Shown here piece by piece: positions 1 through 64,000 of a DNA stretch of 64,000 bases. How positions within the stretch are numbered: position 1 is the first letter of the stretch; each line of letters begins with the position of its first letter. Both the position numbers and the translations under genes were made by a program. The notes below the pieces were generated by a model that saw nothing but the letters and a program-made list of their open reading frames with translations, made no database searches and was not told the origin of the DNA. This DNA is from Candidatus Poribacteria bacterium (GTDB lineage: Bacteria > Poribacteria > WGA-4E > WGA-3G), in NCBI GenBank assembly GCA_965205025.1, contig CBDBFU010000032.1, positions 96,001 to 160,000 on the forward strand. The letters are read 5' to 3'.

Positions 1-296
1 CACCTGTTATGGAATTTAACCTACCCCATGTAATTGGCAAATATGCCGAAGTTGCTGAAGCATTAGGGGTGAATGTAGATGGTATGTCCAAAGGTGAGGC
101 AGCATGCGCTGCAATAGATGAAATCCAAGAACTGAACAAAGAACTGAACATGCCAACAGGACTTGGGGAAGCAGGTTTAGACAGAGAAAAACTACCAAAA
201 CTCGCAGCAGATTCAATGCTGGATCACTGCCACAAATTGAATCCGCGACCTTGTACCGAAAGCGACATGCTGAATTTGCTTGAGGCAGCCTTTTAA
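1..296 (+). CDS. Iron-containing alcohol dehydrogenase, C-terminal part (gene starts before the window)
   Basis: C-terminus P.VMEFN...KYAEVAEALG...LNMPTGL...LAADSMLD...NPR is typical of the Fe-ADH family. Confidence 0.8.
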   Translation, partial: PVMEFNLPHVIGKYAEVAEALGVNVDGMSKGEAACAAIDEIQELNKELNMPTGLGEAGLDREKLPKLAADSMLDHCHKLNPRPCTESDMLNLLEAAF

Positions 297-360
297 GAAT
301 CCTTCTTAAACTCACGTTAAATTAAGAAGGTTTAAATGAACATGAATTAAGGATGATATT

Positions 361-3300
361 ATGAAACATATATACACGATTCTGATTATGTTTCTTATAT
401 TAATAGGTTGTGCATCCCAACCTTCCGAATTTGTAGACATACCAGATGAAAGTTTGGCAAAAATCATTCGCCGTGAATTGGATTTGTATACATACGAACC
501 TATACCCAAAGATAGACTAAAAGATCTAACCGAATTAACTATTGGCTATGCGAAACCACATGTAAAAAGTCTAAAAGGGTTAGAATCGGCTATAGGTCTA
601 AAGAAACTAAGGATATATGGTTATTATGAGAAAATAGATATTAGTCCAATACGAAACTTAATAAATCTGACAGAATTAGGTCTATATCAAGTTCCCCTTA
701 AGAATTTAAAAGCATTAAGGAATTTAACCCATTTGCGTGATTTAGGATTTGGGGATAATCGTATAAAGGACATCTCAGCAATCGTCCATTTGAAGAAACT
801 AATAGATCTATATATTGGAAATAATCCAATCACAGATATTACACCACTAAGGGAATTAACAAACCTAACCCGATTAAGCTTTGGACAGAATCCAATTACT
901 GATATCACACCACTAAAGGAATTAACAAACCTGACTCAATTAAGGATGGGAAATAATCAGGTCAGTGATATAAAACCACTTGCTAATCTAAAAAAACTAA
1001 CAACATTAACACTTTATGATAACCATATTAGTGATATAACACCACTATCAGAACTGACAAACCTTACAAAACTAAACATATTTCATAATAAAGTTAAGGA
1101 TATCTCACCACTGGCAGGCTTGACAGAACTAACCGCTTTAGAATTACACAATTCATTCAGTGATATCTCACCCCTTGCCGGTTTAACTAACCTTGTTGAA
1201 CTCGAACTCTATTCCAATGTAATTAGGGATATATCTGCTCTATCAAAATTAACAAAATTGACTGAATTACGTCTTGAGGAAAACTTGATATCCGATATTT
1301 CACCACTATCAGAATTGACTAACCTTACAACGCTTAGACTCCACAACAATCAGATTACTGATATTAAACCCCTGCGTAAATTGACGAATCTCCAATTATT
1401 GGAATTACACAGGAATAAAATCAGTGATGTTTCCCCACTTTCACAGATGAAACAGCTAAAAGGTTTATTCCTGGGTGGTAATCAGATTACAGACGTTACA
1501 CCATTAGTAGGATTATCTCAATTGACCCATTTGGGATTAGAATTCAACAACATTGCTGACATCAGAATTCTTGAAAATTTCAATTCTCTGAAGCAACTGA
1601 ATCTACTACAGAATCCAATACGGGAATTTACACAGATACGGAGATTACGAGAAAATAATCATGGTCTTGATATAAAGGTTCGGAACCCAAACCCAGAAGA
1701 ATGGACGAGAATTTATGGTAGACAGGAAACCCTTGACGGATTACCTTTCGGTGCTGTCCGTCGTCTGGGTAAGGGTGGTATAAATACTATGCTATTCTCA
1801 CCTGATGGCACATTACTTGCTGTCGGTACAGATACTGGTTTGCGTTTATATGAAGTATCTACAGGGAAGGAAATGGATATACCTAAGAAGAATTTTTCAC
1901 AGGTCAATTCCTTAGCATTCTCACATGATGGAAAGATATTAGCAAGTGCGGGTGTATCAAACACAAAAATTCAACTTTGGGATATTCAGAAGCAGATTGC
2001 GTATTATCCTATTCCTGTTCCATCAAATGCGCGGATTAATATGTACCCAATACATACTACACCTACAATGGCTTTTTCAAAAGACAATTCAACCCTCATC
2101 ACCATAAGTCATAATGGACTTATTAATCATTGGGACATACAAACAAGTAATAATATGGCAGCCTTAACTATTAATGCCTATACTCATGAAGGTCCAATGG
2201 CTATAAATTCTGATGGAACTAAATTCGTAAGTGGCCGTTGGGATGGTAAAATTGATCTTTGGAAAACGACAGGTGGTGAGATGGGACATTGGAAGCAGAA
2301 TATTCCTAAACTGAAGAAACCATATAAGACATTAAAAGGACATTCCCGTACCTTTGACAATAATAGTTGGATTGCCAAACTGTTTAAGATTAGAAGGGAT
2401 TCAGATATTATGTCAATCACCTTCTCTCCAGATGGTAAAAAACTTGCTACAGGAAGTATGGACACCGATGTTCAATTGTGGGATGCCGTCAAGAACAAGA
2501 AACTTAAGACATTTCAGGGACATACAGGTTGGGTTACCGCTATAGCAATTTCAAAGGATGGAAAATACCTTGCAAGCGGTGACACAGATAGTGTTGTCCG
2601 AATTTGGGATGCAGATAAAGGTTCTGAATTGGCATTCCTGGAGGAACACAGGAACTGCATTCTATCACTTGCTTTTACACCGGATGGAAAAACACTTGCC
2701 AGTGGAAGCGCGGATGGAACAATACGATTTTGGAATACAAGCACTGGTGAATTAATCTCTGTTTTTGCAAACGATCATACAGAGTCTGTCAGACATGTTG
2801 TATTTTCAGGAAATGGACAAAATATATCGAGGGTTATGTTCAATGGAAAGGTAAAACAAAATGAGATTGAAACAGGAGATGAAATCTATACTTTCACACC
2901 AGATAATAAAGAAATATTGACAGCAACTACAATATCCGCAGACGTTTCACTCTTAGCAACTTATGAGTTAGACCATGTAATAGCATTTAATCATCATGGC
3001 ACAAAGACTAAAATGAGATACCATAGATATGAAATTCCTCGTGGATATACAACCTACAAAAAAGAAAATGAAATTTCATTATGGAATTTACTGAGTGGCG
3101 AGAAACACAGTTCTATCATCGGAGGACGAGGCATGGTCATCTCTCCCGATAACAGTATACTCGCCAGTAGAACATCCGATAAAATACGATTATGGGATAT
3201 TGAGAAAGAAATTGAACGTTCTCCTATAATAACCGATAATGAATCTTTTCTGTTTTCTCCTGATGGTTCACTACTAATAATTGAGGGAGACCCTTTTGAT

Positions 3301-3774
3301 AAATCAGCACAGATATTTGATGTAAAAAAACAGCAAAATATCGCCACAATACATCAACGATGTGAACCTTTAGCATTCTCACCTGACGGTTCGAAGCTTG
3401 TCTGTAAGAGTGGTTTTGGAGGTTATATATTAGACCTTACAATTCCAACCGAACCGCATATTTTCGACGAGATAGATTTATTTATAACCAATATCTATGC
3501 GGCTACATTTTCCCCAGACAATACAATTCTCTTAGATACAGCATATCTGTTATATGACTGGTATAGTCACGCGGAGATTCAATTGTGGGATATGGATACA
3601 GGAGAAAAACTACATAAACTCCACGGACATACAGAACCGATAAATTCTCTTACATTTTCTCCTGATGGAAAAACGCTTGCCAGTGCTTCTGAAGACGGTA
3701 CCGTTCTGCTATGGGATTGGGATGAAATAATGGCAGATGTTATTCTTGAAAATAGATATCCAAATGATCGTTAG
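361..3774 (+). CDS. Lipoprotein with internalin-like leucine-rich repeats fused to WD40 beta-propellers
   Basis: Lipobox LIGC; about 15 22-aa LRRs (LTNLTxLxLxxNxIxDISPL); then LPFGAVRRLGKG and WD40 repeats (FSPDGKTLASGSxDGTIRxW). Confidence 0.9.
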   Translation: MKHIYTILIMFLILIGCASQPSEFVDIPDESLAKIIRRELDLYTYEPIPKDRLKDLTELTIGYAKPHVKSLKGLESAIGLKKLRIYGYYEKIDISPIRNLINLTELGLYQVPLKNLKALRNLTHLRDLGFGDNRIKDISAIVHLKKLIDLYIGNNPITDITPLRELTNLTRLSFGQNPITDITPLKELTNLTQLRMGNNQVSDIKPLANLKKLTTLTLYDNHISDITPLSELTNLTKLNIFHNKVKDISPLAGLTELTALELHNSFSDISPLAGLTNLVELELYSNVIRDISALSKLTKLTELRLEENLISDISPLSELTNLTTLRLHNNQITDIKPLRKLTNLQLLELHRNKISDVSPLSQMKQLKGLFLGGNQITDVTPLVGLSQLTHLGLEFNNIADIRILENFNSLKQLNLLQNPIREFTQIRRLRENNHGLDIKVRNPNPEEWTRIYGRQETLDGLPFGAVRRLGKGGINTMLFSPDGTLLAVGTDTGLRLYEVSTGKEMDIPKKNFSQVNSLAFSHDGKILASAGVSNTKIQLWDIQKQIAYYPIPVPSNARINMYPIHTTPTMAFSKDNSTLITISHNGLINHWDIQTSNNMAALTINAYTHEGPMAINSDGTKFVSGRWDGKIDLWKTTGGEMGHWKQNIPKLKKPYKTLKGHSRTFDNNSWIAKLFKIRRDSDIMSITFSPDGKKLATGSMDTDVQLWDAVKNKKLKTFQGHTGWVTAIAISKDGKYLASGDTDSVVRIWDADKGSELAFLEEHRNCILSLAFTPDGKTLASGSADGTIRFWNTSTGELISVFANDHTESVRHVVFSGNGQNISRVMFNGKVKQNEIETGDEIYTFTPDNKEILTATTISADVSLLATYELDHVIAFNHHGTKTKMRYHRYEIPRGYTTYKKENEISLWNLLSGEKHSSIIGGRGMVISPDNSILASRTSDKIRLWDIEKEIERSPIITDNESFLFSPDGSLLIIEGDPFDKSAQIFDVKKQQNIATIHQRCEPLAFSPDGSKLVCKSGFGGYILDLTIPTEPHIFDEIDLFITNIYAATFSPDNTILLDTAYLLYDWYSHAEIQLWDMDTGEKLHKLHGHTEPINSLTFSPDGKTLASASEDGTVLLWDWDEIMADVILENRYPNDR

Positions 3775-3845
3775 TCTTGTTAGGAAGGATCTTATCAAAA
3801 AGTATACTTTGATAGGATTTCATACGTCCTGAAATAGGTAGATCT

Positions 3846-6062
3846 CTATAACGAGTTGAGATTAATTGGAACAATCCAACCCTTGGTATTCGCTGGTTTA
3901 TAGATCTTCCCTTGCAGATAATCGGATGTGTGCCATATACAGAGATGATTTCCATCAGGCATCCATACCATTGATGCAAGTTTCATTGAAGTACGCGCAA
4001 TAGGATATTTCTTACCACTATCCAGATCATAAATCCATACTTTCCATCGCAATCCAAAACAATCTTCTCGTTCTAAATATGCTAACAGATTGCCGTTTGG
4101 TGACCAAGCAGGCATTGTGTGATTGAGAATCTGATGTTTTGATACCTCTTTGTTGACATCAGCAATGTATAGTCGTTTATCGTAAACTGCGTCTGTCTTA
4201 TTACTTCCTGAAAGCACATAAGTAATACGGTTCCCATCAGATGACCATCTAATTTGACGGGCGTTTTGATGACGACTTCCAAAGTGTTTTATATTTTCTC
4301 CATCTACACCTTGTATTCGAACTGCAGCATATTTTACAGGCATGTTGCCAACTCTTGTTTCATGGACACTCTCGAATGCAACCCTATCCCCATCTGGGGA
4401 CCAGGTAGGAGGATGTAGATAAGTATAGTTATAACGAGATGTCTTATATTTACCGCGTGCAATGTTCTTGCCTCCGCTACCATCACTATTTATACGATAA
4501 ACATAATCGGAACCTTTCTCACGTCGTCTAAATGCCAATTGGTTGGCAACAGGTGACCATGCTGGAGCAGCACCTCGGACCAATTTTCTTATCTCTCCTA
4601 ATTTCCAATCTACAGTATAAATATAACCCTCATTATCTACATCTACCTCAAACGCCAATAGTCGACTATCCAATGACCAAGATACATAGGGATTGTAGAA
4701 ATCACCTGAATATAGTTGTTTCGCTTGTTTCCCATTTTTGTCCATTATCCACAGTTCATGTGCTTTCCAATAACTTCCACTTAGATCGTTCCTCTTTAGC
4801 ATTGCAACATATTCACCATTTGGACTCCAAGATGGATATTCTGCCCCATCAATTAGATCTAAAAGTTGAGGTGTTCCACAGAAGTTTGTATTGAACAGTA
4901 TACCTTCAGTTTCTTCGAATTGTCCAAAGGCAAGTTTATCCAACCAAGCGAGTTCTTTATTAGGTAATAAAACCTGATACCAATCCCCTAAAGTGTTGAA
5001 TATTGGTAATTTTCTCCCATCATTGAGAAGAAACAGTGGAGAAGATTCGTCTTTTTTATTATATACAGGTGCGTTATCTTTTGCTACCAGACCATATATA
5101 CGATGACTGTCGATTGAAACAATGCTGTCTGAATCATTGGAAAATGCATAAACCGTTCCATCTAAAGATGTGATATAGAGTATACCGTTTGAAATAGCAG
5201 GTGCAGCATCCACAGGTCCACCGACTTGATGTGTCCATATCTCAGTCTTAGACCTTGCATCAAATGCATGAATCTTCCCTGTTCGGGACCCAATATAGAC
5301 ATAACCATTTGCGATAACAGGAAAACTCTTACTGGCTTCTGTATTACTCCGCCATACATTCGCGTTATATTGAGCATTGATTGGACTAAACTCCGCATTT
5401 GCACAACGATATCCGATCCCATTTATTGAAACAGAGTTCTTCCGTTCCGATGTAATTTTACCCGTAATTGCATCCAATAGATATATATGTGTAGGAAACG
5501 TACCAGCATATACTATTCCATCAAATACAACAGGAGGTGAATCCATCCAACTCTTCGATTTGAATTCCCAAAGTTTGTCTCCTGACATCGCATCAAGGGC
5601 AATTATTCTATGATCCCTTGTATTGAAGAATACCCGTCCACCCCATATAGCGGCCGAATATCTGATTGCACTTTGGGCATTAAATACCCATTTGATTTCC
5701 CACTCTTTGGCATTAAGGGCATAGAGTTTACCATCCTCAGATCCGATATATACGATTCCGTATGCAACTGCCGGGGATGCATTAATTGGACCACCTGTCT
5801 TAAATTTCCATAACTGATTGAGTGGTGGTTTTAAGCTCTTATCTGGACTACGACCTGAAAACTGTAGATCGTTCATGAACATAGACCAATCCAAGGCACC
5901 AGTATGTATAATTGCTGGGGCATGAACTTCAGGAGATTCTGCTTTAGGTGTTTGGGCAGGAGATCGTTCAGGTTTGTCTTGAGGATTACAACTGTGAAAG
6001 AAGTGACAGAGAACAAACAAAAATAGAAGTGATATGACTTTGTTGAAGTGGGACATAGACAC
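3846..6062 (-). CDS. Secreted PQQ/BamB-like beta-propeller + SH3-like + TolB/PD40 propeller protein
   Basis: Signal peptide with Cys; repeats WKFKTGGPINASPAV..G.VYIGS.DGKLYAL; GDWYQV SH3-like segment; C-terminal PxWSPxG repeats. Start may be the ATG at 6056. Confidence 0.8.
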   Translation of the reverse strand: MSMSHFNKVISLLFLFVLCHFFHSCNPQDKPERSPAQTPKAESPEVHAPAIIHTGALDWSMFMNDLQFSGRSPDKSLKPPLNQLWKFKTGGPINASPAVAYGIVYIGSEDGKLYALNAKEWEIKWVFNAQSAIRYSAAIWGGRVFFNTRDHRIIALDAMSGDKLWEFKSKSWMDSPPVVFDGIVYAGTFPTHIYLLDAITGKITSERKNSVSINGIGYRCANAEFSPINAQYNANVWRSNTEASKSFPVIANGYVYIGSRTGKIHAFDARSKTEIWTHQVGGPVDAAPAISNGILYITSLDGTVYAFSNDSDSIVSIDSHRIYGLVAKDNAPVYNKKDESSPLFLLNDGRKLPIFNTLGDWYQVLLPNKELAWLDKLAFGQFEETEGILFNTNFCGTPQLLDLIDGAEYPSWSPNGEYVAMLKRNDLSGSYWKAHELWIMDKNGKQAKQLYSGDFYNPYVSWSLDSRLLAFEVDVDNEGYIYTVDWKLGEIRKLVRGAAPAWSPVANQLAFRRREKGSDYVYRINSDGSGGKNIARGKYKTSRYNYTYLHPPTWSPDGDRVAFESVHETRVGNMPVKYAAVRIQGVDGENIKHFGSRHQNARQIRWSSDGNRITYVLSGSNKTDAVYDKRLYIADVNKEVSKHQILNHTMPAWSPNGNLLAYLEREDCFGLRWKVWIYDLDSGKKYPIARTSMKLASMVWMPDGNHLCIWHTSDYLQGKIYKPANTKGWIVPINLNSL

Positions 6063-6091
6063 GGAATTAGCGATGTTGGTAGTAAATTGAG

Positions 6092-6176
6092 GTAACGAAA
6101 ATCCGTTACACTAATATAGCATGTTGGAAATGTTGTGTCAAGTTTACTTGAAAATCGCTAAAAATTGTGGTAAAAT
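6092..6176. promoter_or_regulatory. Back-to-back sigma70-type promoters with a palindromic candidate operator
   Basis: Plus strand: TTGAAA(6148-53)-17-TAAAAT(6171-76). Minus strand: TTGACA(6141-36)-17-TATATT(6118-13) with an extended TG. Palindrome GTAACG-N6-CGTTAC at 6092-6109. Confidence 0.65.
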
Positions 6177-6215
6177 TCTTCTTTTATGACAAGAATAGAT
6201 GTCAAGTAATAGACA

Positions 6216-7478
6216 GTGAGTATTATGAATAAATTATTGGCAGAAGTTGATCCACAGGTTGTTGAAATTACCGCCAAGGACTTGGCACGACAACAAAATA
6301 CCTTGATGTTAATTCCATCGGAGAACTATGCCAGCCGCGCAGTGATGGAAATACAGGGGAGTATCCTTGCCAACAAATATGCGGAAGGATATCCAGGTGA
6401 GCGCTACTATAACGGATGCGAGTTTATGGATGATGTCGAATCGCTTGCTATTGAACGTGCTAAAGCACTTTTCGGTGCTGAACATGTCAATGTACAACCC
6501 CACGCTGGGAGTCAAGCGAATATGGCAGTCTACCATGCACTTCTTGAACCGGGAGATACCATTCTTGGTATGTCTCTTAGTCAAGGTGGACATCTCACCC
6601 ATGGTGCCACTGTAAATTTCTCAGGAAACCTATACAACATTGCAGCATACGGTGTGAATGCTGATACCGAACTGATTGACATGGATGAGGTAGGTCGTTT
6701 GGCAAAAGAGCATCACCCCAAACTTATTGTTGTGGGAGCAACAGCCTACCCACGTCATTTTGACTTTGCAGCATGGCGACAGGTTGCCGATTCAGTAGGC
6801 GCATTTTTGTTGACAGATATAGCACATATTGCAGGTCTTATCGCTGGTGGTGCACATCCTGATCCTGTTCCCTATAGCGATGTGGTAACAACAACCACCC
6901 ATAAAACTCTTCGCGGACCTCGCGGGGCAATGATTATGTGTAAGGCTGAATATGCGGATAAAATTGATCGTGCTGTATTTCCCGGATTACAAGGTGGACC
7001 TTTTCTACATACAATCGCTGCAAGAGCTGTTGCATTCAAAGAAGCAAGCGAACCAGAATTCAAAACATATCAAGAACAAATAGTTAAAAACGCAAAAGCA
7101 CTCGCAGCACGGCTCATTGAAAATGGGTTTCGATTAGTTAGTGGGGGAACAGATAATCATCTAATGTTAATAGACCTTACATCGAAATATGAGAAAATGA
7201 GTGGACGACAAGCTGCAGATCATTTGGAAGATGCCGGTATAATTGTCAATAAGAATACAATTCCATTCGATAAAAGGAAACCAAAGACAACCAGTGGACT
7301 ACGACTTGGTACACCAATGGTCACCACACGTGGAATGGAAGAAGATGCTATGGTACAAATTGCAGATTTTATTACTGAGGCACTTGAGGGAAGACAGAAA
7401 AACTCTATTAAACAGCGTATCCAAGATAAGGTTAAGGAATTTTGCGCGCAATTCCCTATTTATGAATATCTGAATTAA
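6216..7478 (+). CDS. glyA: Serine hydroxymethyltransferase
   Basis: [28 protein letters not shown] and the PLP-lysine motif [12 protein letters not shown]. Confidence 0.98.
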
Positions 7479-7516
7479 GTACAGTAGGTATACCCAAAAG
7501 GGAAATACTAAAGAAA

Positions 7517-8899
7517 TTGCACTATAACGCTGCACTCGCCTATATTGAGCAGTTCATTGACTATGAAAGAAGTCCTGACTTTTCTCGACAGGCACGATTC
7601 TATAATCTAAATCGTATATCCCAATTACTTGAACTGCTTGGTAACCCACACGAAAAATTGAAAGTTGTCCATGTAGCAGGGAGTAAGGGTAAAGGGTCAA
7701 CTGCTGCAATCATCGCATCTATCCTAACACATGCAGGCTATAAGACAGGTTTATTTACATCACCACATCTTATTACGCCACGTGAACGATGTCGTATTGA
7801 TAATGACCTGATTTCTGAAGAAGAATTTGCACACTATCTTAAAAAAATAAGAACCGCAATTGAAACCGTTTCCAACTCAGAATACGGAAGAGTTTCATTT
7901 TTTGAGATATATACAGCACTCGCTTTTACCTATTTTGTGGATAAAGAAACAGACTTCGCTGTAATTGAAGTTGGGTTAGGCGGTCGACTTGATGCAACAA
8001 ATGTCGTATCACCGGTCATATCTGTCATTACTCCGATAGGGTTAGAACATACGGAGATATTGGGAGAGACTTATTTTGAAATAGCAGGCGAAAAAGCAGA
8101 AATCATCAAGGATGGATGTCCTGTGGCACTTGCCCCCCAACACCCGGATGCTCATAGAGTTTTCGATCAAGTTGCAAATGAGCGAAATTCACCTACAATT
8201 AAAGTAAAGAATATTGATGATCAAGACACTTATAAAATAAATATTAAGCATAAACTCGATTCTGAAAGAATACCTATAGCACAGCAATTTGATATAATAA
8301 CGAATTCGGATAGTTATCAAGGTCTTATATTATCTCTGATCGGATACCATCAGTATGTAAATGCTGCGACTGCAATTGCAGCGATTGAATGTTTAGAATT
8401 ACAAGGATATACAATTAAGAAAGAATCCATGTATGAAGGATTTCGAAATGTACAGTGGGATGGTCGTCTTCAAAGGATGAAATCTTCACCACTTGTAATT
8501 CTGGATGGAGCACATTCTCCTGTTTCGATGGAAGCACTAACACGCTCCATTCGCAATACATACCGTTACGCGCAAGTGGTTTTCATCGTTAGTTTAATGA
8601 GAGATAAAGATATTGCTGAAATTGGAAGAATCATCTCAAAAATTGCGGATTCCGTTGTAATCACACAAGTTTCAGATAACCCACGTGTCATACCAGCAGA
8701 TATTATCAAAAATACTTGGACAGACATTTGCATGAAAGTAGATACATGTCCAAACCCAGAAGAAGCAATAACAATAGAATTAGCAAACGCATCACCGACA
8801 GACTTAATATGTATTACAGGTTCACTCTACCTTGTCGGACAAGCACTTGAATTGTTCAAAACGAAATATGAACTAAAAAGAGAGGTTATTAATGCGTGA
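7517..8899 (+). CDS. folC: Folylpolyglutamate synthase/dihydrofolate synthase
   Basis: HVAGSKGKGST, FTSPHL, EVGLGGRLDATNV and ILDGAH motifs. Confidence 0.95.
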   Translation: MHYNAALAYIEQFIDYERSPDFSRQARFYNLNRISQLLELLGNPHEKLKVVHVAGSKGKGSTAAIIASILTHAGYKTGLFTSPHLITPRERCRIDNDLISEEEFAHYLKKIRTAIETVSNSEYGRVSFFEIYTALAFTYFVDKETDFAVIEVGLGGRLDATNVVSPVISVITPIGLEHTEILGETYFEIAGEKAEIIKDGCPVALAPQHPDAHRVFDQVANERNSPTIKVKNIDDQDTYKINIKHKLDSERIPIAQQFDIITNSDSYQGLILSLIGYHQYVNAATAIAAIECLELQGYTIKKESMYEGFRNVQWDGRLQRMKSSPLVILDGAHSPVSMEALTRSIRNTYRYAQVVFIVSLMRDKDIAEIGRIISKIADSVVITQVSDNPRVIPADIIKNTWTDICMKVDTCPNPEEAITIELANASPTDLICITGSLYLVGQALELFKTKYELKREVINA

Positions 8900-11259
8900 A
8901 ATTAATTGCCAAAGAAGGTGGCTAAATTGGAAGTTATTTTTAACATGCTTACCCATATTTAGTTTAGCCACCACGGCTTTTGGCCAAACACCAACAGACC
9001 CTCACCCACCAATTCCAGGTATTTGGTGGATTGCCCCTATTGGGGCACTCATTGCTTTAGTTTTTGCATACTTTTTTTACCGCTCCGTGATGAAACAGGA
9101 CGAAGGTAATGAAACTATGCAGGATATTGCACAATCTGTTCGTGAGGGCGCAATGGCGTATCTCAGACAACAGTATAAAGTCGTAGGAATTGTTTTCGCT
9201 GTTCTCTGCATCATTTTTATCTTCATGGCTTTTATCCTTAAAGCACAAAATGAAGTCATCCCGTTTGCCTTCCTTACAGGAGGGTTTTTCTCTGGTCTAT
9301 GCGGTTTCCTTGGAATGAAAACCGCTACGAATGCTTCCGCACGCACCACAAGTGCTGCTATGCAGGGACTCAACTCCGGTTTAAAGGTGTCGTTCCGGGC
9401 AGGTGCGGTCATGGGATTGATAGTCGTAGGGTTTGCACTCTTGGATATTACTGGATGGTTTTTGATATTATATTACTTATTCCCAAAAATATTACCAAAT
9501 TTCTTAGGGGATAACCCACTACCCCAAATAACAGTTATTATGCTCAGTTTTGGTATGGGTGCTTCAACACAAGCTCTGTTTGCACGTGTAGGAGGTGGAA
9601 TCTATACAAAAGCTGCAGATGTTGGCGCTGATCTTGTCGGAAAGGTTGAAGCAGGGATTCCTGAAGATGATCCTCGAAATCCTGCTACAATTGCTGATAA
9701 TGTTGGCGATAATGTCGGAGATGTCGCAGGTATGGGTGCTGATCTCTACGAATCATACGCAGGCTCAATCCTTGCTACCGCTGCCCTTGGGGTTGCTGCT
9801 ATTGCTGCAAAAGAACATGATAACCTATTACTCCAGTTGAAATATCTATCTGCTCCTATGATTATTGCGGGTATAGGTGTAATCCTATCAATCATTGGTA
9901 TTTATATGGTACGCACAAAAGAAGGTGCAACCATGCGTCAGTTAATGGGTTCACTCAACCTTGGTATAAATGGGAGTGCTTTAGGTATTGCTATAGTTTC
10001 TCTACCTGTCTTGATTTATCTTGATCTTCCGAATAAATGGCAGATTTGGGGTGCAATTGTTACAGGACTTGTAGCAGGAATAATTATCGGTAAAGTTACC
10101 GAGATATTTACCTCACATGAATATAAACCTACACGTGCCATAGCAAAACAGGCACAAACTGGTCCAGCAACAGTTATTATAGAAGGTATTGCTGTCGGCA
10201 TGGAATCAACTGCAATCCCTGTGATAACGATAATCGCTGGTGTTGCCATAAGCTACTATCTGCCGGGGGGAACGAATGAACCATTGATGGGACTTTACGG
10301 TGTCGGTATCGCTGCAGTCGGTATGTTGGCAACCCTGGGGGATCACTCTTGCTACGGATGCTTACGGTCCAATCGCTGATAACGCCGGTGGAAATGCTGA
10401 GATGTCTCAGCTTGACGAGAGTGTTAGAGGACGTACAGATCAATTGGATGCACTCGGAAATACCACTGCCGCAACAGGTAAAGGTTTTGCTATTGGTTCA
10501 GCAGCACTCACTGCCCTGGCACTTCTTGCTGCATATCTTGAAGAGATACGATACGGTCTTATCCATTTAGCAGGAAAAACCCAATTGGAGATTCCAGGTG
10601 AAGGGAGTGTTGATACATTAAAGGTTTCTGTAAGCCAATTTATGGATTACTATAATGTAACTTTGATGAATCCTCAAGTTCTCATAGGATTGTTCATCGG
10701 TGCTGTCATGGCGTTCTACTTCTGTGCATTAACAATGAAAGCTGTTGGACGCGCAGCGGGTGCTATGGTAGAAGAGGTGCGTCGTCAATTCCGTGAAAAA
10801 CCGGGTATTATGGAAGGCACAGAAAAACCGGATTACGCAAGGTGTGTTGAGATCTCCACTGCTGGAGCACAACGCGAGATGATATACCCATCCCTAATTG
10901 CTATTATTGTTCCTGTCGCTGTCGGATTACTCTTCAATGTCGCTGGTGTTCTTGGACTACTTGCAGGTGGATTAGCTTCAGGTTTCGTTTTGGCAATCAT
11001 GATGGCAAATGCTGGCGGTGCTTGGGACAATGCTAAGAAGTTCATTGAAGAAGGTAGTCATGAAGAAGAATACGGTGGAAAAGGATCTGAACAGCACAAA
11101 GCAACTATTGTAGGTGATACTGTTGGTGATCCGTTTAAAGATACTTCCGGTCCTTCTCTAAACATCCTTATCAAGTTAATGTCTATGGTCTCAGTAGTTT
11201 TTGCAGGTCTTATCGCAAAATATGGTCATGTAGTTAGCACTTGGATTGGAATGCAGTAA
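8892..11259 (+). pseudogene. hppA: Membrane-bound K+-dependent (Na+/H+)-translocating pyrophosphatase, split by a +1 frameshift at G5 (10337-10341)
   Basis: GGGIYTKAADVGADLVGKVE and DNVGDNVGD in ORF 8892-10379; [27 protein letters not shown] and [14 protein letters not shown] in ORF 10300-11259. Removing one G restores [13 protein letters not shown]. May be a sequencing error. Confidence 0.9.
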
Positions 11260-11301
11260 AATTAGTTACCTGTTTCAATTGGATAAAATGGAGAATTAAG
11301 T

Positions 11302-11808
11302 ATGAGAATCAGAAATAATATCAGTATCATTCTATGCTTTTTAGTCTTCTGCACAATTGCATGTGAAAAATCACCGAATGCTATGAAGGATACTCTATCT
11401 GTCTCTAACGACAATACAGAACCTATAGACACAATTTATACTGGTAATGTAGTTATTGGCGAGATGGATAAGAAGTATGGTATTGATCCTTTCGAACTCA
11501 ATTCCGCTGTGATACAAGATGATTTCTTGAAAGTCAACGTGTCCTATAGTGGTGGATGCAAAATCCACGAATTTACTTTGGTTTCATCAGGTGTATTTCT
11601 TGAATCACATCCTGTACAACTCATGGTTTCTATTGCTCATAATGCCAATAACGACTCGTGTGAAGCATACCCCACTGAAGATTACAGTTTTGATCTAACA
11701 CCTATCAAGACAATATATCAGAAAGCTTACCAACAGGATGCAGGTACGATTGTAATTCGTCTCAAAGATTATACCAACGGGGACCTTGTCTACAAATTTG
11801 ACAACTAA
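11302..11808 (+). CDS. Putative lipoprotein (NigD C-terminal-like beta-sandwich)
   Basis: Lipobox TIAC; motifs VSYSGGCK.HEF and HNANNDSCEA. Confidence 0.6.
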   Translation: MRIRNNISIILCFLVFCTIACEKSPNAMKDTLSVSNDNTEPIDTIYTGNVVIGEMDKKYGIDPFELNSAVIQDDFLKVNVSYSGGCKIHEFTLVSSGVFLESHPVQLMVSIAHNANNDSCEAYPTEDYSFDLTPIKTIYQKAYQQDAGTIVIRLKDYTNGDLVYKFDN

Positions 11809-11917
11809 ACCTATCTTAGAGATAATTATCAACCATTAGAACTATAAGAATTTCAAATTCTACTTTAACAGTCCTATCTCTACACCCGTTTTATAAACTC
11901 TTAGGAGAATACAGAAA

Positions 11918-13597
11918 ATGCCTAATAAACTGAAACCCCGTAGTTATGCGATAACCGACGGACCGGACCGTGCTGCAGCACGTACGATGCTTATGTTCGG
12001 GGATGGGGGTCTGTCCCCAGAAGATCTTGATAAACCGATTGTTGGGGTCGCCAATACTTGGATCGAAATTGGTCCCTGTAATTTCCATTTAAGACGACTG
12101 GCAGCAAAAGTAAAACAGGGAATTCGTGATGCAGGTGGTACACCCCTTGAATTCAACACCGTTAGCATATCGGATGGTATTACCATGGGAACAGAAGGCA
12201 TGAAAACATCATTGATTAGCCGAGAAGTTATCGCCGATTCTATTGAATTGGTTTCTATCGGTAATATGTTTGATGCCGTTGTGACCCTTTGTGGATGTGA
12301 TAAAACCGTCCCGGGTACAGTTATGGCATTGTCCAGAATAGATATTCCATCTCTCACTCTATATGGTGGATCTATCATGCCGGGAAATTTCCAAGGACGC
12401 GATGTTACAATCCAAGATGTGTTTGAAGCAGTTGGACAACATGCCGAAGGTACAATCACTGTTGAAGAATTGGACGATCTGATTAGTAAAGGATGTCCAG
12501 GCCCCGGGGCATGTGGTGGTCAGTTCACTGCGAATACCATGGCAACTGCTGTTGAAATGTTAGGTATTGCTCCTATGGGTAGCGGTAGTGTTCCTGCTGT
12601 TGCAGAAGAGAAGGATGAAGAAGCATACAAGACGGGTAAGCTTGTTATGGATATGTTGGCTGCCGATAGACGACCCAGTCAGATTATTACACGCAAGTCT
12701 ATTGAAAATGCAATCACTTCTGTTGCTGCAACGGGTGGATCTACCAATGGAATTCTTCATCTCCTCGCCATTGCTTATGAGGCACAAATCCCGTTGACAA
12801 TTGAAGACTTTGATGTGATTAGCAAGAGGACTCCTGTATTGGCAGATTTGAAACCAGGTGGTCAGTTTGTTGCAACTGATTTGTATGAAGCAGGTGGTAT
12901 TCAATTTTTAGCCAAACGTTTAGCAGAAGCTGGATTGCTCCATACCGATGAACTTACTGTCACTGGTAAAACGATTGGTGAAGAGGCAAACGCAGCCGAT
13001 GAGACAGAAGGACAGGTAGTTGTTAGACCTTTAAATGAACCTTTGAAACCCACTGGAGGGTTTGCTATATTGAAGGGTAATTTAGCACCGGATGGATGTG
13101 TCATCAAATTAGCCGGTCAAGAGAAAACTTTACATCGTGGTCCTGCGCGTATTTTTGAACGAGAAGAGGATACATTCGCAGCGATTAAAGGGGGTGAAAT
13201 CAACCCCGGAGATGTTGTGGTTATCCGTTATGAAGGCCCAAATGGTGGTCCCGGTATGCGTGAAATGTTAGGGGTTACCGCTGCCTTGGTCGGTGCAGGA
13301 TTAAGTGAAGATGTTGCACTTCTAACCGATGGTAGATTCTCAGGAGCAACTCATGGATTTATGATATGCCATGTCGCACCAGAAGCATCTATAGGGGGTC
13401 CTATAGCAATACTGGAAGAGGGAGATGAAATCGTAATTGACGCTGAAACGAGACGGCTTGATGTATCACTTTCTGAAGATGAAATCAAGACACGTTTTGA
13501 GAAGTGGACGCCTCCTGAACCCCGCTATACCCGTGGTGTGATGGCAAAATATGCAAAGTCTGTTTCTTCTGCCTCTGAAGGTGCTGTGACAGGATAG
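11918..13597 (+). CDS. ilvD: Dihydroxy-acid dehydratase
   Basis: [38 protein letters not shown] and TDGRFSG motifs. Confidence 0.97.
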
Positions 13598-13629
13598 ACC
13601 TATCGTTTACTAACAAGATTCTCTTATAT

Positions 13630-13658
13630 GGGACAGATGGTTCATCTGTCCCTTATTT
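13630..13658 (+). terminator. Intrinsic terminator after ilvD
   Basis: Perfect 10-bp stem GGGACAGATG-GTT-CATCTGTCCC followed by TTATTT. Confidence 0.7.
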
Positions 13659-13906
13659 CGTTAATCCTTAAACAGAAAAACCTTGTCAGATTAATTTGAA
13701 TTATGTAGAATATACTTAGTCGTGATAGAGAATTTTGTCATATTTGAAATGTCTAAGCAATATACATACTTCTGGATTTTAGAAAGTTATACTGTTTTCA
13801 ATTGAAATATCTACATTACGATTTTTCATCTAAATAGACTAATTAGTTGTAAAATTAGAGTGCTGTAAAAACGGTATGTATATAGAATATACGTCTTAAC
13901 ATATTC

Positions 13907-14024
13907 TGAGTCCCGTAGGGACGGAATGTCTATAGAAAAACTATGAAAACCTAAACTGAGTCCCGGGGAATGCCTAAATGGCATTCATACCGTTGATTTG
14001 GTAGGGACGGAATGTTTATAGAAA
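13907..14024 (-). repeat. Tandem pair of 31-bp REP-like units; the second is interrupted by the 34-bp mini-element
   Basis: 13907-13937 is the exact reverse complement of 48638-48668. The second unit is split by GGGGAATGCC...CGTTGATT (13965-13998). Confidence 0.85.
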
Positions 14025-14132
14025 TAACTATTTCCTAATGCCAATAATGTAAACTAATCAATTAGAGTTGGAAATAATAACTTATGAAGTATATAGATAT
14101 AACGTGTATATGTAAATATCTGCTGTATTAGA

Positions 14133-15236
14133 ATGGAGATACTCATGGATTTGAATAAAGAACTTAATGACCTATCTGAAAGAATTCAAGGATATATAGA
14201 CAATAATCAGGTAAAAGGAGAACAAGCAACGATAAATTATTTGATTAAACCTTTTTTACGTCTTTTAGGATTTGACGATTCTAACCCAGCGGAAGTTGTA
14301 CCAGAATTTACAGCTGATATTGGAACAAAAAAGGGTGAAAAGGTTGATCTTGCAATTTATAAAGAAAGTAAAGTTATTATGTTGATAGAGTGTAAAGATT
14401 GTAATACAGAATTATCCCAAGAAGAATTTTCTCAACTTTATCGTTACTTTGGAGTTGTAACAGAAGCACGAATTGGAGTCTTGACCAATGGTATACAATA
14501 TAGGTTTTATACAGACTTAATAAGACTGAATGTGATGGATACAGATCCATTTTTCGAGTTTAATATATTGGATATGCATCCATCAGTAGTAAATGTCCTT
14601 AATTATCTTACCAAAGATAAATTTGATTTGGATATTACTCGTTCTACTGCAATAGACTTAAAGGAACGAAGAGATATAAAGCAAATTCTGATGAAACAAT
14701 TAGAGACACCTACAAATGATATTGTTGAGTTCTTTCATAAAGCCATAAACTCACAGGTTGAAAAACAAGATTTTACAGACATTGTTAAACGGGCGTTTAA
14801 TGAGTTTATGGATGAACAAAATACGTTACAGTCAAATGTGATTTATGAAGAGATACGGTCTAATGATAATGATGGAGATAAGGTGTCTAATGGAGTAGAT
14901 GAAGAAACTGGCAATAAAGATACGGGTATTCGAAGATTAACGAACATAAGAGTTACTATGCCTGATGGGAGTGTGATATACCATCATAACGCCAAGGAAA
15001 CATATCTTGAAGTTCTGGAAAAATTAGGATTGGAAAAAGTAAGTCGTGTTCGTCCTAATATTGTATCAACTGAGCAATTTTCATATTCAGACAAATGTGA
15101 AAAACGAGGCGAGTTTTGGGTGAGAGGTCTAGAATTTAATACGTATGATAGAATCGTGGAACTCAAAAGGATTTCTAATCAGCTCAATGTATCATTAAAA
15201 ATAGAACAAGTTGAGAAAAATTCAAAATCCGATTGA
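14133..15236 (+). CDS. Type I restriction HsdR N-terminal-like (PD-(D/E)xK) endonuclease domain protein
   Basis: EQAT...I.PFL..LG.D..NP.EVVPEFTAD.G.KKGEKVD.AI, IECK, QL.RYF and LTNG..YRFYTDL motifs. Confidence 0.85.
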   Translation: MEILMDLNKELNDLSERIQGYIDNNQVKGEQATINYLIKPFLRLLGFDDSNPAEVVPEFTADIGTKKGEKVDLAIYKESKVIMLIECKDCNTELSQEEFSQLYRYFGVVTEARIGVLTNGIQYRFYTDLIRLNVMDTDPFFEFNILDMHPSVVNVLNYLTKDKFDLDITRSTAIDLKERRDIKQILMKQLETPTNDIVEFFHKAINSQVEKQDFTDIVKRAFNEFMDEQNTLQSNVIYEEIRSNDNDGDKVSNGVDEETGNKDTGIRRLTNIRVTMPDGSVIYHHNAKETYLEVLEKLGLEKVSRVRPNIVSTEQFSYSDKCEKRGEFWVRGLEFNTYDRIVELKRISNQLNVSLKIEQVEKNSKSD

Positions 15237-15273
15237 TTTATTGAAATCTACTTAAGTGAATTAGTGATGAAAA

Positions 15274-15600
15274 GTGATTAGAATAGAGAAAGGTAGTAGT
15301 AACATATACAGTGATTTGGGATACACAAATCCTGATGAAATGCAGACTAAGGCACATCTCGTTTTCAGAATTGAAGACAGTATAACTGAACGGAAACTTA
15401 GCTTAGACGAAGCATCTCAAATTATGAATATTACTGAATCTGAGCTATCAGATATTTTAGACGGTCTGTTTCGTAATTTATCTCTCAAACAGTTAGAATT
15501 ATTATTTGCTAAACTGGAACATGGTATTGAGAATATCCATCAGAATAAACCATCCAAATCAACGACTCAAGAACGACGTATAACTTCATCAGCAAATTAA
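15274..15600 (+). CDS. XRE/HTH_37 (HigA2-like) helix-turn-helix protein
   Basis: SSNIYSDLG..PDEM..KA.L...I...I..RKLS..EA..I.....LS.I..G.F...SL..L pattern. Confidence 0.75.
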   Translation: MIRIEKGSSNIYSDLGYTNPDEMQTKAHLVFRIEDSITERKLSLDEASQIMNITESELSDILDGLFRNLSLKQLELLFAKLEHGIENIHQNKPSKSTTQERRITSSAN

Positions 15601-15649
15601 TTCTAAATCTATATTCCTGTTCAAATAATCTCATAAATTATCCATCAAA

Positions 15650-16630
15650 ATGGAAACCAAATCCTATTCCTTTCACATCAACCCAGAACAGAATGGAGAA
15701 CGACTGGATAGGTTTCTAATCAAACAGACTGATGACATATCGCGAACCTATCTACAGAAACTGATCCGTGATGGTGCTGTCACCGTTAATGATAAGATTT
15801 CAAAACAACCAAGTTATACACTTCGTTCTGGTGATCAAGTTTGTCTAACACTTCCTGATTCCCAACCTTTAGAAACCTTACAACCTGAAGATATACCCCT
15901 TGACATTCTATATGAAGATAGTCATCTGATTGTTCTAAACAAATCAGCAGGAATGCTTGTTCATCCTGCAAGTGGTGTGAATTCTGGTACGCTTGTAAAT
16001 GCATTGCTTTCACACTGTACCGATTTGTCTGGTATTGGTGGTGTGGAAAGACCGGGGATCGTCCATAGATTAGACAAAGATACATCAGGGATTCTTGTTG
16101 TTGCCAAGTCGGATGTTGTGCATCGCAACTTATCTAAGCAGTTTGAAGAACATACGATTACCCGTCAATATGTTGCAATCGTCTGTGGTATACCAGAGGA
16201 AATAACAGGCACAATTGATGCTCAAATAGCAAGAAGTCGACGTGACAGAAGAAGAATGACAACGGTCAAATCTGATGGACGAGATGCAATTACACATTAT
16301 CAGGTTTTGGAGATATATAGCAGATTTGCCTTGGTTCAATTGACTTTAGAAACAGGTCGACTACATCAAATACGAGTACATCTTCAACACATTGGACACC
16401 CTGTTGCTGCGGATCCAATTTATGGTGGTGAGCAACGTGCCTTAGGTGATGCTGAAACAAATCCGCTGAAGCATGCGCTATTATCCCTTAAACGACAAGC
16501 ACTACACGCACGCACACTCAAATTTGAGCATCCTGTCACCCAAGAACAGATGCATTTTTCAGCACCTAAACCTGCAGATCTTTACAGACTTGTAAATGAA
16601 TTGCGCAGGTCTATTCGGTCATATTCCTAA
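15650..16630 (+). CDS. rluD: RluA-family (RluD-like) rRNA pseudouridine synthase
   Basis: S4 domain (ERLD.FL...SR..LQKLI..G.V.VN), RPGIVHRLDKDTSG and LETGR.HQIRVH. Confidence 0.9.
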   Translation: METKSYSFHINPEQNGERLDRFLIKQTDDISRTYLQKLIRDGAVTVNDKISKQPSYTLRSGDQVCLTLPDSQPLETLQPEDIPLDILYEDSHLIVLNKSAGMLVHPASGVNSGTLVNALLSHCTDLSGIGGVERPGIVHRLDKDTSGILVVAKSDVVHRNLSKQFEEHTITRQYVAIVCGIPEEITGTIDAQIARSRRDRRRMTTVKSDGRDAITHYQVLEIYSRFALVQLTLETGRLHQIRVHLQHIGHPVAADPIYGGEQRALGDAETNPLKHALLSLKRQALHARTLKFEHPVTQEQMHFSAPKPADLYRLVNELRRSIRSYS

Positions 16631-16718
16631 CAAATTAGAAGCATCATCTAAAACTGTAGGAAAACAATCGGATATTATGATATTATGTAACCATCAACAG
16701 ATGTGATAGGAGAAGGAT

Positions 16719-17705
16719 ATGGAATATGTCAATTTTGGTAAAGCGGGTGTAAAGGTGAGTCCGCTTGCTTTAGGGTTAGGATTTCGTGGACAAGGTGATG
16801 AAAACGATGCACAACGTTTGATTGAACATGCTATTGATTCAGGTATTAATCTTATTGATTGTGCTAATATATACGGTCCAATGGATGACCGTGCCAATAT
16901 TGGACGTTCCGAGGTTATTCTTGGGAAAGCGATTAAGGGTAAACGGGATGATGTGGTGATAACATCTAAAGTATGTAGCCACATTGGTCAAGGTCCGAAC
17001 GATTATGGGTTATCTCGATACCATATCATGCGGGAGATTGATCGATCCTTGAAACGTTTGGACACCGATCATATTGATGTTTATCTAATACATGTTACGG
17101 ATGATACTACTCCGCAGGAAGAGACAATTCGTGCATTAGACGATCTGGTTCGTTCTGGTAAAGTGCGATATCTTGGGTGTTGTAACCATCAGGCATGGGA
17201 GGTATGCAAAGCACTTTGGATTGCAGATAGCATTAACGCTACACCTTATATGTGCGTTCAGAATATGTATAACCTGCTGAATCGTGATTTAGAAACAGAG
17301 ATGTTCGGATTAGTTCGAGAAGAAGGACTTGGGGTGATGTGTTATAGTCCACTATCTGTGGGTTTATTGAGTGGTGTCTATTCTCCAGATGAATCACCAC
17401 CTGAAGGAACGCTTTGGGCAACACGATACAGAGAGGAATTTAACCGACGCATGAGTGGTGCTACGGGGAAGGTAATCAGCACACTTAAACGTCTTGCGGA
17501 TGAGATTGGAAAAACTCCTGCGCAACTCGCTGTGGCATGGGTAATTTCACATCCAGAAGTGTCTGTCGCTATAAGCGGAAGTGATACTATAGAACAGTTA
17601 GATGACACCCTCGGCGGGGTTGGCTGGGAATTGGATGCTGAGATACGTGAAGCATTGGATGAAGTGTCACGATCGTTTGTTAGGTTAACCGCTCCACCAT
17701 TTTAA
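16719..17705 (+). CDS. Aldo/keto reductase
   Basis: GINLIDCANIYG, SLKRLDTDHIDVY.IH, GKVRYLG and YSPL..GLL.G motifs. Confidence 0.92.
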   Translation: MEYVNFGKAGVKVSPLALGLGFRGQGDENDAQRLIEHAIDSGINLIDCANIYGPMDDRANIGRSEVILGKAIKGKRDDVVITSKVCSHIGQGPNDYGLSRYHIMREIDRSLKRLDTDHIDVYLIHVTDDTTPQEETIRALDDLVRSGKVRYLGCCNHQAWEVCKALWIADSINATPYMCVQNMYNLLNRDLETEMFGLVREEGLGVMCYSPLSVGLLSGVYSPDESPPEGTLWATRYREEFNRRMSGATGKVISTLKRLADEIGKTPAQLAVAWVISHPEVSVAISGSDTIEQLDDTLGGVGWELDAEIREALDEVSRSFVRLTAPPF

Positions 17706-17726
17706 TTAAGCTATGATAATATCTAA

Positions 17727-17848
17727 CAGGACTTACGCATTTCATCTTAAAGTCCCCCTGATAAGGGGGATTTAGGGGGTTAAAACAATGAAATGACGGC
17801 TTTTTAAGTCAAATTTTACCTATTTCTACTTAAGTTGCGTAAGTCCTG
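17727..17848. mobile_element. 122-bp MITE with 13-bp TIR CAGGACTTACGCA and 5-bp target duplication TCTAA
   Basis: TIRs at 17727-39 and 17836-48; TCTAA at 17722-26 and 17849-53; internal CCCCCTGATAAGGGGG hairpin. Confidence 0.85.
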
Positions 17849-17849
17849 T

Positions 17850-19724
17850 CTAATTTGATTCCTCAGCTGCGAGTTCCCATATTAATACGGTTCCGTCTGA
17901 ACTTCCACTTACAAGGGTTTTTCCATCAGGACTAAACACTACACTGTTTACACCTCCTGTATGTCCAGTTAATCTTAAGAGGAATGTGTTTGACCTTATA
18001 TCCCACAGACATATTGTATCATCCCAACTTCCACTTGCGAGAGTTCTTCCATCAGGACTAAAAGATACACACAAGACGTTATCTGAATGTAGAGGCAGCA
18101 TCTGAAGAGATTTACCTGTCTCTACATCCCACAGATGCACAGTATCATCCCATCCACCACTGGCAAGGATTTTACCATCTGGACTGAACGCAACGCTACT
18201 TACTCTATCTGTATGCTTAGTCAATATATGTTTCGTATCACCTGTCTGAGAATCCCATAATCGTATTGTATTATCCCAACTTGCACTTGCCAGAATCTCC
18301 CCGTCCGGACTAAAATCAAGATCTGAAATATTTTCCTGATGTCCCATAAAAGAATTGAGGTTATCTCCGGTCTGTATACTCCATAAATGGATGACTTTAT
18401 CTTCACTTGATCCTGCAAGAATTGTTCCTTCAGGATTAAATGTAAGAGTATTAAACCCATCCGTAGGAACTGTGATCGTATGTATAGATGTTCCTGTCTT
18501 GATATCTCGCACAAGTACGGTCTCGTCATCATGGCTGGCACTTGCGATTGTTTTACCATCTGGACTAAATACTATACTGGCGACAAACCAGGTATGTCCA
18601 GGTAATTCCTGTAGAAGTGTGCCTGTTAGTCTATCCCACAATAACACATATCCTCTTTTACTGCTATCAGTTGCTATTATCTCACCATTCGGACTCAACG
18701 TAATATCACCGCCTATACCCCTTGATCCATTAAAATCCAAAATGTGTTTTCTGGACTTAGTATCCCATAGACATACTGTTTCCCCACCACTTCCAGTTGC
18801 GAATGTTTTACCATCAGGACTAAAGGCAATACTTTTAAAATCATCCGTATGTCCTTTGATAATTCGTAGAGATTCCCCGGTTTCCACATCCCAAAAACAA
18901 ATTCTCTTATCCCAGACTCCTATACTGACGAGAGTATTTCCATCTGGACTGAATACGACATCAATCACTCCACCGGCTGTATGTCCTTTGAGGATATGTA
19001 TGGATTCACCTGTTTCAATATCCCACAATCGTACTGTTCTATCCCAGCTTGTAGTTGCTATTGTTTTTCCTCTTGGACTGAATGCTACCGCTATAAGGTT
19101 TTTCTGATGTCCGATGAATGTATTAAGATGTTTACCTGTTTCGACATTCCAAATACGTGCAGTTTGATCAAAACTTGCGGTTACAAGAGTTTCTCCATCA
19201 GGACTAAACGCTACATCCCCTATTTTATTCGTATGTCCATAGAGCGCCCGTAACGATACACCTTTTCGAACATCCCATATACGTGCAGAATTATCGACAC
19301 TCCCACTTGCTAATAAATCACCATTCGGACTGAATACCACACTGAGGATACTGTTAGTATGTCCTGTCATCGTACCAAGTAGTGTTCCTGTTCTCACATC
19401 CCATAGTCGAATGATCTTATCTTTACTTCCAGTTGCCAACGTTAATCCGTTCGGACTAAATGCCACGCTATTAACCTCAGAAATATGTGGCATAAACAGA
19501 TTGAGTTTTTCACCAGTGTTTGCATCGTGTATCCAAACACCTATTGTAGTCGCAACTGCTAATAGTTTTCCATTAGGGGAGTAAGTTATTTGTCTGAGTG
19601 GTCCTTTACCCAAACGTAATATCGCACCATCGGGTAAACCCCATTTTCTGTAGTCGTCGGCAATAGTGTTTGTAGCTAATACAACTATCAATATCAAATA
19701 TAAGAATACCAGTATTTTCTTCAA
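17850..19724 (-). CDS. Secreted WD40-repeat protein (array member 1)
   Basis: Signal peptide, DYRKWGLPDGAILRLGKG cap, about 14 WD40 repeats. TTG start at 19724 with an AGGAG RBS. Confidence 0.9.
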   Translation of the reverse strand: MKKILVFLYLILIVVLATNTIADDYRKWGLPDGAILRLGKGPLRQITYSPNGKLLAVATTIGVWIHDANTGEKLNLFMPHISEVNSVAFSPNGLTLATGSKDKIIRLWDVRTGTLLGTMTGHTNSILSVVFSPNGDLLASGSVDNSARIWDVRKGVSLRALYGHTNKIGDVAFSPDGETLVTASFDQTARIWNVETGKHLNTFIGHQKNLIAVAFSPRGKTIATTSWDRTVRLWDIETGESIHILKGHTAGGVIDVVFSPDGNTLVSIGVWDKRICFWDVETGESLRIIKGHTDDFKSIAFSPDGKTFATGSGGETVCLWDTKSRKHILDFNGSRGIGGDITLSPNGEIIATDSSKRGYVLLWDRLTGTLLQELPGHTWFVASIVFSPDGKTIASASHDDETVLVRDIKTGTSIHTITVPTDGFNTLTFNPEGTILAGSSEDKVIHLWSIQTGDNLNSFMGHQENISDLDFSPDGEILASASWDNTIRLWDSQTGDTKHILTKHTDRVSSVAFSPDGKILASGGWDDTVHLWDVETGKSLQMLPLHSDNVLCVSFSPDGRTLASGSWDDTICLWDIRSNTFLLRLTGHTGGVNSVVFSPDGKTLVSGSSDGTVLIWELAAEESN

Positions 19725-19868
19725 TAATAAGTCTCCTATACATATAGGTTGTTGGGGATAATAAGTCAAAGGTTGTTTAGTTACACAGGAGGGGATGCAC
19801 AAATTGGTATGTGCTATCGTAAGAATTACTGGACTATATCTAAGAAATAGAGGAGGGGAATTATCAAC

Positions 19869-21713
19869 TTATTCAGATGTGAGGTCCCATAGAAGTACAG
19901 TACCATTGAAACATCCACTGGCAACTGTTCTTCCGTCTGGACTGTAAGCAATGCTATCAATACCAGCCGTATGTCCAGATAGAATACCGTGGAGTGTACC
20001 GGTTTGCGTATTCCACAATCGTACCGTAGTGTCCCTACTGCCACTTGCAAGAATATTACCATCAGGACTGAAAACGATACTTCTTACATCATTTCCATGT
20101 CCTTTTAATATGTATAATACCTTACCTGTTTTCACATCCCATAGACGTATAGTGTTGTCCTTACCTGAACTTGCTAACATATTTCCATTCGAACTAAAAG
20201 CAACACTAAAAACCCAATTCGTATGTTCGTCTAACACCTTTAGTTGTTTATGTGTTTCCACATCCCACAAACGGACAGTCATGTCTCTACTGGCACTTGC
20301 TAATGTCTTGCCATCCGGACTGAACGCAAGACTATAGACACTTCCATCATGTTCATTAAACGTAAAAAGATGTTCACTTGATTCTACATCCCACAAACAA
20401 ATAGTATTGTCCAAATCTCCACTCGCGAGCAATTTTCCATCTGGACTAAAGGCAACAGTCATGATATCATCTGTATGTCCAGCGTAGATGCTTAGAAGTT
20501 CACCTGTTTTCACATCGGACAAACGCAAAGTAGTATCTATTCCGCCACTTGCGATGGTATTTCCATCCGGACTGAAGACAGCACTATATACATACATCGT
20601 GTGTCCAAGAAACCTACGAACCAGTTTACCCGTTTGTACTTCCCACAAACGCACTGTTAAATCTCTTCCACCCGTTAATAGTGTCTTTCCATTAGGACTA
20701 AAAGCAACGGTTTTGACAGATCCCGAATGTCCTGTCAACGTTTGCTGTAAGTTCATTGTTTCCGAATCATACAAACGAATTGTACCCTTTAAACTCCAAC
20801 CGACAAATGTCTTCCCATCTGGACTAAATACCAGATACGAGCCATGTCCTTCTTTTTTTCGAATTGTTAGACCTGTTTGTAAATTCCATAGGAATAAGAC
20901 ATCGGAATAATCTGCACTATACAGAATCTTACCATTTGTACTAAACACAACACAACTTACCGAATTTATATGTCCAGTAAGTACTTTAAGATGTGTACCT
21001 GTTTTCACATCCCATAAACGAATAGTTTTATCCCATCCCCCACTTGCGATCGTTTTTCCATCAGGACTAAACGCTACTGTCAATACATTATTATCATGTT
21101 CAGTTAATGTTTGAAGTTCATCACCTGATGCTACGTTCCATAAACGAACAGTCTTGTCCCAACTCGAACTCGCAATCATCGACCCGTCAGGACTAAATGT
21201 CACCTTTGTAATCCTTTCTTTATGTCCGGTCATTGACCGAAGCAAGTCACTCGAAGGTACATCCCATAGATTGATAACATGGTCATCCCCGGTACTTGCG
21301 AGGATTTTACTATCAGGACTGAATACCATACTAAAGATTGTTCTCGTATGTTCTTTTAATGATATTAGATGTGTCCCCGTTCGCGCATCCCATAAACGGA
21401 TTGTTCTGTCATATCCACCACTTGCTAACAATGAACCATCCCTACTAAAAGTTATGATGTTTACCTCAGAATTATGCCCAGTGAGTAGATCGAGTTCTTT
21501 ACCTGTTTGTGCATCATAAATCCAAATACCTATACCACCTGCTACTGCAAGTAGTTTGCCATCTGAGGAATAAGCTATATCACCTATACTACCTTTACCC
21601 AGACGTAATTTCGCACCATCAGGTAAACCCCATTTTACGTAATCTTGGGAAAAAGTGTTTGTGATTAAAGTAAAAATTGAGAGCCAAACAGTTAAAAATA
21701 GTATCCTCTTCAA
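19869..21713 (-). CDS. Secreted WD40-repeat protein (array member 2)
   Basis: Signal peptide, DYVKWGLPDGAKLRLGKG cap, WD40 repeats. TTG start with an AAGGAG RBS. Confidence 0.9.
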   Translation of the reverse strand: MKRILFLTVWLSIFTLITNTFSQDYVKWGLPDGAKLRLGKGSIGDIAYSSDGKLLAVAGGIGIWIYDAQTGKELDLLTGHNSEVNIITFSRDGSLLASGGYDRTIRLWDARTGTHLISLKEHTRTIFSMVFSPDSKILASTGDDHVINLWDVPSSDLLRSMTGHKERITKVTFSPDGSMIASSSWDKTVRLWNVASGDELQTLTEHDNNVLTVAFSPDGKTIASGGWDKTIRLWDVKTGTHLKVLTGHINSVSCVVFSTNGKILYSADYSDVLFLWNLQTGLTIRKKEGHGSYLVFSPDGKTFVGWSLKGTIRLYDSETMNLQQTLTGHSGSVKTVAFSPNGKTLLTGGRDLTVRLWEVQTGKLVRRFLGHTMYVYSAVFSPDGNTIASGGIDTTLRLSDVKTGELLSIYAGHTDDIMTVAFSPDGKLLASGDLDNTICLWDVESSEHLFTFNEHDGSVYSLAFSPDGKTLASASRDMTVRLWDVETHKQLKVLDEHTNWVFSVAFSSNGNMLASSGKDNTIRLWDVKTGKVLYILKGHGNDVRSIVFSPDGNILASGSRDTTVRLWNTQTGTLHGILSGHTAGIDSIAYSPDGRTVASGCFNGTVLLWDLTSE

Positions 21714-21813
21714 TACAGAATTCTCCTTTTATTGCGAATTATATGATGAATTTAAACTAACGGTTGTACTGTTACACAGAAGTGGATGCAGGATATACAT
21801 TCTGTTAATTTGG

Positions 21814-23718
21814 TTATTCTTCCAATTTAGGAGCAAGTTCCCAGAGGAGTACAGTACCATCAAGACTTCCGCTGGCAATGGTTTTTCCATCTGGACTGAA
21901 CGTAATACTATAAATACTTTCTGTATGTCCAGTAAAAGCTAAAAGGTGTGTGTTTGATTTTACATCCCACAGATGTATGGTCTTATCCCATCCACCACTG
22001 GCAAGGATCTTTCCATCCGGACTAAATGAAACACTGCTGACATTATTTGTATGTAAAGGTAAAGTCAGTAAAGATTTACCTGTCTCTACATCCCACAAAC
22101 GCACGGTATCATCCCATCCACCACTGGCAAGGATCTTTCCATCCGGACTGAATGAGACGCTACTAACTCTGTGTGTATGTTCATCAAGTGTATGAATTGT
22201 GTTTCCTGACTGCACATCCCACAGGCGTATGGTATTATCCCAACTTCCACTGGCGAGGATTTGTCCATCAGGACTAAAAGCAAGACCCATAACATTTTCC
22301 TCATGTCCCTTAAGTGTATTGAGATGCTCACCAGTATTCGGATGCCATAGATGTATTATTTTCTCATCACTTCCACCTGCAAGTATGCTACCATTGAAAT
22401 TAAATGCAATACTGTTGATACCACCCGCATGTCCTGTGAATGTCTGAAGTTCTGTACCTGTCGCTACATCCCAAAGACGCATTATTTCATCGTTATAGCT
22501 GCCAGTTGCGAGTGTTTTACCATCCGGACTGAATACTACGCTGGATACTGTCCATGAATGTCCTGGTAACTCTTTAAGAAGTGTTCCTGTTTGCCTATTC
22601 CACAAACATACTCTATCGTCTCTACTCCCCCCAGTAGCGATTATCTTACCATCAGAGTTGAACGCTACACTTCTGACCCCACCCGTAAATCCGGTAAATT
22701 CCCGACCATGTATACCTGTTTTAACATCCCATAGACATATAGTTTCAGCACCACTTGCGGCTGCGAGTGTTGTTCCATCTGGACTATAATCAATGGATTT
22801 GAAATTATCAATAAGTCCATTTAGCATATGTCCTTTTAGGGTTCGTTGTATATCACCTGTATTAACATCCCAGAAACGAATGGTGTTATCCCAAACACCT
22901 GCACTGGCGATTGTTTTTCCATCCGGACTGAAAACTGCACTAATAACACCTCCCGCTGTATGTCCTTTAAGCACATGTAGGGATGTGCCTGTCTCTGTCT
23001 CCCACAACCGTACGGTTCTGTCCCAACTCGTACTGGCGATTGTTTTTCCATCCGGACTGAAGGTAACTACTAAGAGATGTTTTTCATGTCCTATAAGTGT
23101 TTGAAGAAGTGTACCGGTCTGCACATCCCATACACGAACAGTATTATCCCAACTTCCAGTTGCGAGTATCTTACCATCCGGACTGAAGTCAACAGTCCAA
23201 ATTCTTTCTGTATGTTTTTGGAGTGTACGTAAAGAACGTCCTGTACGCACATCCCATATACGTGCGGTTCTGTCATCACTCCCACTTGCTAATAGTTCTC
23301 CATTTGGACTAAATGCAACACTCCAGACAGGTCTAGTGTGACCTATCATTGTTCTAAGTAGTGTTCCGGTTCTCCCATCCCATAAACGGATAGTATTATC
23401 CATACTTGCACTTGCCAATGTTAATCCATCCGGACTGAATGCAACGCTTCTGACAGTAGATGTATGCCCAACGAGTAGATCAAGTTCTTCACCTGTCTGT
23501 ACATCGTATATCCAAATACCGATTGAACCTGCTACTGCTAAAAGTTTTCCATTTGGCGAGTATGCTATTTGACTTATCAAACCTTTACCCAGACGTAATT
23601 TCGCACCATCGGGTAAACCCCATTTTACGTGCCCTTCTGCAAATGTGTGTGGTATTAAGAACTGTATCGAAATATAAATCATATAAATTGTTGTAACTGA
23701 GAACAGTATTTTGTACAA
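21814..23718 (-). CDS. Secreted WD40-repeat protein (array member 3)
   Basis: HVKWGLPDGAKLRLGKG cap, WD40 repeats. TTG start at 23718 with an AAGGAG RBS. Confidence 0.9.
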   Translation of the reverse strand: MYKILFSVTTIYMIYISIQFLIPHTFAEGHVKWGLPDGAKLRLGKGLISQIAYSPNGKLLAVAGSIGIWIYDVQTGEELDLLVGHTSTVRSVAFSPDGLTLASASMDNTIRLWDGRTGTLLRTMIGHTRPVWSVAFSPNGELLASGSDDRTARIWDVRTGRSLRTLQKHTERIWTVDFSPDGKILATGSWDNTVRVWDVQTGTLLQTLIGHEKHLLVVTFSPDGKTIASTSWDRTVRLWETETGTSLHVLKGHTAGGVISAVFSPDGKTIASAGVWDNTIRFWDVNTGDIQRTLKGHMLNGLIDNFKSIDYSPDGTTLAAASGAETICLWDVKTGIHGREFTGFTGGVRSVAFNSDGKIIATGGSRDDRVCLWNRQTGTLLKELPGHSWTVSSVVFSPDGKTLATGSYNDEIMRLWDVATGTELQTFTGHAGGINSIAFNFNGSILAGGSDEKIIHLWHPNTGEHLNTLKGHEENVMGLAFSPDGQILASGSWDNTIRLWDVQSGNTIHTLDEHTHRVSSVSFSPDGKILASGGWDDTVRLWDVETGKSLLTLPLHTNNVSSVSFSPDGKILASGGWDKTIHLWDVKSNTHLLAFTGHTESIYSITFSPDGKTIASGSLDGTVLLWELAPKLEE

Positions 23719-23863
23719 TATGTGTCTCCTTTGATTAGGGTTTTGTAATGTTCCTAACAATCATTCTATAGTTACTGGAATATGGATGCACATTTTTACA
23801 GTATGTTGAAAAGGCAATTATCGGTATGGATTGGGGTTATGAGTTAAGAATACTTGAAGATTG

Positions 23864-25732
23864 CTATTCCTGCCATTCTGATGCAAGTTCCCAGAGTAGG
23901 ATGGTACCGTCCGTACTCCCACTTGCAAGTGACTTACCATCCGGACTAAACATTAGACTAATTACAACATGAGTATGTCCATTCAACGTTGTAATATGGG
24001 TTTTTGTAGGTATATCCCATAGTCGTATTGTTTTGTCCCAACTTCCACTTGCCAGAATTCTCCCATTCGTACTGAAGGTAACGCAATAGACCCATAACCA
24101 ATGCCCGTCAAAAGTGTGTAAATGTTTACCAGTCTGTACATCCCATAGACGCACGCTTTCGTCCCTACTTCCGCTTGCTAATAAGTTCCCATCGGGACTA
24201 AATGCAACACTAAATATCCAGTTAGTATGTCCAACCAGTGACCGTATATGTTTGCCTGTTTGTACATCCCATAGATGTATGTTTTTATCAAAACCACCAC
24301 TCGCTAAAATCTTTCCATCAGGACTAAACGCTAATGCAGCTTTTATAGTTGCTTGTTTATTGAATGTTTTCAAAGATTCGCCTGTTTGTACATCCCATAA
24401 ACGTATATTCTTATCTAAATCTGCACCTGCCAACAACTGTCCATCCGGACTCAAAGTTACAGGAGAATAGTATTCTGTATGACCAGGAAATGTCCTCAGA
24501 ATCGTGCCTGTTTTCACATCCCATAGTTGAGTTGATTTGTCCAAACCTCCACTTGCCAATAACAAGCCATCCGGACTGAATGAAATGGAAAATACTCTGT
24601 GAGAATGTCCTGTTAGTGCTTTAATAGATTTTGTTTTATTAACATCCCATAGATAAATAGTATTATCTAATCCACCTCCACTCGCTAAAATCTTTCCATC
24701 AGGACTATACATAATACCTCTTACAGAAGCATGATGACCACTAATGGTTTGGACATTTTCTCCTGTTTCCGGATTCCAAAAGCGTATAGTTCCATCATTA
24801 CTACTACTTATCAGTGTATTACGTTCTGGATTAAATAGGATTGAGGAAATCGGTGCAGTATGCTTTACCAAAGTCCGTATTGATTTACCTGTCTGTAAAT
24901 CCCATTGATGTATGTCTGAATCAGCACTCCCTGTGAAGAGTGTCTTACCATCTGGACTGAAAACCAAATTATACACATCGTTTGTATGTCCTTTCAGTGT
25001 TATGATATGTGTACCAGTATGCACATCCCACAAACAGATAGTATCGTCATTACTCCCACTTGCGAGTGTCTTACCATCTGGACTAAAGGCTACTGTCAAG
25101 ACATGTTCTTTATGGTGTGTCAACGTATGAAGAGTTTTACCAGTTTTTGCGTTCCACAATCGAACGGTTTTGTCTCTGCTTCCACTTGCTATTATAGTAT
25201 CATCTGGACTCAAGGTTGTCTTTGTAATCTTATCCGTATGTCCAGTCATCTCTAAAATTGAATTACCTGTATCTATATCCCACAGATGGATTTTAGATTC
25301 ATCACTACTCACGATAGTTTTTTCATCGGAACTGAATTTTAGACTCAAGATCGCATTTTTATGTCTTCCAATTGATCGAAGATGGATGCCTGTCCGTGCA
25401 TCCCAAAAATTGATAATAGGGTTCCAGCCAGATGTTGCCAGAATTGAACCGTCAGGATTAAATGCAACACTATGGTGTTTAGAGGTATTACCAGTGAATA
25501 GTGCCAGTTCTTCAACTGTGTTTGCATTGTAGATCCAAATACCAATATCAGTAGCTACAGCCAAGAATTTTCCATCTGGTGTATAGGCTAAATCAACAAT
25601 TTTTCCTTTTCCCAACCGTGCTGTTGCGCCTTTTGGTAGGTTCCATTTTGTATAGTCTTCGGCAGTGGAATATGGAGTTAATGTCAGGAATATAAGGTAA
25701 AAAGTTGTTATTATGAGTAGTACTTTTTTCAA
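23864..25732 (-). CDS. Secreted WD40-repeat protein (array member 4)
   Basis: Signal peptide, DYTKWNLPKGATARLGKG cap, WD40 repeats. TTG start with a GAGGA RBS. Confidence 0.9.
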   Translation of the reverse strand: MKKVLLIITTFYLIFLTLTPYSTAEDYTKWNLPKGATARLGKGKIVDLAYTPDGKFLAVATDIGIWIYNANTVEELALFTGNTSKHHSVAFNPDGSILATSGWNPIINFWDARTGIHLRSIGRHKNAILSLKFSSDEKTIVSSDESKIHLWDIDTGNSILEMTGHTDKITKTTLSPDDTIIASGSRDKTVRLWNAKTGKTLHTLTHHKEHVLTVAFSPDGKTLASGSNDDTICLWDVHTGTHIITLKGHTNDVYNLVFSPDGKTLFTGSADSDIHQWDLQTGKSIRTLVKHTAPISSILFNPERNTLISSSNDGTIRFWNPETGENVQTISGHHASVRGIMYSPDGKILASGGGLDNTIYLWDVNKTKSIKALTGHSHRVFSISFSPDGLLLASGGLDKSTQLWDVKTGTILRTFPGHTEYYSPVTLSPDGQLLAGADLDKNIRLWDVQTGESLKTFNKQATIKAALAFSPDGKILASGGFDKNIHLWDVQTGKHIRSLVGHTNWIFSVAFSPDGNLLASGSRDESVRLWDVQTGKHLHTFDGHWLWVYCVTFSTNGRILASGSWDKTIRLWDIPTKTHITTLNGHTHVVISLMFSPDGKSLASGSTDGTILLWELASEWQE

Positions 25733-25765
25733 TTATTTATCCTCTAATTTGATTGTTGAAGTGTT

Positions 25766-25879
25766 TATACCAATCTAAAAATGTTTATCCCAGAAAAGTT
25801 GTTAAGTAGGTCTTGAAATACCGCACAAACTGGAAGTTTATGCTACATTAAAGAGGCTTTAATTATCAGAAATGGTATT
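25766..25879. mobile_element. MITE-like element with TATACCA...TGGTATTA ends and a REP hairpin core
   Basis: Short terminal IRs; core GCACAAACTGGAAGTTTATGCTAC matches the reverse-complement REP at 51326-51350; the right half recurs at about 48973-49039. Confidence 0.6.
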
Positions 25880-26039
25880 AGAATTAAAGATATTACAGTT
25901 AGACGAAAGTTGATACATTAATGTGATTAATGGTGAATGCTTATTCCTATAACGGGAAGCGGAGTTCCTCTACCAAGAGGCTTGAATGGTTTGGTTAAGG
26001 TATGAAAGGGTGTATATCTAAGTGAAATTGTAGAATTGG

Positions 26040-27923
26040 CTAATCAGTTGAGTCAGATGCTAATTCCCATAACAATACAGTTCCATCGAAACTACCGGAC
26101 GCAAGAGTTTTACTATCCGGACTGAATACCAGACTATCTATACTACTTGTATGTCCATTCAGAGTAGTAATATGTAGTCCTGTCTTTGCATCCCACAAAC
26201 GGATAGTACTGTCCCAACACCCACTTGCAAGTATTCTACCATCAGGACTAAAGGCGATAGTATGCACATCATCTGCATGTCCAGATAAGGTTTGTATAGC
26301 ATCACCTGTTTCTATATCCCATAAAATGATTGTGTCATCCCAACTACTGCTGGTAAGTTTACTACCATCTGGCGTGAAGGTTATACTACTCACCCTATTC
26401 ATGTGATTAGTTAGTGTATGTATTGTCTCACCTGTATTCACATCCCATAGACGTATTGTGTTATCCCAACTTCCACTTGCTAATATATCTCCATCTGGAC
26501 TGAAGGCAAGACTCACGATATGTTTTGTATGACCTTCAAGTGATGTAAGTTGATGTCCTGTATGTGGATTCCAAAGAATTATGGATGGTTCGTCACTGCC
26601 AGCAGCCAGTATGATACCATCTGGACTAAGTGCTATACTGCTGACTCCATCAGTATGTCCTGAGAACGTTCGAATTAAATTACCTGTCTGGATATCCCAT
26701 AACCGTATTGTTTCATCAGAATAACTACAACTAACGAGTGTCTTACCATCTGGACTAAATACTACTCCTGAAACCCTACCTGTGTGTCCTGAGAGTTCAT
26801 TAAGTAGGTTTCCTGTTTGCACATCCCACAAACTGACTGTCACACTCCCACTACCACCAGTTGCGATGATGTTCCCGTCTATACTGAATGCAACAGCTCG
26901 GACTCTATTGGTATATCCTGTGAGTTCCTGAATCTGTTCTAATGTCTTTACATCTAATACCTGAAGTGTATCACCTCGTCCGCCAGTTACATAGGTTTTT
27001 CCATCTGAACCAAAATCTATACTAATTAGGTTATCTGTATTATCACTAAATGCTGGTTGGGTTTCACCTGTCATGGCATCTTTTAAAGTAAATGAATTAT
27101 CCCATAACCCTACACTTATAATCTTCTTAATATCTGGATTGTATTGGACACTTACAATCTCTTCTGGTCTATACCACCCTGTTAGTGTTTGTAGGGATGC
27201 TCCTGTGTCTACATCCCACATACGGACTGTTCTATCAGAACTATTAGTAATTAGAAATTTATCGTCTTGACTGAATGCAACACCCCTTATTCGTTTCTCA
27301 TGTCCTTTGAGCGTGTGAAGTATGTTTCTTGTCGTTATATCCCATAGATATATTACATATTCTCGATTTGTTATAGCGAGTGTTGTACCATCTGTACTGA
27401 ATACTACTGTTCCAAATCGATCCGTATATCCTTCGATAGTATCCTGTAACGTCCCAGTCTGTACATCCCATAACCGTACAGTTGTATCGTGGCTACCACT
27501 TACCACCATTTTCCCATCAGGACTGAAAGCCACACTATTGACACTCATTGTGTGTCCTGTCATCGATCTGAGTTCTGTACCTGTTCGTACATCCCACAAA
27601 AGAACAATGTTATCTGTACCACCACTTGCTAAAGTTAATCCGTCTGGACTGAATGCCACACAGAATACATAAGCGTTTTGCTCCTTAAGTAAGTAAAGTT
27701 CTTTACCTGTCAGAGCATCGTGAATCCAAACCCCAGTAGAACTTGCTACAGCAATTAGTTTTCCATCTGGAGAGGATATGACCCGCGATGCAATGCCTTT
27801 ACCGAGTCGTACTTTGGCACCATCGGGTAATCCCCATTTTGGGTAGTCTTGGGCAGAAACTTTTGAGGTTATAATTTGAATTGAAAATAGAAAGGTGAGA
27901 ATCAATAACGGTATTCGTGACAT
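26040..27923 (-). CDS. Secreted WD40-repeat protein (array member 5)
   Basis: Signal peptide, DYPKWGLPDGAKVRLGKG cap, WD40 repeats. Confidence 0.9.
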   Translation of the reverse strand: MSRIPLLILTFLFSIQIITSKVSAQDYPKWGLPDGAKVRLGKGIASRVISSPDGKLIAVASSTGVWIHDALTGKELYLLKEQNAYVFCVAFSPDGLTLASGGTDNIVLLWDVRTGTELRSMTGHTMSVNSVAFSPDGKMVVSGSHDTTVRLWDVQTGTLQDTIEGYTDRFGTVVFSTDGTTLAITNREYVIYLWDITTRNILHTLKGHEKRIRGVAFSQDDKFLITNSSDRTVRMWDVDTGASLQTLTGWYRPEEIVSVQYNPDIKKIISVGLWDNSFTLKDAMTGETQPAFSDNTDNLISIDFGSDGKTYVTGGRGDTLQVLDVKTLEQIQELTGYTNRVRAVAFSIDGNIIATGGSGSVTVSLWDVQTGNLLNELSGHTGRVSGVVFSPDGKTLVSCSYSDETIRLWDIQTGNLIRTFSGHTDGVSSIALSPDGIILAAGSDEPSIILWNPHTGHQLTSLEGHTKHIVSLAFSPDGDILASGSWDNTIRLWDVNTGETIHTLTNHMNRVSSITFTPDGSKLTSSSWDDTIILWDIETGDAIQTLSGHADDVHTIAFSPDGRILASGCWDSTIRLWDAKTGLHITTLNGHTSSIDSLVFSPDSKTLASGSFDGTVLLWELASDSTD

Positions 27924-28019
27924 TATGAGGATGTCTTGGGGTGTGGATTGGTGTGCTAATCCATAAATTGATGCTTATAGTACGGAATATATATACACAC
28001 TTATGTAGATAGTCGATTT

Positions 28020-29051
28020 CTAATGCATGTCTATAGAGAAAATGTAACTAAGTATTGTTACCAGAATATATGTTCCAACCAAGACAAAACCAAAGGGACG
28101 TTTCAACTGACTACCCGATACAAAAATACCAATTCGAAAGACGATTAGTATGAATACCATTGCTGGGAACAGGAATAGAAAGAATCCAGCAGAGGCATGC
28201 AGACCGGTAGGTGTGGCGGATGCTGAGACACCTGCAACAAAAAGCACATTTAGAATATCTGCCCCAATTATATTTCCGACTGCTAACTCCCCGTGTCCCC
28301 GCCGGACAGCTGTGATGGCTGTTACAAGTTCAGGTAGGGATGTGCCAAATGCGACTAATGTTGCTGCGATAATAGCTTTTGGAACTTTAAATCTTACTGC
28401 CAATTCACTTACTGCTGGAATCAATATTTGTGCGGAGATGACAACAATCGCTATTGAACCGATGAGTTTTAGCAGGGTTACAAAGGCACTTGACCCGTTT
28501 TGTTCGGATTCCTCTTCATCTTCAGTTGGTGTTAAACTTGCCCATCGGATAGATTGCCACACATACAACCCTAATAGAACAACGAAGATGAACCCCATTA
28601 TTTGAGGTAGGTTTCCACCTTGAGTGAAGACTACTGCAGGAGAAGACCATGGAAAACAAGCAAGGACCATGAGAATTCCAGCCCCTACCTGAACATTGGA
28701 TAAACGAGATGCCAGCTGTCGGTTAAAGGATAAAGGTGCAATTAATGATGCTAATCCAAGGATAAGTCCTGTATCACATATAATCGAACCAACAGCATTA
28801 CCGAGAGCCAGATCAGGTTTTCCTTGTATTGCTGAAAATACGGATACTGCTGCTTCAGGGGTTGTCGTTCCGATACTTACGATTGTTGCTCCGATAACTG
28901 CTTTTCCTAATCCCCAACGTGTAGATAAGACAACTGCTTCATCAACAAGCCAATCGGCTCCTTTGCCAAGGGTGTATAGCATAACCGCTACTATCATAAG
29001 CAGTCCTATACTTGGAATATCTACAATTAGATGTTCAAGCCACTGTTCCAT
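28020..29051 (-). CDS. Calcium/sodium antiporter (CaCA, YrbG-like)
   Basis: Alpha repeats IGATIVSIGTTTPE...GNAVGS and TLVAFGTSLPEL...GNIIGADILN. Confidence 0.92.
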   Translation of the reverse strand: MEQWLEHLIVDIPSIGLLMIVAVMLYTLGKGADWLVDEAVVLSTRWGLGKAVIGATIVSIGTTTPEAAVSVFSAIQGKPDLALGNAVGSIICDTGLILGLASLIAPLSFNRQLASRLSNVQVGAGILMVLACFPWSSPAVVFTQGGNLPQIMGFIFVVLLGLYVWQSIRWASLTPTEDEEESEQNGSSAFVTLLKLIGSIAIVVISAQILIPAVSELAVRFKVPKAIIAATLVAFGTSLPELVTAITAVRRGHGELAVGNIIGADILNVLFVAGVSASATPTGLHASAGFFLFLFPAMVFILIVFRIGIFVSGSQLKRPFGFVLVGTYILVTILSYIFSIDMH

Positions 29052-29197
29052 TAACTATAAAATACCTTCCAGATGTGTGTTTAATATGTAAATACTTTAC
29101 CATACAAAATTAGCTAAGTCAATCTAATTGAGGTATGAACCACGGTTATTTAGTATTAAGAATCTTTCGTTGATGTGTGTTACTTAGAGTTTATCTT

Positions 29198-29271
29198 GTA
29201 GATCGGGTTGAGTTTGCGTAACCTGACAGGAACCAAAGATATCGGGTTTCGCTCCGCTCTACCCGACCTAC
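29198..29271. repeat. GTAG-type REP inverted pair (REPIN-like)
   Basis: GTAGATCGGGTTGAG...CTCTACCCGACCTAC terminal inverted repeat with internal hairpins. Confidence 0.7.
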
Positions 29272-29346
29272 GAATATTATTCACGAATGTGAACATAGTA
29301 GCTAAAATATCGAAAACTAAATAACCCTGTTCGTTCTGTTATCATA

Positions 29347-29375
29347 TTGACACTATGAAATATATAGGATAAACT
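29347..29375 (+). promoter_or_regulatory. sigma70-type promoter, probably giving a leaderless mRNA
   Basis: TTGACA-17-TAAACT; ATG at 29383 lies 7 nt after the -10 box, with no SD between them. Confidence 0.6.
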
Positions 29376-29382
29376 TATAGTG

Positions 29383-30441
29383 ATGGATGTCCAATCAATT
29401 TCAACACTCATTAAAGAGAAAATCACCGAAGGGATATTTCCTGGTGCTGTTGTTGCTCTCCTGGAAAGAGATAATGTCATCTATCACGCAGCGTTTGGAC
29501 AACGTATGATAAAACCTAATCCGGGACCAATGTTCCATGACACGTTGTTTGACCTTGCCTCCCTTACAAAACCTATTGTTATCGGAACTCTTACTATGCA
29601 GATGGTTGCTTCTGGTGACTTATCTTTAGATACCCCTGCACAGACATATCTTCCTGAGTTCAAACAGGCACCGATTACATGTCGTCATCTGCTGATACAT
29701 ACATCTGGTTTACCTGCATGGAAACCGCTATATATTGAAGTCGTTTGTCCTGAAACAGTTATAGAACATCTAAGTAGCATACCACTTGAATCTACTCCGG
29801 GAGAGAAGGTTACCTATAGTTGCTTAGGGTATATTCTTATGGGTATTCTTATCTCTACTATCGCTGGAGAATCGTTAGACACTCTTGCAGTAAACCGTAT
29901 TTTTAAACCGCTTGGTATGAAACGCACCTTCTATAATCCTCCTTCACAGCTGCACGATAACTGTGCTGCAACAGAGGATTCAAATAGTTTTGAACGTAGG
30001 ATGGTTAACTCCGGTAACCATGGTCGTTATTATCGTGGGCACACCTGGCGTGAAGGCGTCATCTTAGGGGAGGTACACGATGAGAATGCAAATTTTCTGG
30101 GTGGGGTATCTGGTAATGCGGGTTTATTTTCAAATGCAAGAGATCTAATCACTTACTGTCAAATGGTTTTGAAAGATGATGGTTCGTATCTTTCTCATGA
30201 CAGCTTGATGGGATTGGCAACACCGTATACACCGAATGATGCGTCGGAACAACGGAGTATAGCATGGCACATCCTTGATGATGGATCGCTATATCATACT
30301 GGTTTTACTGGTACTTCAATTCGGATTGACATTGAGAAAGGTATAGCAGCCATTCTCTTGACAAATCGCGTTCATCCGGATGCACAACGTACAGGTATCA
30401 TTGAATGTCGTAATCAATTCCATAGGTTAGTATTCGGATGA
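29383..30441 (+). CDS. Beta-lactamase-like serine hydrolase (AmiE-like candidate)
   Basis: FDLASLTK (SxxK), LL.HTSGL, YS..GY, GEVHDENA, G.AGLFS, HTGFTGT and LTNRVHP motifs. Confidence 0.85.
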   Translation: MDVQSISTLIKEKITEGIFPGAVVALLERDNVIYHAAFGQRMIKPNPGPMFHDTLFDLASLTKPIVIGTLTMQMVASGDLSLDTPAQTYLPEFKQAPITCRHLLIHTSGLPAWKPLYIEVVCPETVIEHLSSIPLESTPGEKVTYSCLGYILMGILISTIAGESLDTLAVNRIFKPLGMKRTFYNPPSQLHDNCAATEDSNSFERRMVNSGNHGRYYRGHTWREGVILGEVHDENANFLGGVSGNAGLFSNARDLITYCQMVLKDDGSYLSHDSLMGLATPYTPNDASEQRSIAWHILDDGSLYHTGFTGTSIRIDIEKGIAAILLTNRVHPDAQRTGIIECRNQFHRLVFG

Positions 30442-31604
30442 TTCAACTCGGCATAACCCATCTTCTTACAGAGAAAAATGAATGGCTTAAAGGCAAATCT
30501 ATCGGTTTGTTGACGAATCATACTGGTGTCGATGAAAATCTGGTACATACAATTGAGTTGTTAAAGAACTTCAATTTAGTATCGCTTTTTTCACCTGAGC
30601 ATGGTTTGTGGGGTGCAGCACAAGATGGCGTTAAAATCTCAGATTCGAAATATAGGGAATCTGATGGTGGAAATGCAGAAAATCAACCACTTCAAATCTA
30701 TAGTCTGTATGGAACAACACGATTTGCTTGGGGAAAGGCAATCCAAGATTTAGATGTGCTGATATACGATATACAAGATGTTGGAGTTCGATATTATACC
30801 TATCTTGGAACGTTGTTTGAAACAATGAAGGCACTTGAATGGTCAATGGAATCAGATAAGAGTGTTGAATGTATTGTTGCTGATCGTCCGAATCCCATTG
30901 GTGGTCTTCATATAGAAGGTCCGATGTTAGAATCTGATTACACGTCCTTAGTTGGTCCCTATACTATTCCTGTCCGATACGGTATGACGATTGGTGAGGT
31001 GGCAAGATTATTTCATGCAGAACAAGGTTTTAATTTTCCACTTAAGGTGGCACGATTGGATGGATGGTCACGTGGTGATTGGTATAATGAAACAGGTTTG
31101 CATTGGGTGCTGCCTTCTCCGAATATGCCTACTCTTGAGACTGCTACTCTATACCCTGGCACATGCCTATTTGAAGGGACGAATGTAAGTGAAGGAAGGG
31201 GGACGACAAAACCGTTTGAGTATATTGGAGCACCGTGGATAGATAAGAATAAATTGGCATCACGTTTGAATGAACAACAGTTTCCTGGAGTTTGTTTTCG
31301 ACCGGTTGTGTTTACACCGCAGTTTTCCAAATTTGAAGGAGAAGTGTGTCATGGTGTTGCAATACATATCATTGACCAAGAACAGGTTACCTCTGTTGAA
31401 ATTGCTGTATGGATGTTATGTTTCTTAATGGAAGAACATTCCAATAGATTAGAATTTAAGGAGACACATTTTGATAGATTAGCGGGAAGTTCTATTCTCC
31501 GAGAAGGGTTATTGGTTGGATTTTCTTGTGATGAAATTGTTGAAGGATGGGAAACAGACATAGAACAATTTCGTAAACGACGAGAACCGTATTTGTTGTA
31601 TTAG
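30438..31604 (+). CDS. namZ: Exo-beta-N-acetylmuramidase NamZ (DUF1343)
   Basis: GLLTNHTG, LFSPEHG, DIQDVGVRYYTY, DRPNPIGG, PSPNMP and EGTNVSEGRGT motifs. Confidence 0.88.
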   Translation: MIQLGITHLLTEKNEWLKGKSIGLLTNHTGVDENLVHTIELLKNFNLVSLFSPEHGLWGAAQDGVKISDSKYRESDGGNAENQPLQIYSLYGTTRFAWGKAIQDLDVLIYDIQDVGVRYYTYLGTLFETMKALEWSMESDKSVECIVADRPNPIGGLHIEGPMLESDYTSLVGPYTIPVRYGMTIGEVARLFHAEQGFNFPLKVARLDGWSRGDWYNETGLHWVLPSPNMPTLETATLYPGTCLFEGTNVSEGRGTTKPFEYIGAPWIDKNKLASRLNEQQFPGVCFRPVVFTPQFSKFEGEVCHGVAIHIIDQEQVTSVEIAVWMLCFLMEEHSNRLEFKETHFDRLAGSSILREGLLVGFSCDEIVEGWETDIEQFRKRREPYLLY

Positions 31605-31773
31605 CTGATGGCTCTTGGCTATCAGCATTCAGTTTTGGCTATAAGTATTCACATGCACATGTTCCTATGATAGTTGGGATAGGAGTTCCATCTACTTGGG
31701 AAGTATGTAAGTCCTAAATATATTAACGGAACTCACAATATAATACTATAATTTGGACAGTTTTAAGCGATAC

Positions 31774-31846
31774 ACATTTCGCCCCGCTGGGGCTTGGATC
31801 TTGGGGAAGTATGGCGTTTCTACAAACATTTCGCCCCGCTGGGGCT
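31774..31846 (+). repeat. Tandem pair of REP-like units ACATTTCGCCCCGCTGGGGCT
   Basis: Identical 21-mers at 31774-94 and 31826-46, each with hairpin GCCCC-GCT-GGGGC. Confidence 0.8.
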
Positions 31847-31976
31847 ATGCTTTGGTTCATCCGAGTTTATTTTCTCAGAGGTGAATTGGCGTGAGAAATG
31901 TGACGAAAAACCAGAAACACTTTGAAAATAGGTGAATCACCTTTCAGAAATTATCCAAACTATAGTTATACTAAGT

Positions 31977-33152
31977 ATGAAGCAATTTATTGATTTATTG
32001 AACAGAGAGAAGAAGACAGTAATTGGATTGATGAGTGGCACTTCTGCAGATGGTGTTGATGTTGCTGTAGTTGACATTGTAGGTTCTGGGTTGAATACGG
32101 AAGTGTGTCTGGTTGCATTTGAAACAATACAGTATAAACCTGAGATACGTACGAGGATATTTGATCTGTTTAGTGTTGAGACAGCAAGGATAGATGAAAT
32201 ATGTAGGATGAATTTCGTGATAGGTAAAATCTTTGCTGAATCTGTTTTAACGGTTTTGGAAAAGATTGGTATGAGTTCAGCACAGATTGATCTGATCGGT
32301 TCACATGGTCAAACGATTCACCACTTACCATTAGGAGAAATCCCTGCGACACTTCAGATTGGAGAACCTGCTGTGATTGCACATGAGACAGGTATTCCAA
32401 CTATAGCTGATTTTCGCGTTGCAGATGTTGCTGCTGGTGGTGAAGGTGCACCGTTGATTGCATATATAGATTATATGCTATTTCACAGTCCAACTGAGAC
32501 AATTGGACTGTTGAACATAGGTGGTATTTCAAATCTGACGGTGTTACCGGTTGGTGGAAGTATTGATGTTGTTCAAGCATCGGATACTGGTCCAGGTAAT
32601 ATGATCTTGGATGCATGTGTTGAAGAGATGACTCATGGAGAAAAGCAGTTTGATGAAGATGGAAAGATGGCTCAGCAAGGTAGTGTATGTAAGCCGCTTT
32701 TGGATATGTGGCTTGCTCATCCGTACTTTGAATTAGCACCCCCGAAAACGACGGGCCGTGAGGCATTTGGTAAATCGTATGCAGTCACTTGCTTACAGCA
32801 GATTAGGACAGAAGGGATATCGGAATATGATGGACTTGCTACGCTTACAGCATTTACAGTAGAGAGTATAGCTGAATATGTAATGCGTTTTGTTGAACCA
32901 AATTCTCCATTGGATATTTTGTATGTCAGTGGAGGTGGGGCACAAAATGCATTTATGATGCGTTGTCTTGCTGAAGTATTTGATCCTATTCCTGTTATGG
33001 ATGTTGGTGAAAAAGGGGTATCTGGTGATGCGAAAGAGGCAATTGCGTTTGCTATTCTTGCGAACGAGGCGGTGTATGGGAATTATGCTAATGTGCCGAA
33101 TGCGACGGGGGCATCGTGTCGGAAGATTTTAGGAAAGTTTGTTTGTCCGTAG
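31977..33152 (+). CDS. anmK: Anhydro-N-acetylmuramic acid kinase
   Basis: IGLMSGTSADGVD, IGSHGQT..H, DFR..D.AAGG.GAPL, NIGGISN, DTGPGN, PKTTGRE and KEA..FA motifs. Confidence 0.95.
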   Translation: MKQFIDLLNREKKTVIGLMSGTSADGVDVAVVDIVGSGLNTEVCLVAFETIQYKPEIRTRIFDLFSVETARIDEICRMNFVIGKIFAESVLTVLEKIGMSSAQIDLIGSHGQTIHHLPLGEIPATLQIGEPAVIAHETGIPTIADFRVADVAAGGEGAPLIAYIDYMLFHSPTETIGLLNIGGISNLTVLPVGGSIDVVQASDTGPGNMILDACVEEMTHGEKQFDEDGKMAQQGSVCKPLLDMWLAHPYFELAPPKTTGREAFGKSYAVTCLQQIRTEGISEYDGLATLTAFTVESIAEYVMRFVEPNSPLDILYVSGGGAQNAFMMRCLAEVFDPIPVMDVGEKGVSGDAKEAIAFAILANEAVYGNYANVPNATGASCRKILGKFVCP

Positions 33153-33206
33153 GTTAGTTTTTTTTTTGATAAATTTCTTTTTTTACCTGCTTTTCTACAC
33201 ATCTTT

Positions 33207-33392
33207 CGCCCCGCGAATCAAGGAATCAACGGTATGAATGCTATTTAGCATTCCCCGGGTATGAATGACATTATGAAGATTAATTTATTAATTCGGTAAT
33301 ATACGGGCGGGTTAACCCCGCCCCTACGATAAGTTTATGGACTGGATTACCGAAATATTTACTTAATACTCATTAGTCATTCCCCGGGACTC
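33207..33392 (+). mobile_element. Nested repeat: REP half + two 34-bp mini-elements + ATGAAGATTAA-TIR MITE (33273-33373) with core GGGCGGGTTAACCCCGCCCCTAC
   Basis: Concentric inverted repeats GAATGAC/GTCATTC, ATGAAGATTAA/TTAATACTCAT and TTCGGTAAT/ATTACCGAA. Confidence 0.8.
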
Positions 33393-33467
33393 AATATCTG
33401 CCGGGTCTATAAGAGCAAAATCATTGGAAAAATGAAGTACATATTTCTATTTTCAAACTCACGTTAT

Positions 33468-34472
33468 TTAAAACAGGATCCGTAGGGAGAGACGGTTACT
33501 GATGCCTAAATCTGGTTGTCGTTGGTATGCGTAGTCAACATGGAATGCAGCACCAGTTAGGAATTGGAGTTGAAGTCCAGCCCCGGCGGTAAAATACATG
33601 GCACGAGTTGTACCGTTTCTTCCATCTAATCCACACCGAAGTGCTAATAGGTCAAACAGGATATATTCCGCGCCGGTATGAAATTCATAGTCATTTCGTG
33701 TATCCATATCTGCTGCTAATGTGAGATGACTGTTGAAGAGTGAAATTTTTTGATGATATGCGAGACCAACTTTTAAGCGAGGTGAGACCGTCTCTGTATG
33801 AGGAGCATCACCTTCATTTTCTGGTGGAGTATTCCAATATAGTTTGGTTGTGAAGAAGTCGCTTGTAACAAGACCGAAAGAGAATGCAGTTGATTTTTCA
33901 GGATCAGTCTTAGCAAGAATACCGAGATCGCTTCCTCCACCGATAGCGTTTGTATTTCGATACGCACCGATATATATGAGTTTAAGACTTGCTCCAAGAT
34001 GGAGAGAGATGTGTTTCTTTAGTTTCTTAATTTGTCGTGCTCCACTGAGTACTAATGCATTGCTTGTATTGCTAAAAGTCCCGATGACATAGGGACGGTT
34101 CTCCGGTCCAATTGCTTTACTGGTAACTGGTATTCCGGTGATTGGTATATCATCTACTCCTACCCGTAGCCAACTAAGTCCCAATGTTGTTTTTGAAGAA
34201 AACGGGTAGATATAGCTTACGACATCATAGGCAGCGAGATCAGCAAGAGTGGCGTGCATAAAGTTAAATTCGTGGTGTGTTAGTTGTGAAATACCAGCGG
34301 GATTATAGTATGTTGTACTGGCTTCATCTGCTATTGCTGTAAATGCGTTTCCCATCCCTAATGGACGTGCCCCAGTTCCTAATGTGAGGAAGTCTGCAGT
34401 ATATGTCTGATTGGCTGCTGCGGGAAGTATTATTATTAAAAGAAAGATATAGATACAAGTTATTTTTTTCAT
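33468..34472 (-). CDS. PorV/PorQ-family outer-membrane beta-barrel
   Basis: Signal peptide, then ADFL.LG.GARPLGMGNAFTAIAD.AS..YYNPAG; C-terminal GAEY...LALR.G...DYAY...LG...R.SL...F. Confidence 0.82.
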   Translation of the reverse strand: MKKITCIYIFLLIIILPAAANQTYTADFLTLGTGARPLGMGNAFTAIADEASTTYYNPAGISQLTHHEFNFMHATLADLAAYDVVSYIYPFSSKTTLGLSWLRVGVDDIPITGIPVTSKAIGPENRPYVIGTFSNTSNALVLSGARQIKKLKKHISLHLGASLKLIYIGAYRNTNAIGGGSDLGILAKTDPEKSTAFSFGLVTSDFFTTKLYWNTPPENEGDAPHTETVSPRLKVGLAYHQKISLFNSHLTLAADMDTRNDYEFHTGAEYILFDLLALRCGLDGRNGTTRAMYFTAGAGLQLQFLTGAAFHVDYAYQRQPDLGISNRLSLRILF

Positions 34473-34535
34473 AAGTTTGTTGTTTGTTTTCAATTTTCAG
34501 TTGTTAGTTTTCAGTTTCCCTCTTTTCAAGATATG

Positions 34536-37500
34536 TTACTTTAGTTTCATCATTTTGAGGATATGGGTTTGATCATCTTCGTCATCAAGACTTTTTACAA
34601 TCATCTTTCCATAGTATACACCGTTTGCTACCTCGTTTCCGTCGTCATCTTTACCATCCCATTTTAGTTGTATAAAGCCTGCGGAGGCTTCAGATTGTAG
34701 TTCTCTGATAAGTCGTCCAGTGAGTGTATATATTTTTACTATGAGTGATTCTGCAGGACGCGTCAATTCACATGTCACTGTAGTATCCGAATTAAATGGG
34801 TTCGGATAATTTAGGGGTTCAACTAATTGTAATTTTCCGTGTACTTGGAAAGCGATTTCACTCTCACCTGTATTTCCATCAAGGTCACTTGCTATAAGTC
34901 TTAGTTGATATTCACGTGGTTCAAGTTCAGGGGAATTATAGGTCAATATCAGTTGGCTTGAACCTGGATGCTGTGTAAGTTTATATTCTGTTTCTGGGAT
35001 TGGCTGAAACTCCCCAAGTTTTCCTAATTCAAGTTGAATGGGTCGGGTGATGTAATCAATCCCTCGCGGATCAGTAAGTGTTGCTTGGACGAGTGGGGAC
35101 GCATCCACGGGATCCCCGGAAACAAAATGCCCTTGATTGCCAACGGTCAACTGTATGTTAGGAGGAACTGTATCCTCACTTTGTAGACAAGTAATTGTAC
35201 CTAAGTATGATGTGGTTGATTGAATAGTTCCAACCGGAGAGGTATTGAACAGGAATCGATCTCCTGGTGTAAACGGGGTTGTTCCGTGTGTTATCAGTAG
35301 GTTCATTCCATAGTCCTTATACTCATAAGGTTTACCCACTGTGCCGTATACTGGTACCCCGTTGTTTTGTAATATTCCTGTGTTTTTTCCTTCGATCTGA
35401 TACTGGTTTTCTGTAACAAAGAGGATAAGCCAAGAATCCTGTGGTATCTTTGTATTTGTGGATAAATCCAGATATTGAATTGTTCCATTTCCGGCGTTAC
35501 GTGAAGTAAAAGAAGAAGCGAATAACTGTGAGACTTCTTCACCAGGTGCTTCAAGTTTTGCGATACGAAAGCGCATCATATCACCGAATTGAAATGGAAT
35601 CTCCCCCTCTTGTATTTCTAATAAGAAATTAGGTATATCTTCAATTGTTACCCCAAATACGCTGGTAAAGGATGTAATAGGTATTCCTCTTGCGATTTCT
35701 TTTAATTGGGGTTTGCCTACCAGATTCTCATTGGAAGTTTGATCAGTTAAGAAGAGAACTCTACAAGTATGCGTCGAGTCAAATAGGAGTATCCATGTCC
35801 CCGTATCAACACCGTCGGATGGTATAATGACATCATTGAGGGCAGCATCGGTATTATTTTTTGCTCTGATACCAGTTGCGCGTATAGCGGTATATATACT
35901 ACCATTCGTATGTTTTTTGACTTTAGACTCGAGTCGTGTCCAGTTTGCTATTTCATCAAGCCAAAGATAAGCACCAAGGGTTTGTGTTCTTGCTTGGATA
36001 GCAGTATTAATAGTTTCCTCAATATCGGACATTTCGTGTGTTACATCAACATCACTCCCAAACAGTTCACGAATAATTTCGTGCTGAAGTGCAGTAAAAT
36101 CGAAATCAAGTTCTATGGAAACAGGAGTTTGTAGTTTAAATGTGTTTCTTGTTTCTTTGAATTCAGAGTTTTTTATTTGGAGTGTGTATCCGAGCATAGA
36201 AGGTTCATTTGGGAATGTCACTGGTATAAGTGTTCCGGCTTGTAGATGACTTTTCTCTTTATTGCTAACAGATGAGAAGACCGGTTCAGATTTTCTGGCA
36301 ATCTCTCGTGCATTTCCCGTCCCACCAATAGCATAATCTTCGTCACTAAATGTTGTATCTGGTATTATTGATGAGATATTGAGGACAGTAGTTTTGTTTT
36401 GAATAACACCTGCTGGAAGGTTGATTCTTAATCCCCCATCAATACTTGCGACTCGTGCGGGACCTCCTCCAATAATGTTGCTTGAGACAGCAAGCTGTCT
36501 GTATCCGATATTATCATTCTCATTATTTTCCTTTACTTTCCCGTTTTCATCTGCTTCGTTAAAAACAGGATCAACATAGACGAAGACGTCGTGTGTACCT
36601 GTTCTCAATGATATGGGAATAATAACAGTAGCAATTGGGTTGATATTTAGCGGGTTGGGTATGTAGGCATTGGATCGATTGTTTAGTGGATTTCGTACCA
36701 CCCAATTCTTCGGTGTAATTTGTGTTTTACCGAGTATATGGGCGTCTTCATCAACGATGCCGTTATTATCAATATCTGGATTACCACTGAAAAATACGAC
36801 CTCTATATCCACATCGGATAATCCTAATACAGAAAGTAAATCATTTTCTGAATCAATTTTATCAGAGGAGTTTGCTGTGCCTACTAATTCAATATCAGCA
36901 GATAATACATATTCTTGCTCTCCATCTTCAGGATTCCCCACCTCATAATTGATCTGCGTTATGTTTTCCTCACGACTTGCAGCAACAGAAAGATTTGGAA
37001 AGGTATATGGATAGAAGCGGAGGATTTCAGATCTGATAGATTGTCCATCTGTATCTGTCACTTGGATATCATAACGTAATGCGGAACCATCAGTAGGAAC
37101 AGGTAATGCCTGAGGAATTTTCCACCATCTTGCGGTTGCTATATTAGGTTCATTAGTTTCAGGGCCTGATTGTGTAGGAATTAGTGATATTATTTCCCAA
37201 TTAGCAGTATTTGGATTACGCCATTCTAATTTAACAGAATCAACAGCTTTTTCATCGTCAGACACGCGAACAAATAGGTCAATCACATCCTCACCAGATG
37301 TTTTTGTAGTGAGTATTGGTTTTATATCAAGTATTTTTGGTATTTTGACAGTGAAACCGTCCCCACCGACAGCGATTTCAGTATTGTTTTCTGCATAGTA
37401 TTCAACGTGTGCATCACCAGCGGCAATGTTATTCGGTACATCTATTTCCACTGCAGGATAGCTTCCGTTTTTTACAGATATTGTTTTTGTTTTTATAACA

Positions 37501-40500
37501 TCTCCGGAGTAGAACTCTTTAGGGGCTCCAGTCTTATCTACACCGACTGATTGTTGTCCTGGGAAGACAACTTTGACAGTCAATTCTCCATTAAAGTTTG
37601 TATTTCGCGTGAATTTCTTCTGTTTTACAATAGGATCATAGCTTGCAGTCTGTATATATCCGTGTTCGATTTTTACAGTATCCCCAACTTTAACCGTCTT
37701 TGTCTGAATTGCGGGTAAGATTTCATAATCCGCCATAGCAATGTGCATAGCAGGATCACCGAATAGTGTATATTCCAGCATAATATCAAGTTGTCCAGTG
37801 CCTTGGGTTAGCAGATATTCAAGTTTGGAGTCAAAGCTTAGGGGTCCCAGTTGTCTAATATTACGTTTGAATAGCATATCAAATATGATCTGGTTTAGAT
37901 CTTCATTTCCACTGCCGTAAGTTAATCGAGTAGCACTGAGCATCCCTATGATTCCGCCTCTTTCTTTCCTTAGGAGTTTTTCAGCCAAACTCGGTTCACC
38001 CGGTTCATCAAAATATCCGTTATAACAACTCAAGACCAACATAAACGGCAGATGGTCTGTTTCTTTAACGTCATCAACATAAGCATTTCCGAAGATGGCT
38101 TCGTGTGCCCAGACAATATTTCCACCGTGTCCGGCGTATTGTGCGATAGCTGCTCCTTCCCCCAAAGCCTTAATAATCCTATCTCTTGCGACATGTCGAG
38201 GTAGAGTACTGGGAAATTGTTCAGGATTCGCCTCAACTTCATCTATTACATCTTCAAGATAAATCTCAATTGTTTCATATCCGAGGCGAGTATGGTTTTT
38301 TGCAATTTCGTTTAGACTCTTTTTAAAGATGTGATCACCGGGGTTATTCACCTCATCATCGGCAACAGATATAATGCGTCTTCTCCATGTACCATTTGGT
38401 CGTTTCGATTCGTAATTAATGATTTTATCAACAACAGCATCAGCTTCAGTCTGAGTTTCAACGGCGAGTCTCCCGATATATAAATCGACAAACTCATCAT
38501 GTCCTGAGACTGTAGCATACCAATGGTCAGTTGAAGTTCTACCATACGAATCTGTAGTGATGTAATGTGTAGGTATATATCCTGTGAGTTCAGGTGGTTC
38601 TGAATATATATCTTTATCTATACCTCGGAAATCGAAAGTGCCATCTCCTAAGATAACCATATATAAGAGTGCTGGAGGAGTCCAATTATGATAGGCATAG
38701 GTAAGGAAATTCTTTATCCAGATAGGATGGACTTTCCCGTCTCCAAATGTATTGTAAACATCGTTTATATCAACAACTTTTGTTCTATGTCCGCCTCCTC
38801 GTTGTGTGGATCGCCAGTTTGCTAACCTATCTGCTTGTTCTCGATATGTTGCATGGGTCAAGATAAGGTAGTCGACACTGTTCAGAGTGTTTCGTAGGTC
38901 GTTGGGTTGTATTGTTTCAATTTTAGCAGGTTTCCGAAGGGCTGAATTTGAAACAGCGATAAACTCAGTTGTTCTTGTATCTGGTATCTGAAAAATTGCG
39001 GAATATGTACTATTGGGAACACTTCTGAGATCTCCAGAATTTAATGCCCTTAGACGATCCTGCATTTCATGATTGACATTCTGCTGTAATATATTTACGC
39101 CTTGCAGCTTTGCAGTAAGAGTATTTCCGTCAGTTTCAAAAACATTAATTTTCGGATCAAGAAATGCATCAATCCGAAATTGGTGTATTCTCCCTTTCTT
39201 TTCTTCCTCACCCACTGTTTTAATGGGAGTACCAAATCGGAGTTCATCATTAACGGCTAAGAATAGTCGTGTATAATCCACCCAAAAGCGATTTAAGTAT
39301 ATATGATATGGATATCTCTTTGTGTCTTCTTCAAAAGTGCTATCGACTCGTGTTAGAGAAAGGATATTATTTTCGCCTTGCGAGGTATCTTTAAGGTTAT
39401 TCCAAACGCGAAGATTTTTTGAGAGAGTTACTTGCGATTGCAAATCCCATTTTGCGAGATCAATTTTAACACCGTTTACAGAAGCCAATATTTCATGGAA
39501 TACAGGTGTTCCTCCTTGTAATACGACGTGTATTTGTGGAGCATCGAAGCTTTTTGCTATATCGTGGAGTTGGAATTCATGTCTGAGTTCTCCTATATCA
39601 CTTGCATTTTTGATACCGTCCCAATACCAAAAGTCTAATGCGTCAAACCATTTATGTTTATCCCCATCTGAAACGACATCTGGATCAACGAATTCAAGGT
39701 TATTTGTGAGGTGATCCTCCTCAAAAATGACTCTTGACCGAAAAGTTGGGACTTGAACGGCGGTTGCATCGCTTGGACTTGCTTCAATTTGTGGCACACG
39801 TGATGGTAGTTGTCTATCGGATGATATCGTTAGCCAGTATACATTCCACAATGTATATGCATTTTTGGGATAGGGATTATCGGGATCTGTTGTGCCATGG
39901 GCGAGGAAGAAAATAGCATCGTTTGCATCAAAACTTCGATCTCCCGCGCCGCTAATATAGATAGGTATTTCTTGATCTGCATGTGAAAGTTGTATTTTCT
40001 GTGGATCAATACCGATGAGATTAATATCCCAATCGGTATGGAGTGATGCTGCTGAGACACTGTATATACCGGTCCTATCAATATACAATTTATAGCGTGT
40101 TTGATTTGATTTGTCATTTAATCCTGGTGCAGCGGGAGCAGATGGTACGTTTCCATTCTGAATATATGAAGGACGTTTTGTCTGAAAACCTGTGTTAAAG
40201 ATCTTTTTATAGTCTGAATAGTTGTGGATATGATGTGTTAGTGAATGCTTGTTGGAATTTAGACGTTCCTGTGAATTTGATAAAATAGAATTTAGTCTTG
40301 CTTCATTTCCAAGTTTAGATAGTTGTGATTGAAAAGGAATAGAGACTGTGAGACTGGTGTAAGACTGAAGTATACGTGTTTGTATATTGTATTGTACTGG
40401 ATGTAGTGCTAATGTAATGACGCGTTGAGAACGTATGTATCCATCCATTTCTATACGTGCCAAGACTGAAGGATAGAGATGAGAATGAGTAGATACATTT

Positions 40501-40961
40501 TCTTTATCAACTGGGAGTTTCACACCGTTGCGAGTTTGCAGAAAACCTGCATGAACTGATATGTCAGTATTGTTTAGTTTTACATCGGGAGGTATTGCTA
40601 AAAGCAGCCGTGTTGCAGGTAATTTTGGATAACCTGGATCTTGTATCCAATCACAATCTGAATAATGAACTGTATCATATACGATGTTTTCTTGCGGATT
40701 ACCATTGTTTACATCATGGGAAACTCTACTGACATGGAGTTGGGGTAATTTAAAAGTTACTGTTATACCGTCTTGGGTTGTGACATGGGAGACATCCGCA
40801 TATATGTCAGTATTAAAGGTGAATAAAACTCCCGCGAATGTGAGAAAATACAATAAAATTGCCCAGATGTGGGTTTTGGAGGTAATTACATTTTTAAAGG
40901 AAAATGATTTGATTTTTTTGTGATATATGAAAATATGATTTTGATGATTAATCTTGAGCAT
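34536..40961 (-). CDS. Peptidase C25 (gingipain/PorU-like) protein with propeptide and C-terminal FlgD-Ig/T9SS-like sorting domain
   Basis: PG.PKLP propeptide, GIYSV, DYLILTH, LGDGTFD, SxD.WY, IGRL, catalytic YAGHGG and LSCYNG, YTLFGDPA; C-terminal NYPNPFN...IYT..GRLI...WDGKD..G..VANGVY...KMMKLK. Confidence 0.88.
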   Translation of the reverse strand: MLKINHQNHIFIYHKKIKSFSFKNVITSKTHIWAILLYFLTFAGVLFTFNTDIYADVSHVTTQDGITVTFKLPQLHVSRVSHDVNNGNPQENIVYDTVHYSDCDWIQDPGYPKLPATRLLLAIPPDVKLNNTDISVHAGFLQTRNGVKLPVDKENVSTHSHLYPSVLARIEMDGYIRSQRVITLALHPVQYNIQTRILQSYTSLTVSIPFQSQLSKLGNEARLNSILSNSQERLNSNKHSLTHHIHNYSDYKKIFNTGFQTKRPSYIQNGNVPSAPAAPGLNDKSNQTRYKLYIDRTGIYSVSAASLHTDWDINLIGIDPQKIQLSHADQEIPIYISGAGDRSFDANDAIFFLAHGTTDPDNPYPKNAYTLWNVYWLTISSDRQLPSRVPQIEASPSDATAVQVPTFRSRVIFEEDHLTNNLEFVDPDVVSDGDKHKWFDALDFWYWDGIKNASDIGELRHEFQLHDIAKSFDAPQIHVVLQGGTPVFHEILASVNGVKIDLAKWDLQSQVTLSKNLRVWNNLKDTSQGENNILSLTRVDSTFEEDTKRYPYHIYLNRFWVDYTRLFLAVNDELRFGTPIKTVGEEEKKGRIHQFRIDAFLDPKINVFETDGNTLTAKLQGVNILQQNVNHEMQDRLRALNSGDLRSVPNSTYSAIFQIPDTRTTEFIAVSNSALRKPAKIETIQPNDLRNTLNSVDYLILTHATYREQADRLANWRSTQRGGGHRTKVVDINDVYNTFGDGKVHPIWIKNFLTYAYHNWTPPALLYMVILGDGTFDFRGIDKDIYSEPPELTGYIPTHYITTDSYGRTSTDHWYATVSGHDEFVDLYIGRLAVETQTEADAVVDKIINYESKRPNGTWRRRIISVADDEVNNPGDHIFKKSLNEIAKNHTRLGYETIEIYLEDVIDEVEANPEQFPSTLPRHVARDRIIKALGEGAAIAQYAGHGGNIVWAHEAIFGNAYVDDVKETDHLPFMLVLSCYNGYFDEPGEPSLAEKLLRKERGGIIGMLSATRLTYGSGNEDLNQIIFDMLFKRNIRQLGPLSFDSKLEYLLTQGTGQLDIMLEYTLFGDPAMHIAMADYEILPAIQTKTVKVGDTVKIEHGYIQTASYDPIVKQKKFTRNTNFNGELTVKVVFPGQQSVGVDKTGAPKEFYSGDVIKTKTISVKNGSYPAVEIDVPNNIAAGDAHVEYYAENNTEIAVGGDGFTVKIPKILDIKPILTTKTSGEDVIDLFVRVSDDEKAVDSVKLEWRNPNTANWEIISLIPTQSGPETNEPNIATARWWKIPQALPVPTDGSALRYDIQVTDTDGQSIRSEILRFYPYTFPNLSVAASREENITQINYEVGNPEDGEQEYVLSADIELVGTANSSDKIDSENDLLSVLGLSDVDIEVVFFSGNPDIDNNGIVDEDAHILGKTQITPKNWVVRNPLNNRSNAYIPNPLNINPIATVIIPISLRTGTHDVFVYVDPVFNEADENGKVKENNENDNIGYRQLAVSSNIIGGGPARVASIDGGLRINLPAGVIQNKTTVLNISSIIPDTTFSDEDYAIGGTGNAREIARKSEPVFSSVSNKEKSHLQAGTLIPVTFPNEPSMLGYTLQIKNSEFKETRNTFKLQTPVSIELDFDFTALQHEIIRELFGSDVDVTHEMSDIEETINTAIQARTQTLGAYLWLDEIANWTRLESKVKKHTNGSIYTAIRATGIRAKNNTDAALNDVIIPSDGVDTGTWILLFDSTHTCRVLFLTDQTSNENLVGKPQLKEIARGIPITSFTSVFGVTIEDIPNFLLEIQEGEIPFQFGDMMRFRIAKLEAPGEEVSQLFASSFTSRNAGNGTIQYLDLSTNTKIPQDSWLILFVTENQYQIEGKNTGILQNNGVPVYGTVGKPYEYKDYGMNLLITHGTTPFTPGDRFLFNTSPVGTIQSTTSYLGTITCLQSEDTVPPNIQLTVGNQGHFVSGDPVDASPLVQATLTDPRGIDYITRPIQLELGKLGEFQPIPETEYKLTQHPGSSQLILTYNSPELEPREYQLRLIASDLDGNTGESEIAFQVHGKLQLVEPLNYPNPFNSDTTVTCELTRPAESLIVKIYTLTGRLIRELQSEASAGFIQLKWDGKDDDGNEVANGVYYGKMIVKSLDDEDDQTHILKMMKLK

Positions 40962-40974
40962 TATCTTGCCTTAA

Positions 40975-40995
40975 TTAGTTGTTAGTTGTTAGTTG
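40975..40995 (+). repeat. Heptamer tandem repeat (TTAGTTG)x3 just upstream of the C25 gene
   Basis: Read directly; degenerate heptamer runs also occur at about 34490-34516 and 31602-31645. Confidence 0.6.
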
Positions 40996-41163
40996 ATAAT
41001 TGTTTCCGTTTAACAGTGGCATTTTCAGAGTAAAGGTTTTTGGCACTCAACTTCATCCTGCAATTGTATCTGGATACCAATATTTTTCCCAAGTATTGTT
41101 CATTTGTATACATCTCAACTCCATTATTGCATTGTGACCTTCATCTGTCAATCTCATAATTAT

Positions 41164-41310
41164 ATTAGATGTATGGCTATTGTGAATGGAAAAAGTGTTA
41201 ATTTTTGTCGTATTGAAATGGTTGCCCTTTCACGGAAACCTTCACGGAGCAATTTTACGAGCCCTTATTCTATAAGGGTTTAAATTTTAATTAGACCGAT
41301 TTTCCGTGAA
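41164..41310 (+). repeat. About 105-bp dispersed repeat; second, truncated copy at 48831-48936
   Basis: ATTAGATGTATGG...TTCACGGAAAC.TTCACGGAGCAATTTTACGA.CCCTTATTC is shared by both sites. Confidence 0.75.
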
Positions 41311-41421
41311 TCACATTCGTTAATTTAATTATAACTTAAGTACTTATATGTTTTTCATACGAAATGTATTGGGACATAGCACTCCGCTGGAGTGCCAGAT
41401 TGTTCCGATATTGTTTTCTAT

Positions 41422-41573
41422 AACGTGAGTTTGATAAATCATATTTTTAAATTCGAATCAACGGTATGAATGCTATTTAGCATTCCCCGTGGTTAGGAAA
41501 CCGCACCTACCGGGCGTATAGGAGTAATATTTTAGGAAAATGAAACTTATTTGCCTATTATCAAACTCACGTT
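41422..41573. mobile_element. 152-bp MITE with 16-bp TIR AACGTGAGTTTGATAA and 6-bp target duplication TTCTAT
   Basis: TIRs at 41422-37 and 41558-73; TTCTAT at 41416-21 and 41574-79; contains the 34-bp element and a REP. Related ends occur at about 305-318, 33450-33465, 45803-45837 and 51391-51405. Confidence 0.85.
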
Positions 41574-42347
41574 TTCTATGGACATAGTACTCCGCTGGAG
41601 TACGGTATTTTTGATATAGAAAACTCCAAAAAATAGACTTATCATTAGATACTCAGTTTCCCTGAATTAGAATTTTCCAATTTAGGCTTTGTATATAATT
41701 GGCATATTTGGTCTTGAGAATACTCTTCAATAACTGATATTTCAGATTGTTAAAAAGGTCTAAAAACAGAGATTTAATCCTAATATACAGACAAAAAATA
41801 AGGTGTAAAAATAGACATTTAATCCTAAATCTCAGAGAGTAGATAGTGTTGTTGTTGCATGAGTCTATTCCTCGAAAAAATGAAAAAAGTTACACTTTTT
41901 GTCACACGGTGTGACATTGAAATTGGTGTAAATTACCCCTATAACCCCTGTCATAGACTGACTTTACTCCACTTTGAATTGACTTTATAAGAATTTCTAA
42001 AATGTGTGGTTTTGTGTTCTTTTTATCCTTCCTGATTTTGAGATTCCCAACGGTTAAAAAGGTATGCTTTTTTGACGTATATGAAACTTTGTATTTAGGA
42101 TCGTATTTATAAATTGTCATTTGTTTTTAGTTTGTGTTGTAACTTCTAATTTTATTTTCATTTTGACAGATATTCTTAATATGTGCTTCTATTTTTGTGA
42201 TATATGTATGTTAGTTGTTAGAGATGGATGTTTTCTTCATTAATTAGATCGGGGATCGGAATCCTCTCCTACACATAATACTATTTCTATAAATTATTGT
42301 CTCATTAGGTGGTTATTATGGCAGTCATTTTTCAGGTCACAAACTGA

Positions 42348-42491
42348 ATGAAGATTAAAATAATAATTCGGTAATGTGTTAGAAATTCGAATCAACGGTA
42401 TGAATGCTATTTAGCATTCCCCGTGGTTAGGAAACCGAACCTACCAAGTTTGGGAAAATGGGAATTACCGAATTTAAAACTTAATCCTCAT
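42348..42491. mobile_element. ATGAAGATTAA-TIR MITE with REP core interrupted by the 34-bp element
   Basis: About 29-bp imperfect TIR; nearly identical to 43717-43829 except for the insert. Confidence 0.8.
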
Positions 42492-42671
42492 AAAGTTTGT
42501 GGTACAAAAAAGAGACATTTTCAATTAGAAATGGTATAACATTCAGTGTGTATATAATAATCGACAAACAATCGAAAACTAAAAACCTTGGGATTATTGC
42601 ATTTGTGATTTATACTTTAGTTGTAAGATGTTTTGGTTTTCTTCAAAAAAAATATATTTTTCTAAATTATT

Positions 42672-43649
42672 TTATATTTTTAGTAGAATTTTTCCGAAAT
42701 TACGATTTGCCTCCATATATTCGTGCGCATTTCTTACCTGTTCTAATGTGAATACTGTATCAATGATGGGTTGGAGTTTACCAGTTATTAATTTTGGCAA
42801 CCAACGTTCTACAAATCGTTGTGTGATAGCTACTTTTTCTTCAAGGGATTGTGGTCTCATCACAGAACCAATTATCTTTAGACGTTTACGCATTACTATA
42901 CCTAAATTGATATTTGTTTCTGAACCGCTTATCAATCCGACTTGTAGTAACCGTCCTTTTATTTTTAGTATGCTCAAATTCCGTTGTAGGTATTCTGCCC
43001 CGATAAAGTCTAATACGACATCTACACCATCACCATTTGTCAAACGACTTATTTCGTCAGTGAAATCTGAGTCTTTATAGTTAATTCCTGCCTTTGCTCC
43101 AAGTTCCATGCATTTGTTGATTTTTTTGGTGTTTCCGGCAGTAACGAATACTTGAGCTCCTGCATGATCTGCTATCTGAATACCTGCGCTGCCGACACCG
43201 CTTCCACCTGCATGGATTAGAATTGTTTCACCTTCTGTGAGTTGTCCTAAAGTGAATATATTTTCATTTGCAGTAAAGAATACTTCTGGTACAGCTGCAG
43301 CTTCTTCAAAACTCCAATCTGAAGGGATGTGCATAGCCATTCGGTAGTCAATGACGGCTTTTTCTGCATAGCCACCGCCACCAACGAGTCCGAAGATTCG
43401 GTCCCCTATGTTAAACCTTTCTGTGTTTTTTCCGAGATCTGAGACTGTACCAGCGATTTCTAAGCCGAGTATTTCAGAATCTCCTGGGGGTGGTGGATAT
43501 CCTCCACGGCGTTGGATTAGATCAGCACGATTTAGAGCGGTTGCTTTGACATCTACGAGAAGTTGTGTTTCTGTTGGTTGAGGTGGAGGTATTTCTGCGA
43601 TTTTCAGGACATCTGTTCCACCATCACCTGTTCTAATAACTGCTTTCAT
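42672..43649 (-). CDS. NAD(P)H-quinone oxidoreductase (PIG3-like, MDR superfamily)
   Basis: LNRADL.QR.G.YPPPPG.S.ILGLE and LIHAGGSGVG motifs. Confidence 0.92.
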   Translation of the reverse strand: MKAVIRTGDGGTDVLKIAEIPPPQPTETQLLVDVKATALNRADLIQRRGGYPPPPGDSEILGLEIAGTVSDLGKNTERFNIGDRIFGLVGGGGYAEKAVIDYRMAMHIPSDWSFEEAAAVPEVFFTANENIFTLGQLTEGETILIHAGGSGVGSAGIQIADHAGAQVFVTAGNTKKINKCMELGAKAGINYKDSDFTDEISRLTNGDGVDVVLDFIGAEYLQRNLSILKIKGRLLQVGLISGSETNINLGIVMRKRLKIIGSVMRPQSLEEKVAITQRFVERWLPKLITGKLQPIIDTVFTLEQVRNAHEYMEANRNFGKILLKI

Positions 43650-43716
43650 GTTTTCCTCAAATTGTATTCAGAAATTTTAACATATTTTAATTTAAGAGGT
43701 CAATTTTGAATGACAT

Positions 43717-43829
43717 ATGAAGATTAAAATAATAATTCGGTAATGTTTTAGAAATTCGGTTCGGTTAGGAAACCGAACCTACCGGGTTTATGAAAATGGG
43801 AATTACCGAATTTAAAACTTAATCCTCAT
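43717..43829. mobile_element. ATGAAGATTAA-TIR MITE with intact REP core GTTCGGTTAGGAAACCGAACCTAC
   Basis: TIRs flanked by GAATGAC/GTCATTC; followed by two REP-like units at about 43869-43949. Confidence 0.8.
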
Positions 43830-44136
43830 TAGTCATTCCCCGGGGTTTAGGATATTGTTGATAACGACTTCTGTAGACATTTCGTCCCTACGGGATTCAA
43901 GATAAGTGTTGGATAGTTTTCCTATAAACATTCCGTCCCTACAGGACTCCATTTAGTGTCTGATTACTTGTTATTACAATGGTAGTTGGTTTGAATAAAT
44001 ATCCTATCAAGAAAACTGTGTAAGTCTTGACTATATTTATGAAATCTTTCATTTCTTTAACAATTACAACTTTCAAGGAACAAAAGCGTCTAATCAGGTG
44101 TATAAAATAAAATACATTATTCTGGAGGAGAATCGT

Positions 44137-44619
44137 ATGTCAGAAACTGTTGAAAAGCGAACGTTACAGCGTCATTTCAATCCTGTGAAGGCGAAATTGG
44201 CTTATATGGAAGAATGTTTTGATCAATTGCGAAACGGTCTTCCATCAAGTAAAGATGATTATATAGTCTCTGATCGTCTAACCCATTCTTATGTAAAAAG
44301 TTGCTTCCTGATGATTGTACAGAGAGCAGTTGACATAAACAATGCTATTATAGAATTTAGTGGTAATACACCTCCATACCAAAAGCAACAAAGTTTTCGT
44401 TCGATTCAGGAAAGCGGTGCAATTGATCTTGATACATTAAATTTCTTTGAACACGCCTTAGACTGTTACCAAAAAATCGCTAATCCTTATGAAGGATTAC
44501 CTGCCTCTGATCTTTATGATATATCTTCTTTACTTTTGCACCATGGTGAAGCGTATGCTCGGCAGATAAATGACTTTTTTGATGATACGAGTACAAAAAC
44601 AGTTGCTGAAGATAGTTAG
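44137..44619 (+). CDS. DUF86/HepT-like HEPN protein with degenerate catalytic motif
   Basis: GGAGGAG RBS. K...MEE...L, VQRAVDINN.II...G..P.....F..I.E.G.I aligns by eye to DUF86; the R-x4-H position reads YQKIAN. Confidence 0.6.
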   Translation: MSETVEKRTLQRHFNPVKAKLAYMEECFDQLRNGLPSSKDDYIVSDRLTHSYVKSCFLMIVQRAVDINNAIIEFSGNTPPYQKQQSFRSIQESGAIDLDTLNFFEHALDCYQKIANPYEGLPASDLYDISSLLLHHGEAYARQINDFFDDTSTKTVAEDS

Positions 44620-44663
44620 TGGAGTACACACGGCTGCACCTCACTGCTATTATACAGTATACA

Positions 44664-44726
44664 TTAATAAATAAAACCTAATACGTACCGAAATTTCTTC
44701 AGTTCGTATTAGGTTTTATTTATTAA
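44664..44726. terminator. Bidirectional terminator between convergent genes
   Basis: Perfect 22-bp inverted repeat TTAATAAATAAAACCTAATACG (44664-85 and 44705-26). Confidence 0.75.
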
Positions 44727-44735
44727 CCGTAAGTT

Positions 44736-45503
44736 CTATTTGAATTGAATTATTCCAGCATTACCTTTAAGAACGATATCAGGTTTCAATAATACTTTAT
44801 CTTCTGGTTCTTCTTTGAGTTCGTTTGGGTTAAGCATAAATGCGATGCGCTTTGGCAATTCTAATCCTAAATCTGCGAGCATTTCTATATCTTCTTTGAA
44901 GATGATCTGTGCACTACTTTGTGTCTGATAGGCGTACCAATACTTGAGATAGGATCTAATTTGATTGTTATATAAGACATTCCCATTTGATGTGTCAATA
45001 ATCTTTATACGTACTCTTCCGAAAGCAGATTGACGGGTAGTAATATATGTGGATGTCCCTGAAATTCCGGACTGTCTACCTTGTCGCATAAGGTGTTCAT
45101 TTGAATCCTTTCGACCAAGTTTGGGTTCGACTACCATACCCGTGATGATCAAATCTGCTTTTAGAGCTTGTCCTATTCTTGCAGCTAATGCTGGATCAGC
45201 GTAAACATCGTTGATATCGAGTCCAAGTTCTTGTAATTTATCTTTTACGGGTTGAACTTTTTCGGAAATGTCATATACCCATTCTTTATCTTTCAAAATA
45301 AGATCCAACCGCGTAGCTAAATTGGTAGTAATTCTACCTACGAGCTGTTGTCCATGTTCCTCTTCTGCAATGAAAGGAGTTACGACGATCCGTGTGGCAT
45401 TACTAAAAGAAGGGGGTTCGGTTATATTAACTTCTCCGGTACCAAAACATCCAATTATTGAAATGAGTAGGAGAGGTATGAATAGAAAACTGAATAAACG
45501 CAT
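44736..45503 (-). CDS. Lipoprotein, CsgG/LpoB-like fold candidate
   Basis: AAGGAGG RBS; lipobox IIGC; RIVVTPF, AARIGQALKADLIITG and RIKIIDTSNG.VL patterns. Confidence 0.6.
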   Translation of the reverse strand: MRLFSFLFIPLLLISIIGCFGTGEVNITEPPSFSNATRIVVTPFIAEEEHGQQLVGRITTNLATRLDLILKDKEWVYDISEKVQPVKDKLQELGLDINDVYADPALAARIGQALKADLIITGMVVEPKLGRKDSNEHLMRQGRQSGISGTSTYITTRQSAFGRVRIKIIDTSNGNVLYNNQIRSYLKYWYAYQTQSSAQIIFKEDIEMLADLGLELPKRIAFMLNPNELKEEPEDKVLLKPDIVLKGNAGIIQFK

Positions 45504-45596
45504 TATAGATCTGCCTCCTTGACTATATTTTGTCAAACCTTGCGCTGCTCACATTATTAAGGGTTTAGTGAGTCTTTGCTTGTGTTAATGAACTTT

Positions 45597-45730
45597 AGAC
45601 GGAGGACAAAACCTGCACCTTGGCATGTCTCCAACCTTAGAACAAGGTATTAACCTGCTTTACCGTGTATTCAGTGGTATTTGACAGATTTCTCGACAAA
45701 TCATCAAGCCTGGTGTTCTATCCGTCTGTT
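45597..45730 (-). ncRNA. Candidate structured RNA (6S-like rod or cis-regulatory leader)
   Basis: Promoter TTGACA-18-(TGC)TAAAGT directly upstream; AGACGGA/TCCGTCT closing stem; G-U pairs favour the minus strand; central bubble with an ACCUU/AAGGU hairpin. Confidence 0.5.
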
Positions 45731-45890
45731 TTAAACACTTTAGCATAAAGTGATTAAAATTGTCAATAAGCAAATTAAATAAGAGGGTTTATAATTCCTG
45801 CAATAACTTGCGTTTGATAATAGGTATATGAACTTCATTTACAAGCATATTGCATTCATTACCCCAGTAGGTGCGGTTACCTAACCGCAC

Positions 45891-46799
45891 TATTAGCGTC
45901 AATTTTAGAAAAAGGATGTCTGATTTTTCAATAATAATTATTGTTAAGTGAAAACACCTCCTATATAATGTATAAAAATATTACCTTTTCACTTTATACA
46001 AGAGGTGTTTCCAATGAATACATTATCACAGGTTCCTGAAAGAATGCAACAGATTCTAACGACCATTGCCGATGAAGCAACCCTTGAAACAGGGTTTTGC
46101 AAAAGAAATCGAAAACTCACAGGGAGTCAATTTGCTCAGATACTTACTTTTAGTTGGTTAGAAAATCCTGATGCTACCTATACTCAACTTACACATACTG
46201 CTGCTTCGCTCGGTACTCCTATCTCACGGCAAGCCATTGAACAACGATTTACAGCTGAAGCTGCACAAACCCTCAAAGCAACCCTTGATGCGGCTGCGTC
46301 CGAAATGATTTCCGCGGATCCACAAGTTCTTCCACTCCTTGAACAGTTCAACGGTATCTATATACAAGACAGTTCTTGGATAATACTCCCTGATACGCTT
46401 CACGATATTTGGGAAGGCGCCGGTAAAGATGAAAGTAAGATTAGTAGCTCAGAGACTCTCCGAAGAAGACACCGAAAAACGACGACGAGATATCAACTAT
46501 CGTGCCAAACGAAAGCATACACAAGCATCACAGGCACGGCTCCAACGGCATTGGGTGATGTTGGTCGTAGGATGGCGATGTTTACGACATAGTCTATCGA
46601 AAACAGTAGATCTTATTACATCCTACACACGCACAATCACAACAAACTTTCGCAAGTCTAAGAAGCATCTTAGGCAGACATTTGATGAAATAAAACAAGT
46701 ATTCGAAACAGGATGCTATATTGAGAGACGAGCTAATAGAAAAACAACATTGGAATATCTTGAAAATGCTATAAAAAAAACACTAAATTGACGCCTATG
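45891..46799 (+). mobile_element. IS4-family (IS231-like) element, non-autonomous double-deletion derivative (909 bp)
   Basis: Ends match the copy at 46989-48443; two internal deletions totalling 546 bp remove the LADLGY and RWQIE regions. Confidence 0.9.
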
Positions 46800-46988
46800 A
46801 ATCAACGGTATGAATGCTATTTAGCATTCCCCGTGGTTAGGAAACCGCACCTACCAGCTCTGGGTCCAAATTACCTATTTTATTTTTTTAACTTCATTTA
46901 TCATTCCCCGGGTATGAATGACATATGAAGATTAATTTTTAAATTCGGTAATTTTGGAGAAAGATCCAGTGCGGTTAGGAAACCGCAC

Positions 46989-48443
46989 TATAGGCGTCAA
47001 TTTTAGAAAAAGGATGTCTGATTTTTCAATAATAATTATTGTTAAGTGAAAACACCTCCTATATAATGTATAAAAATATTACCTTTTACTTTATACAAGA
47101 GGTGTTTCCAATGAATACATTATCACAGGTTCCTGAAAAAATGCAACAGATTCTAACAACCATTGCTGATGAAGCAGCCCTTGAAACAGGATTTTGCAAA
47201 AGAAATCGAAAACTTGCGGGGAGTCATTTTGCTCAGACACTTATTTATAGTTGGTTAGAAAATCCTGATGCCACCTATACTCAACTTACACATACTGCTG
47301 CTTCTCTCGGTACTCCAATCTCACGACAAGCGATTGAACAACGATTTACTGCTGAAGCTGCACAAACCCTCAAAGCAATCCTTGACGCGGCTGCGTCCGA
47401 AGTGATTTCTGCGGATCCACAAGTTCTCCCACTCCTTGAACAGTTCAACGGTATCTATATACAAGATAGTTCTTGGATAACACTCCCTGATACGCTTCAC
47501 GATATTTGGGAAGGTGCCAGTAAAAAGGATTATCCGAACAAATCCGAACTGAAACTCCATCTACGCTTCGATGTTGCTACAGGGACATTCGAACACTTTC
47601 AACTCACCAACGGCATCACCGCTGATAGCACTGTAGAAAAACAGATTGACCGGCTCCCCCAAGGGAGTTTACGCCTTGCGGATCTCGGTTATTTTTCGCT
47701 ACAAACCCTTCAAGAACTTACGGACGAAGGGGTCTTTTGGATTTCACGGTATAAAGTTAGGTGTTCGGTTTTTGACAATACAGGAAAGCCTCTTTGTTTA
47801 CATAAATGGCTCAAGTTTCAGACCGAAAACATTATCGAAACAGATATTTTCATAGGTTCAAAAAAGCGGATGAAAGTAAGATTAGTAGCTCAGAGACTCT
47901 CCGAAGAAGAAACCGAAAAACGACGACGAGATATCAACTATCGTGCTAAACGAAAGCATACACAAGCATCACAGGCACGACTCCAACTCGCAGGTTGGAA
48001 TATCTACATTACAAATATTGGAACGGATCAACTCACCGCTGAACAGATATGTGTCATTGCGCGGATTCGATGGCAGATCGAGTTGATATTTAAGTGCTTT
48101 AAAAGCCTTGGAAAAGTAGACACATCACGAAGTAAAAAACCGTATCGTATTCTATGTGAAATATATGCTAAACTGATCGCTGCAATCATTCGGCATTGGG
48201 TGATGTTGGTCATAGGATGGCGATGTTTACGGCATAGTTTATCGAAAACAGTAGAGCTTATTACGTCCTACACACGCACAATCACAATAAGCTTTCGCAA
48301 GTCAAAGAGACATCTTAGAGAGACATTTGATGAGATAAAACAAGTATTCGAAAACGGGTGCTACATTGAAAGAAGAGCTAATAGAAAAACAACATTGGAA
48401 TATCTTGAAAATGCTACAAAAAACCGCTAAATTGACGCCTATG
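46989..48443 (+). mobile_element. IS4-family (IS231-like) insertion sequence, 1455 bp
   Basis: TIRs TATAGGCGTCAATTTTAG and CTAAATTGACGCCTATG; flanked by the 20-bp direct repeat GTGCGGTTAGGAAACCGCAC. Confidence 0.92.
47111..48430 (+). CDS. IS4-family DDE transposase
   Basis: GFCKRNRKL N-terminus; IQDSS (D1), LADLGYF (D2), RWQIELIFK (E); GAGGTG RBS. Confidence 0.93.
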   Translation: MNTLSQVPEKMQQILTTIADEAALETGFCKRNRKLAGSHFAQTLIYSWLENPDATYTQLTHTAASLGTPISRQAIEQRFTAEAAQTLKAILDAAASEVISADPQVLPLLEQFNGIYIQDSSWITLPDTLHDIWEGASKKDYPNKSELKLHLRFDVATGTFEHFQLTNGITADSTVEKQIDRLPQGSLRLADLGYFSLQTLQELTDEGVFWISRYKVRCSVFDNTGKPLCLHKWLKFQTENIIETDIFIGSKKRMKVRLVAQRLSEEETEKRRRDINYRAKRKHTQASQARLQLAGWNIYITNIGTDQLTAEQICVIARIRWQIELIFKCFKSLGKVDTSRSKKPYRILCEIYAKLIAAIIRHWVMLVIGWRCLRHSLSKTVELITSYTRTITISFRKSKRHLRETFDEIKQVFENGCYIERRANRKTTLEYLENATKNR

Positions 48444-48554
48444 GTGCGGTTAGGAAACCGCACCTACCGGGTTTGGGAAAATTAGAATTACCGAAATATT
48501 TAGTTAATCCTCATTAGTCATTCACCGGGGCTTAGTGTTTTGTGTTTATTACGT

Positions 48555-48773
48555 TTTCTACACACCTTTCGCCCCGCGAATCAACGGTATGAATGCCTTA
48601 TGGCATTCCCCGGGCTTGGGATATTGGTGATAACCACTTCTATAGACATTCCGTCCCTACGGGACTCATTCAGTTAATTGATCCGTTTTCTATAGACATT
48701 CCGTCCCTACGGGACTCAATACCTACCAGGTCTGGCGGAATTAGAATTACCGAAATATTTTCTTAATCTTCAT
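48555..48773 (+). repeat. REP cluster: REP interrupted by the 34-bp element, two perfect 31-bp units (48638-68, 48688-718) and a MITE right end
   Basis: TTCTATAGACATTCCGTCCCTACGGGACTCA occurs twice with a 50-bp period. Confidence 0.85.
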
Positions 48774-49168
48774 CCAGTTTGTACTACATTTAAGAGATTC
48801 TATTAATGAGACTTTAATTACCAAAATGGTATTAGATGTATGGATAATGTGAAAGGAAAAGTGTTAATATTTATCATTTTGAAATGCTTGCACATTCACG
48901 GAAACTTTCACGGAGCAATTTTACGAACCCTTATTCATGAAGATTAATTTATTAAATCGGTAATATACGGGACTTGAAATACCATACTAACTGAAAGTTT
49001 TTACTACATTTAAGAGACCTTAATTTTAAAAATGGTATAAGAGTGTGGATTGGAATCCACACTCTTACTAAGAGTCTAATGCTTAAATTAACACCTATTG
49101 TGACAAATGATTTATGCACCCTTTGTATAACTATAGAATTCAATAAGAAAAATGCGTACAACAAATTC

Positions 49169-49197
49169 TTGCATCCCATTAATGTATAGAATATAAT
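49169..49197 (+). promoter_or_regulatory. sigma70-type promoter for the sugar isomerase gene
   Basis: TTGCAT-17-TATAAT. Confidence 0.55.
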
Positions 49198-49253
49198 GTC
49201 TATCAATATTCTGATGACCAAACTTAATTGTAATATCAATATACTGGGAATAT

Positions 49254-50084
49254 ATGAAACTTAGTTGCCTTCCCGTATCCCTATACGATGACATTTTCTC
49301 AGGAAAAAGTACGGTTGCAGATTGGATTCATCTTGCATCTCAATTAGGTTTGGATGGTGTTGATTTTAGTATCAAATTCTTTCCAGATCGTAGTGAAAAA
49401 ACAATTAATAGAGTAAGGACTATACTCACAGAAAGAAAAATAGATGCCTGTATGATAGCATGCTATTCTGACTTTACAGATCCTGATAAAACAATGCGAA
49501 AACAGGAATTACTGGATATAAAAACAGATATTAGATTAGCAAAAGATTTAGGGGCTAAATTTGTAAGAGTGACTGCAGGGCAAAAACATCCCGGGATTAA
49601 ACGTGAGGATGGAATTCGTTGGGTAACGGAGGGTTTTCGACATGCTCTTGATGAAGCAGAAAAACATGGGATCACACTCGCTTATGAGAATCACACCAAG
49701 GGGGCACCATGGGAGTATTGGGATTTCTCACAACCGTCAGAAATTTTCATAGAAATCCTAAACGAACTATCGGATACACACCTTGGTGTCTGTTTTGATA
49801 CCGCTAACCCTCTTGTCCTTAACGAAGATGTTCTTGACCTTTTTGAGAAGGTATTAGATAGAATAGTAGTACTTCATATATTTGACATGAAGGAAATAGG
49901 TACATTTGAACCGGTTAGGGTTGGGACAGGTGCATCCCCAATTCAACAAATCCTCTCACGGTTACGACAAACTAATTATGATGGTTGGCTCAGTATTGAG
50001 GAAGCCAGTCGTCAAGGACGAAAAGGGTTTGAAGAGTCAGTTAATTATGTTCGTAAAGCGTGGAATGATGCATCATCCACGTGA
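49254..50084 (+). CDS. Sugar phosphate isomerase/epimerase (xylose-isomerase-like TIM barrel)
   Basis: LG.DGVD, A..LGA..VRV..G, LAYENH, FDTAN, H..D and GWLSIEE motifs. Confidence 0.88.
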   Translation: MKLSCLPVSLYDDIFSGKSTVADWIHLASQLGLDGVDFSIKFFPDRSEKTINRVRTILTERKIDACMIACYSDFTDPDKTMRKQELLDIKTDIRLAKDLGAKFVRVTAGQKHPGIKREDGIRWVTEGFRHALDEAEKHGITLAYENHTKGAPWEYWDFSQPSEIFIEILNELSDTHLGVCFDTANPLVLNEDVLDLFEKVLDRIVVLHIFDMKEIGTFEPVRVGTGASPIQQILSRLRQTNYDGWLSIEEASRQGRKGFEESVNYVRKAWNDASST

Positions 50085-50924
50085 GGGTTCACTCATACTT
50101 TCTCGTGCTTGTTGTGAAAGTGCTGCAAGATGACCATCGTTTGCTCTAACCTGTTCCAGATGTATTTCCCGTTCTGGTGTTGCCGTATTTACCATTATTT
50201 CACTATATTTACGATCTATCCAGAAACGTGCTGAGCCTGCTATATAGGCTTGTAATGCTTCCAATTTTTCCTCTGGATACCTTTGGCAAAGATTCATAGT
50301 AAACATACGTCTTCGTTTGCCACCACCGAATGCTGCGTGTTTTGTATTGTGGTTAAACAGCACGAGATCTCCTGGTGTGGTTTCAAACACTACGGCAGGT
50401 ACATCTTTTCCGTGTATTTCCCACATTTCCTGACTCTTCCCTACTTGTTGACTCAGACCATCGGCATAGTTATCACCGAATAGATGACTTCCAGGAATTA
50501 CACGTAATGCACCAGAATCACGGGTCAGAGGATCCAAATAGAATGCAATTTTTAAATGCATTGGATCTTCTAATTTATGTCCTCCATCAGAATGCCATCC
50601 GGTATCACCTACATAGAAATTACCATCACTTCCCATATAGTTAAAATCATCTCCGAGAAGTGTTTTGGCAATTGCCAGGATACGCGGATCATCAAGTAAA
50701 GAACACAACACAGCACTTTGATCTATAAAGGGAACAATACAGGACCGTGCTGTACCTTCGTGGGGTCTTCCGTTATGACCGCCACCACGTTCTTCCCAAA
50801 CCGTTTCAAACGCATCCTGAATTTCTTTGATTCTATCTACCATTAATTGTGGAAAACTGAGGTAACCGAATGTTTTAAAAAAGTTTATTTCCGATTCAGT
50901 GACTGTATAATCATGTTGATTCAT
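50073..50924 (-). CDS. Phytanoyl-CoA dioxygenase (PhyH) family Fe(II)/2OG enzyme
   Basis: FF..FGYL, WHSD, FYLD.L....GALRVIPGSH and PGDLVLF....H......RR motifs. Confidence 0.88.
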   Translation of the reverse strand: MNQHDYTVTESEINFFKTFGYLSFPQLMVDRIKEIQDAFETVWEERGGGHNGRPHEGTARSCIVPFIDQSAVLCSLLDDPRILAIAKTLLGDDFNYMGSDGNFYVGDTGWHSDGGHKLEDPMHLKIAFYLDPLTRDSGALRVIPGSHLFGDNYADGLSQQVGKSQEMWEIHGKDVPAVVFETTPGDLVLFNHNTKHAAFGGGKRRRMFTMNLCQRYPEEKLEALQAYIAGSARFWIDRKYSEIMVNTATPEREIHLEQVRANDGHLAALSQQARESMSEPSRG

Positions 50925-51020
50925 TTCTCAAATCCTCCAGATGTCTGAATGATGGTATCATACATAAGCGTAATGAATATAGCAATAGAGATGAATACCA
51001 TAACTTCAGATCATACGAAA

Positions 51021-51143
51021 ACTCTGGATAAGAAACGGAATACAGATGCTCTACCACTGAGCTACAACAGGTTTTACATTACATTCCACCCGTTGGCAGG
51101 AGTCGAACCTGCGACCCGATAACGCATTCACACGACCCAGAGT
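51021..51143 (-). ncRNA. YrlA-type bacterial Y RNA (circularly permuted tRNA mimic)
   Basis: T-arm GCAGG-UUCGACU-CCUGC precedes D-arm GCUC-AGUGGUA-GAGC; acceptor-like stem CAACGGG/CCUGUUG is closed by a 17-nt loop; ends pair ACUCUGG/CCAGAGU; no anticodon loop. Confidence 0.8.
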
Positions 51144-51216
51144 TAGAATATAGATTTTATGTAGAATTGACCTGAAGAAGTATGTATCCAAGGGATTATC
51201 CATATTCAGTGTGGTA

Positions 51217-51246
51217 ATTATAATGGATATGCAATTATTTTGTCAA
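51217..51246 (-). promoter_or_regulatory. Consensus sigma70 promoter upstream of the Y RNA
   Basis: TTGACA(51246-41)-18-TATAAT(51222-17). Confidence 0.75.
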
Positions 51247-51284
51247 ATATAGTATAGATTAACATCAGTTTGATAATCAAAAAT

Positions 51285-51405
51285 GTCAGTTCGATAAACA
51301 AAATTTTGTCTTGAAGATAGTCTTTGTAGCACAAACTTTCCAGTTTGTGCATCCTGGTGTTAACTAAAAGTTCGGGTTACAATGTGTCTAATCAAACTCA
51401 CGTTA
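51285..51405. repeat. Degenerate AACGTGAG-type MITE with REP core GTAGCACAAACTTTCCAGTTTGTGC
   Basis: Right end ATCAAACTCACGTTA; left end CAGTTCGATAA-like; REP hairpin at 51326-51350. Confidence 0.55.
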
Positions 51406-51649
51406 GATTAAGTATGTTATTGTAAATTGGAATCCTTTCCTTCCAAAGCTTACATACATGCACATGAATGTAAATTCTAATCCTTCCTTAGCAACTATTG
51501 TTAATGTCAATCTCCCGTTAAGTCTATTGAAATATGATAACCATAAGGGTATAATTCTATAGTGTGAAACTGTTAAATTTACATATTTTTTATCTCGAAT
51601 TTTAATCTTCAAATTAGTGTATTGCTATATTTCCGTATGATGGTATTTG

Positions 51650-52729
51650 ATGAAGAAGTTTATTCTCCTAATTCTTTCCATTCTCATATTAGGTATTATT
51701 TCCTACTTCTTTTATTCCCGTTTAGTATTTAATCCTACTCCCATTCTCGTTAATATACCACCCTCAATACCCCATGAGCATGTTACTCCAGAAGGGGAAT
51801 CCGTTAAACATATTCATACCTATGACCTATCTTTTGAACAGCCAAAATTATATAGGGAAATCCCTGCAACAGATATACTAAAGAAACACCCTATCCAGCT
51901 TGAATGGGAACGGATTGACCTTCAAATGATCCGTGAGAAGTATCAACCCTATACTGTATCAGAAATGAAGAATAAATGGTATCAAGTATATAGGAATGAA
52001 TTTGGATCAAATTATCCAACGAAATTAGACAAAGCATACCCTCAAGAAAAATGGCTTAAACAAAATTTGGAATTAGGACAACCATTAGCAGAATACATGG
52101 ATTATAGAGTAGTAATGCAACGGAGAATATATATGATAAATAGACGTGATTTATGGAGGGTTGTTAGTCCAGAGAAAAAGGAAGCTATGCGAAATAGTCT
52201 ACAATTACCACTATATATTGATACCTGGAGAGAGTACGAAGATGCCTATCTTAAGTTCTGGATTGTTGCTTCGTACGAATCCTTGGTATCAGACAAAATG
52301 GAAACTGTTTCTGCTTATGTAGTGAATAAGGAGTTTTTCTCAAAATTCACTGGTGGACGGCTTAGTCGGAAAGAGAAATATGACTTGATGGTGTATGGGG
52401 TGATTCCTGATGGGAAAAACATCGTATATTATAAATCAGATGGTGAGATTCTACCACCACGTGTAAAACCTCGTTATTACGAACGCTATATGGTAGAATT
52501 AAATCAAGCACAAAAAAACGTAGATAAGATGATTAGGGATCATCAAAGTTTTTTTCAATCCAGCAAAAAGGAAAGAAGAAAAACAAAACTTAAAAATCCA
52601 GTAGCCTTCTCATTGTTAAAGGAACTTCATTGGGGTGAATATCCAGATGATCTTCAGACTTTAGAGAAAGCGATTACTAAACTTGAAGAAATACGGACTG
52701 ATGGGGAAGCAAAGATACATAAAAGGTGA
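51650..52729 (+). CDS. Hypothetical membrane-anchored protein
   Basis: 359-aa ORF with an N-terminal TM helix and a His-rich HEH...HIH segment; no family recognised. Confidence 0.7.
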   Translation: MKKFILLILSILILGIISYFFYSRLVFNPTPILVNIPPSIPHEHVTPEGESVKHIHTYDLSFEQPKLYREIPATDILKKHPIQLEWERIDLQMIREKYQPYTVSEMKNKWYQVYRNEFGSNYPTKLDKAYPQEKWLKQNLELGQPLAEYMDYRVVMQRRIYMINRRDLWRVVSPEKKEAMRNSLQLPLYIDTWREYEDAYLKFWIVASYESLVSDKMETVSAYVVNKEFFSKFTGGRLSRKEKYDLMVYGVIPDGKNIVYYKSDGEILPPRVKPRYYERYMVELNQAQKNVDKMIRDHQSFFQSSKKERRKTKLKNPVAFSLLKELHWGEYPDDLQTLEKAITKLEEIRTDGEAKIHKR

Positions 52730-52929
52730 AATTTCTTCAAAAACTGTCTGATTCCTATTCAATTGATATATTGCTTTTTTAATGTTAAATTAAGTATCAT
52801 TAACACCTAATGTCCATAACTCTAATCACGTTCTATCGTTGTATTTTTTCAGTTATTTAAAACATGATGTGGTCTTACGATATAATCCCTATTAAATGGA
52901 GAAACCGTTATATTTGGTAATTAATCTAC

Positions 52930-54813
52930 ATGGCAAAAATAAAAATTCTATCATCAGATGTTGCGAATAAAATCGCTGCAGGAGAAGTTGTCGAACGTCC
53001 TTCCTCTGTTGTAAAAGAACTTATTGAAAATGCAATTGACGCTGAGAGTACAAGTATTAGAGTAGAAATCCGAGCTGGTGGAAAAGCACTGATCCGTGTT
53101 TCAGATAATGGTATCGGTATGGAACGTGAGGATGCTTTACTGGCAATAGAACGACATGCAACAAGTAAAGTGAGTCAAATTGAGGATCTTGAGAATATCC
53201 ATACATTTGGATTTCGGGGTGAAGCATTGGCAAGTATTGCGTCTGTTTCTGAATTTGAACTTCTTACACGCACTCCTGATGCAATTCAAGGGACCCAGAT
53301 AAATGTTGATGGTGGTGTATTTCGATCGGTTGAAGAGAGTGGTTGTTCACCAGGAACACATATTTCGATTAGCAATCTTTTCCATAATGTCCCCGCACGT
53401 CTTAAGTTTCTTAAGACAGATACCACAGAAATTAACCATATAACTAACCATGTAACATGGGCAGCATTAGCACATCCGACGATTCATTTTTCTTTGACAC
53501 ATAATACAAAGACGATCTTAGATGTACGTGCTTGCGATTCCTATTTGGAAAGAACAAGACTATTGTATGGTAAAGATTTTGCTGATAATGTAATTGAATT
53601 TCAAGAGGAATTATCCGAATTCAATGTATCAGGACTCTTAGGAAAACCTGATTTTACTAAGACAAATCGTGAATATCAACTCTTTTTCATGAATCAACGT
53701 CCGATACGGAGTCAGATGCTTGGAGCAGCATTAAGGGAAGGGGTAAGCGCGACAGTACAAAAAGATCGACATGCAGTCGCATTTCTTTTTATGACTCTTG
53801 AACCTGATAAAGTTGATGTGAATGTGCATCCTGCTAAAATAGAAGTACGGTTCAGAAACGAACGTACAATATTTAGTGGAATTGTTAAGGTTTTACGGAG
53901 TGTGATAAATAGAGAGAAATTCATACCTAAAATAGAAACTCCTATAGAAACATCTGAAGAGAAAACACCTGAAGAATTACATCCAGATCCAATACCAGTT
54001 TCTACAACTACCCAACCACAATCCAAAACAACGACTTCAACAGATCATAGAATTGAACCTATCAACACATCTGAACCGATAGAGGAACGTATTGAAACAG
54101 TTGAACCTAAATCTGTAGAAACAGAAGCACAACCTGAAGAAGAAACTAAACCTACAAGTAAGGTTTCAGGAACTACCGTTGTTCACCCACAACAATCAAT
54201 ACCAGATGGTGTAAAACTAAAACTACTTGATTTTGAAAATGTCGAACTGAAGACAAATCTATTTAAGACCTATATTGTCGCTGAAGGTGAAGATAGAATC
54301 TTCTTTATTGATCAACACGTTGCTGCGGAACGTGTTCTATATGAACGATTTGTCAATCAGTTAAAAACTGATGGCATCCCAGTACAAGGTCTTCTACTAC
54401 CCATTACTTTAGAAGTGACTCCTCAACAGATTGGTATACTAAAGGTTCATGGAGAGTTATTCAAAAAAATTGGGTTTGATTTAGAAGACTTTGGTGGAAA
54501 TACCATCCTTATCCGAGCTATCCCATCAACACTTCCTACCCGATCAGCAGGACAAACTGTCACAGATCTTCTTGATAAACTCCCAGAACAACCACATTCT
54601 GAAGTGGAAATTCCCAAAGCAATTGATGATGCGCTGATTACGTTAGCCTGTCAATCAGCAGTAAAGGCTGGTGATACCTTGGACACTAAAGAAATGATTA
54701 ACCTCATTCGGGAGTTATCATACGCCAAACTCCCTTTCAATTGTCCTCATTCCAGACCAATCATCATAGAAATGGGTCGTGATGAATTGGAACGTCGTTT
54801 TCATCGATCCTAA
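52930..54813 (+). CDS. mutL: DNA mismatch repair endonuclease MutL
   Basis: NKIAAGEVVERP, GFRGEAL, DVNVHPAK, IDQHVAAER..YE, ACQSAVK and CPHSRP motifs. Confidence 0.97.
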   Translation: MAKIKILSSDVANKIAAGEVVERPSSVVKELIENAIDAESTSIRVEIRAGGKALIRVSDNGIGMEREDALLAIERHATSKVSQIEDLENIHTFGFRGEALASIASVSEFELLTRTPDAIQGTQINVDGGVFRSVEESGCSPGTHISISNLFHNVPARLKFLKTDTTEINHITNHVTWAALAHPTIHFSLTHNTKTILDVRACDSYLERTRLLYGKDFADNVIEFQEELSEFNVSGLLGKPDFTKTNREYQLFFMNQRPIRSQMLGAALREGVSATVQKDRHAVAFLFMTLEPDKVDVNVHPAKIEVRFRNERTIFSGIVKVLRSVINREKFIPKIETPIETSEEKTPEELHPDPIPVSTTTQPQSKTTTSTDHRIEPINTSEPIEERIETVEPKSVETEAQPEEETKPTSKVSGTTVVHPQQSIPDGVKLKLLDFENVELKTNLFKTYIVAEGEDRIFFIDQHVAAERVLYERFVNQLKTDGIPVQGLLLPITLEVTPQQIGILKVHGELFKKIGFDLEDFGGNTILIRAIPSTLPTRSAGQTVTDLLDKLPEQPHSEVEIPKAIDDALITLACQSAVKAGDTLDTKEMINLIRELSYAKLPFNCPHSRPIIIEMGRDELERRFHRS

Positions 54814-54837
54814 CATTCAAATTGGTCCATAATAGAG

Positions 54838-56754
54838 ATGATGAATCTTACACGAACTACAATCGCGTTATTAATGACTATTTATTTTATAACATATAAT
54901 GTTAATGCAGATGATTTCTCAACATGGGAACTCCCTGAAGGTGCGGTTATGCGTCTTGGTAAGAGTCGGATAAGTGGAAATTTTGCTTTCTCACCGGATA
55001 GCACACGACTTGCAGTAGCCAGTGAAATTGGGATCTGGATTTATGATGTCCGATTGGATAATAAACCGAAAGAACTTATGCTCCTCACGGGTCATCAAAA
55101 TGGTGTTAAGAGGGTTGTTTTCTCACCTGATGGGAAAACCATTGCAAGTGGGGGTTCGGATCATACTGTTCGTTTATGGAATGCTGGAAATGGAGAGCAG
55201 GGGTATAGAATGGAAGGACACCCGTGGATAATCTCAGCATTAGCGTTCTCTCCTGATGGAAAAACACTTGCTTCAGCAAACGAACATTATGAGGATGGTA
55301 CGAGAATAATTGAATCGGAGATTAGATTGTGGGATGTAGAAAATGGACAACATATCACGACACTGAAAGGACATACAGATACGATCACATCATTATCATT
55401 TTCAATGGATGGTAAGACATTGGGAAGTGGTGGGAATGATAATGCTGTCTTATTGTGGAATATTGAGACTGAACAAATGACACCCTTATATGCTGAACAT
55501 GATAATAGCGTAAATTTTGTTGGATATACATCAGATGGCAACTCATTAATTACGGGGAGTTCGGATAACACTGTTAAAGTATGGGATGCTAAACGTGGAT
55601 ATAACAAATTAACAATAAAACTGAATCCATTGTTTGATTTATCAATAGTTGCAGTATCTCCTGATACCAAGACTATCGCTACTGGTGATTATGAGGCAAT
55701 TAAATTATGGAATTCAGAAACAGGTGAATTCAAAACAACAATCAAATCAAATGATTATAATATCTATAACTTATCATTCTCTCCTGATGGTAAAATTCTG
55801 GCATCTAAGGGATTTGGTGAAAATGTGATGTTATGGGATTTAGAAAAACTTAATCATAAGTCAACAATTGAGGGACATGGTGGTTCAGTCCTTTCTATAG
55901 CATATTCACCTGTTGGAAATACGATTGCTTCTGTGGGTAAGGGTAGAGCAGGTCTTTTATGGGATACACAGACTGGACAAAACAAAGCTGCCCTTAAAGG
56001 GTACTTTGCCTCTGTACTTACGTCAGTAGCCTACTCACCAGATGGGAATACCATTGCTACTGGAGGTAAGATGAAAAGAGTATTATTCTGGGAAGGACGG
56101 AAACGGATTTTACAGACATATTCAAGAAAACCGAAATCAGAAAGAATTGAAACCAGAGAAAATATAAATTCTATAGCATATTCCCCTGATGGTGATACAC
56201 TTGCTATAGGACTTACAGACAACACGGTCCGGTTATGCAACGCAAAGTTAAAAAAGGAAAGAAGAAAATTGGCAGGACATACAGATAATGTTACATCAGT
56301 CGATTTCTCCCCTGATGGTAGTATCCTTGCAAGTGGGAGTCAAGATACCACAATTAGTTTGTGGAACCTACACACAAAAGAACATGTGGCTAGACTTGAT
56401 GGACATAAAGCACGAATCACATCAGTTGCTTTTTCTCCTGATGGTACCACACTCGCGAGTGCAAGTGCTGATAATCATGTTTTCCTATGGAATGTTGAAT
56501 CCGAAGATATAAAATTGAAAATTGGAGAAAATAATTGGCAATTTCTGAGTGTTTCATTCTCCCCAGATGGTTCAAAAATTGTTACAGGGGATCGAAGAGG
56601 TCTTGTTCAGTTGTGGGATACAACAACTGGTAATCTAATACACACTTACAAAGGACATTCACAGGATGCAAATACAGTGAAATTCTCTCCTGATGGAAAG
56701 ACAATTGCCAGTGGTGGTAATGAAGGGACAGTCCTTGTTTGGAATCTGCCATAA
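54838..56754 (+). CDS. Secreted WD40-repeat protein
   Basis: Signal peptide, DFSTWELPEGAVMRLGK cap, WD40 repeats. Confidence 0.9.
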   Translation: MMNLTRTTIALLMTIYFITYNVNADDFSTWELPEGAVMRLGKSRISGNFAFSPDSTRLAVASEIGIWIYDVRLDNKPKELMLLTGHQNGVKRVVFSPDGKTIASGGSDHTVRLWNAGNGEQGYRMEGHPWIISALAFSPDGKTLASANEHYEDGTRIIESEIRLWDVENGQHITTLKGHTDTITSLSFSMDGKTLGSGGNDNAVLLWNIETEQMTPLYAEHDNSVNFVGYTSDGNSLITGSSDNTVKVWDAKRGYNKLTIKLNPLFDLSIVAVSPDTKTIATGDYEAIKLWNSETGEFKTTIKSNDYNIYNLSFSPDGKILASKGFGENVMLWDLEKLNHKSTIEGHGGSVLSIAYSPVGNTIASVGKGRAGLLWDTQTGQNKAALKGYFASVLTSVAYSPDGNTIATGGKMKRVLFWEGRKRILQTYSRKPKSERIETRENINSIAYSPDGDTLAIGLTDNTVRLCNAKLKKERRKLAGHTDNVTSVDFSPDGSILASGSQDTTISLWNLHTKEHVARLDGHKARITSVAFSPDGTTLASASADNHVFLWNVESEDIKLKIGENNWQFLSVSFSPDGSKIVTGDRRGLVQLWDTTTGNLIHTYKGHSQDANTVKFSPDGKTIASGGNEGTVLVWNLP

Positions 56755-56936
56755 TTATTAGTACATCAGGTTTGAAATATAATGTCCTTTGTAGGTTTAA
56801 GCATCCTATTTTATTACTAAATACATTTAGGAATTGACTTTTCCTTCTGACTTGTTCATTGTTATATTCCCTGTTTAACCCGAAATTCATTATACGCTAA
56901 CTAACTTACCTTGAAAGTACTAAATTAGAAAGTATT

Positions 56937-58850
56937 ATGAAGTTATTTAAAATCCTATTAATTTCCTCTTTCTTAGGTTGGTTTTTTCAAATAACTGCCA
57001 CAGGAGCAGATTACACCACATTGAGTTTGCCTGAAGGAGCAATAAAACGACTTGGGAAAGGTGTAATTACCGGAAATGTGGCTTTTTCTCCTAATGGTTT
57101 TCATCTTGCTGTTGGTAGTTCAATCGGTATATGGATTTATGAAATACGTGAGGATATGGTAAAAGAAATAGATCTTCTCACTGGACATACTGATAGTGTA
57201 TATACGTTAGCATATTCTCAGAATGGGAGGATGCTTGCGTCAGGAAGTTGGGATCATACGATACGATTGTGGGATGGACAAACAGGCATACTCATAGATA
57301 CACTTGAAGGACATACAGACAAAGTCAATTGTGTTGTATTTTCAGGAGATGGAAAAATACTTGCAAGTGGAAGTAAAGATAAAACAGTTAAACTTTGGGA
57401 CATAGAGACAGGGGACGTTAGTTATACAAATATAGACCATACTGACAGTGTTACTTCAGTGGCATTTTCTCCAGATGGTAATATCCTTGCAAGTGGAAGT
57501 AAAGATAAAACCATACGAATGATAAATGTACAAACAAAAGACCATATTACAACAATAAAAGAACATACCCATGAGGTTACAACTATTGCATTTTCTCCTG
57601 ATGGCAATATACTTGCAAGTGGTGGTAAAGACAAGACAATCCGTCTGTGGGATATTCAAAAAAATGAATCTATGATTCTACTTAGTGAAGATATAGGTAT
57701 AGTGAATACTTTGATATATTCTCCTGAAGGAAATCGATTGGCAAGTATGGATATGCAAAATGTCATACATTTATGGAACGGAAAAACAGGACAACACCAG
57801 TCTTCATTTAGAGTAAAGACTGCAATAGGTAAATATAAGTCAACAATAGTAGGTCATTCGGCTCCTATCCGGTCTTCAGTGGCAATTACGCCAGATGGAA
57901 ACATAATCGCAAGTGTAACTTGGGACAATATTATACGATTATGGGATACGCATACAAAGGAACTAATTCACCAAATCACTGGACATACGGATATAGTTAA
58001 CTCAATTGCATATTCTAATGAAAATATGATTGCTGCGGGTTATGAAGATGGCACAATGGTGTTGTGGGATATTGATTCTGAAACCAGCAAAACATACTTA
58101 GGTCATACAAGTTCTGTGCAATCTGTGGACATATCATCTGATGGAAACATGATTGCAACAGGAAGTAATGACTTAACCTTACGGCTGTGGGACACCAAAA
58201 CAGAAATGGAAATCACCACATTTAAAGAACATACTATAAATGTGTATACTGTTGCATTTTCTCCAGATGGCAGCAAAATTGTATCAGGCAGCTACGACAA
58301 AACAGTTCGACTATGGGATATAGATGCAAAACAGCATCTTGCGACTTTTGTTGGACATACACAACCAGTTGTGTCAGTTGCATTTTCACCAGACGGTTCC
58401 ACAGTTGCAAGTGCAAGTTTTGACGAGACAATATGTTTATTGGATTCAGACACACTTACAGATAAAGCAACACTTACAGATAAAGCAACACTTAGAGGAC
58501 ATCGTGGAATACTGACCTCTGTTAAGATTTCACCAGATAACTCAACAATCGCTTCGGGTGGTACAGATTCAAGAGTATGGCTATGGGATACACAAACCTA
58601 TGAACATAAGACTACTCTCATTGGACATACATCAACCGTTACAACACTTGACTATTCTCCTGATGGTAATCTGATAGTTACGGGTAGTTGGGATAAGACA
58701 ATTCGTTTCTGGCATGCTTCTTTTGGAAAACATATAACTACATTTACAGGACATACCATAGGTGTTACCTCAGTAGTGTTTTCTTCAAATGGCAATACTA
58801 TTGCGAGTGGTAGTTATGATGGCACAATACTAATTTGGAAGATTCAATAA
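56937..58850 (+). CDS. Secreted WD40-repeat protein
   Basis: Signal peptide, DYTTLSLPEGAIKRLGKG cap, WD40 repeats. Confidence 0.9.
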   Translation: MKLFKILLISSFLGWFFQITATGADYTTLSLPEGAIKRLGKGVITGNVAFSPNGFHLAVGSSIGIWIYEIREDMVKEIDLLTGHTDSVYTLAYSQNGRMLASGSWDHTIRLWDGQTGILIDTLEGHTDKVNCVVFSGDGKILASGSKDKTVKLWDIETGDVSYTNIDHTDSVTSVAFSPDGNILASGSKDKTIRMINVQTKDHITTIKEHTHEVTTIAFSPDGNILASGGKDKTIRLWDIQKNESMILLSEDIGIVNTLIYSPEGNRLASMDMQNVIHLWNGKTGQHQSSFRVKTAIGKYKSTIVGHSAPIRSSVAITPDGNIIASVTWDNIIRLWDTHTKELIHQITGHTDIVNSIAYSNENMIAAGYEDGTMVLWDIDSETSKTYLGHTSSVQSVDISSDGNMIATGSNDLTLRLWDTKTEMEITTFKEHTINVYTVAFSPDGSKIVSGSYDKTVRLWDIDAKQHLATFVGHTQPVVSVAFSPDGSTVASASFDETICLLDSDTLTDKATLTDKATLRGHRGILTSVKISPDNSTIASGGTDSRVWLWDTQTYEHKTTLIGHTSTVTTLDYSPDGNLIVTGSWDKTIRFWHASFGKHITTFTGHTIGVTSVVFSSNGNTIASGSYDGTILIWKIQ

Positions 58851-58884
58851 AGCTGCTCGGTGGACTGTCATGACCCTTATATAT

Positions 58885-60777
58885 TTACAATACCCAAACT
58901 GCCATTTGTCCTGCACCACGATTACTCCAAGCATAGTAGGGTATCGCGGTAACATCAATTTTATTCGAAATAGGTTTTGATAGGTAGAGTTGATTATCCC
59001 AATCGGATGCATCATATACTAAACCTGTTCCTTTTAACAACGTAACACCATTCAAGAACTCATTATTGTATTCTGCGTGAATTGAAGCATCATCGAAAAG
59101 AGATAACGTTTCAAAAGCTCCATCGGAGTTATCAATATCTTCAAAACAGTAAAGTAAGGGACCACGTTGTAAGGCGGATCGACCAAGATTATCTCTTACA
59201 TTGGGATGTGCAAAAATCCTATCAACTGGCATATCCATTTTCAATTCAACAATATCACCAGACTTCCATTGTCTATTAACGGTTAGATATCCCGATGAAG
59301 TTCCTGTATTATTAAGTCCTTCTCCATTAACAGTAATTGAATGATTTTTACACCAGCCGGGAATACGTAAATTGAGTGTGAAGGAAGTTGATTTTTCAGG
59401 ATTAACTGTTATTCTTACATATCCTGACCATGGATAATCGGTCTCTTGGGTTAATTTCAATGACACATCACTTGTAAGTGTTGTCGAAGCAGAACCACCA
59501 ACATATAGGTTTACCCATATATCATCTTCGGATTGAGCATAGATATACTCACCTAAAGATCCGAACAAACGCGCAATATTTGGAGGACAACATGCACACC
59601 CAAACCAAGGACTACGTTCTCTACCACCCCGACTTGCTAATGGATTCTGATAGAAGAAACCCGTACCATCAAGAGATACTCCAGACAACGCACCATTATA
59701 TAGGGCAGTTTCTAAGACATCCATATACCGTGAAATACCCTTTAATAGGAACATTCGGTGTGCCCAAAAGATTAATCCTATGGATGCACAAGTTTCAGCA
59801 TAGGCAGAAAAATTTGGTAACTCATAATCTTGTGTGAAACCTTCATTGTGTCCTGACGGACCCACACCACCTGTGATATATAATCTTTTTTCCACATTTT
59901 GCCAAAGTGCTTCAAGTGCATCTGTAATCTCACTATCTCCGGTCTCATTGGCAATATCTGCAGCACCAGCATATAGATACATTGCTCTAACAGCATGCCC
60001 GACACATTCTTTCTGATCTTTTAGGGGTAGATGTGCCTGTGAATATGTGCCTTCATATTTGCCATCACGTGTGTAATGATGTTGGTATGCCCCTAATCCA
60101 CCAGGTAAATCTGGATTCTCTAATTCTTTTTCAAACACATGCGGTGATTGACCACGTGTCTTTACAAAGTATTCCGATAGTGCCATATAACGTTTTTCAC
60201 CAGTTACACGTGCTAATTTTACTAAGGCAAGTTCTATTCCTTGGTGTCCAGGGAACCCATCCCGTTTTCCTGGTCCGAAAGTATTGTCAATAAGATCAGC
60301 AAAACGACAAGCGACATCAAGTAATTTATCACTCCCAGTCGCTTGGTAATGTGCAACCCCTGCTTCAAATAGATGACCAGCACAATATAATTCATGCATC
60401 ATACCAAGATTTTGCCATCTCTTTTCTGGTTCAACCAGAGTAAAATAGGAATTGAGATACCCGTCATCCTGCTGGCTTTTTGCAATTGTGTCTATCACCT
60501 CATTCAGTTCTTCTTCCCATTCGGGATTTGGGTGTGTGTGAAGAGTATAAGATGCAGCTTCAATTAATTTATGAACATCGGAATCATTGAAAAAAATCCC
60601 TTCAAAGTTGCCTTCCATTAATCCTGCTGCTTTAGCAAAATTGCTTATTCTTCCAGTTATCCTGCACTGTTCAAGTTCGTGAGGAATTGTTTTCTCAGAA
60701 TTCGTCTTTAGACGCGGTGACCAGAAACGGTCATTTATAGTAACATTTGTAAATGGAATTGCTTTCAAGATTATCAC
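58885..60777 (-). CDS. Glycoside hydrolase family 127 (beta-L-arabinofuranosidase-like)
   Basis: DSDV.K..EA, HELYC.GH, GHAVRA.Y, EGF, YAETCASI and CACCPPN (Zn/Cys catalytic) motifs. Confidence 0.93.
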   Translation of the reverse strand: MIILKAIPFTNVTINDRFWSPRLKTNSEKTIPHELEQCRITGRISNFAKAAGLMEGNFEGIFFNDSDVHKLIEAASYTLHTHPNPEWEEELNEVIDTIAKSQQDDGYLNSYFTLVEPEKRWQNLGMMHELYCAGHLFEAGVAHYQATGSDKLLDVACRFADLIDNTFGPGKRDGFPGHQGIELALVKLARVTGEKRYMALSEYFVKTRGQSPHVFEKELENPDLPGGLGAYQHHYTRDGKYEGTYSQAHLPLKDQKECVGHAVRAMYLYAGAADIANETGDSEITDALEALWQNVEKRLYITGGVGPSGHNEGFTQDYELPNFSAYAETCASIGLIFWAHRMFLLKGISRYMDVLETALYNGALSGVSLDGTGFFYQNPLASRGGRERSPWFGCACCPPNIARLFGSLGEYIYAQSEDDIWVNLYVGGSASTTLTSDVSLKLTQETDYPWSGYVRITVNPEKSTSFTLNLRIPGWCKNHSITVNGEGLNNTGTSSGYLTVNRQWKSGDIVELKMDMPVDRIFAHPNVRDNLGRSALQRGPLLYCFEDIDNSDGAFETLSLFDDASIHAEYNNEFLNGVTLLKGTGLVYDASDWDNQLYLSKPISNKIDVTAIPYYAWSNRGAGQMAVWVL

Positions 60778-60914
60778 CTCAGATAGTTATTGTATAATGA
60801 CTATAAATGCTTATTGGGTTGAGATACATAATTAAAGATATCAATCTATATCTTATGGATTTATTTGAACTATGCATAGGAAGGTAAAATAGTGTGTAAG
60901 TAAGGATAATAGAA

Positions 60915-61589
60915 TCAGCGACTTTTTACTGAAATCTGTGCGAAGGTTTCAATTGGAAGATATTTGCTTAATACCTTCCGTATATTTGCTTCTGACAGTT
61001 GTACACGAGAGATTAATACACACTGATTTCGTGAACTCCTTACAAAAGAAGTTTCAAAATCCTTGTAATCTACCCGGCGTTTTGCATTTCCATTTACCTG
61101 TTGTAGTGATACCTGTTGTGTTTGGTCGCTGTATTCAGAAACCGGTACAATTTCCGATTTTCTCCCGTGGAATTCATACTTAACTATTGGTGCCCACCCT
61201 TGTGCGACAAATGCTTTTAGGATATCTAAGTTACAGTTTGAGATTATTGCACTATGCCTGACATTTGCTCGGTTTCTTACATGAAAATCTTCAAGCCCAC
61301 TTCTGCTACTAACAGATGTAACGGGTGTCTTCAAAGCATCCTTAAGAAAAGTAATCTCCTTTAAGTCAACAATCGCTGCTTTCGGTAGATTCATGGAATT
61401 AGTGCTTTGAGTATTTGTTGTAATTTCAGATGAAGATGTTTCAGGAATAGGTAATCGTTGCGATGGCATTGGACCACAATTAATGGCGAAGAGTGTAATA
61501 GTTAGAAATATAAATAATGGAGGTAATGTAGAAGTGAGGTGTTTTGTTACATATTCATAAGATGAAGATTCATTTAATAGACGTTTCAT
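60915..61589 (-). CDS. Hypothetical lipoprotein (degenerate C39-peptidase-like C-terminus)
   Basis: Hydrophobic segment plus AINC lipobox; LK.FV.QG..PIV pattern. Confidence 0.5.
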   Translation of the reverse strand: MKRLLNESSSYEYVTKHLTSTLPPLFIFLTITLFAINCGPMPSQRLPIPETSSSEITTNTQSTNSMNLPKAAIVDLKEITFLKDALKTPVTSVSSRSGLEDFHVRNRANVRHSAIISNCNLDILKAFVAQGWAPIVKYEFHGRKSEIVPVSEYSDQTQQVSLQQVNGNAKRRVDYKDFETSFVRSSRNQCVLISRVQLSEANIRKVLSKYLPIETFAQISVKSR

Positions 61590-61631
61590 TGTATCAATTC
61601 TCCTAATAAGATGTTTTATTATAACTGAAAG

Positions 61632-62651
61632 TTAATCGATTTTAACTCTAACTTCTCGTTTTTCTATCCAGGATTCGACAATAGCTTCTGTTATCCGCAT
61701 CGCCTGCAAACCATCACGACCTGTTGGTTCGGGTAATTGATCATTCAGTAAATCATCTACTAAGGCTGCCATCCGTAAAGCAAAAGTTCCATCAAATGCA
61801 AGTTGTTCCATCCTGAATATTGATGGACGATATTCTTCTACAACTTGATTGTCTCTTTTCATGAGTGTAGCTTTACTTAAGACATTATCAACAACAATCT
61901 CTCCCGACGCACCACAGATCTCTAATCGTTCAATTGGATGTATAAAATCGCTATCCCAACTTGCTAATAATGTAGCAACTTTTTCACTGTCATAGCGTAA
62001 AGAAATAGCCATACTTGTAAAGCACGCATCCTCACCATCGCGGGCTTCATGCTGACGGGGTTTTGCCATCTGAACACAAACGGCAACAATCTCTCCTCCA
62101 AACCAACGTAATATATCAAGCGCATGCGTTTGCAATTCATAGAGCAAATAATATTCACCTTTCCACGTTGATGCAGGACCTCCTTGAGAGAGTTTCATAT
62201 CTAAGTAATATACCTCGTCAATATCTCCAGCATCAAACCACTTCCTTGCCTGTACATAGCCTGGAGCAAACCTACGGTTATAGTCAATTGCAAGATATAC
62301 ACCCATTTCATCTGCCTTAGTCACCATCTGTTCCGCTTCATCAATTTTCAATGATAATGGTTTTTCTGATATAACATGCTTTCCTGCATCCAGACATTCC
62401 ATTACAGGTTCAAAATGTAAATGGTCTGCAGTGACTACATCCACAAGATCACATTCTTCATTTTCAAGCATCTCTTTAATTGAAGGATACCACTTCCCAA
62501 TACCGAGTTCTTCTGCACGAGCTTGTGCTTTATCTTTATCTATATCACAAACCGCAACCAATTCAGCACCTTGATGCTGGAGATAACCACGTTGATGTAA
62601 TAATCCAATACCTCCACAACCGACAGCCGCAATCTTCAATTTTCCTGCCAT
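61632..62651 (-). CDS. Gfo/Idh/MocA family oxidoreductase
   Basis: VGCGGIG Rossmann motif, AGKHVISEKP, NRRF.P and H..D.LRW. Confidence 0.92.
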   Translation of the reverse strand: MAGKLKIAAVGCGGIGLLHQRGYLQHQGAELVAVCDIDKDKAQARAEELGIGKWYPSIKEMLENEECDLVDVVTADHLHFEPVMECLDAGKHVISEKPLSLKIDEAEQMVTKADEMGVYLAIDYNRRFAPGYVQARKWFDAGDIDEVYYLDMKLSQGGPASTWKGEYYLLYELQTHALDILRWFGGEIVAVCVQMAKPRQHEARDGEDACFTSMAISLRYDSEKVATLLASWDSDFIHPIERLEICGASGEIVVDNVLSKATLMKRDNQVVEEYRPSIFRMEQLAFDGTFALRMAALVDDLLNDQLPEPTGRDGLQAMRITEAIVESWIEKREVRVKID

Positions 62652-62801
62652 AATCATATCCCTCTTTGTGTTGTTAGTCACAAAATATAACTAATCCTAT
62701 ATACATAATAAAAAATATAAAAGAAAATAGCAAGATATATTGGTGGATATAAGATGCTTCATGCGATACTGTTTAAATAAGAATCGCAATTCTTCTCTTC
62801 T

Positions 62802-62826
62802 GTAGGAGCGATCTCCGAATCGCGAC
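62802..62826 (+). repeat. GTAG-type REP
   Basis: GTAGGAGCGATCTCCGAATCGCGAC, with hairpin GCGAT/ATCGC. Confidence 0.6.
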
Positions 62827-62855
62827 CTGTGATGTAGCATTATTTATAGGTCAAG

Positions 62856-64000
62856 TTAGACTTCTTCTGAGTTGAATAAGAAACCATCATTAACATAATC
62901 AACACAAACTGCATCACCCTCTTTGAATTTACCTTCTAAGATATCAACTGCTAAGGGGTTGAGTATATCTCGTTGGATTGTTCGTCTGAGGGGTCGGGCT
63001 CCGTAGACTGTATCAAACCCTCGATTTACCAATTCTGTAGTAGCATTATCAGTTAATGATAGTGTCATTTCTTTCTCTGCAATTCGATCACTCAGTTGAG
63101 AAAGCTCAAGTGTAACAATCTGTTTTAACTCTTCAATTCCTAAACGCTCAAAGATTATAAGGTCATCAATACGGTTAAGAAATTCTGGAGGGAAATGTGA
63201 TTGTAATGCCTCCATAACTTTTTTACGAATATCATCAGGGGCAAGATGTGAATCGCTAATCCATTGACTGCCAATGTTAGATGTCATTATCACCACTGTA
63301 TTTTTAAAATCTACAGTACGTCCCTGTCCATCGGTCATTCTGCCATCATCAAGCATTTGTAAAAGGACATTAAACACTTCTGGATGTGCCTTTTCCACTT
63401 CATCAAGTAGAATTACAGAATAGGGTTTCCGTCTCACTGCTTCGGTTAGTTGCCCCCCTTCATCATAACCTACATATCCCGGTGGAGCTCCGATCAGGCG
63501 TGAAACAGTATGTTTCTCCATATACTCACTCATATCAATACGAACCATTGCATTAACATCGTCAAATAGGAATTCAGCCAGTGATTTGGCAAGATGTGTT
63601 TTACCAACCCCTGTTGGTCCCATAAACAAGAATGAACCTAATGGACGATCCGGATCACCAAGACCAACACGAGAACGTCTTATCGCATGAGATACTGCAG
63701 ATACAGCTTCAGATTGTCCAATGACATTTTCACATAGACGGTCTTCCATGTGGAGCAATTTTTCTGTTTCTCCTTCCATCAGACGGAAAACAGGAATTCC
63801 CGTCCATTTTGCCACTATTTCTGCAATATCTTCCGCACCGACACGTTCTTTTAATATATGTGTACCATTCAATTGGTCTTCTACAACTTCTCTAATAGAC
63901 TTTAGCCGTGTTTCAAGTTCTGGAATTTTACCGTATTCCAGTTCAGAGGCTTTTGTAAGATCACCTGTTCGTTTTGCTTGTTCTGATCCTTTACGTAAGA
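62856..64000 (-). CDS. clpB: ATP-dependent chaperone ClpB, C-terminal part (continues beyond the window)
   Basis: M-domain end [18 protein letters not shown]; NBD2 motifs [32 protein letters not shown] and GARPLRR. Confidence 0.95.

Follow-up and report, generated by a model that had tools for sequence, protein, structure and literature searches.

A self-nesting hairpin element of 35-36 nt inserted in REP hairpins of a Poribacteria genome

Introduction

A short hairpin repeat occurs six times in the 64,000-nt stretch of Poribacteria DNA analysed here (hereafter the window), and each time it sits in some other repeat or in another copy of itself. We wish to know whether such a sequence is a mobile element in its own right, a module of the repeats that surround it, or a functional site conserved in place; and, if it is mobile, what kind of process moves it. 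An initial annotation, made from the letters of the window, had described a 34-bp mini-element that inserts into REP hairpins, and had proposed an HUH enzyme (a RAYT or the TnpA of IS200/IS605) as its engine.

The analysis reported below covers the whole genome to which the window belongs (G000; 5.66 Mb in 33 contigs, 38.5% G+C, 95% complete) and its relatives. Overall, the repeat is best explained as a mobile mini-element, 35-36 nt long, that is non-autonomous and has no coding capacity, a reading to which we assign a probability of about 0.75.

Copies of the element in the window

A pattern search of the window with the 19-mer GAATCAACGGTATGAATGC finds five copies on the forward strand without mismatch, at 33223, 41455, 42389, 46799 and 48578, and one on the reverse strand with a single mismatch, at 13981-13999. 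Only 0.03 matches are expected by chance, and none of 100 shuffled sequences reached seven matches. The seventh match, at 3959 with three mismatches, lies inside an open reading frame with no hairpin behind it, and we treat it as a chance occurrence. When the six copies are read in context, every one of them interrupts another repeat, as the initial annotation had observed (Table 1). The element itself is present in all six; its length, however, is 35-36 nt rather than the 34 first given. The hosts named at the outset are indeed hairpins, but three of the copies (41455, 42389 and 46799) are placed at the 5' foot, and not in the loop, of a hairpin of the form (G)TGCGGT-TAG-GAAACCGCA.

Table 1. 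Copies of the element, fragments, empty counterparts and neighbouring features in the window
Feature	Coordinates	Strand	Context
Element copy, leader GAATCAAC and hairpin GGTATGAATGC-TATTTA-GCATTCCCCG	41455..41489	+	5' foot of TGCGGT-type REP hairpin 41489-41510
Element copy within MITE 42348-42491 (filled form)	42389..42423	+	5' foot of the internal hairpin of the MITE
Empty MITE copy, GAAATTC-GGTTCG-GTTAGGAAACC	43717..43829	+	Counterpart of filled MITE 42348-42491
Element copy (filled form)	46799..46833	+	Between decayed IS4-like end and TGCGGT-type hairpin 46833-46849
Empty counterpart: GGTGCGGTTAGGAAACCGCA immediately behind IS4-like end 48429-48442	48429..48462	+	Pairs with filled 46785-46849
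Element copy, stem GAATGCC/GGCATTC	48578..48612	+	Loop of GCCCC-GCT-GGGGC hairpin
Nested array in GCCCC hairpin	33215..33271	+	Read in context
Element copy AAATCAAC, stem GAATGCC/GGCATTC	13964..13999	-	Loop of GTCCC-TAC-GGGAC REP
Element hairpin, 5' half GGTATGAATGACAT	46911..46924	+	Loop interrupted by MITE, inverted repeat ATGAAGATTAA at 46925
Element hairpin, 3' half TAGTCATTCACCG	48515..48527	+	Directly behind MITE end
Two empty GTCCC-TAC-GGGAC REPs, 48653-48665 and 48703-48715	48653..48715	+	Family flanking RAYT genes on contig C27
Intact IS4-like insertion sequence, inverted repeats ATAGGCGTCAATTT	46990..48442	+	Context, not part of the element

Both of the filled and empty pairs that had been proposed from the window are real. 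One is the pair of MITEs, 42348-42491 and 43717-43829; the other is the end of an IS4-like element followed by a hairpin, filled at 46785-46849 and empty at 48429-48462. Across the genome, 19 arrays share the junction of the 42389 copy with its MITE, and 11 empty counterparts of it exist. The empty MITE is itself a guest, for it splits an element hairpin at the loop, with one half of that hairpin at 43706-43716 and the other at 43830-43842. In the second pair, the decayed IS4-like copy ahead of 46799 retains an inverted repeat at 46785-46798, and the intact copy carries a DDE_Tnp_1 transposase (47039-48430) and has TGCGGT-type hairpins on each side (46971-46987 and 48446-48462).

Two further copies deserve description. 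In the array at 33215, an outer leader GAATCAAG (33215-33222) is followed by a complete inner copy (33223-33257) and then by the outer hairpin as far as its loop (5' half, 33258-33271), where a MITE that begins near 33272 cuts in. In the composite at 13964-13999, the stem of the REP still closes around the hairpin of the element, and an empty REP of the same GTCCC-TAC-GGGAC family stands nearby, at 13910-13922.

Anatomy of the unit

The unit is bipartite. It begins with an unpaired leader L of 7-8 nt, RAATCAA(C/G), behind which lies a 27-nt extended hairpin R of the form GGTAT-stem-loop-stem-CCCCG. The consensus of R is GGTATGAA-x-loop-x'-TTC(C/A)CCG, and its layout consists of CGG, an internal loop, a stem of 6-7 bp, a loop of 4-6 nt and CCG. 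When folded as single-stranded DNA, the unit forms a 7-bp stem closed by an extra CGG/CCG helix that begins at the last base of the leader, with energies of -5.8 and -7.2 kcal/mol (z of -4.1 and -3.8, respectively; for the copy at 41455..41489, -5.8 kcal/mol and z -4.07).

The stem had been said to covary. In assessing that claim it is important to consider how the units were found: the hairpin scanner allowed at most one mismatch over six stem pairs, so that pairs 1-3 are biased by detection, and only pair 4, which falls outside the detection rule, is unbiased. At pair 4 the bases are Watson-Crick partners in 246 of 258 units (C-G in 155, T-A in 91), and the compensatory pairs are thereby confirmed. 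Pairs 1 and 3, read with the bias just noted, show 20 and 26 double changes against 7 and 9 single mismatches. From the compensatory changes in the stem, together with the single-stranded folds (z -3.8 to -4.1), we conclude that the hairpin of the element is under selection.

Some features are conspicuous by their absence from the unit. A direct reading of the 35-mer finds no GTAG or CGTC tag on either strand, and the element has neither the terminal inverted repeats nor the target-site duplication that are found in DDE-derived MITEs.

Insertion junctions and the excision test

Genome-wide, an 18-nt core of the element occurs 278 times with at most two changes, and a structure-aware scan returns 337 hairpin units, some of them spurious. 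Parsing these units yields 260 arrays, 230 of which contain at least one leader. All but one of the 230 (229/230) are intergenic, even though crude open reading frames cover about 80% of the genome.

If the element has been inserted, then its exact removal should restore a sequence that exists elsewhere without it. We therefore deleted each array, joined the 60 nt of flank on either side, and sought a paralogue across the joint. With at least 20 nt on each side and at least 85% identity, such an 'empty' paralogue is restored for 158/230 arrays; with at least 50 nt on each side, for 104/230. Two controls, in which the cut was moved by 12 nt or a neighbouring block was removed instead, yield 34/230 and 35/229 under the 20-nt requirement; under the 50-nt one the counts are 6 and 8. 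Empty forms with exact flanks of 10+10 nt exist for 63 of 159 junction classes, which comprise 129 of the 230 arrays. The boundaries of the element are real indel boundaries.

Aligning filled with empty sites shows what the insertion does to its target. Writing E for the element, we find that at the GTCCC hairpin GTCCCTA-CGGG-ACTC becomes CC[E]GG; at the GCCCC hairpin GCCCC-GCTGGG-GCTT becomes GC[E]GG; and in the loop of the TGCGGT type GCGGT-TA-GGAAACC becomes GT[E]GG. The same GCGGT hairpin is entered at both feet as well, with AGTGCG changed to [E]TG on the 5' side and CACC to CC[E]CC on the 3' side. Elsewhere, CCCCTA-AATCCC-CCTTATC becomes AA[E]CC, and copies are also inserted in the loop and at the L|R junction of the element itself. 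Seven named target classes are found in all. The targets comprise three families of REP type, entered at loops and feet; one CCCCC..GGGGG hairpin; and the element itself.

At loops 1-2 target letters are replaced, against 4-6 at the 5' foot, and some junctions vary by 0-2 letters. The initial annotation, which had given a loss of 0-4 nt with no duplication, was right that no junction shows a duplication. Its broader description, of an insertion-type mini-element without terminal inverted repeats or target duplication that lands in REP hairpins and in itself, is borne out by the junction classes, by the excision test and by the nesting described below.

The orientation of the element relative to the repeat that it enters never varies (40:0, 55:0 and 81:0). 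What is shown, then, is insertion into the loops and feet of hairpins in one orientation, with 1-2 letters (rarely up to 6) replaced and no duplication. The letters immediately 5' of the element, on the other hand, do vary (..CTACC, ..CCCGC, ..GCGGT, ..CTAAA, ..CCTAT, ..AATTC), and among the junctions we see no conserved 4-nt target, nor any fixed tetra- or pentanucleotide, 5' of the insertions. New copies are written into the transitions between single-stranded and double-stranded DNA in other hairpins, that is, into their loops and their 5' or 3' feet. No excision footprints are seen among these sites, where empty and filled forms coexist; the element would seem to add copies and not to cut itself out.

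Nested arrays

An element that enters its own L|R junction will produce arrays of the form L^n R^m. The simple form (1,1) accounts for 158 arrays, (2,2) for 22, and (3,3) for one; where leaders outnumber hairpins, the outer hairpin has in most cases been broken by a MITE or halved. If such arrays arise by insertion at a resident L|R junction, then the inner and the outer hairpin are predicted to be different variants, a prediction that tandem duplication does not make. Among the arrays with at least two leaders and at least two hairpins, the inner and outer variants differ in 29/31. Likewise, 7/8 arrays with GGACTC at their end have, as their outermost hairpin, the variant usual for this target. 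Inserts are found, too, in GACTCAAG, a sequence that forms the tail of a REP and merely resembles the leader.

Candidate enzymes

The process that moves the element is likely one that reads structure, is strand-specific and acts in trans; its substrate may be the folded single strand of DNA. The question is whether a known enzyme provides it. In the account of the initial annotation the element lives on REPs as a hyperparasite, and a Y1 HUH enzyme, either a RAYT or the TnpA of IS200/IS605, would move it in trans in the form of single-stranded DNA. Transposition by Y1 HUH enzymes leaves no target duplication, requires no inverted ends, depends on hairpins and is strict as to strand. The absence of duplication and of inverted ends, the structure-conserved hairpin, the strict orientation and the choice of hairpins as targets all fit such an enzyme.

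Its genes are also at hand. This genome contains three copies of a 162-aa Y1 gene of RAYT type, each flanked by GTCCC REPs in inverted orientation, which bears out the view that the GTCCC hairpins are true REPs. In relatives, a second RAYT group is flanked by REPs of its own, of the TGCGGT/GGTTCGGT type or the GGGAATCGGAGTTCCC type. Since these repeats host the element too, all three of its main hosts are genuine REP-type repeats. The Y1_Tnp domain is detected in 105/112 genomes of the family. Moreover, it is the sole usual candidate in this genome: IS110 (PF01548, DEDD transposase) has no match in the 95% complete assembly, by a search whose control was positive in 6/14 genomes, and neither TnpB nor a reverse-transcriptase domain (RVT_1) is found here. 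Nor does k-mer clustering of open reading frames reveal an autonomous partner, that is, a multi-copy protein family preferentially adjacent to the arrays.

Against this, the loci of the Y1 genes do not point to the element. We read 11 of them, three in this genome and eight in G028, G043 and G032, and in none does the hairpin of the element bracket the gene as its cognate repeat. At ten of the 11 there is no element beside the gene; at the other, on contig C45 of G032, nested copies lie in a REP cluster upstream. The IS200/IS605-type TnpA loci of G028 have other end sequences. The HUH engine proposed in the initial annotation goes unsupported. The host REPs bear GTAG on the opposite strand, a tag that the element lacks.

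The distribution of copies across genomes argues in the same direction. Y1_Tnp (E<=0.001) is absent from three good assemblies that are nevertheless rich in the element, namely G023 (104 copies), G030 (116 copies, 1 contig) and G034 (96 copies, 4 contigs). Conversely, G005, G007 and G073 bear 33, 13 and 7 Y1 matches and no copy of the element. Within the genus, the median number of copies is lower in the 21 genomes that have the RAYT type of this genome (~46) than in the 18 that do not (~86). These absences must be read with some care, because REP-C persists here without its cognate RAYT group, so that past action of an enzyme is compatible with its absence at present.

Three further observations count against a Y1 enzyme. 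First, the junctions have no conserved 4-nt target on the 5' side of the insertion, as described above. Second, neighbouring arrays within 150 bp of each other are co-oriented in 40 cases and opposed in one, and inverted doublets (REPINs) do not occur among these pairs. Third, in G014, the one genome tested for it (complete, 1 contig), the 81 copies show no replichore strand bias: 42 lie on the plus and 39 on the minus strand, mixed along the chromosome, and the best-arc statistic is reached in 285 of 300 permutations. We therefore regard a Y1 enzyme as a possible mover of the element that is unsupported in this genome, and the hyperparasite account built on it as doubtful.

Distribution across genomes

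A 17-mer core of the element is present in 98/112 genomes of the family, in 1-424 copies, whereas the reversed 17-mer, used as a control, gives none. It is found in 39/39 other species of the genus, in 58/65 genomes of a second genus, and in 0/7 of four further genera; elsewhere in the phylum 1/64 genomes has it, as a single match. For an exact 25-mer of the nested junction, sought in 185,579 species genomes, the matches listed come from Candidatus Poribacteria and from one MAG labelled 'uncultured bacterium', and none of the matches listed is from Nostocaceae. A plasmid collection contains no match to the 35-mer.

The repeats that the element inhabits have a different distribution. The 17-mer of the GTCCC REP (REP-A) is confined to 4/40 genomes of the genus, and in G030 and G079 the element occupies other host repeats. 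In G079 there are, moreover, sister families that keep the GGTAT...CCG frame and differ in their stems. Judged from this broad spread of the 17-mer and the narrow one of REP-A, and from the other hosts in G030 and G079, the element is older and more conserved than the repeats it inhabits.

Between strains, no presence or absence of the element alone is shown, the nearest genomes being ~85% identical and without whole repeat blocks. For example, the ilvD-side region aligns in genes only in 39 relatives, and the nearest relative, G032 (83-86% identity over two aligned stretches), is without an entire 285-bp repeat block. Two public sequencing runs contain the stretch (0.99 and 0.98 of its words), and the Logan contigs made from them break at every repeat. 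One Logan joint, 48577/48612, does skip the 34 letters between; with 20-22 letters on each side, it could derive from any empty hairpin in the metagenome.

Insertion, passive copying or rearranged modules

It is important to disentangle the copies that have inserted independently from those that were copied along with their hosts. The variant of the hairpin and the class of the target are strongly correlated: one variant is found in 9/10 copies in the GTCCC loop, and another in 38/50 copies at the 5' foot. A small number of insertions, with the composite amplified afterwards, may therefore account for many of the copies. Given this correlation and the 19 arrays that share one MITE context, many copies are passengers of multiplying hosts; much of the copy number is thus shown to be passive copying after a copy has landed in a multiplying MITE or REP. 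A single ancestral composite, however, cannot explain the family, since each target class holds several variants and the same variants span several target classes.

The same correlation can be taken further. In the manner of BIME or BOX elements, the repeat could be a module of mosaic hairpin repeats that is not itself mobile and has no dedicated insertion reaction; gene conversion, unequal recombination or a polymerase that switches templates from one hairpin to another would then have spread it. Such an account would explain junctions that vary by 0-2 letters, and it would sit well with searches that have turned up no enzyme for the element. Chimeric junctions do exist, for instance with GCCCC as the left arm and GGACTC as the right, and demonstrate that recombination between copies also acts. 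A 7-unit tandem run in G030, with a period of 35, could have arisen by slippage. But the 35-nt unit recurs with the same ends in at least seven unrelated contexts as well as inside itself, and unrelated hosts offer no homology for conversion. Identical inner variants are found in different outer contexts, and the element persists over two genera in which the host REP-A is restricted to the 4/40 genomes mentioned above. We consider the mosaic account improbable.

Least probable by far is that the repeat serves a function where it stands, as a structured RNA or as a DNA hairpin bound by protein, and is kept there by selection rather than being a selfish insertion: the covarying stem, the conservation of sequence over two genera and a skew in orientation to the adjacent genes (in 95 arrays the genes on both sides are antisense to the element, in 39 they are sense) would agree with such a role, but copy numbers that range from 0 to 424 among related species, nesting and tandem piles, and MITEs inside the loop of the element all speak against it, and no Rfam family reaches threshold in the 64-kb window.

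Relation to known systems

What remains is a real and well-defined mini-insertion element that nests in itself. It fails the defining tests for REP or REPIN elements, for IS200/IS605 derivatives, for MITEs and for IS110-type elements, and we assign it, as a new family, to a kind that is already known but obscure. That kind would be represented by the SDR elements (SDR4, SDR5 and SDR6) of Nostocaceae, which, compared by description only, seem to be the closest known parallel.

SDR elements, or small dispersed repeats, were reportedly described in Nostocaceae, in eight families, by Elhai et al. in 2008. They are 21-27 nt long, form hairpins and are nested in one another. To our knowledge, the enzyme and the mechanism that mobilise them are still unknown, and we know of no other described case of mobile DNA shorter than 50 nt. 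Like them, the present element is very short, non-coding, dispersed in high copy and inserted precisely into other short repeats, a likeness of mechanism and not of membership. It differs in phylum, occurring in genomes of Poribacteria type and, within that phylum, in one family plus a single match elsewhere; in its hosts, which are REP hairpins with RAYT genes of their own; and in the fixed leader of its unit. According to passages of the SDR literature, HIP1 is an insertion site for SDR elements (PMC5861425), and SDR5 inserts between the third and fourth letter of HIP1 (PMC4390886). A passage of another article describes these elements as 'some 20 bp long' and suggests that they 'might be mobile' (PMC2884548); going by that figure, it was an overstatement to call the present element one of the smallest possible mobile units.

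The other comparisons are less close. With REP and REPIN elements, which are associated with RAYT (TnpA_REP) genes (Bertels & Rainey 2011, PMC3116915; Di Nocera et al. 2013, PMC3733652), the element shares its shortness, its intergenic position, its number (~230 arrays) and an imperfect palindrome with a structure-conserved stem, and it stands in the same clusters as true REPs. It lacks, however, the GTAG/CGTC tag, the flanking of RAYT genes, the inverted doublets and the co-occurrence with Y1, and it is a guest inside REPs. Insertion sequences of the IS200/IS605 group, which transpose by 'peel and paste', resemble it in leaving no duplication, in having no inverted ends, in their dependence on hairpins and in their strand-specificity towards the target; the element differs in having one hairpin rather than two subterminal ones, no fixed target of 4-5 nt and no replichore bias. 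Finally, the BIMEs of E. coli and the BOX elements of pneumococci are intergenic mosaics whose modules vary in number and order. The arrays described here are likewise intergenic, and made of short modules variable in number and order, but the element has defined ends and has been inserted into unrelated hosts as well as into itself, and its nesting has the form leader^n hairpin^n rather than that of a string of modules.

A bolder version of our preferred reading, that of a mobile mini-element, can be put forward only tentatively, and we think it may well be wrong. The element would then belong to a class of structure-targeting micro-transposons that need none of the known transposase families, and would be copied into the loops and feet of any DNA hairpin by an unrecognised enzyme encoded by the host or by a side reaction of replication or repair. 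On such a view it could be a convergent counterpart, or a distant relative, of the cyanobacterial SDR elements, and a 35-nt hairpin with its leader would have been conserved over two genera while the REPs that host it turned over.

A literature search found no report of such repeats in Poribacteria. The element offers a second, independent system for the study of mobile DNA shorter than 50 nt, in another phylum. Its anatomy is clean, with fixed ends, targets in the loops and feet of hairpins (its own included), strict orientation and hundreds of filled and empty pairs, and the spread of 0-424 copies over more than 100 genomes makes comparative searches for an enzyme feasible. The REP clusters in which it lies are layered, with a REP first, then an IS or MITE, and then the mini-element, an order that matters wherever repeats are used for typing or complicate assembly. 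The organisms that carry these repeats are uncultured sponge symbionts.

Orientation of the mini-element and growth of a spacer

Among the arrays of one or more mini-element units in G000, the genome containing the window, 95 lie between two genes that both run antisense to the element and 39 between two that both run sense to it. This skew relative to the genes may be a by-product of the orientation of the host REPs.

In G000 the C25-peptidase and alcohol-dehydrogenase genes are separated by a spacer of ~1.8 kb (window 40839-42670), as opposed to ~235 bp on a contig of the public sequencing run X2, which represents a relative of ~92% identity. Thus, we conclude that the G000 spacer consists almost wholly of accumulated repeats.

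Layered insertions in the window

The loop of the mini-element hairpin (GCCAT|...|TAGGC) is a repeated site of a ~113-bp MITE, and the repeats of the window are layered in the order REP, mini-element, MITE and mini-element again. The same TGCGGT-type hairpin, of ~17-20 nt, stands on either side of the intact IS4-like element; the pair has the appearance of a REP duplicated as the insertion target, over a length unusual for such duplications.

Features of the window, of contig C27 of G000 and of the single-contig relative G030
Feature	Location	Strand	Remarks
ORFs examined	window 361-3774, 17850-27923	-	include an LRR+WD40 protein, 1137 aa
WD40 proteins	window 17850-19802, 26040-27923	-	two ends of a five-ORF run
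2141-aa ORF	window 34536-40961	-	Peptidase_C25 (gingipain-type) and its propeptide; C-terminal FlgD Ig-like domain
173-aa ORF	window 44098-44619	+	HepT-like ribonuclease, matched weakly at 25 bits against a cut-off of 23.5
Decayed IS4-like copy	window 46005-46798		end at 46798
Intact IS4-like element	window 46990-48442		DDE_Tnp_1, 463 aa; inverted repeats ATAGGCGTCAATTT
~113-bp MITE	window 42348-42491, 43717-43829, 33272-, 46925-, 48763-48773(-), 48937-		ends ATGAAGATTAA...TTAATCCTCAT
RAYT-type Y1 genes (3)	C27 53023-53493, 72619-73089, 86984-87454	-, +, +	162 aa each
Seven head-to-tail mini-element units	G030:C1:1044374-1044600		period 35; joints ...TTCCCCC|AAATCAAC...

RAYT-type genes and related copies

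The three RAYT-type genes of C27 lie within 35 kb and are 97-100% identical to one another. Upstream of each stand GTCCC REPs in tandem inverted arrangement with a ~50-nt period, and at least two of the genes are trailed by a fragment similar to a 297-aa multi-copy ORF of this contig. No Y1_Tnp domain was found in the complete genome G030, which has the tandem run of seven units and a region (4.35-4.42 Mb) that holds ~35 mini-element copies in 70 kb.

G000 also carries a minor sister family of six copies (on C23, C13 and C20, for example), which has the leader AAATCAAC in common with the mini-element and a fully paired stem, GCCGAATGC/GCATTCGGC. Its insertion site is the 3' end of ordinary mini-element copies, after TTCCCC.

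Other reading frames

The ORFs examined in the first row of the table encode eukaryote-like repeat proteins. Those of the five-ORF run (17850-27923, minus strand) measure ~615-650 aa, with WD40 identified at the two end ORFs; the ~630-aa ORF at 52930-54813 is MutL, so the run belongs to a different family. An ORF cluster with 206 members is present across G000. The 173-aa ORF may be the toxin of a HepT/MNT pair.

Follow-up and report, generated by a model that had tools for sequence, protein, structure and literature searches.

The intact IS4-family insertion sequence (IS) at positions 46989..48443 (1455 bp, + strand) of a 64,000-nucleotide stretch of a Candidatus Poribacteria contig, hereafter the window, is bracketed by two copies of one hairpin, which raises the question of whether so long a flanking repeat is a target duplication at all and, if so, whether its length is set by the fold of the target or by the transposase. 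The limits of the element were fixed by comparison of its ends and copies: the left end reads TATAGGCGTCAATTT from 46989, the right end AAATTGACGCCTATG up to 48443, and the 15-bp terminal inverted repeats (TIRs; YATAGGCGTCAATTT) match at 14 of 15 positions, with T at the left tip and C at the right. The transposase gene (47111..48430, +; 439 aa) was recognized as an open reading frame with Pfam and NCBIfam matches, and its stop codon lies within the right inverted repeat. The protein scores 89.7 bits against Pfam DDE_Tnp_1 (cut-off 23) and 211.7 bits against NCBIfam NF033592 (IS4 family, cut-off 115), matches that bear out the IS4 assignment made in an earlier, sequence-only reading of the window; against NF033559 (IS1634) it reaches 45 bits, below the family threshold of 100. 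The catalytic triad consists of D119, D191, and E324; its spacings, 71 and 132, fall within the IS4 pattern D(60~110)D(100~150)E, and the three columns are invariant across 25 aligned relatives. The YREK motif is incomplete (A317-R320-E324-K331), with A at the Y position and R, E, and K kept; at that position, each of the five Poribacteria rows has A or V, several further relatives have A, and the IS231 rows, together with three from the long-repeat clade described below, retain Y. A sequence search against solved structures (E up to 0.01) returned no matches. The element is probably an active, IS231-like member of the IS4 family, an assignment that forms part of the explanation favored below and shares its standing.

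The 20-bp hairpin GTGCGGTT-AGGA-AACCGCAC stands in perfect copies on both sides of the IS, as GTGCGGTTAGGAAACCGCAC at 46969-46988 and 48444-48463, and both copies abut the IS ends exactly, just as the earlier reading had placed them. By flank match and folding, the left copy of the duplication (46969..46988, +) is a tail-less hairpin, and the right copy continues into a CTACC tail (48444..48468, +); this CTACC (48464-48468), the reverse complement of GGTAG, follows the right copy only, which had also been seen correctly. Folded as single-stranded DNA, the 20-mer reaches -8.7 kcal/mol (z -7.0), and none of 200 shuffles did as well. Because the AGGA loop is present in both copies, the flanking hairpins form a direct repeat, which rules out an extension of the inverted ends. 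Paralogue matches further identify the left (46925..46968, +) and right (48469..48514, +) parts of a host repeat of about 115 bp, with ends ATGAAGATTAA...TTAATCTTCAT, whose single hairpin was the target of the IS. When the empty site is rebuilt, at least 60 IS-free paralogous sites match across the junction, and all six inspected hold a single hairpin in place of the two that the sequence-only reading had named as the contrary case. As these paralogous empty sites demonstrate, the 20-bp flanking repeat is a true target duplication. An orthologous empty site for this IS was not recovered among 20 relatives, in which the flanking genes lie on different contigs or in different places and the intergenic region is unconserved.

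A second, decayed copy of this IS occupies 45891..46799 (+) in three blastn pieces (IS positions 6-536, 881-999, and 1203-1455), at 91-97% identity to the intact element, with positions 537-880 and 1000-1202 lost in two internal deletions. Inspection of the sequence shows that it begins right after the hairpin GTGCGGTTACCTAACCGCAC (45871-45890), whose loop is in the opposite orientation and whose left side bears an AGTAG tail (45866..45890 in all, +), and that it is followed at 46800..46855 (+) by a 33-bp small hairpin element (46800-46832) and then by a truncated hairpin, GTGGTTAGGAAACCGCAC, with CTACC (46833-46855). The previous statement that this copy starts at a hairpin foot is therefore accurate, whereas the statement that it ends at a REP holds only roughly, the 33-bp element lying between. 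Since its flanks are not direct repeats of each other, they are regarded as hybrid.

Eleven full-length copies of the IS reside in the genome, ten at 99.93-100% identity and one at 96.2%, and ten of the eleven adjoin REP-type hairpins, always at the outer base of the hairpin. Perfect 20-bp repeats flank eight copies, seven with the hairpin and one with an unrelated 20-mer; the seven include two loop variants and both orientations, the variants differing between copies and matching within each copy. Two full copies have different, non-matching hairpins on their two sides, and these flanks, like those of the decayed window copy, probably arose by recombination between copies; for ISRm22, also of the IS4 family, PMC1525189 reports hybrid flanks from such recombination. 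Counted by IS ends, 33 end pairs (two of which share one left end) carry repeats of 18-20 bp with at most one mismatch, and these are divided into 21 hairpin-type and 12 non-hairpin pairs, the latter with repeats of 18 bp (2), 19 bp (6), or 20 bp (4). One of the non-hairpin insertions is an intact IS copy, and the other 11 are small relatives that share its ends; the repeats at these 12 sites fold at -0.13 kcal/mol on average, versus -0.41 for 3000 random genomic 20-mers, and the unrelated 20-mer of the intact copy (C4:71935-73389) folds at -0.5 kcal/mol (z -0.1). The duplication is accordingly 18-20 bp in all 33 end pairs and not about one helical turn. Table 1 of PMC2266710 lists 7-13 bp for the IS4 family, so that the earlier remark on a duplication longer than the family norm stands, 20 bp being about twice that range. 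Insertions at non-REP sites, which had been expected to speak against structure-guided insertion if their duplications were short, do exist in those 12 of the 33 pairs, but with duplications of 18-20 bp. For the non-hairpin C4 copy, no orthologous empty site occurs among the matches listed in relatives, where the flanking gene is kept (query 1-673, up to 83% identity) and the last 350 bp before the IS are not. Among contigs of four public runs, none joins precisely across this IS; in two of the four, position 673 is joined to 2561 by 39 other letters, which represents a different intergenic region instead of an empty site, and in two the filled right junction is present.

The hairpin is by far the preferred target of the IS: an intact hairpin adjoins 44 of 140 element ends, although 187 hairpins of 20 bp make up only 0.066% of the genome, in agreement with the earlier proposal that the transposase targets REP palindromes. 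A symmetric edge motif, T-n-G^G-T-K (^, edge of the duplication), is common to the 12 non-hairpin targets. Of the 24 half-sites that these 12 sites provide for the consensus, 16 have T at -3, 16 have G at -1, 19 have G at +1, 18 have T at +2, and 20 have T/G at +3; the hairpin edge GTAG^GTG, or TAG^GTG on the tail side, fits the same motif. A weak internal two-fold symmetry is also apparent in the non-hairpin duplications (29 of 76 inner pairs versus about 20 expected; 1.6% of 2000 random draws were as high). At hairpins, the duplication equals the hairpin exactly at three sizes: 19 bp with a 3-nt loop, 20 bp with a 4-nt loop, and 21 bp with a 5-nt loop, the last in the distant relative L076. 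Where the palindrome is longer than the repeat, as in several relatives, the cuts fall inside the stem and the palindrome extends 2-7 bp beyond the repeat; for example, cggtag^..^ctaccg at L005, ccgtag^..^ctacga at L038, and flanks such as gtcg^GGT..ACC^cgac in a Poribacteria clade of 58% identity. Similarly, the stem continues 2 bp outside the repeat at L080 and L084, and the repeat at L086 lies off the palindrome axis. At C20:99639, where the other arm of the hairpin had been disrupted beforehand, the element made a 19-bp repeat starting at GTAG^GTG. Other hairpin families were noticed in the genome, and none was seen duplicated among the end pairs.

These results favor, with good though incomplete confidence, an insertion process governed by sequence half-sites and an intrinsic two-turn stagger, in which the hairpin serves as the best-fitting symmetric sequence and its structure does not set the cuts. 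The transposase would attach the two ends of the element to target phosphates separated by 18-21 bp, or about two helical turns, compared with about one turn in described relatives, and each edge of the duplication would be chosen by a half-site of approximately T-n-G^G-T-(G/T), arranged symmetrically with slight freedom of spacing. The hairpin, (G)GTAG^GTGCGGTT-N3-4-AACCGCAC, would offer a near-perfect two-fold match to these half-sites at the right length, and for this reason the IS and many short non-coding derivatives would land there; gap repair would then copy the whole 19-20-bp hairpin. As the hairpin is itself a building block shared by several small repeat families, some of which have these IS ends as their boundaries, insertions would nest in earlier elements and keep making landing sites. 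The stagger is set by the transposase on this reading; the chemistry is presumably cut-and-paste, as in Tn5/Tn10, acting on duplex and not extruded target DNA with a two-turn protein-DNA geometry, and flexible spacing between the two half-sites probably explains how the repeat tracks hairpins of 19, 20, and 21 bp.

The sequence-only account proposed structure-guided capture, with staggered cuts at the two feet of a hairpin or cruciform and duplication of the whole structure. In a fuller form of this model, the transposase would recognize the extruded structure, or a single-strand hairpin at a replication fork, and the non-hairpin insertions would be a relaxed side activity with the same protein geometry. 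Exact agreement between repeat and hairpin at three sizes, the stability of the single-stranded hairpin, the mostly palindromic targets of distant relatives (L076, for instance), and the slight internal symmetry of the non-hairpin targets all suit this reading. However, 12 of the 33 end pairs have 18-20-bp duplications that lack hairpin potential, the cuts in longer palindromes lie within the stem and once off-axis, a hairpin with a disrupted arm served at C20:99639, and no other hairpin family was seen duplicated; the non-hairpin repeats, the in-stem cuts, and the edge motif do not support guidance of the cuts by the hairpin feet, and structure-guided capture is on balance unlikely.

Half-sites with a two-turn stagger must also be weighed against the view that there was little or no duplication, the flanking hairpins being extended element ends or the IS having entered between two pre-existing hairpins. 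Hairpins are indeed often paired inside small TIR-bounded elements, and two of the 11 full copies have different hairpins on their two sides; nevertheless, this view is barely credible, given one hairpin and not two in the six empty sites, the same loop orientation in both flanks (which excludes an inverted-repeat extension), hairpin variants that vary between copies and match within them, 18-20-bp repeats at unrelated sequences, and tail-less hairpins found almost only at IS-type ends. Somewhat more plausible, and still very improbable, is recruitment of the IS transposase by a host or accessory factor bound to the hairpin, such as a Y1 transposase or a nucleoid protein, so that the preference is not encoded in the transposase alone. 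The GTAG tag typical of REPs and three identical Y1 transposase genes in the genome speak for such a factor, but the 700-bp flanks of these genes hold different hairpin arrays with none of the GTGCGGTT type, the non-hairpin targets show the same edge motif, and relatives in five phyla use different palindromes, each with its own edge pattern.

The length of the target duplication is regarded as characteristic of each DDE transposon family, since it depends on how the strand-transfer complex is arranged in space, and its distribution among relatives bears on the half-site reading. Paired ends were obtained at 30 of 43 related Poribacteria loci, with repeats of 19 bp (11) or 20 bp (19), automatic end-calling being unsuccessful at the other 13; in a second locus set, 11 of 24 Poribacteria rows were mis-set, three by a two-base shift (the 19-bp hairpin repeat is still visible) and eight unusably. 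Such errors arise because the arms of the palindromic hairpins resemble inverted repeats. Long repeats of 19-22 bp are found in relatives from Poribacteria, Acidobacteriota, Planctomycetota, Chloroflexota, and Proteobacteria, the distant loci being L076, L079/80/84, L083, L086, and L088, with several of the distant relatives represented by a single locus each; L144 on a Chlorohelix plasmid has a 20-bp repeat and L145 on a plasmid of Herpetosiphon aurantiacus DSM 785 a 19-bp repeat. The targets of distant relatives are mostly palindromes, such as GGGCAGGG-ACAAG-CCCTGCCC in L076, and across the five phyla they differ and carry their own edge patterns, GGG...CCC or GGT...ACC. Short repeats of 10-12 bp flank L087, L090, L097, L100, and L117, and L123 has an imperfect repeat of about 11 bp that was not called by the script; for most Bacillus loci, which lacked automatic end calls, the published 10-12 bp were used instead.

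In a tree of 24 transposases, a single branch (SH-aLRT 97) separates the 10 long-repeat rows from the IS231-like relatives with 10-12-bp repeats; the Bacillus rows form a separate supported clade across the midpoint root of this quick tree, for which SH-aLRT is the only support measure. One change in repeat length suffices on the tree, and none of 500 label shuffles did as well. In these sequence comparisons, the long stagger is shared by the whole clade, a coherent multi-phylum group with a stagger doubled from about one to about two helical turns and no domain gain visible in the alignment. The alignment contains no clade-specific insertion or deletion as a protein determinant of the long stagger, and a single column separates long- from short-repeat rows (W210 vs F). 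The Y-to-A change in YREK was rejected as a determinant, since it does not track repeat length. Pairs of close relatives with 10-12 bp versus 19-22 bp therefore offer a natural comparison for what sets the stagger, and annotation tools that expect 9-12-bp repeats will mis-bound elements of the long-repeat clade.

Among annotated plasmids, the closest named relative is the IS231 subgroup (IS231A, IS231F, and IS231Q from the Bacillus cereus group), which matches 95% of the protein at about 29% identity and likewise has a single-ORF DDE transposase of similar size. Non-autonomous derivatives that share its ends, the MIC231 cassettes, also exist for IS231, which was reported by Hallet et al. in 1994 to prefer the symmetric target GGG(N5)CCC; GGG...CCC edges recur among the distant long-repeat relatives. 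In contrast, IS231 repeats measure 10-12 bp versus 18-21 bp here, the tree branch divides the Bacillus IS231 elements from the present transposase, which does not group with them, IS231 has the Y of YREK where A stands here, and its hosts are Firmicutes as against sponge symbionts and other phyla. With the IS231 end signature CAT-------AA--TAA (PMC2266710, Table 1), the right end CATAGGCGTCAATTTAG agrees at CAT, AA at 11-12, and TA at 15-16 and has G at 17, and the left end begins TAT where the signature has CAT.

REP-targeting IS (ISRm22, ISPsy8, ISPa11, ISPpu9/10, IS1397, ISKpn1, and IS621) have all or almost all of their copies in REP-type palindromes, at a single fixed position. Likewise, 10 of the 11 full copies here lie at hairpins, always at the outer base, which corresponds to the type 1 association of Tobes and Pareja 2006. 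Insertion of those other elements, however, interrupts the REP, with repeats of 0-6 bp generated within it (for ISRm22, at the palindrome axis), whereas here the hairpin is left whole and copied entire. Unusually long direct repeats are also described in PMC2266710 for IS1634 and IS1549 of the IS1634 family, with transposases related to IS4; they vary from 8 to 514 bp between copies, in contrast to the narrow 18-21 bp here. An IS4-family element with a fixed repeat of about 20 bp was not found described in the literature, and an undiscussed database entry with 19-21 bp (e.g., the Herpetosiphon aurantiacus DSM 785 element) is possible; PMC8024623 was rejected as an earlier description, since it reports 4-9 bp.

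The hairpin family itself resembles REP/REPIN systems with their RAYTs: like a REP, it is a high-copy, GTAG-tagged hairpin, with 187 copies in the genome, 157 of them bearing the CTAC tail, and frequently arranged as inverted doublets, often paired inside small TIR-bounded elements. Unlike in those systems, the three identical genes for Y1 transposases, the REP-associated type, are flanked by another hairpin family, with no GTGCGGTT-type hairpin within 700 bp, and 160 of the 187 hairpins lie within longer shared repeats, including units bounded by IS4-type ends. Among the 30 hairpins without CTAC, 26 adjoin an IS-type end, in line with the earlier claim that each insertion duplicates the REP, by which one tail-less hairpin is added. 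Short elements bounded by IS ends may carry hairpin doublets to new places, each insertion copying another hairpin. Whole copying by a DDE transposase together with carriage in same-end small elements is a second route of multiplication for REP-like hairpins, which helps to explain the nested repeat clusters in Poribacteria genomes. A bolder extension is doubtful but worth stating: that the family is spread and maintained mainly by the DDE transposase and not by a RAYT, the IS making its own landing pads as a self-renewing safe haven, with a cross-phylum two-turn IS4 subgroup beneath. Compensatory stem variants also occur within the family, GTTCGG..CCGAAC in 39 copies and GTGCGA..TCGCAC in 19.

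An intact IS4-family insertion sequence (IS) of 1455 bp occupies positions 46989–48443 and is bounded by 15-bp inverted ends (left TATAGGCGTCAATTT; right CATAGGCGTCAATTT, reverse complement). Its sole ORF (47111–48430) encodes a 439-aa IS4-family DDE transposase, matched by Pfam DDE_Tnp_1 (89.7 bits) and by NCBIfam NF033592 (211.7 bits; cut-off 115), with catalytic residues D119, D191 and E324 (spacings 71 and 132) in columns that are invariant in an alignment of 25 relatives. Directly outside both ends lies the 20-mer GTGCGGTTAGGAAACCGCAC (46969–46988 and 48444–48463), which folds stably on itself as single-stranded DNA (hairpin at −8.7 kcal/mol, z −7.0); the loop is identical in both copies, so that these constitute a direct repeat, and the CTACC tail follows only the right copy, with none at the left. 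The host genome (5.66 Mb, 33 contigs) holds 11 full-length copies, 10 at 99.93–100% identity and one at 96.2%. When their flanks are tabulated, a perfect 20-bp hairpin repeat is found at seven, with loop variants AGGA and TCCC/GGGA and each orientation relative to the IS represented; the copy at C4:71935–73389 has a perfect 20-bp repeat unrelated to the hairpin, the hairpin repeats around the 96% copy differ at 2 positions, and two copies have tailed hairpins that differ between the two sides. When the window copy is removed by script, the restored site matches at least 60 other places in the genome across the junction, and the paralogous empty sites inspected (n = 6) each hold a single hairpin within a ~115-bp repeat bounded by ATGAAGATTAA...TTAATCTTCAT; the 20-bp duplication recognized in the sequence-only reading is thus a real target duplication. 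Three copies seated in the ~115-bp repeat have flanks that differ from one another by 1–2 bases in 40 around an identical IS; each copy therefore entered a different member of the repeat independently.

A pattern search for GTGCGGTT-N4-AACCGCAC, allowing at most one change per arm, returned 187 hairpins, among which stem variants are compensatory (GTTCGG..CCGAAC, 39 copies; GTGCGA..TCGCAC, 19 copies). In a common orientation, 157 of the 187 carry the CTAC tail, and 26 of the 30 tail-less hairpins adjoin an IS4-type end on the tail side; tail-less hairpins are therefore almost all duplication products, and the earlier claim that the whole hairpin is duplicated upon insertion holds. Any IS4-type end adjoins 54 of the 187, and 160 share a flank of at least 30 nt with other copies, so that the hairpin serves as a building block in several longer repeat families. 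No hairpin of the target type lies within 700 bp of the genome's three identical Y1 (IS200/RAYT-type) transposase genes (C27:72631–72975, 86996–87340 and 53137–53481; loci L124–L126), whose surroundings hold arrays of another hairpin, so that "REP" describes form here and does not imply a link to a RAYT. The hairpin in tandem arrays around the Y1 gene inspected has GTAG in its loop region (GAGTCCCGTAGGGACGGAATGTCTATAG), a motif also present inside several small IS4-ended elements.

The 14-nt end motif of the IS occurs 269 times in the genome with at most 2 mismatches, and 140 times with a pyrimidine tip and at most 1 mismatch. An intact hairpin adjoins 44 of these 140 ends, as against a hairpin share of 0.066% of the genome, which bears out the proposed targeting of hairpins. 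Pairing ends no more than 3.5 kb apart by flanking repeats of 18–20 bp (at most 1 mismatch) yielded 33 pairs, a left end being common to two; they comprise nine IS copies (eight perfect plus that of the window), non-coding elements of ~170–590 bp, and two larger units. The repeats are of the hairpin type in 21 pairs, one of whose targets was already disrupted on one arm and yet gives a 19-bp repeat that still begins with GTG after GTAG. In the other 12 pairs the target is no hairpin, yet the repeats are not the short ones that would have refuted the sequence-only reading: they measure 18 bp (2), 19 bp (6) or 20 bp (4). On average these fold at −0.13 kcal/mol, hairpin-type repeats at −7.62 and random 20-mers from the genome at −0.41. 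The 24 half-sites of these 12 targets share a symmetric motif, with T at −3 (16) and G at −1 (16), followed after the cut by G (19), T (18), and T or G (20), which the tail side of the hairpin (TAG, cut, GTG) fits. Inner positions are self-complementary in 29 of 76 cases versus ~20 expected, a value reached in 1.6% of random draws; we read this slight self-complementarity as the half-site preference tapering off inward.

The sequence-only reading attributed the 20-bp stagger to cuts at the two feet of a hairpin or cruciform. The repeat does equal the whole hairpin for hairpins of 19, 20 and 21 bp, as this model predicts, and flexible spacing of half-sites predicts likewise. At related Poribacteria loci, paired ends are found in 30 of 43, with repeats of 19 bp (11) or 20 bp (19) and no other length. 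The 70%-identity clade targets the same hairpin family and includes three non-hairpin 20-bp repeats (L006, L008, L009), while the 58%-identity clade has a different target repeat, GGTAGAGCG..GCGAAACC, and where its flanks are complementary (e.g., gtcg/cgac) the palindrome extends past the repeat. At loci L005 and L038, GTAG/CTAC stands on either side of the repeat; among distant relatives, the stem extends 2 bp outside the repeat at L080 and L084, and at L086 the repeat lies off-axis inside a longer GTAG...CTAC palindrome. The cuts are not, in general, at the foot of the structure, and with non-hairpin repeats of 18–20 bp and cuts inside longer palindromes, hairpin or cruciform feet are not supported as the cause of the stagger. 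The 20-bp stagger is probably built into the transposase, shared across its clade, and combined with a symmetric sequence preference.

Further relatives were collected by a second query and a plasmid search, several of them contributing a repeat length from one locus each. Long repeats occur in Blastocatellia (21 bp), an uncultured proteobacterium (19–20 bp), Iodobacter (21 bp), Isosphaeraceae (20–22 bp), Anaerolineae (21 bp, non-hairpin), Ca. Chlorohelix (20 bp) and Herpetosiphon aurantiacus DSM 785 (19 bp), and short ones in Chloroflexus (11 bp), a Chloroflexota MAG (11 bp), Thermoguttaceae (12 bp), Loosdrechtia (10 bp) and a Chlamydiae MAG (10 bp). In a quick IQ-TREE analysis of 24 transposases (LG+G4, SH-aLRT support only, midpoint root; one truncated row dropped), a branch with support 97 sets apart the 10 long-repeat rows, together with 2 rows not scored for repeat length, from the Bacillus IS231 elements, which stand at a large distance across it. 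No indel in the alignment separates long- from short-repeat transposases; a single column does so (W210 versus F). The YREK tyrosine, replaced by A or V in the Poribacteria rows, was rejected as a stagger determinant because its change does not track repeat length.

Table 1 of PMC2266710 gives target repeats of 7–13 bp across all IS4 subgroups and 10–12 bp in IS231, whose end signature, CAT-------AA--TAA, is largely fitted by the ends of the window IS; the long repeats mentioned there are those of IS1634 and IS1549, which are variable (8–514 bp). No account of an IS4-family element with a fixed ~20-bp repeat turned up in full-text literature searches. REP-targeting IS from five families, among them the IS4-family ISRm22, are listed in PMC1525189, and these all insert within the REP, with repeats of 0–6 bp.

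Left and right flanks of different insertion types are found at two full copies, at L077/L078 in other genomes, and at a decayed IS copy in the window (45891–46799, with two internal deletions). The latter adjoins on its left an AGTAG-tailed member of the target hairpin family that points the opposite way, and on its right a 33-bp small element followed by a truncated hairpin with CTACC; the two flanks do not form a repeat. Two hybrid flank classes are seen, with tails on both sides (as in the window genome) or on neither (L077), and just these two would arise by recombination between copies that had inserted in opposite orientations with respect to the hairpin tail. Such recombination would account for the non-matching flanks, and PMC1525189 likewise explains the hybrid flanks of ISRm22 by recombination between copies.

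The 33-bp element (46800–46832; ..GGTATGAATGC-N5-GCATTC..CCGTTGATT) has counterparts at at least 7 ends genome-wide (e.g., C2:174614, C22:23850, C27:62167, C29:17611), where it directly touches an IS4-type end on one side and, on the other, a hairpin short of 2 outer-arm bases. It looks as if this type inserts at the IS/repeat junction, and none of the end pairs in the genome duplicates it. In a 172-bp family, IS4-type ends enclose a pair of GTAG-tagged hairpins in inverted arrangement; its REPIN-like doublets hold little else (C7:146231–146402, C10:48317–48488, C20:99639–99810), a 169-bp doublet of the same build lies at C12:73269–73437, and the two compensatory stem variants are those that these doublets carry. 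Hairpins of this family are themselves occupied by other family elements with 20-bp repeats (e.g., C5:46366–46738, C20:154298–154658). The target hairpin of the window IS is carried by the 115-bp repeat, which is of a different kind and itself lies in the tip of another hairpin, between ggtatgaatgNcat and tagtcattcaccgg (46910–46924 and 48515–48530), giving three nesting levels at this spot; the outer hairpin is seen at the paralogous sites as well.

A 1350-bp IS4-ended unit (L143, C28:257372–258721), whose non-hairpin target is duplicated over 20 bp with 1 mismatch, contains both ORFs of an IS630-family transposase (HTH_Tnp_IS630, DDE_3); it is thus a small IS4-ended element into which an IS630 element has nested. 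A 1029-bp unit, also with IS4-type ends and with an 18-bp repeat (L142, C12:48059–49087), has a 267-aa frame, ATG-started and open without a stop to the unit end, for which tblastn finds no resemblance to the IS transposase. A second element type with related ends (CATAGGTGTTAATTTACTCATTAGACTC..; C12:4260, C25:59541, C33:69208, C28:23844 and C10:58406, among others) regularly has before it a conserved ~20-nt flank with a GTG start and a CAC end (GTGTGTAAAGTTTTTGTCAC-like); this flank may be another favoured 20-bp target, or it may belong to an element end that reaches further out. In contigs of two public sponge or marine runs, 39 other letters replace 1887 bp (positions 673–2561) of locus L133 (C4:70935–74389) and the flanking genes are joined, indicating related strains without the whole repeat-filled spacer and IS.

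Follow-up and report, generated by a model that had tools for sequence, protein, structure and literature searches.

Bacterial Y RNAs have so far been found, and defined, by their position beside Ro60. What, then, should be made of an RNA that has the architecture of such a Y RNA, stands behind a promoter of its own and has no Ro60 gene near it? The locus considered here raises this question. It lies on the minus strand of a 64,000-nucleotide stretch of DNA from Candidatus Poribacteria bacterium (GCA_965205025.1 CBDBFU010000032.1:96001-160000), which we call the window and in which all positions are counted from the first letter. The original prediction described positions 51021..51246 as an orphan, circularly permuted tRNA mimic, a Y RNA of the YrlA type, with a perfect promoter and without an adjacent Ro60.

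As set out in Chen et al. 2014 (PMC4201824), YrlA RNAs are defined by T, acceptor-like and D stem-loops, by a YUAY sequence before the variable region and by a long stem formed from the ends of the RNA; the motif GNCGAAN0-1G near the 5′ end is proposed there as the contact with Ro60. According to the same account, nearly all of the best YrlA matches share the strand of Ro60 and are no more than 4 kb away from it, and its Table S1 includes RNA-Ro60 distances of 20 to ~2,600 nt, among them those of ~20 Bacteroidetes entries. In the search that it describes, only TROVE-annotated genomes were used and matches near Ro60 were accepted, and thus YrlA-like RNAs of Ro60-free genomes would fall outside that survey. 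[quoted passage not shown] 2018 (bioRxiv 10.1101/312249), and in these papers the purpose of the tRNA-like head is treated as an open question. In the literature that we covered, from which most subscription journals are absent, we found no report of a YrlA-like RNA that is encoded apart from Ro60 or in a genome that lacks it. The YrlA architecture itself is known; what appears to be new, judging from sequence, is a variant that is unlinked to Ro60 and is carried on a long outer stem.

The tRNA-like core, its outer stem and its promoter

The structured core of the RNA spans 51144..51020 on the minus strand, to which all features of the RNA given below also belong, and runs in the order T-arm, closed acceptor-like hairpin, D-arm. 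All of the parts listed in the original prediction (T-arm, acceptor hairpin, D-arm, helix and U-run) are present in the sequence of that strand, and the minimum free energy (MFE) fold has the same arms. At the ends of the core, 51144-51135 pair with 51029-51020 in a 10-bp closing helix that is found in the folds and in the alignment to a covariance model, R1, described below; R1 places the 5′ strand of this helix (51135..51144) on YrlA helix 1 with no non-standard pairs. Moving inward from the 5′ side, one meets UGAAUG (51125..51130), one transition away from the CGAAUG of control RNAs; UUAU (51119..51122), a match to the YUAY found in YrlA RNAs before the variable region; and a 5-nt equivalent of the variable loop (51113..51117), read from the sequence, which ends in a C that could form a Levitt pair with G15 of the D-loop. 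In the MFE fold, 51113..51117 are paired differently than they would be as a variable loop. The T-arm (51096..51112; 5-bp stem and 7-nt UUCGACU loop) and the D-arm (51048..51062; 4-bp stem and 7-nt loop with GG) are each identified by sequence, by the Rfam match and by the folds. Between them lie the acceptor-stem equivalent (51065..51095) and a UA dinucleotide linker (51064-51063), the latter evident in the sequence. The acceptor-stem equivalent is a sealed hairpin of 7 bp with a 17-nt loop or, in the MFE fold, 8 bp with a 15-nt loop, and its loop-joined strands are complementary at 7/7 positions, one of them a U-G wobble. On the 3′ side, 51020..51047 supply the other side of both the inner stem and the closing helix (the latter at 51029-51020), as seen in the folds and with R1, and four U's (51021-51018) come after the closing helix. 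How the closing helix is joined to the core is ambiguous, the folds offering two alternative 6-bp helices.

The MFE fold of 136 nt gives the described arms exactly, at -40.8 kcal/mol (z = -2.58), with 3 of 200 shuffled sequences folding as well. A search for the pattern T-loop, hairpin, D-arm in this order gives one match in the 64-kb window, against none in 100 shuffles. Read off the sequence against the list of Wang et al. 2018, a sequence-level check, the RNA has the conserved tRNA-type positions: it contains the UA linker, a variable loop that closes with a pyrimidine, bases that could make a G15:C48 pair and a D-loop GG facing the T-loop. The layout is nevertheless not that of a decoding tRNA, the positions of the anticodon arm being occupied instead by the long terminal stem. 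CCA and the discriminator-plus-spacer layout are absent from the element, and ARAGORN reports 0 tRNAs and 0 tmRNAs in the whole 64-kb window.

Beyond the closing helix, the flanks pair over ~33 bp more, in five interrupted helices that appear in both the MFE and the centroid folds of 51212..50915. The 5′ strand of this outer stem (51148..51208) contributes 51208-51200, 51198-51195, 51190-51184, 51177-51168 and 51150-51148; the 3′ strand (50974..51016) contributes 51016-51014, 51013-51004, 50998-50992, 50986-50983 and 50982-50974. As a duplex, the flanks reach -31.2 kcal/mol, compared to -14.3 ± 3.2 kcal/mol in dinucleotide shuffles, and none of 1000 shuffles attains the observed value. When the flank pairing is evaluated in its hairpin context, 4 of 1000 shuffles reach the observed stability; the fold of the whole transcript, taken alone, is not significant (z = -1.47). 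Counted together, the ~33 outer pairs and the 10-bp closing helix make a rod of ~43 bp, with internal loops and with the tRNA-like head at its tip. That the outer stem joins the flanks from the predicted transcription start onward suggests a primary structure of ~235 nt. The ~123-nt product originally expected is consistent with the inner part, which probably sits within this larger structure; likewise, the originally proposed span of 51021..51246 contains the features assigned to it, but the structured element continues to ~50974.

Long stems of this kind are seen in some, though not most, of the YrlA-like control RNAs from other genomes. In the same flank-duplex test on 13 control RNAs, pairing was significant for L040 (0/300 shuffles), L028 (1/300) and L062 (6/300) and not for the other 10, and the stem of the window RNA is longer than in most controls. 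The extended stem of L040 bears GNCGAAG outside the boundaries of its Rfam match, an example of how these boundaries may clip real stems. Because L040 and L028 adjoin Ro60 and have long stems, the long rod can be regarded as a natural variant of Ro60-linked YrlA RNAs.

The promoter was called perfect in the original prediction, and so it proves: the -35 hexamer TTGACA (51241..51246) and the -10 hexamer TATAAT (51217..51222), found in the sequence and by a promoter scan, are separated by 18 nt and score 12/12, and the end of the -10 box lies 72 nt before the closing helix. Transcription usually starts 7 nt past the -10 box, and a start at ~51210 is predicted on this basis. The outermost helix starts at 51208, 2 nt after this predicted start, a near coincidence that ties the promoter to the RNA.

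The window has seven sites with promoter matches of at least 11/12, six of which are upstream of, and aimed at, an ORF or the YrlA-like RNA. Sigma-70-type, near-consensus sites thus precede other genes of the window, and this type of promoter fits the organism. A Bacteroidia-type promoter was considered and rejected: TAnnTTTG, the Bacteroidia -7 element, is upstream of only 3 of the 38 ORFs, and a Shine-Dalgarno-like motif is found in 12 of the 38. Two proteins of type IX secretion are also encoded in the window, PorU (431.9 bits; cut-off, 420) and a member of the PorV family. Despite PorU and PorV, the scarcity of TAnnTTTG and the Shine-Dalgarno-like motifs make the host look unlike typical Bacteroidia.

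Upstream of the promoter, 14 nt from the -35 box, is a copy with 2 mismatches (51260..51274) of a 15-mer that recurs in intergenic regions. At up to 3 mismatches, the 15-mer has nine matches in the window compared to 2.71 expected, a number reached by 1 of 100 shuffles, and seven of the copies were aligned. We regard it as a candidate operator that may have a regulatory role. Within the window, the 722-nt intergenic region has no repeats other than motifs of 12-19 nt and one 26-nt match at 92%, and on this ground a mobile element bearing the RNA was considered and rejected.

Relation to the YrlA family

At the curated Rfam thresholds, the window gives zero matches. With thresholds relaxed, YrlA (RF02553) is the sole family with E < 0.8 over the whole window and both strands, at 32 bits and E = 0.0049 (E = 6.8e-5 when a 901-nt region is searched); tRNA and tmRNA matches with E up to 1 are absent from the window. 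The YrlA match spans model positions 27-81 of 114, which correspond to the tRNA-like core, and does not reach the family cut-off of 69 bits. The covariance-model search proposed with the original prediction therefore returned a single match with E < 0.8, to the family that had been named, at a sub-threshold score.

Control loci put this score in context. They come from a scan of genome contigs with the permuted-core pattern, which yielded at least 119 loci and 124 pattern matches; the genome of the window and its close relatives are not among the matches listed, and the window RNA is accordingly a single sequence. Most pattern matches are tandem tRNA genes, as judged by the overlap of 89 of the 124 listed matches with two ARAGORN tRNAs, and 20 listed matches (19 places) overlap none. 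In 20 candidate control loci, there are 26 Rfam YrlA matches of 31.7-77.6 bits, and only 3 of these 26 reach 69 bits. Twelve control loci were examined with 2-kb flanks. Ro60 adjoins the RNA in 10 of them, recognized in nine by Pfam as TROVE and/or vWA_Ro60 and in L030 by a profile made from those nine proteins, which detects a divergent Ro60 at E = 4.6e-11. In L017, RtcB adjoins the RNA, and L069 has neither Ro60 nor RtcB. With Ro60 beside the RNA in 10 of 12 loci, it is clear that the permuted-core pattern does select Y RNAs. Some of the Ro60-adjacent RNAs are themselves core-only matches, with L028 at 34.5 bits and L041 at 39.7 bits; L040 scores 40.5 bits. Given that so few control matches pass the cut-off and that L028 scores as it does, the sub-threshold score of the window RNA is compatible with membership in the YrlA family. 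More generally, to judge from this control set, most members of the family in diverse genomes fall short of the Rfam cut-off.

The covariance model R1 is our own and rests on 10 YrlA-like RNAs. They come from five control loci, of which four carry Ro60; in the fifth (L116), for which the flanks are 300 nt, none was seen. R1 aligns to the window RNA from end to end (51143..51018; all 133 positions) with 58.1 bits and 23/23 standard pairs, and the runner-up place in the window scores 14.1 bits. This alignment and the Rfam match to the YrlA core bear out the YrlA architecture that had been predicted. Of the 146 R1 matches in 98 sources, that of the window RNA ranks 15th, level with Ro60-adjacent RNAs (L028, 57.8 bits; L014, 53.4 bits; L040, 51.2 bits). 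As a discriminator, R1 was rejected, since it gives up to 51.6 bits (L001) to tandem tRNAs that had been preselected with the permuted-core pattern, implying that most of the 58.1 bits stem from the T- and D-arms.

The helices carry information of a different kind. In alignment A2, which contains 15 matches from the window and nine Ro60 loci and is fitted to the model in a way that favours structure, 93.6% of cells are paired compared to 70.6% in shuffles, and 0 of 500 shuffles reach the observed value. Changes on both sides were found in 6 of 7 pairs of the closing helix and in 6 of 7 pairs of the acceptor hairpin, which is covariation at the level of the family; the window RNA builds both of these helices from sequences of its own. 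We take the window RNA to have the architecture of YrlA and a structure kept by selection.

Near the 5′ end, the proposed contact with Ro60 is altered. GNCGAAN0-1G has no match anywhere 5′ of the T-arm in the window RNA, CGAA is also absent there, and UGAAUG is displaced relative to the closing helix when compared to CGAAUG. Among 14 control RNAs of Ro60-carrying loci, however, the strict motif is present in 4 and missing in 10, with CGAAUG in 8, so that absence of the motif is a weak discriminator. The architecture of a YrlA-type Y RNA stands, and in the Ro60-bound sense the RNA is a candidate Y RNA; its Rfam score of 32 lies below 69, and the strict motif is absent. A blastn search against phages gave 15 records that match the core or single arms only, none covering 80% of the query; the best of these matches is found 143 nt past a gene with the annotation “RNA-binding protein, von Willebrand factor-like.” Against plasmids, blastn gave zero matches.

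Ro60 linkage, the PhyH gene and competing readings

The window extends 51 kb to one side of the RNA and 12.8 kb to the other. None of its 38 ORFs matches TROVE, vWA_Ro60 or RtcB, and the Ro60 profile, applied to the 965 six-frame ORFs of the window with every filter disabled, gives a best E of 3.2. Any Ro60 gene of this genome would thus be much more distant from the RNA than in the Table S1 entries cited above. The claim that the RNA is an orphan, without adjacent Ro60 or rtcB, accordingly holds for the span covered, the 64-kb window.

Downstream, and co-oriented with the RNA as had been noted, lies a gene for a PhyH-family dioxygenase (50073..50924, minus strand; Pfam PF05721, E = 3.3e-13). 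Its start codon (50924) is 95 nt past the closing helix and 49 nt past the outer stem. A GGAGG precedes the ATG, and a small hairpin in the MFE fold takes in part of it. A terminator scan found no terminator-like sites in 50000-52000; with none between the RNA and PhyH, read-through into PhyH is likely. PhyH has a single strong promoter upstream of it, that of the RNA, the next candidate (9/12) lying inside the outer stem. The enzyme is widely conserved, with 2957 homologues matched; the best 120 of the 2957 range from 98% down to 67% identity, the first 17 being at 86-98%, and those that are ~70% identical are found in MAGs named for very different phyla. On the other side of the RNA is a divergently oriented gene for a 360-aa protein (51647-52729) with an N-terminal membrane helix, for which we found no Pfam or NCBIfam family and no usable Atlas match. 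This protein was considered as a partner of the RNA and set aside, being family-less and membrane-anchored, with nothing that points to an RNA-binding role. An IS4 transposase gene (47039-48430) and a fragment (46005-46592) are located 2.6-5 kb from the RNA, and there is no integrase among the 38 ORFs.

Our preferred reading, to which we would give about an even chance, is that the locus is a genuine, independently promoted gene for a YrlA-class tRNA-mimic RNA whose likeliest partner is a Ro60 protein encoded elsewhere, with the RNA acting in trans. We imagine that transcription would start at ~51210 from the consensus sigma-70-type promoter and that the first nucleotides would pair with a segment ~235 nt downstream, producing the ~43-bp rod with the head at its tip. 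The characterised YrlA RNAs provide an analogy, by which the stem would bind protein, most likely Ro60/Rsr, and tRNA enzymes would recognise the head. Cleavage of the acceptor hairpin by RNase P into two paired halves is plausible, again by analogy, because the hairpin has 7-8 bp, like that of Mycobacterium smegmatis YrlA, where RNase P does cleave. Because no terminator comes before PhyH, the PhyH transcript probably begins with the RNA, which would then be cut out of it, as Salmonella YrlA is from an operon transcript. Possible as well, and distinctly less probable than our preferred reading, is that a YrlA-type mimic has departed from the Ro60 system, either because the genome has no Ro60 or because binding has been lost. 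One can envision that a 235-nt rod-and-head RNA, made from a strong and possibly regulated promoter, would then serve another partner, or that its cleavage by RNase P would be coupled to release and expression of the PhyH mRNA.

The main rival to a Ro60 partner acting in trans is a tRNA mimic that works without Ro60 and whose head and long stem serve other partners (tRNA-modifying or tRNA-processing enzymes, a nuclease or another stem-binding protein) as a decoy, scaffold or sensor. The contrast between 64 kb without Ro60 or RtcB and Ro60 within 2 kb in 10/12 controls speaks for it, as does the missing strict motif, with CGAAUG changed to UGAAUG and shifted relative to the closing helix. A consensus promoter of its own in place of an rsr/rtc operon, a stem that exceeds most controls in length and the restriction of the published survey, as Chen et al. 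2014 (PMC4201824) describe it, to TROVE-annotated genomes all point in the same direction. This case is weakened, however, because the strict motif is so often missing in Ro60-linked RNAs (10/14); in addition, L040 and L028 combine long stems with adjacent Ro60, and a Ro60 gene may sit outside the window. We therefore find Ro60 independence somewhat doubtful. It seems unlikely that the RNA is instead a cis-acting leader of the PhyH mRNA, an element of its 5′ UTR that would stabilize, process or control the message and whose head would be a handle for an enzyme such as RNase P. Orientation, the 49 nt between the outer stem and the ATG, the lack of a terminator-like site, the single strong promoter and the hairpin that covers part of the GGAGG are all as such a leader would have them. 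Still, all of the characterised relatives in the account of Chen et al. 2014 (PMC4201824) work as separate RNAs, even if they are co-transcribed with mRNAs. The four U's after the closing helix also weigh against a leader, and the distribution of PhyH homologues of ~70% identity among very different phyla argues that this is probably an ordinary enzyme, with no general link to such an RNA.

Two further readings deny the locus a present function as an RNA gene of this class, and we give both little credit. One is that a YrlA RNA once linked to rsr was stranded by rearrangement, for instance by the nearby IS4 elements, and is now a decaying, no longer functional relic. The IS4 gene and fragment lie close enough, the 5′ motif is degraded, and the Rfam score is low; yet 23/23 standard model pairs, a full set of conserved tertiary positions, a 12/12 promoter and a ~33-bp outer stem far past chance are not expected of a relic, and we think this quite improbable. 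The other, which we consider extremely improbable, is that the 3′ half and then the 5′ half of tRNA genes remain here at an old integration site or from a collapsed tandem pair. Such an origin is suggested by the scan itself, most of whose listed matches are tandem tRNA genes (89/124). However, the window contains no tRNA and the element no CCA or discriminator-plus-spacer layout; the acceptor strands are complementary at every position and joined by a loop; and the flanks that stand at the places of an anticodon arm pair with each other over ~43 bp. The related alternative raised with the original prediction, an att-site remnant, is disfavoured by the absence of a tRNA (ARAGORN) and of an integrase among the 38 ORFs.

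A YrlA-like RNA that is unlinked to Ro60, with its own promoter and a longer stem, would offer a natural test case for Ro60 dependence. Should a Ro60 gene lie in another part of the genome, Y RNA genes can be dispersed, and searches confined to the rsr neighbourhood miss such genes. If Ro60 is absent, the tRNA-mimic module works independently of Ro60.

Comparison with known systems

Permutation of a tRNA-like structure is familiar from two-piece tmRNA, in which the T-arm and the 3′ acceptor strand precede the 5′ acceptor strand and the joining loop is removed. The window RNA resembles the circularly permuted tmRNA genes in its loop-joined, permuted acceptor order. It differs in having a full D-arm; a tag reading frame and a pseudoknot region are not evident in it, and ARAGORN, whose models include permuted tmRNA, reports no such gene. 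A long stem formed by the ends of the RNA is shared with Deinococcus radiodurans Yrn1 and with metazoan Y RNAs, where, as these RNAs are described, it bears the Ro60 site. In Yrn1, the T and D elements are oriented differently, as reported in Chen et al. 2014 (PMC4201824); metazoan Y RNAs lack a tRNA-like head, and their GGUCCGA-type motif is not found as such in the window RNA.

Closer parallels exist within the YrlA family. The 7-bp acceptor-stem equivalent is like that of M. smegmatis YrlA; the M. smegmatis RNA differs in its position just upstream of rsr, as given in Chen et al. 2014 (PMC4201824), where it is described as co-transcribed with YrlB and as shown to bind Rsr. L040 (Spirillospora) and L028 (Enterovirga) share with the window RNA low Rfam scores and significant flank duplexes, and differ from it in their adjacent Ro60 and, for L040, in the GNCGAAG retained in the extended stem. 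Compared to YrlA as a family (RF02553; Salmonella Typhimurium), the window RNA is set apart by the lack of Ro60 in 64 kb, versus ≤4 kb and the same strand in the published account, and by a consensus sigma-70-type promoter of its own in place of the rsr/rtc operon setting. It also falls under the Rfam cut-off, has UGAAUG for CGAAUG without a strict GNCGAAN0-1G, and has a 5-nt variable loop with no V arm, in addition to its ~33-bp outer stem. What it has in common with YrlA is the order of its modules and the conserved tRNA-type positions.

A recurrent 15-mer and other repeats around the RNA

A 15-mer, ATCAAACTCACGTTA, and near copies of it are repeated in intergenic DNA of the window, including the stretch upstream of the YrlA-like tRNA mimic. 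Allowing up to 3 mismatches, the 15-mer and its near copies gave 9 matches in the window versus 2.71 expected, a count reached in 1 of 100 shuffles. Intergenic copies lie at 305-319, 33452-33466, 41421-41435, 41560-41574, 45804-45818, 51260-51274, and 51391-51405, and three copies have about 40 nt of flanking similarity in common. The copy at 51260-51274 is 14 nt upstream of the -35 box of the RNA. One possibility is that the 15-mer is bound by a regulator; another is that it is a small repeat.

The 3′ strand of the outer stem flanking the inner part of the RNA contains one arm (50976-50987) of a perfect 12-nt inverted repeat, the other arm of which (51620-51631) is found just before the divergent 360-aa gene and about 400 nt upstream of the RNA promoter; this repeat may be due to chance. 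Adjoining it is an 18-nt direct repeat (50941-50958 and 51629-51646; 83% identity). Also upstream of the promoter, an intergenic hairpin at 51329-51350 has a perfect 9-bp stem and a 4-nt loop, with no U-run on either strand. On the minus strand, a 50-codon ORF (51051-51203) spans the T-arm and acceptor hairpin; its ATG is 7 nt past the predicted transcription start, no Shine-Dalgarno motif is present for it, and it is probably spurious.

Mobile and unusual genes in the window

A small mobile or accessory patch lies 2.6 to 7 kb from the RNA, composed of a weak match to the HepT family (type VII toxin-antitoxin RNase; 44098-44619), an IS4 transposase fragment (46005-46592), and a full IS4 transposase gene (47039-48430). 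Elsewhere, an H+-pyrophosphatase is divided between two overlapping ORFs (8892-10379 and 10300-11259, covering profile positions 1-394 and 394-645); the split either stems from a frameshift or a sequencing error or marks a pseudogene. The load of eukaryote-like repeat proteins is unusually heavy, with seven WD40-repeat paralogues of about 614 to 650 aa, in tandem or clustered, and one LRR-WD40 protein of 1137 aa (17850-27923 and 54838-58850, also 361-3774).

YrlA-like RNAs at the control loci

Among the control loci from the genome scan for the permuted-core pattern, Rfam match boundaries cut off the real outer stems of two Ro60-adjacent RNAs, in Spirillospora (L040:1903-2135) and Enterovirga (L028:1903-2168); in the former, the proposed Ro60 motif falls outside the reported match. 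Among the matches listed at control loci with 2-kb flanks, the RNA in a Nocardia miyunensis record (L069:1979-2076) is the sole other one that has neither Ro60 nor RtcB within 2 kb on either side; it provides a second possible case of a YrlA-like RNA that is unlinked.

In three genomes (L005, L041, and L078, whole loci), YrlA-like RNAs and Ro60 are embedded within dense tRNA gene arrays, with an HNH endonuclease also present in L078. Another tRNA array, L022 (3356-3789), has a sub-threshold match to GOLLD RNA (61.8 bits). All four resemble tRNA islands of the phage or mobile type.
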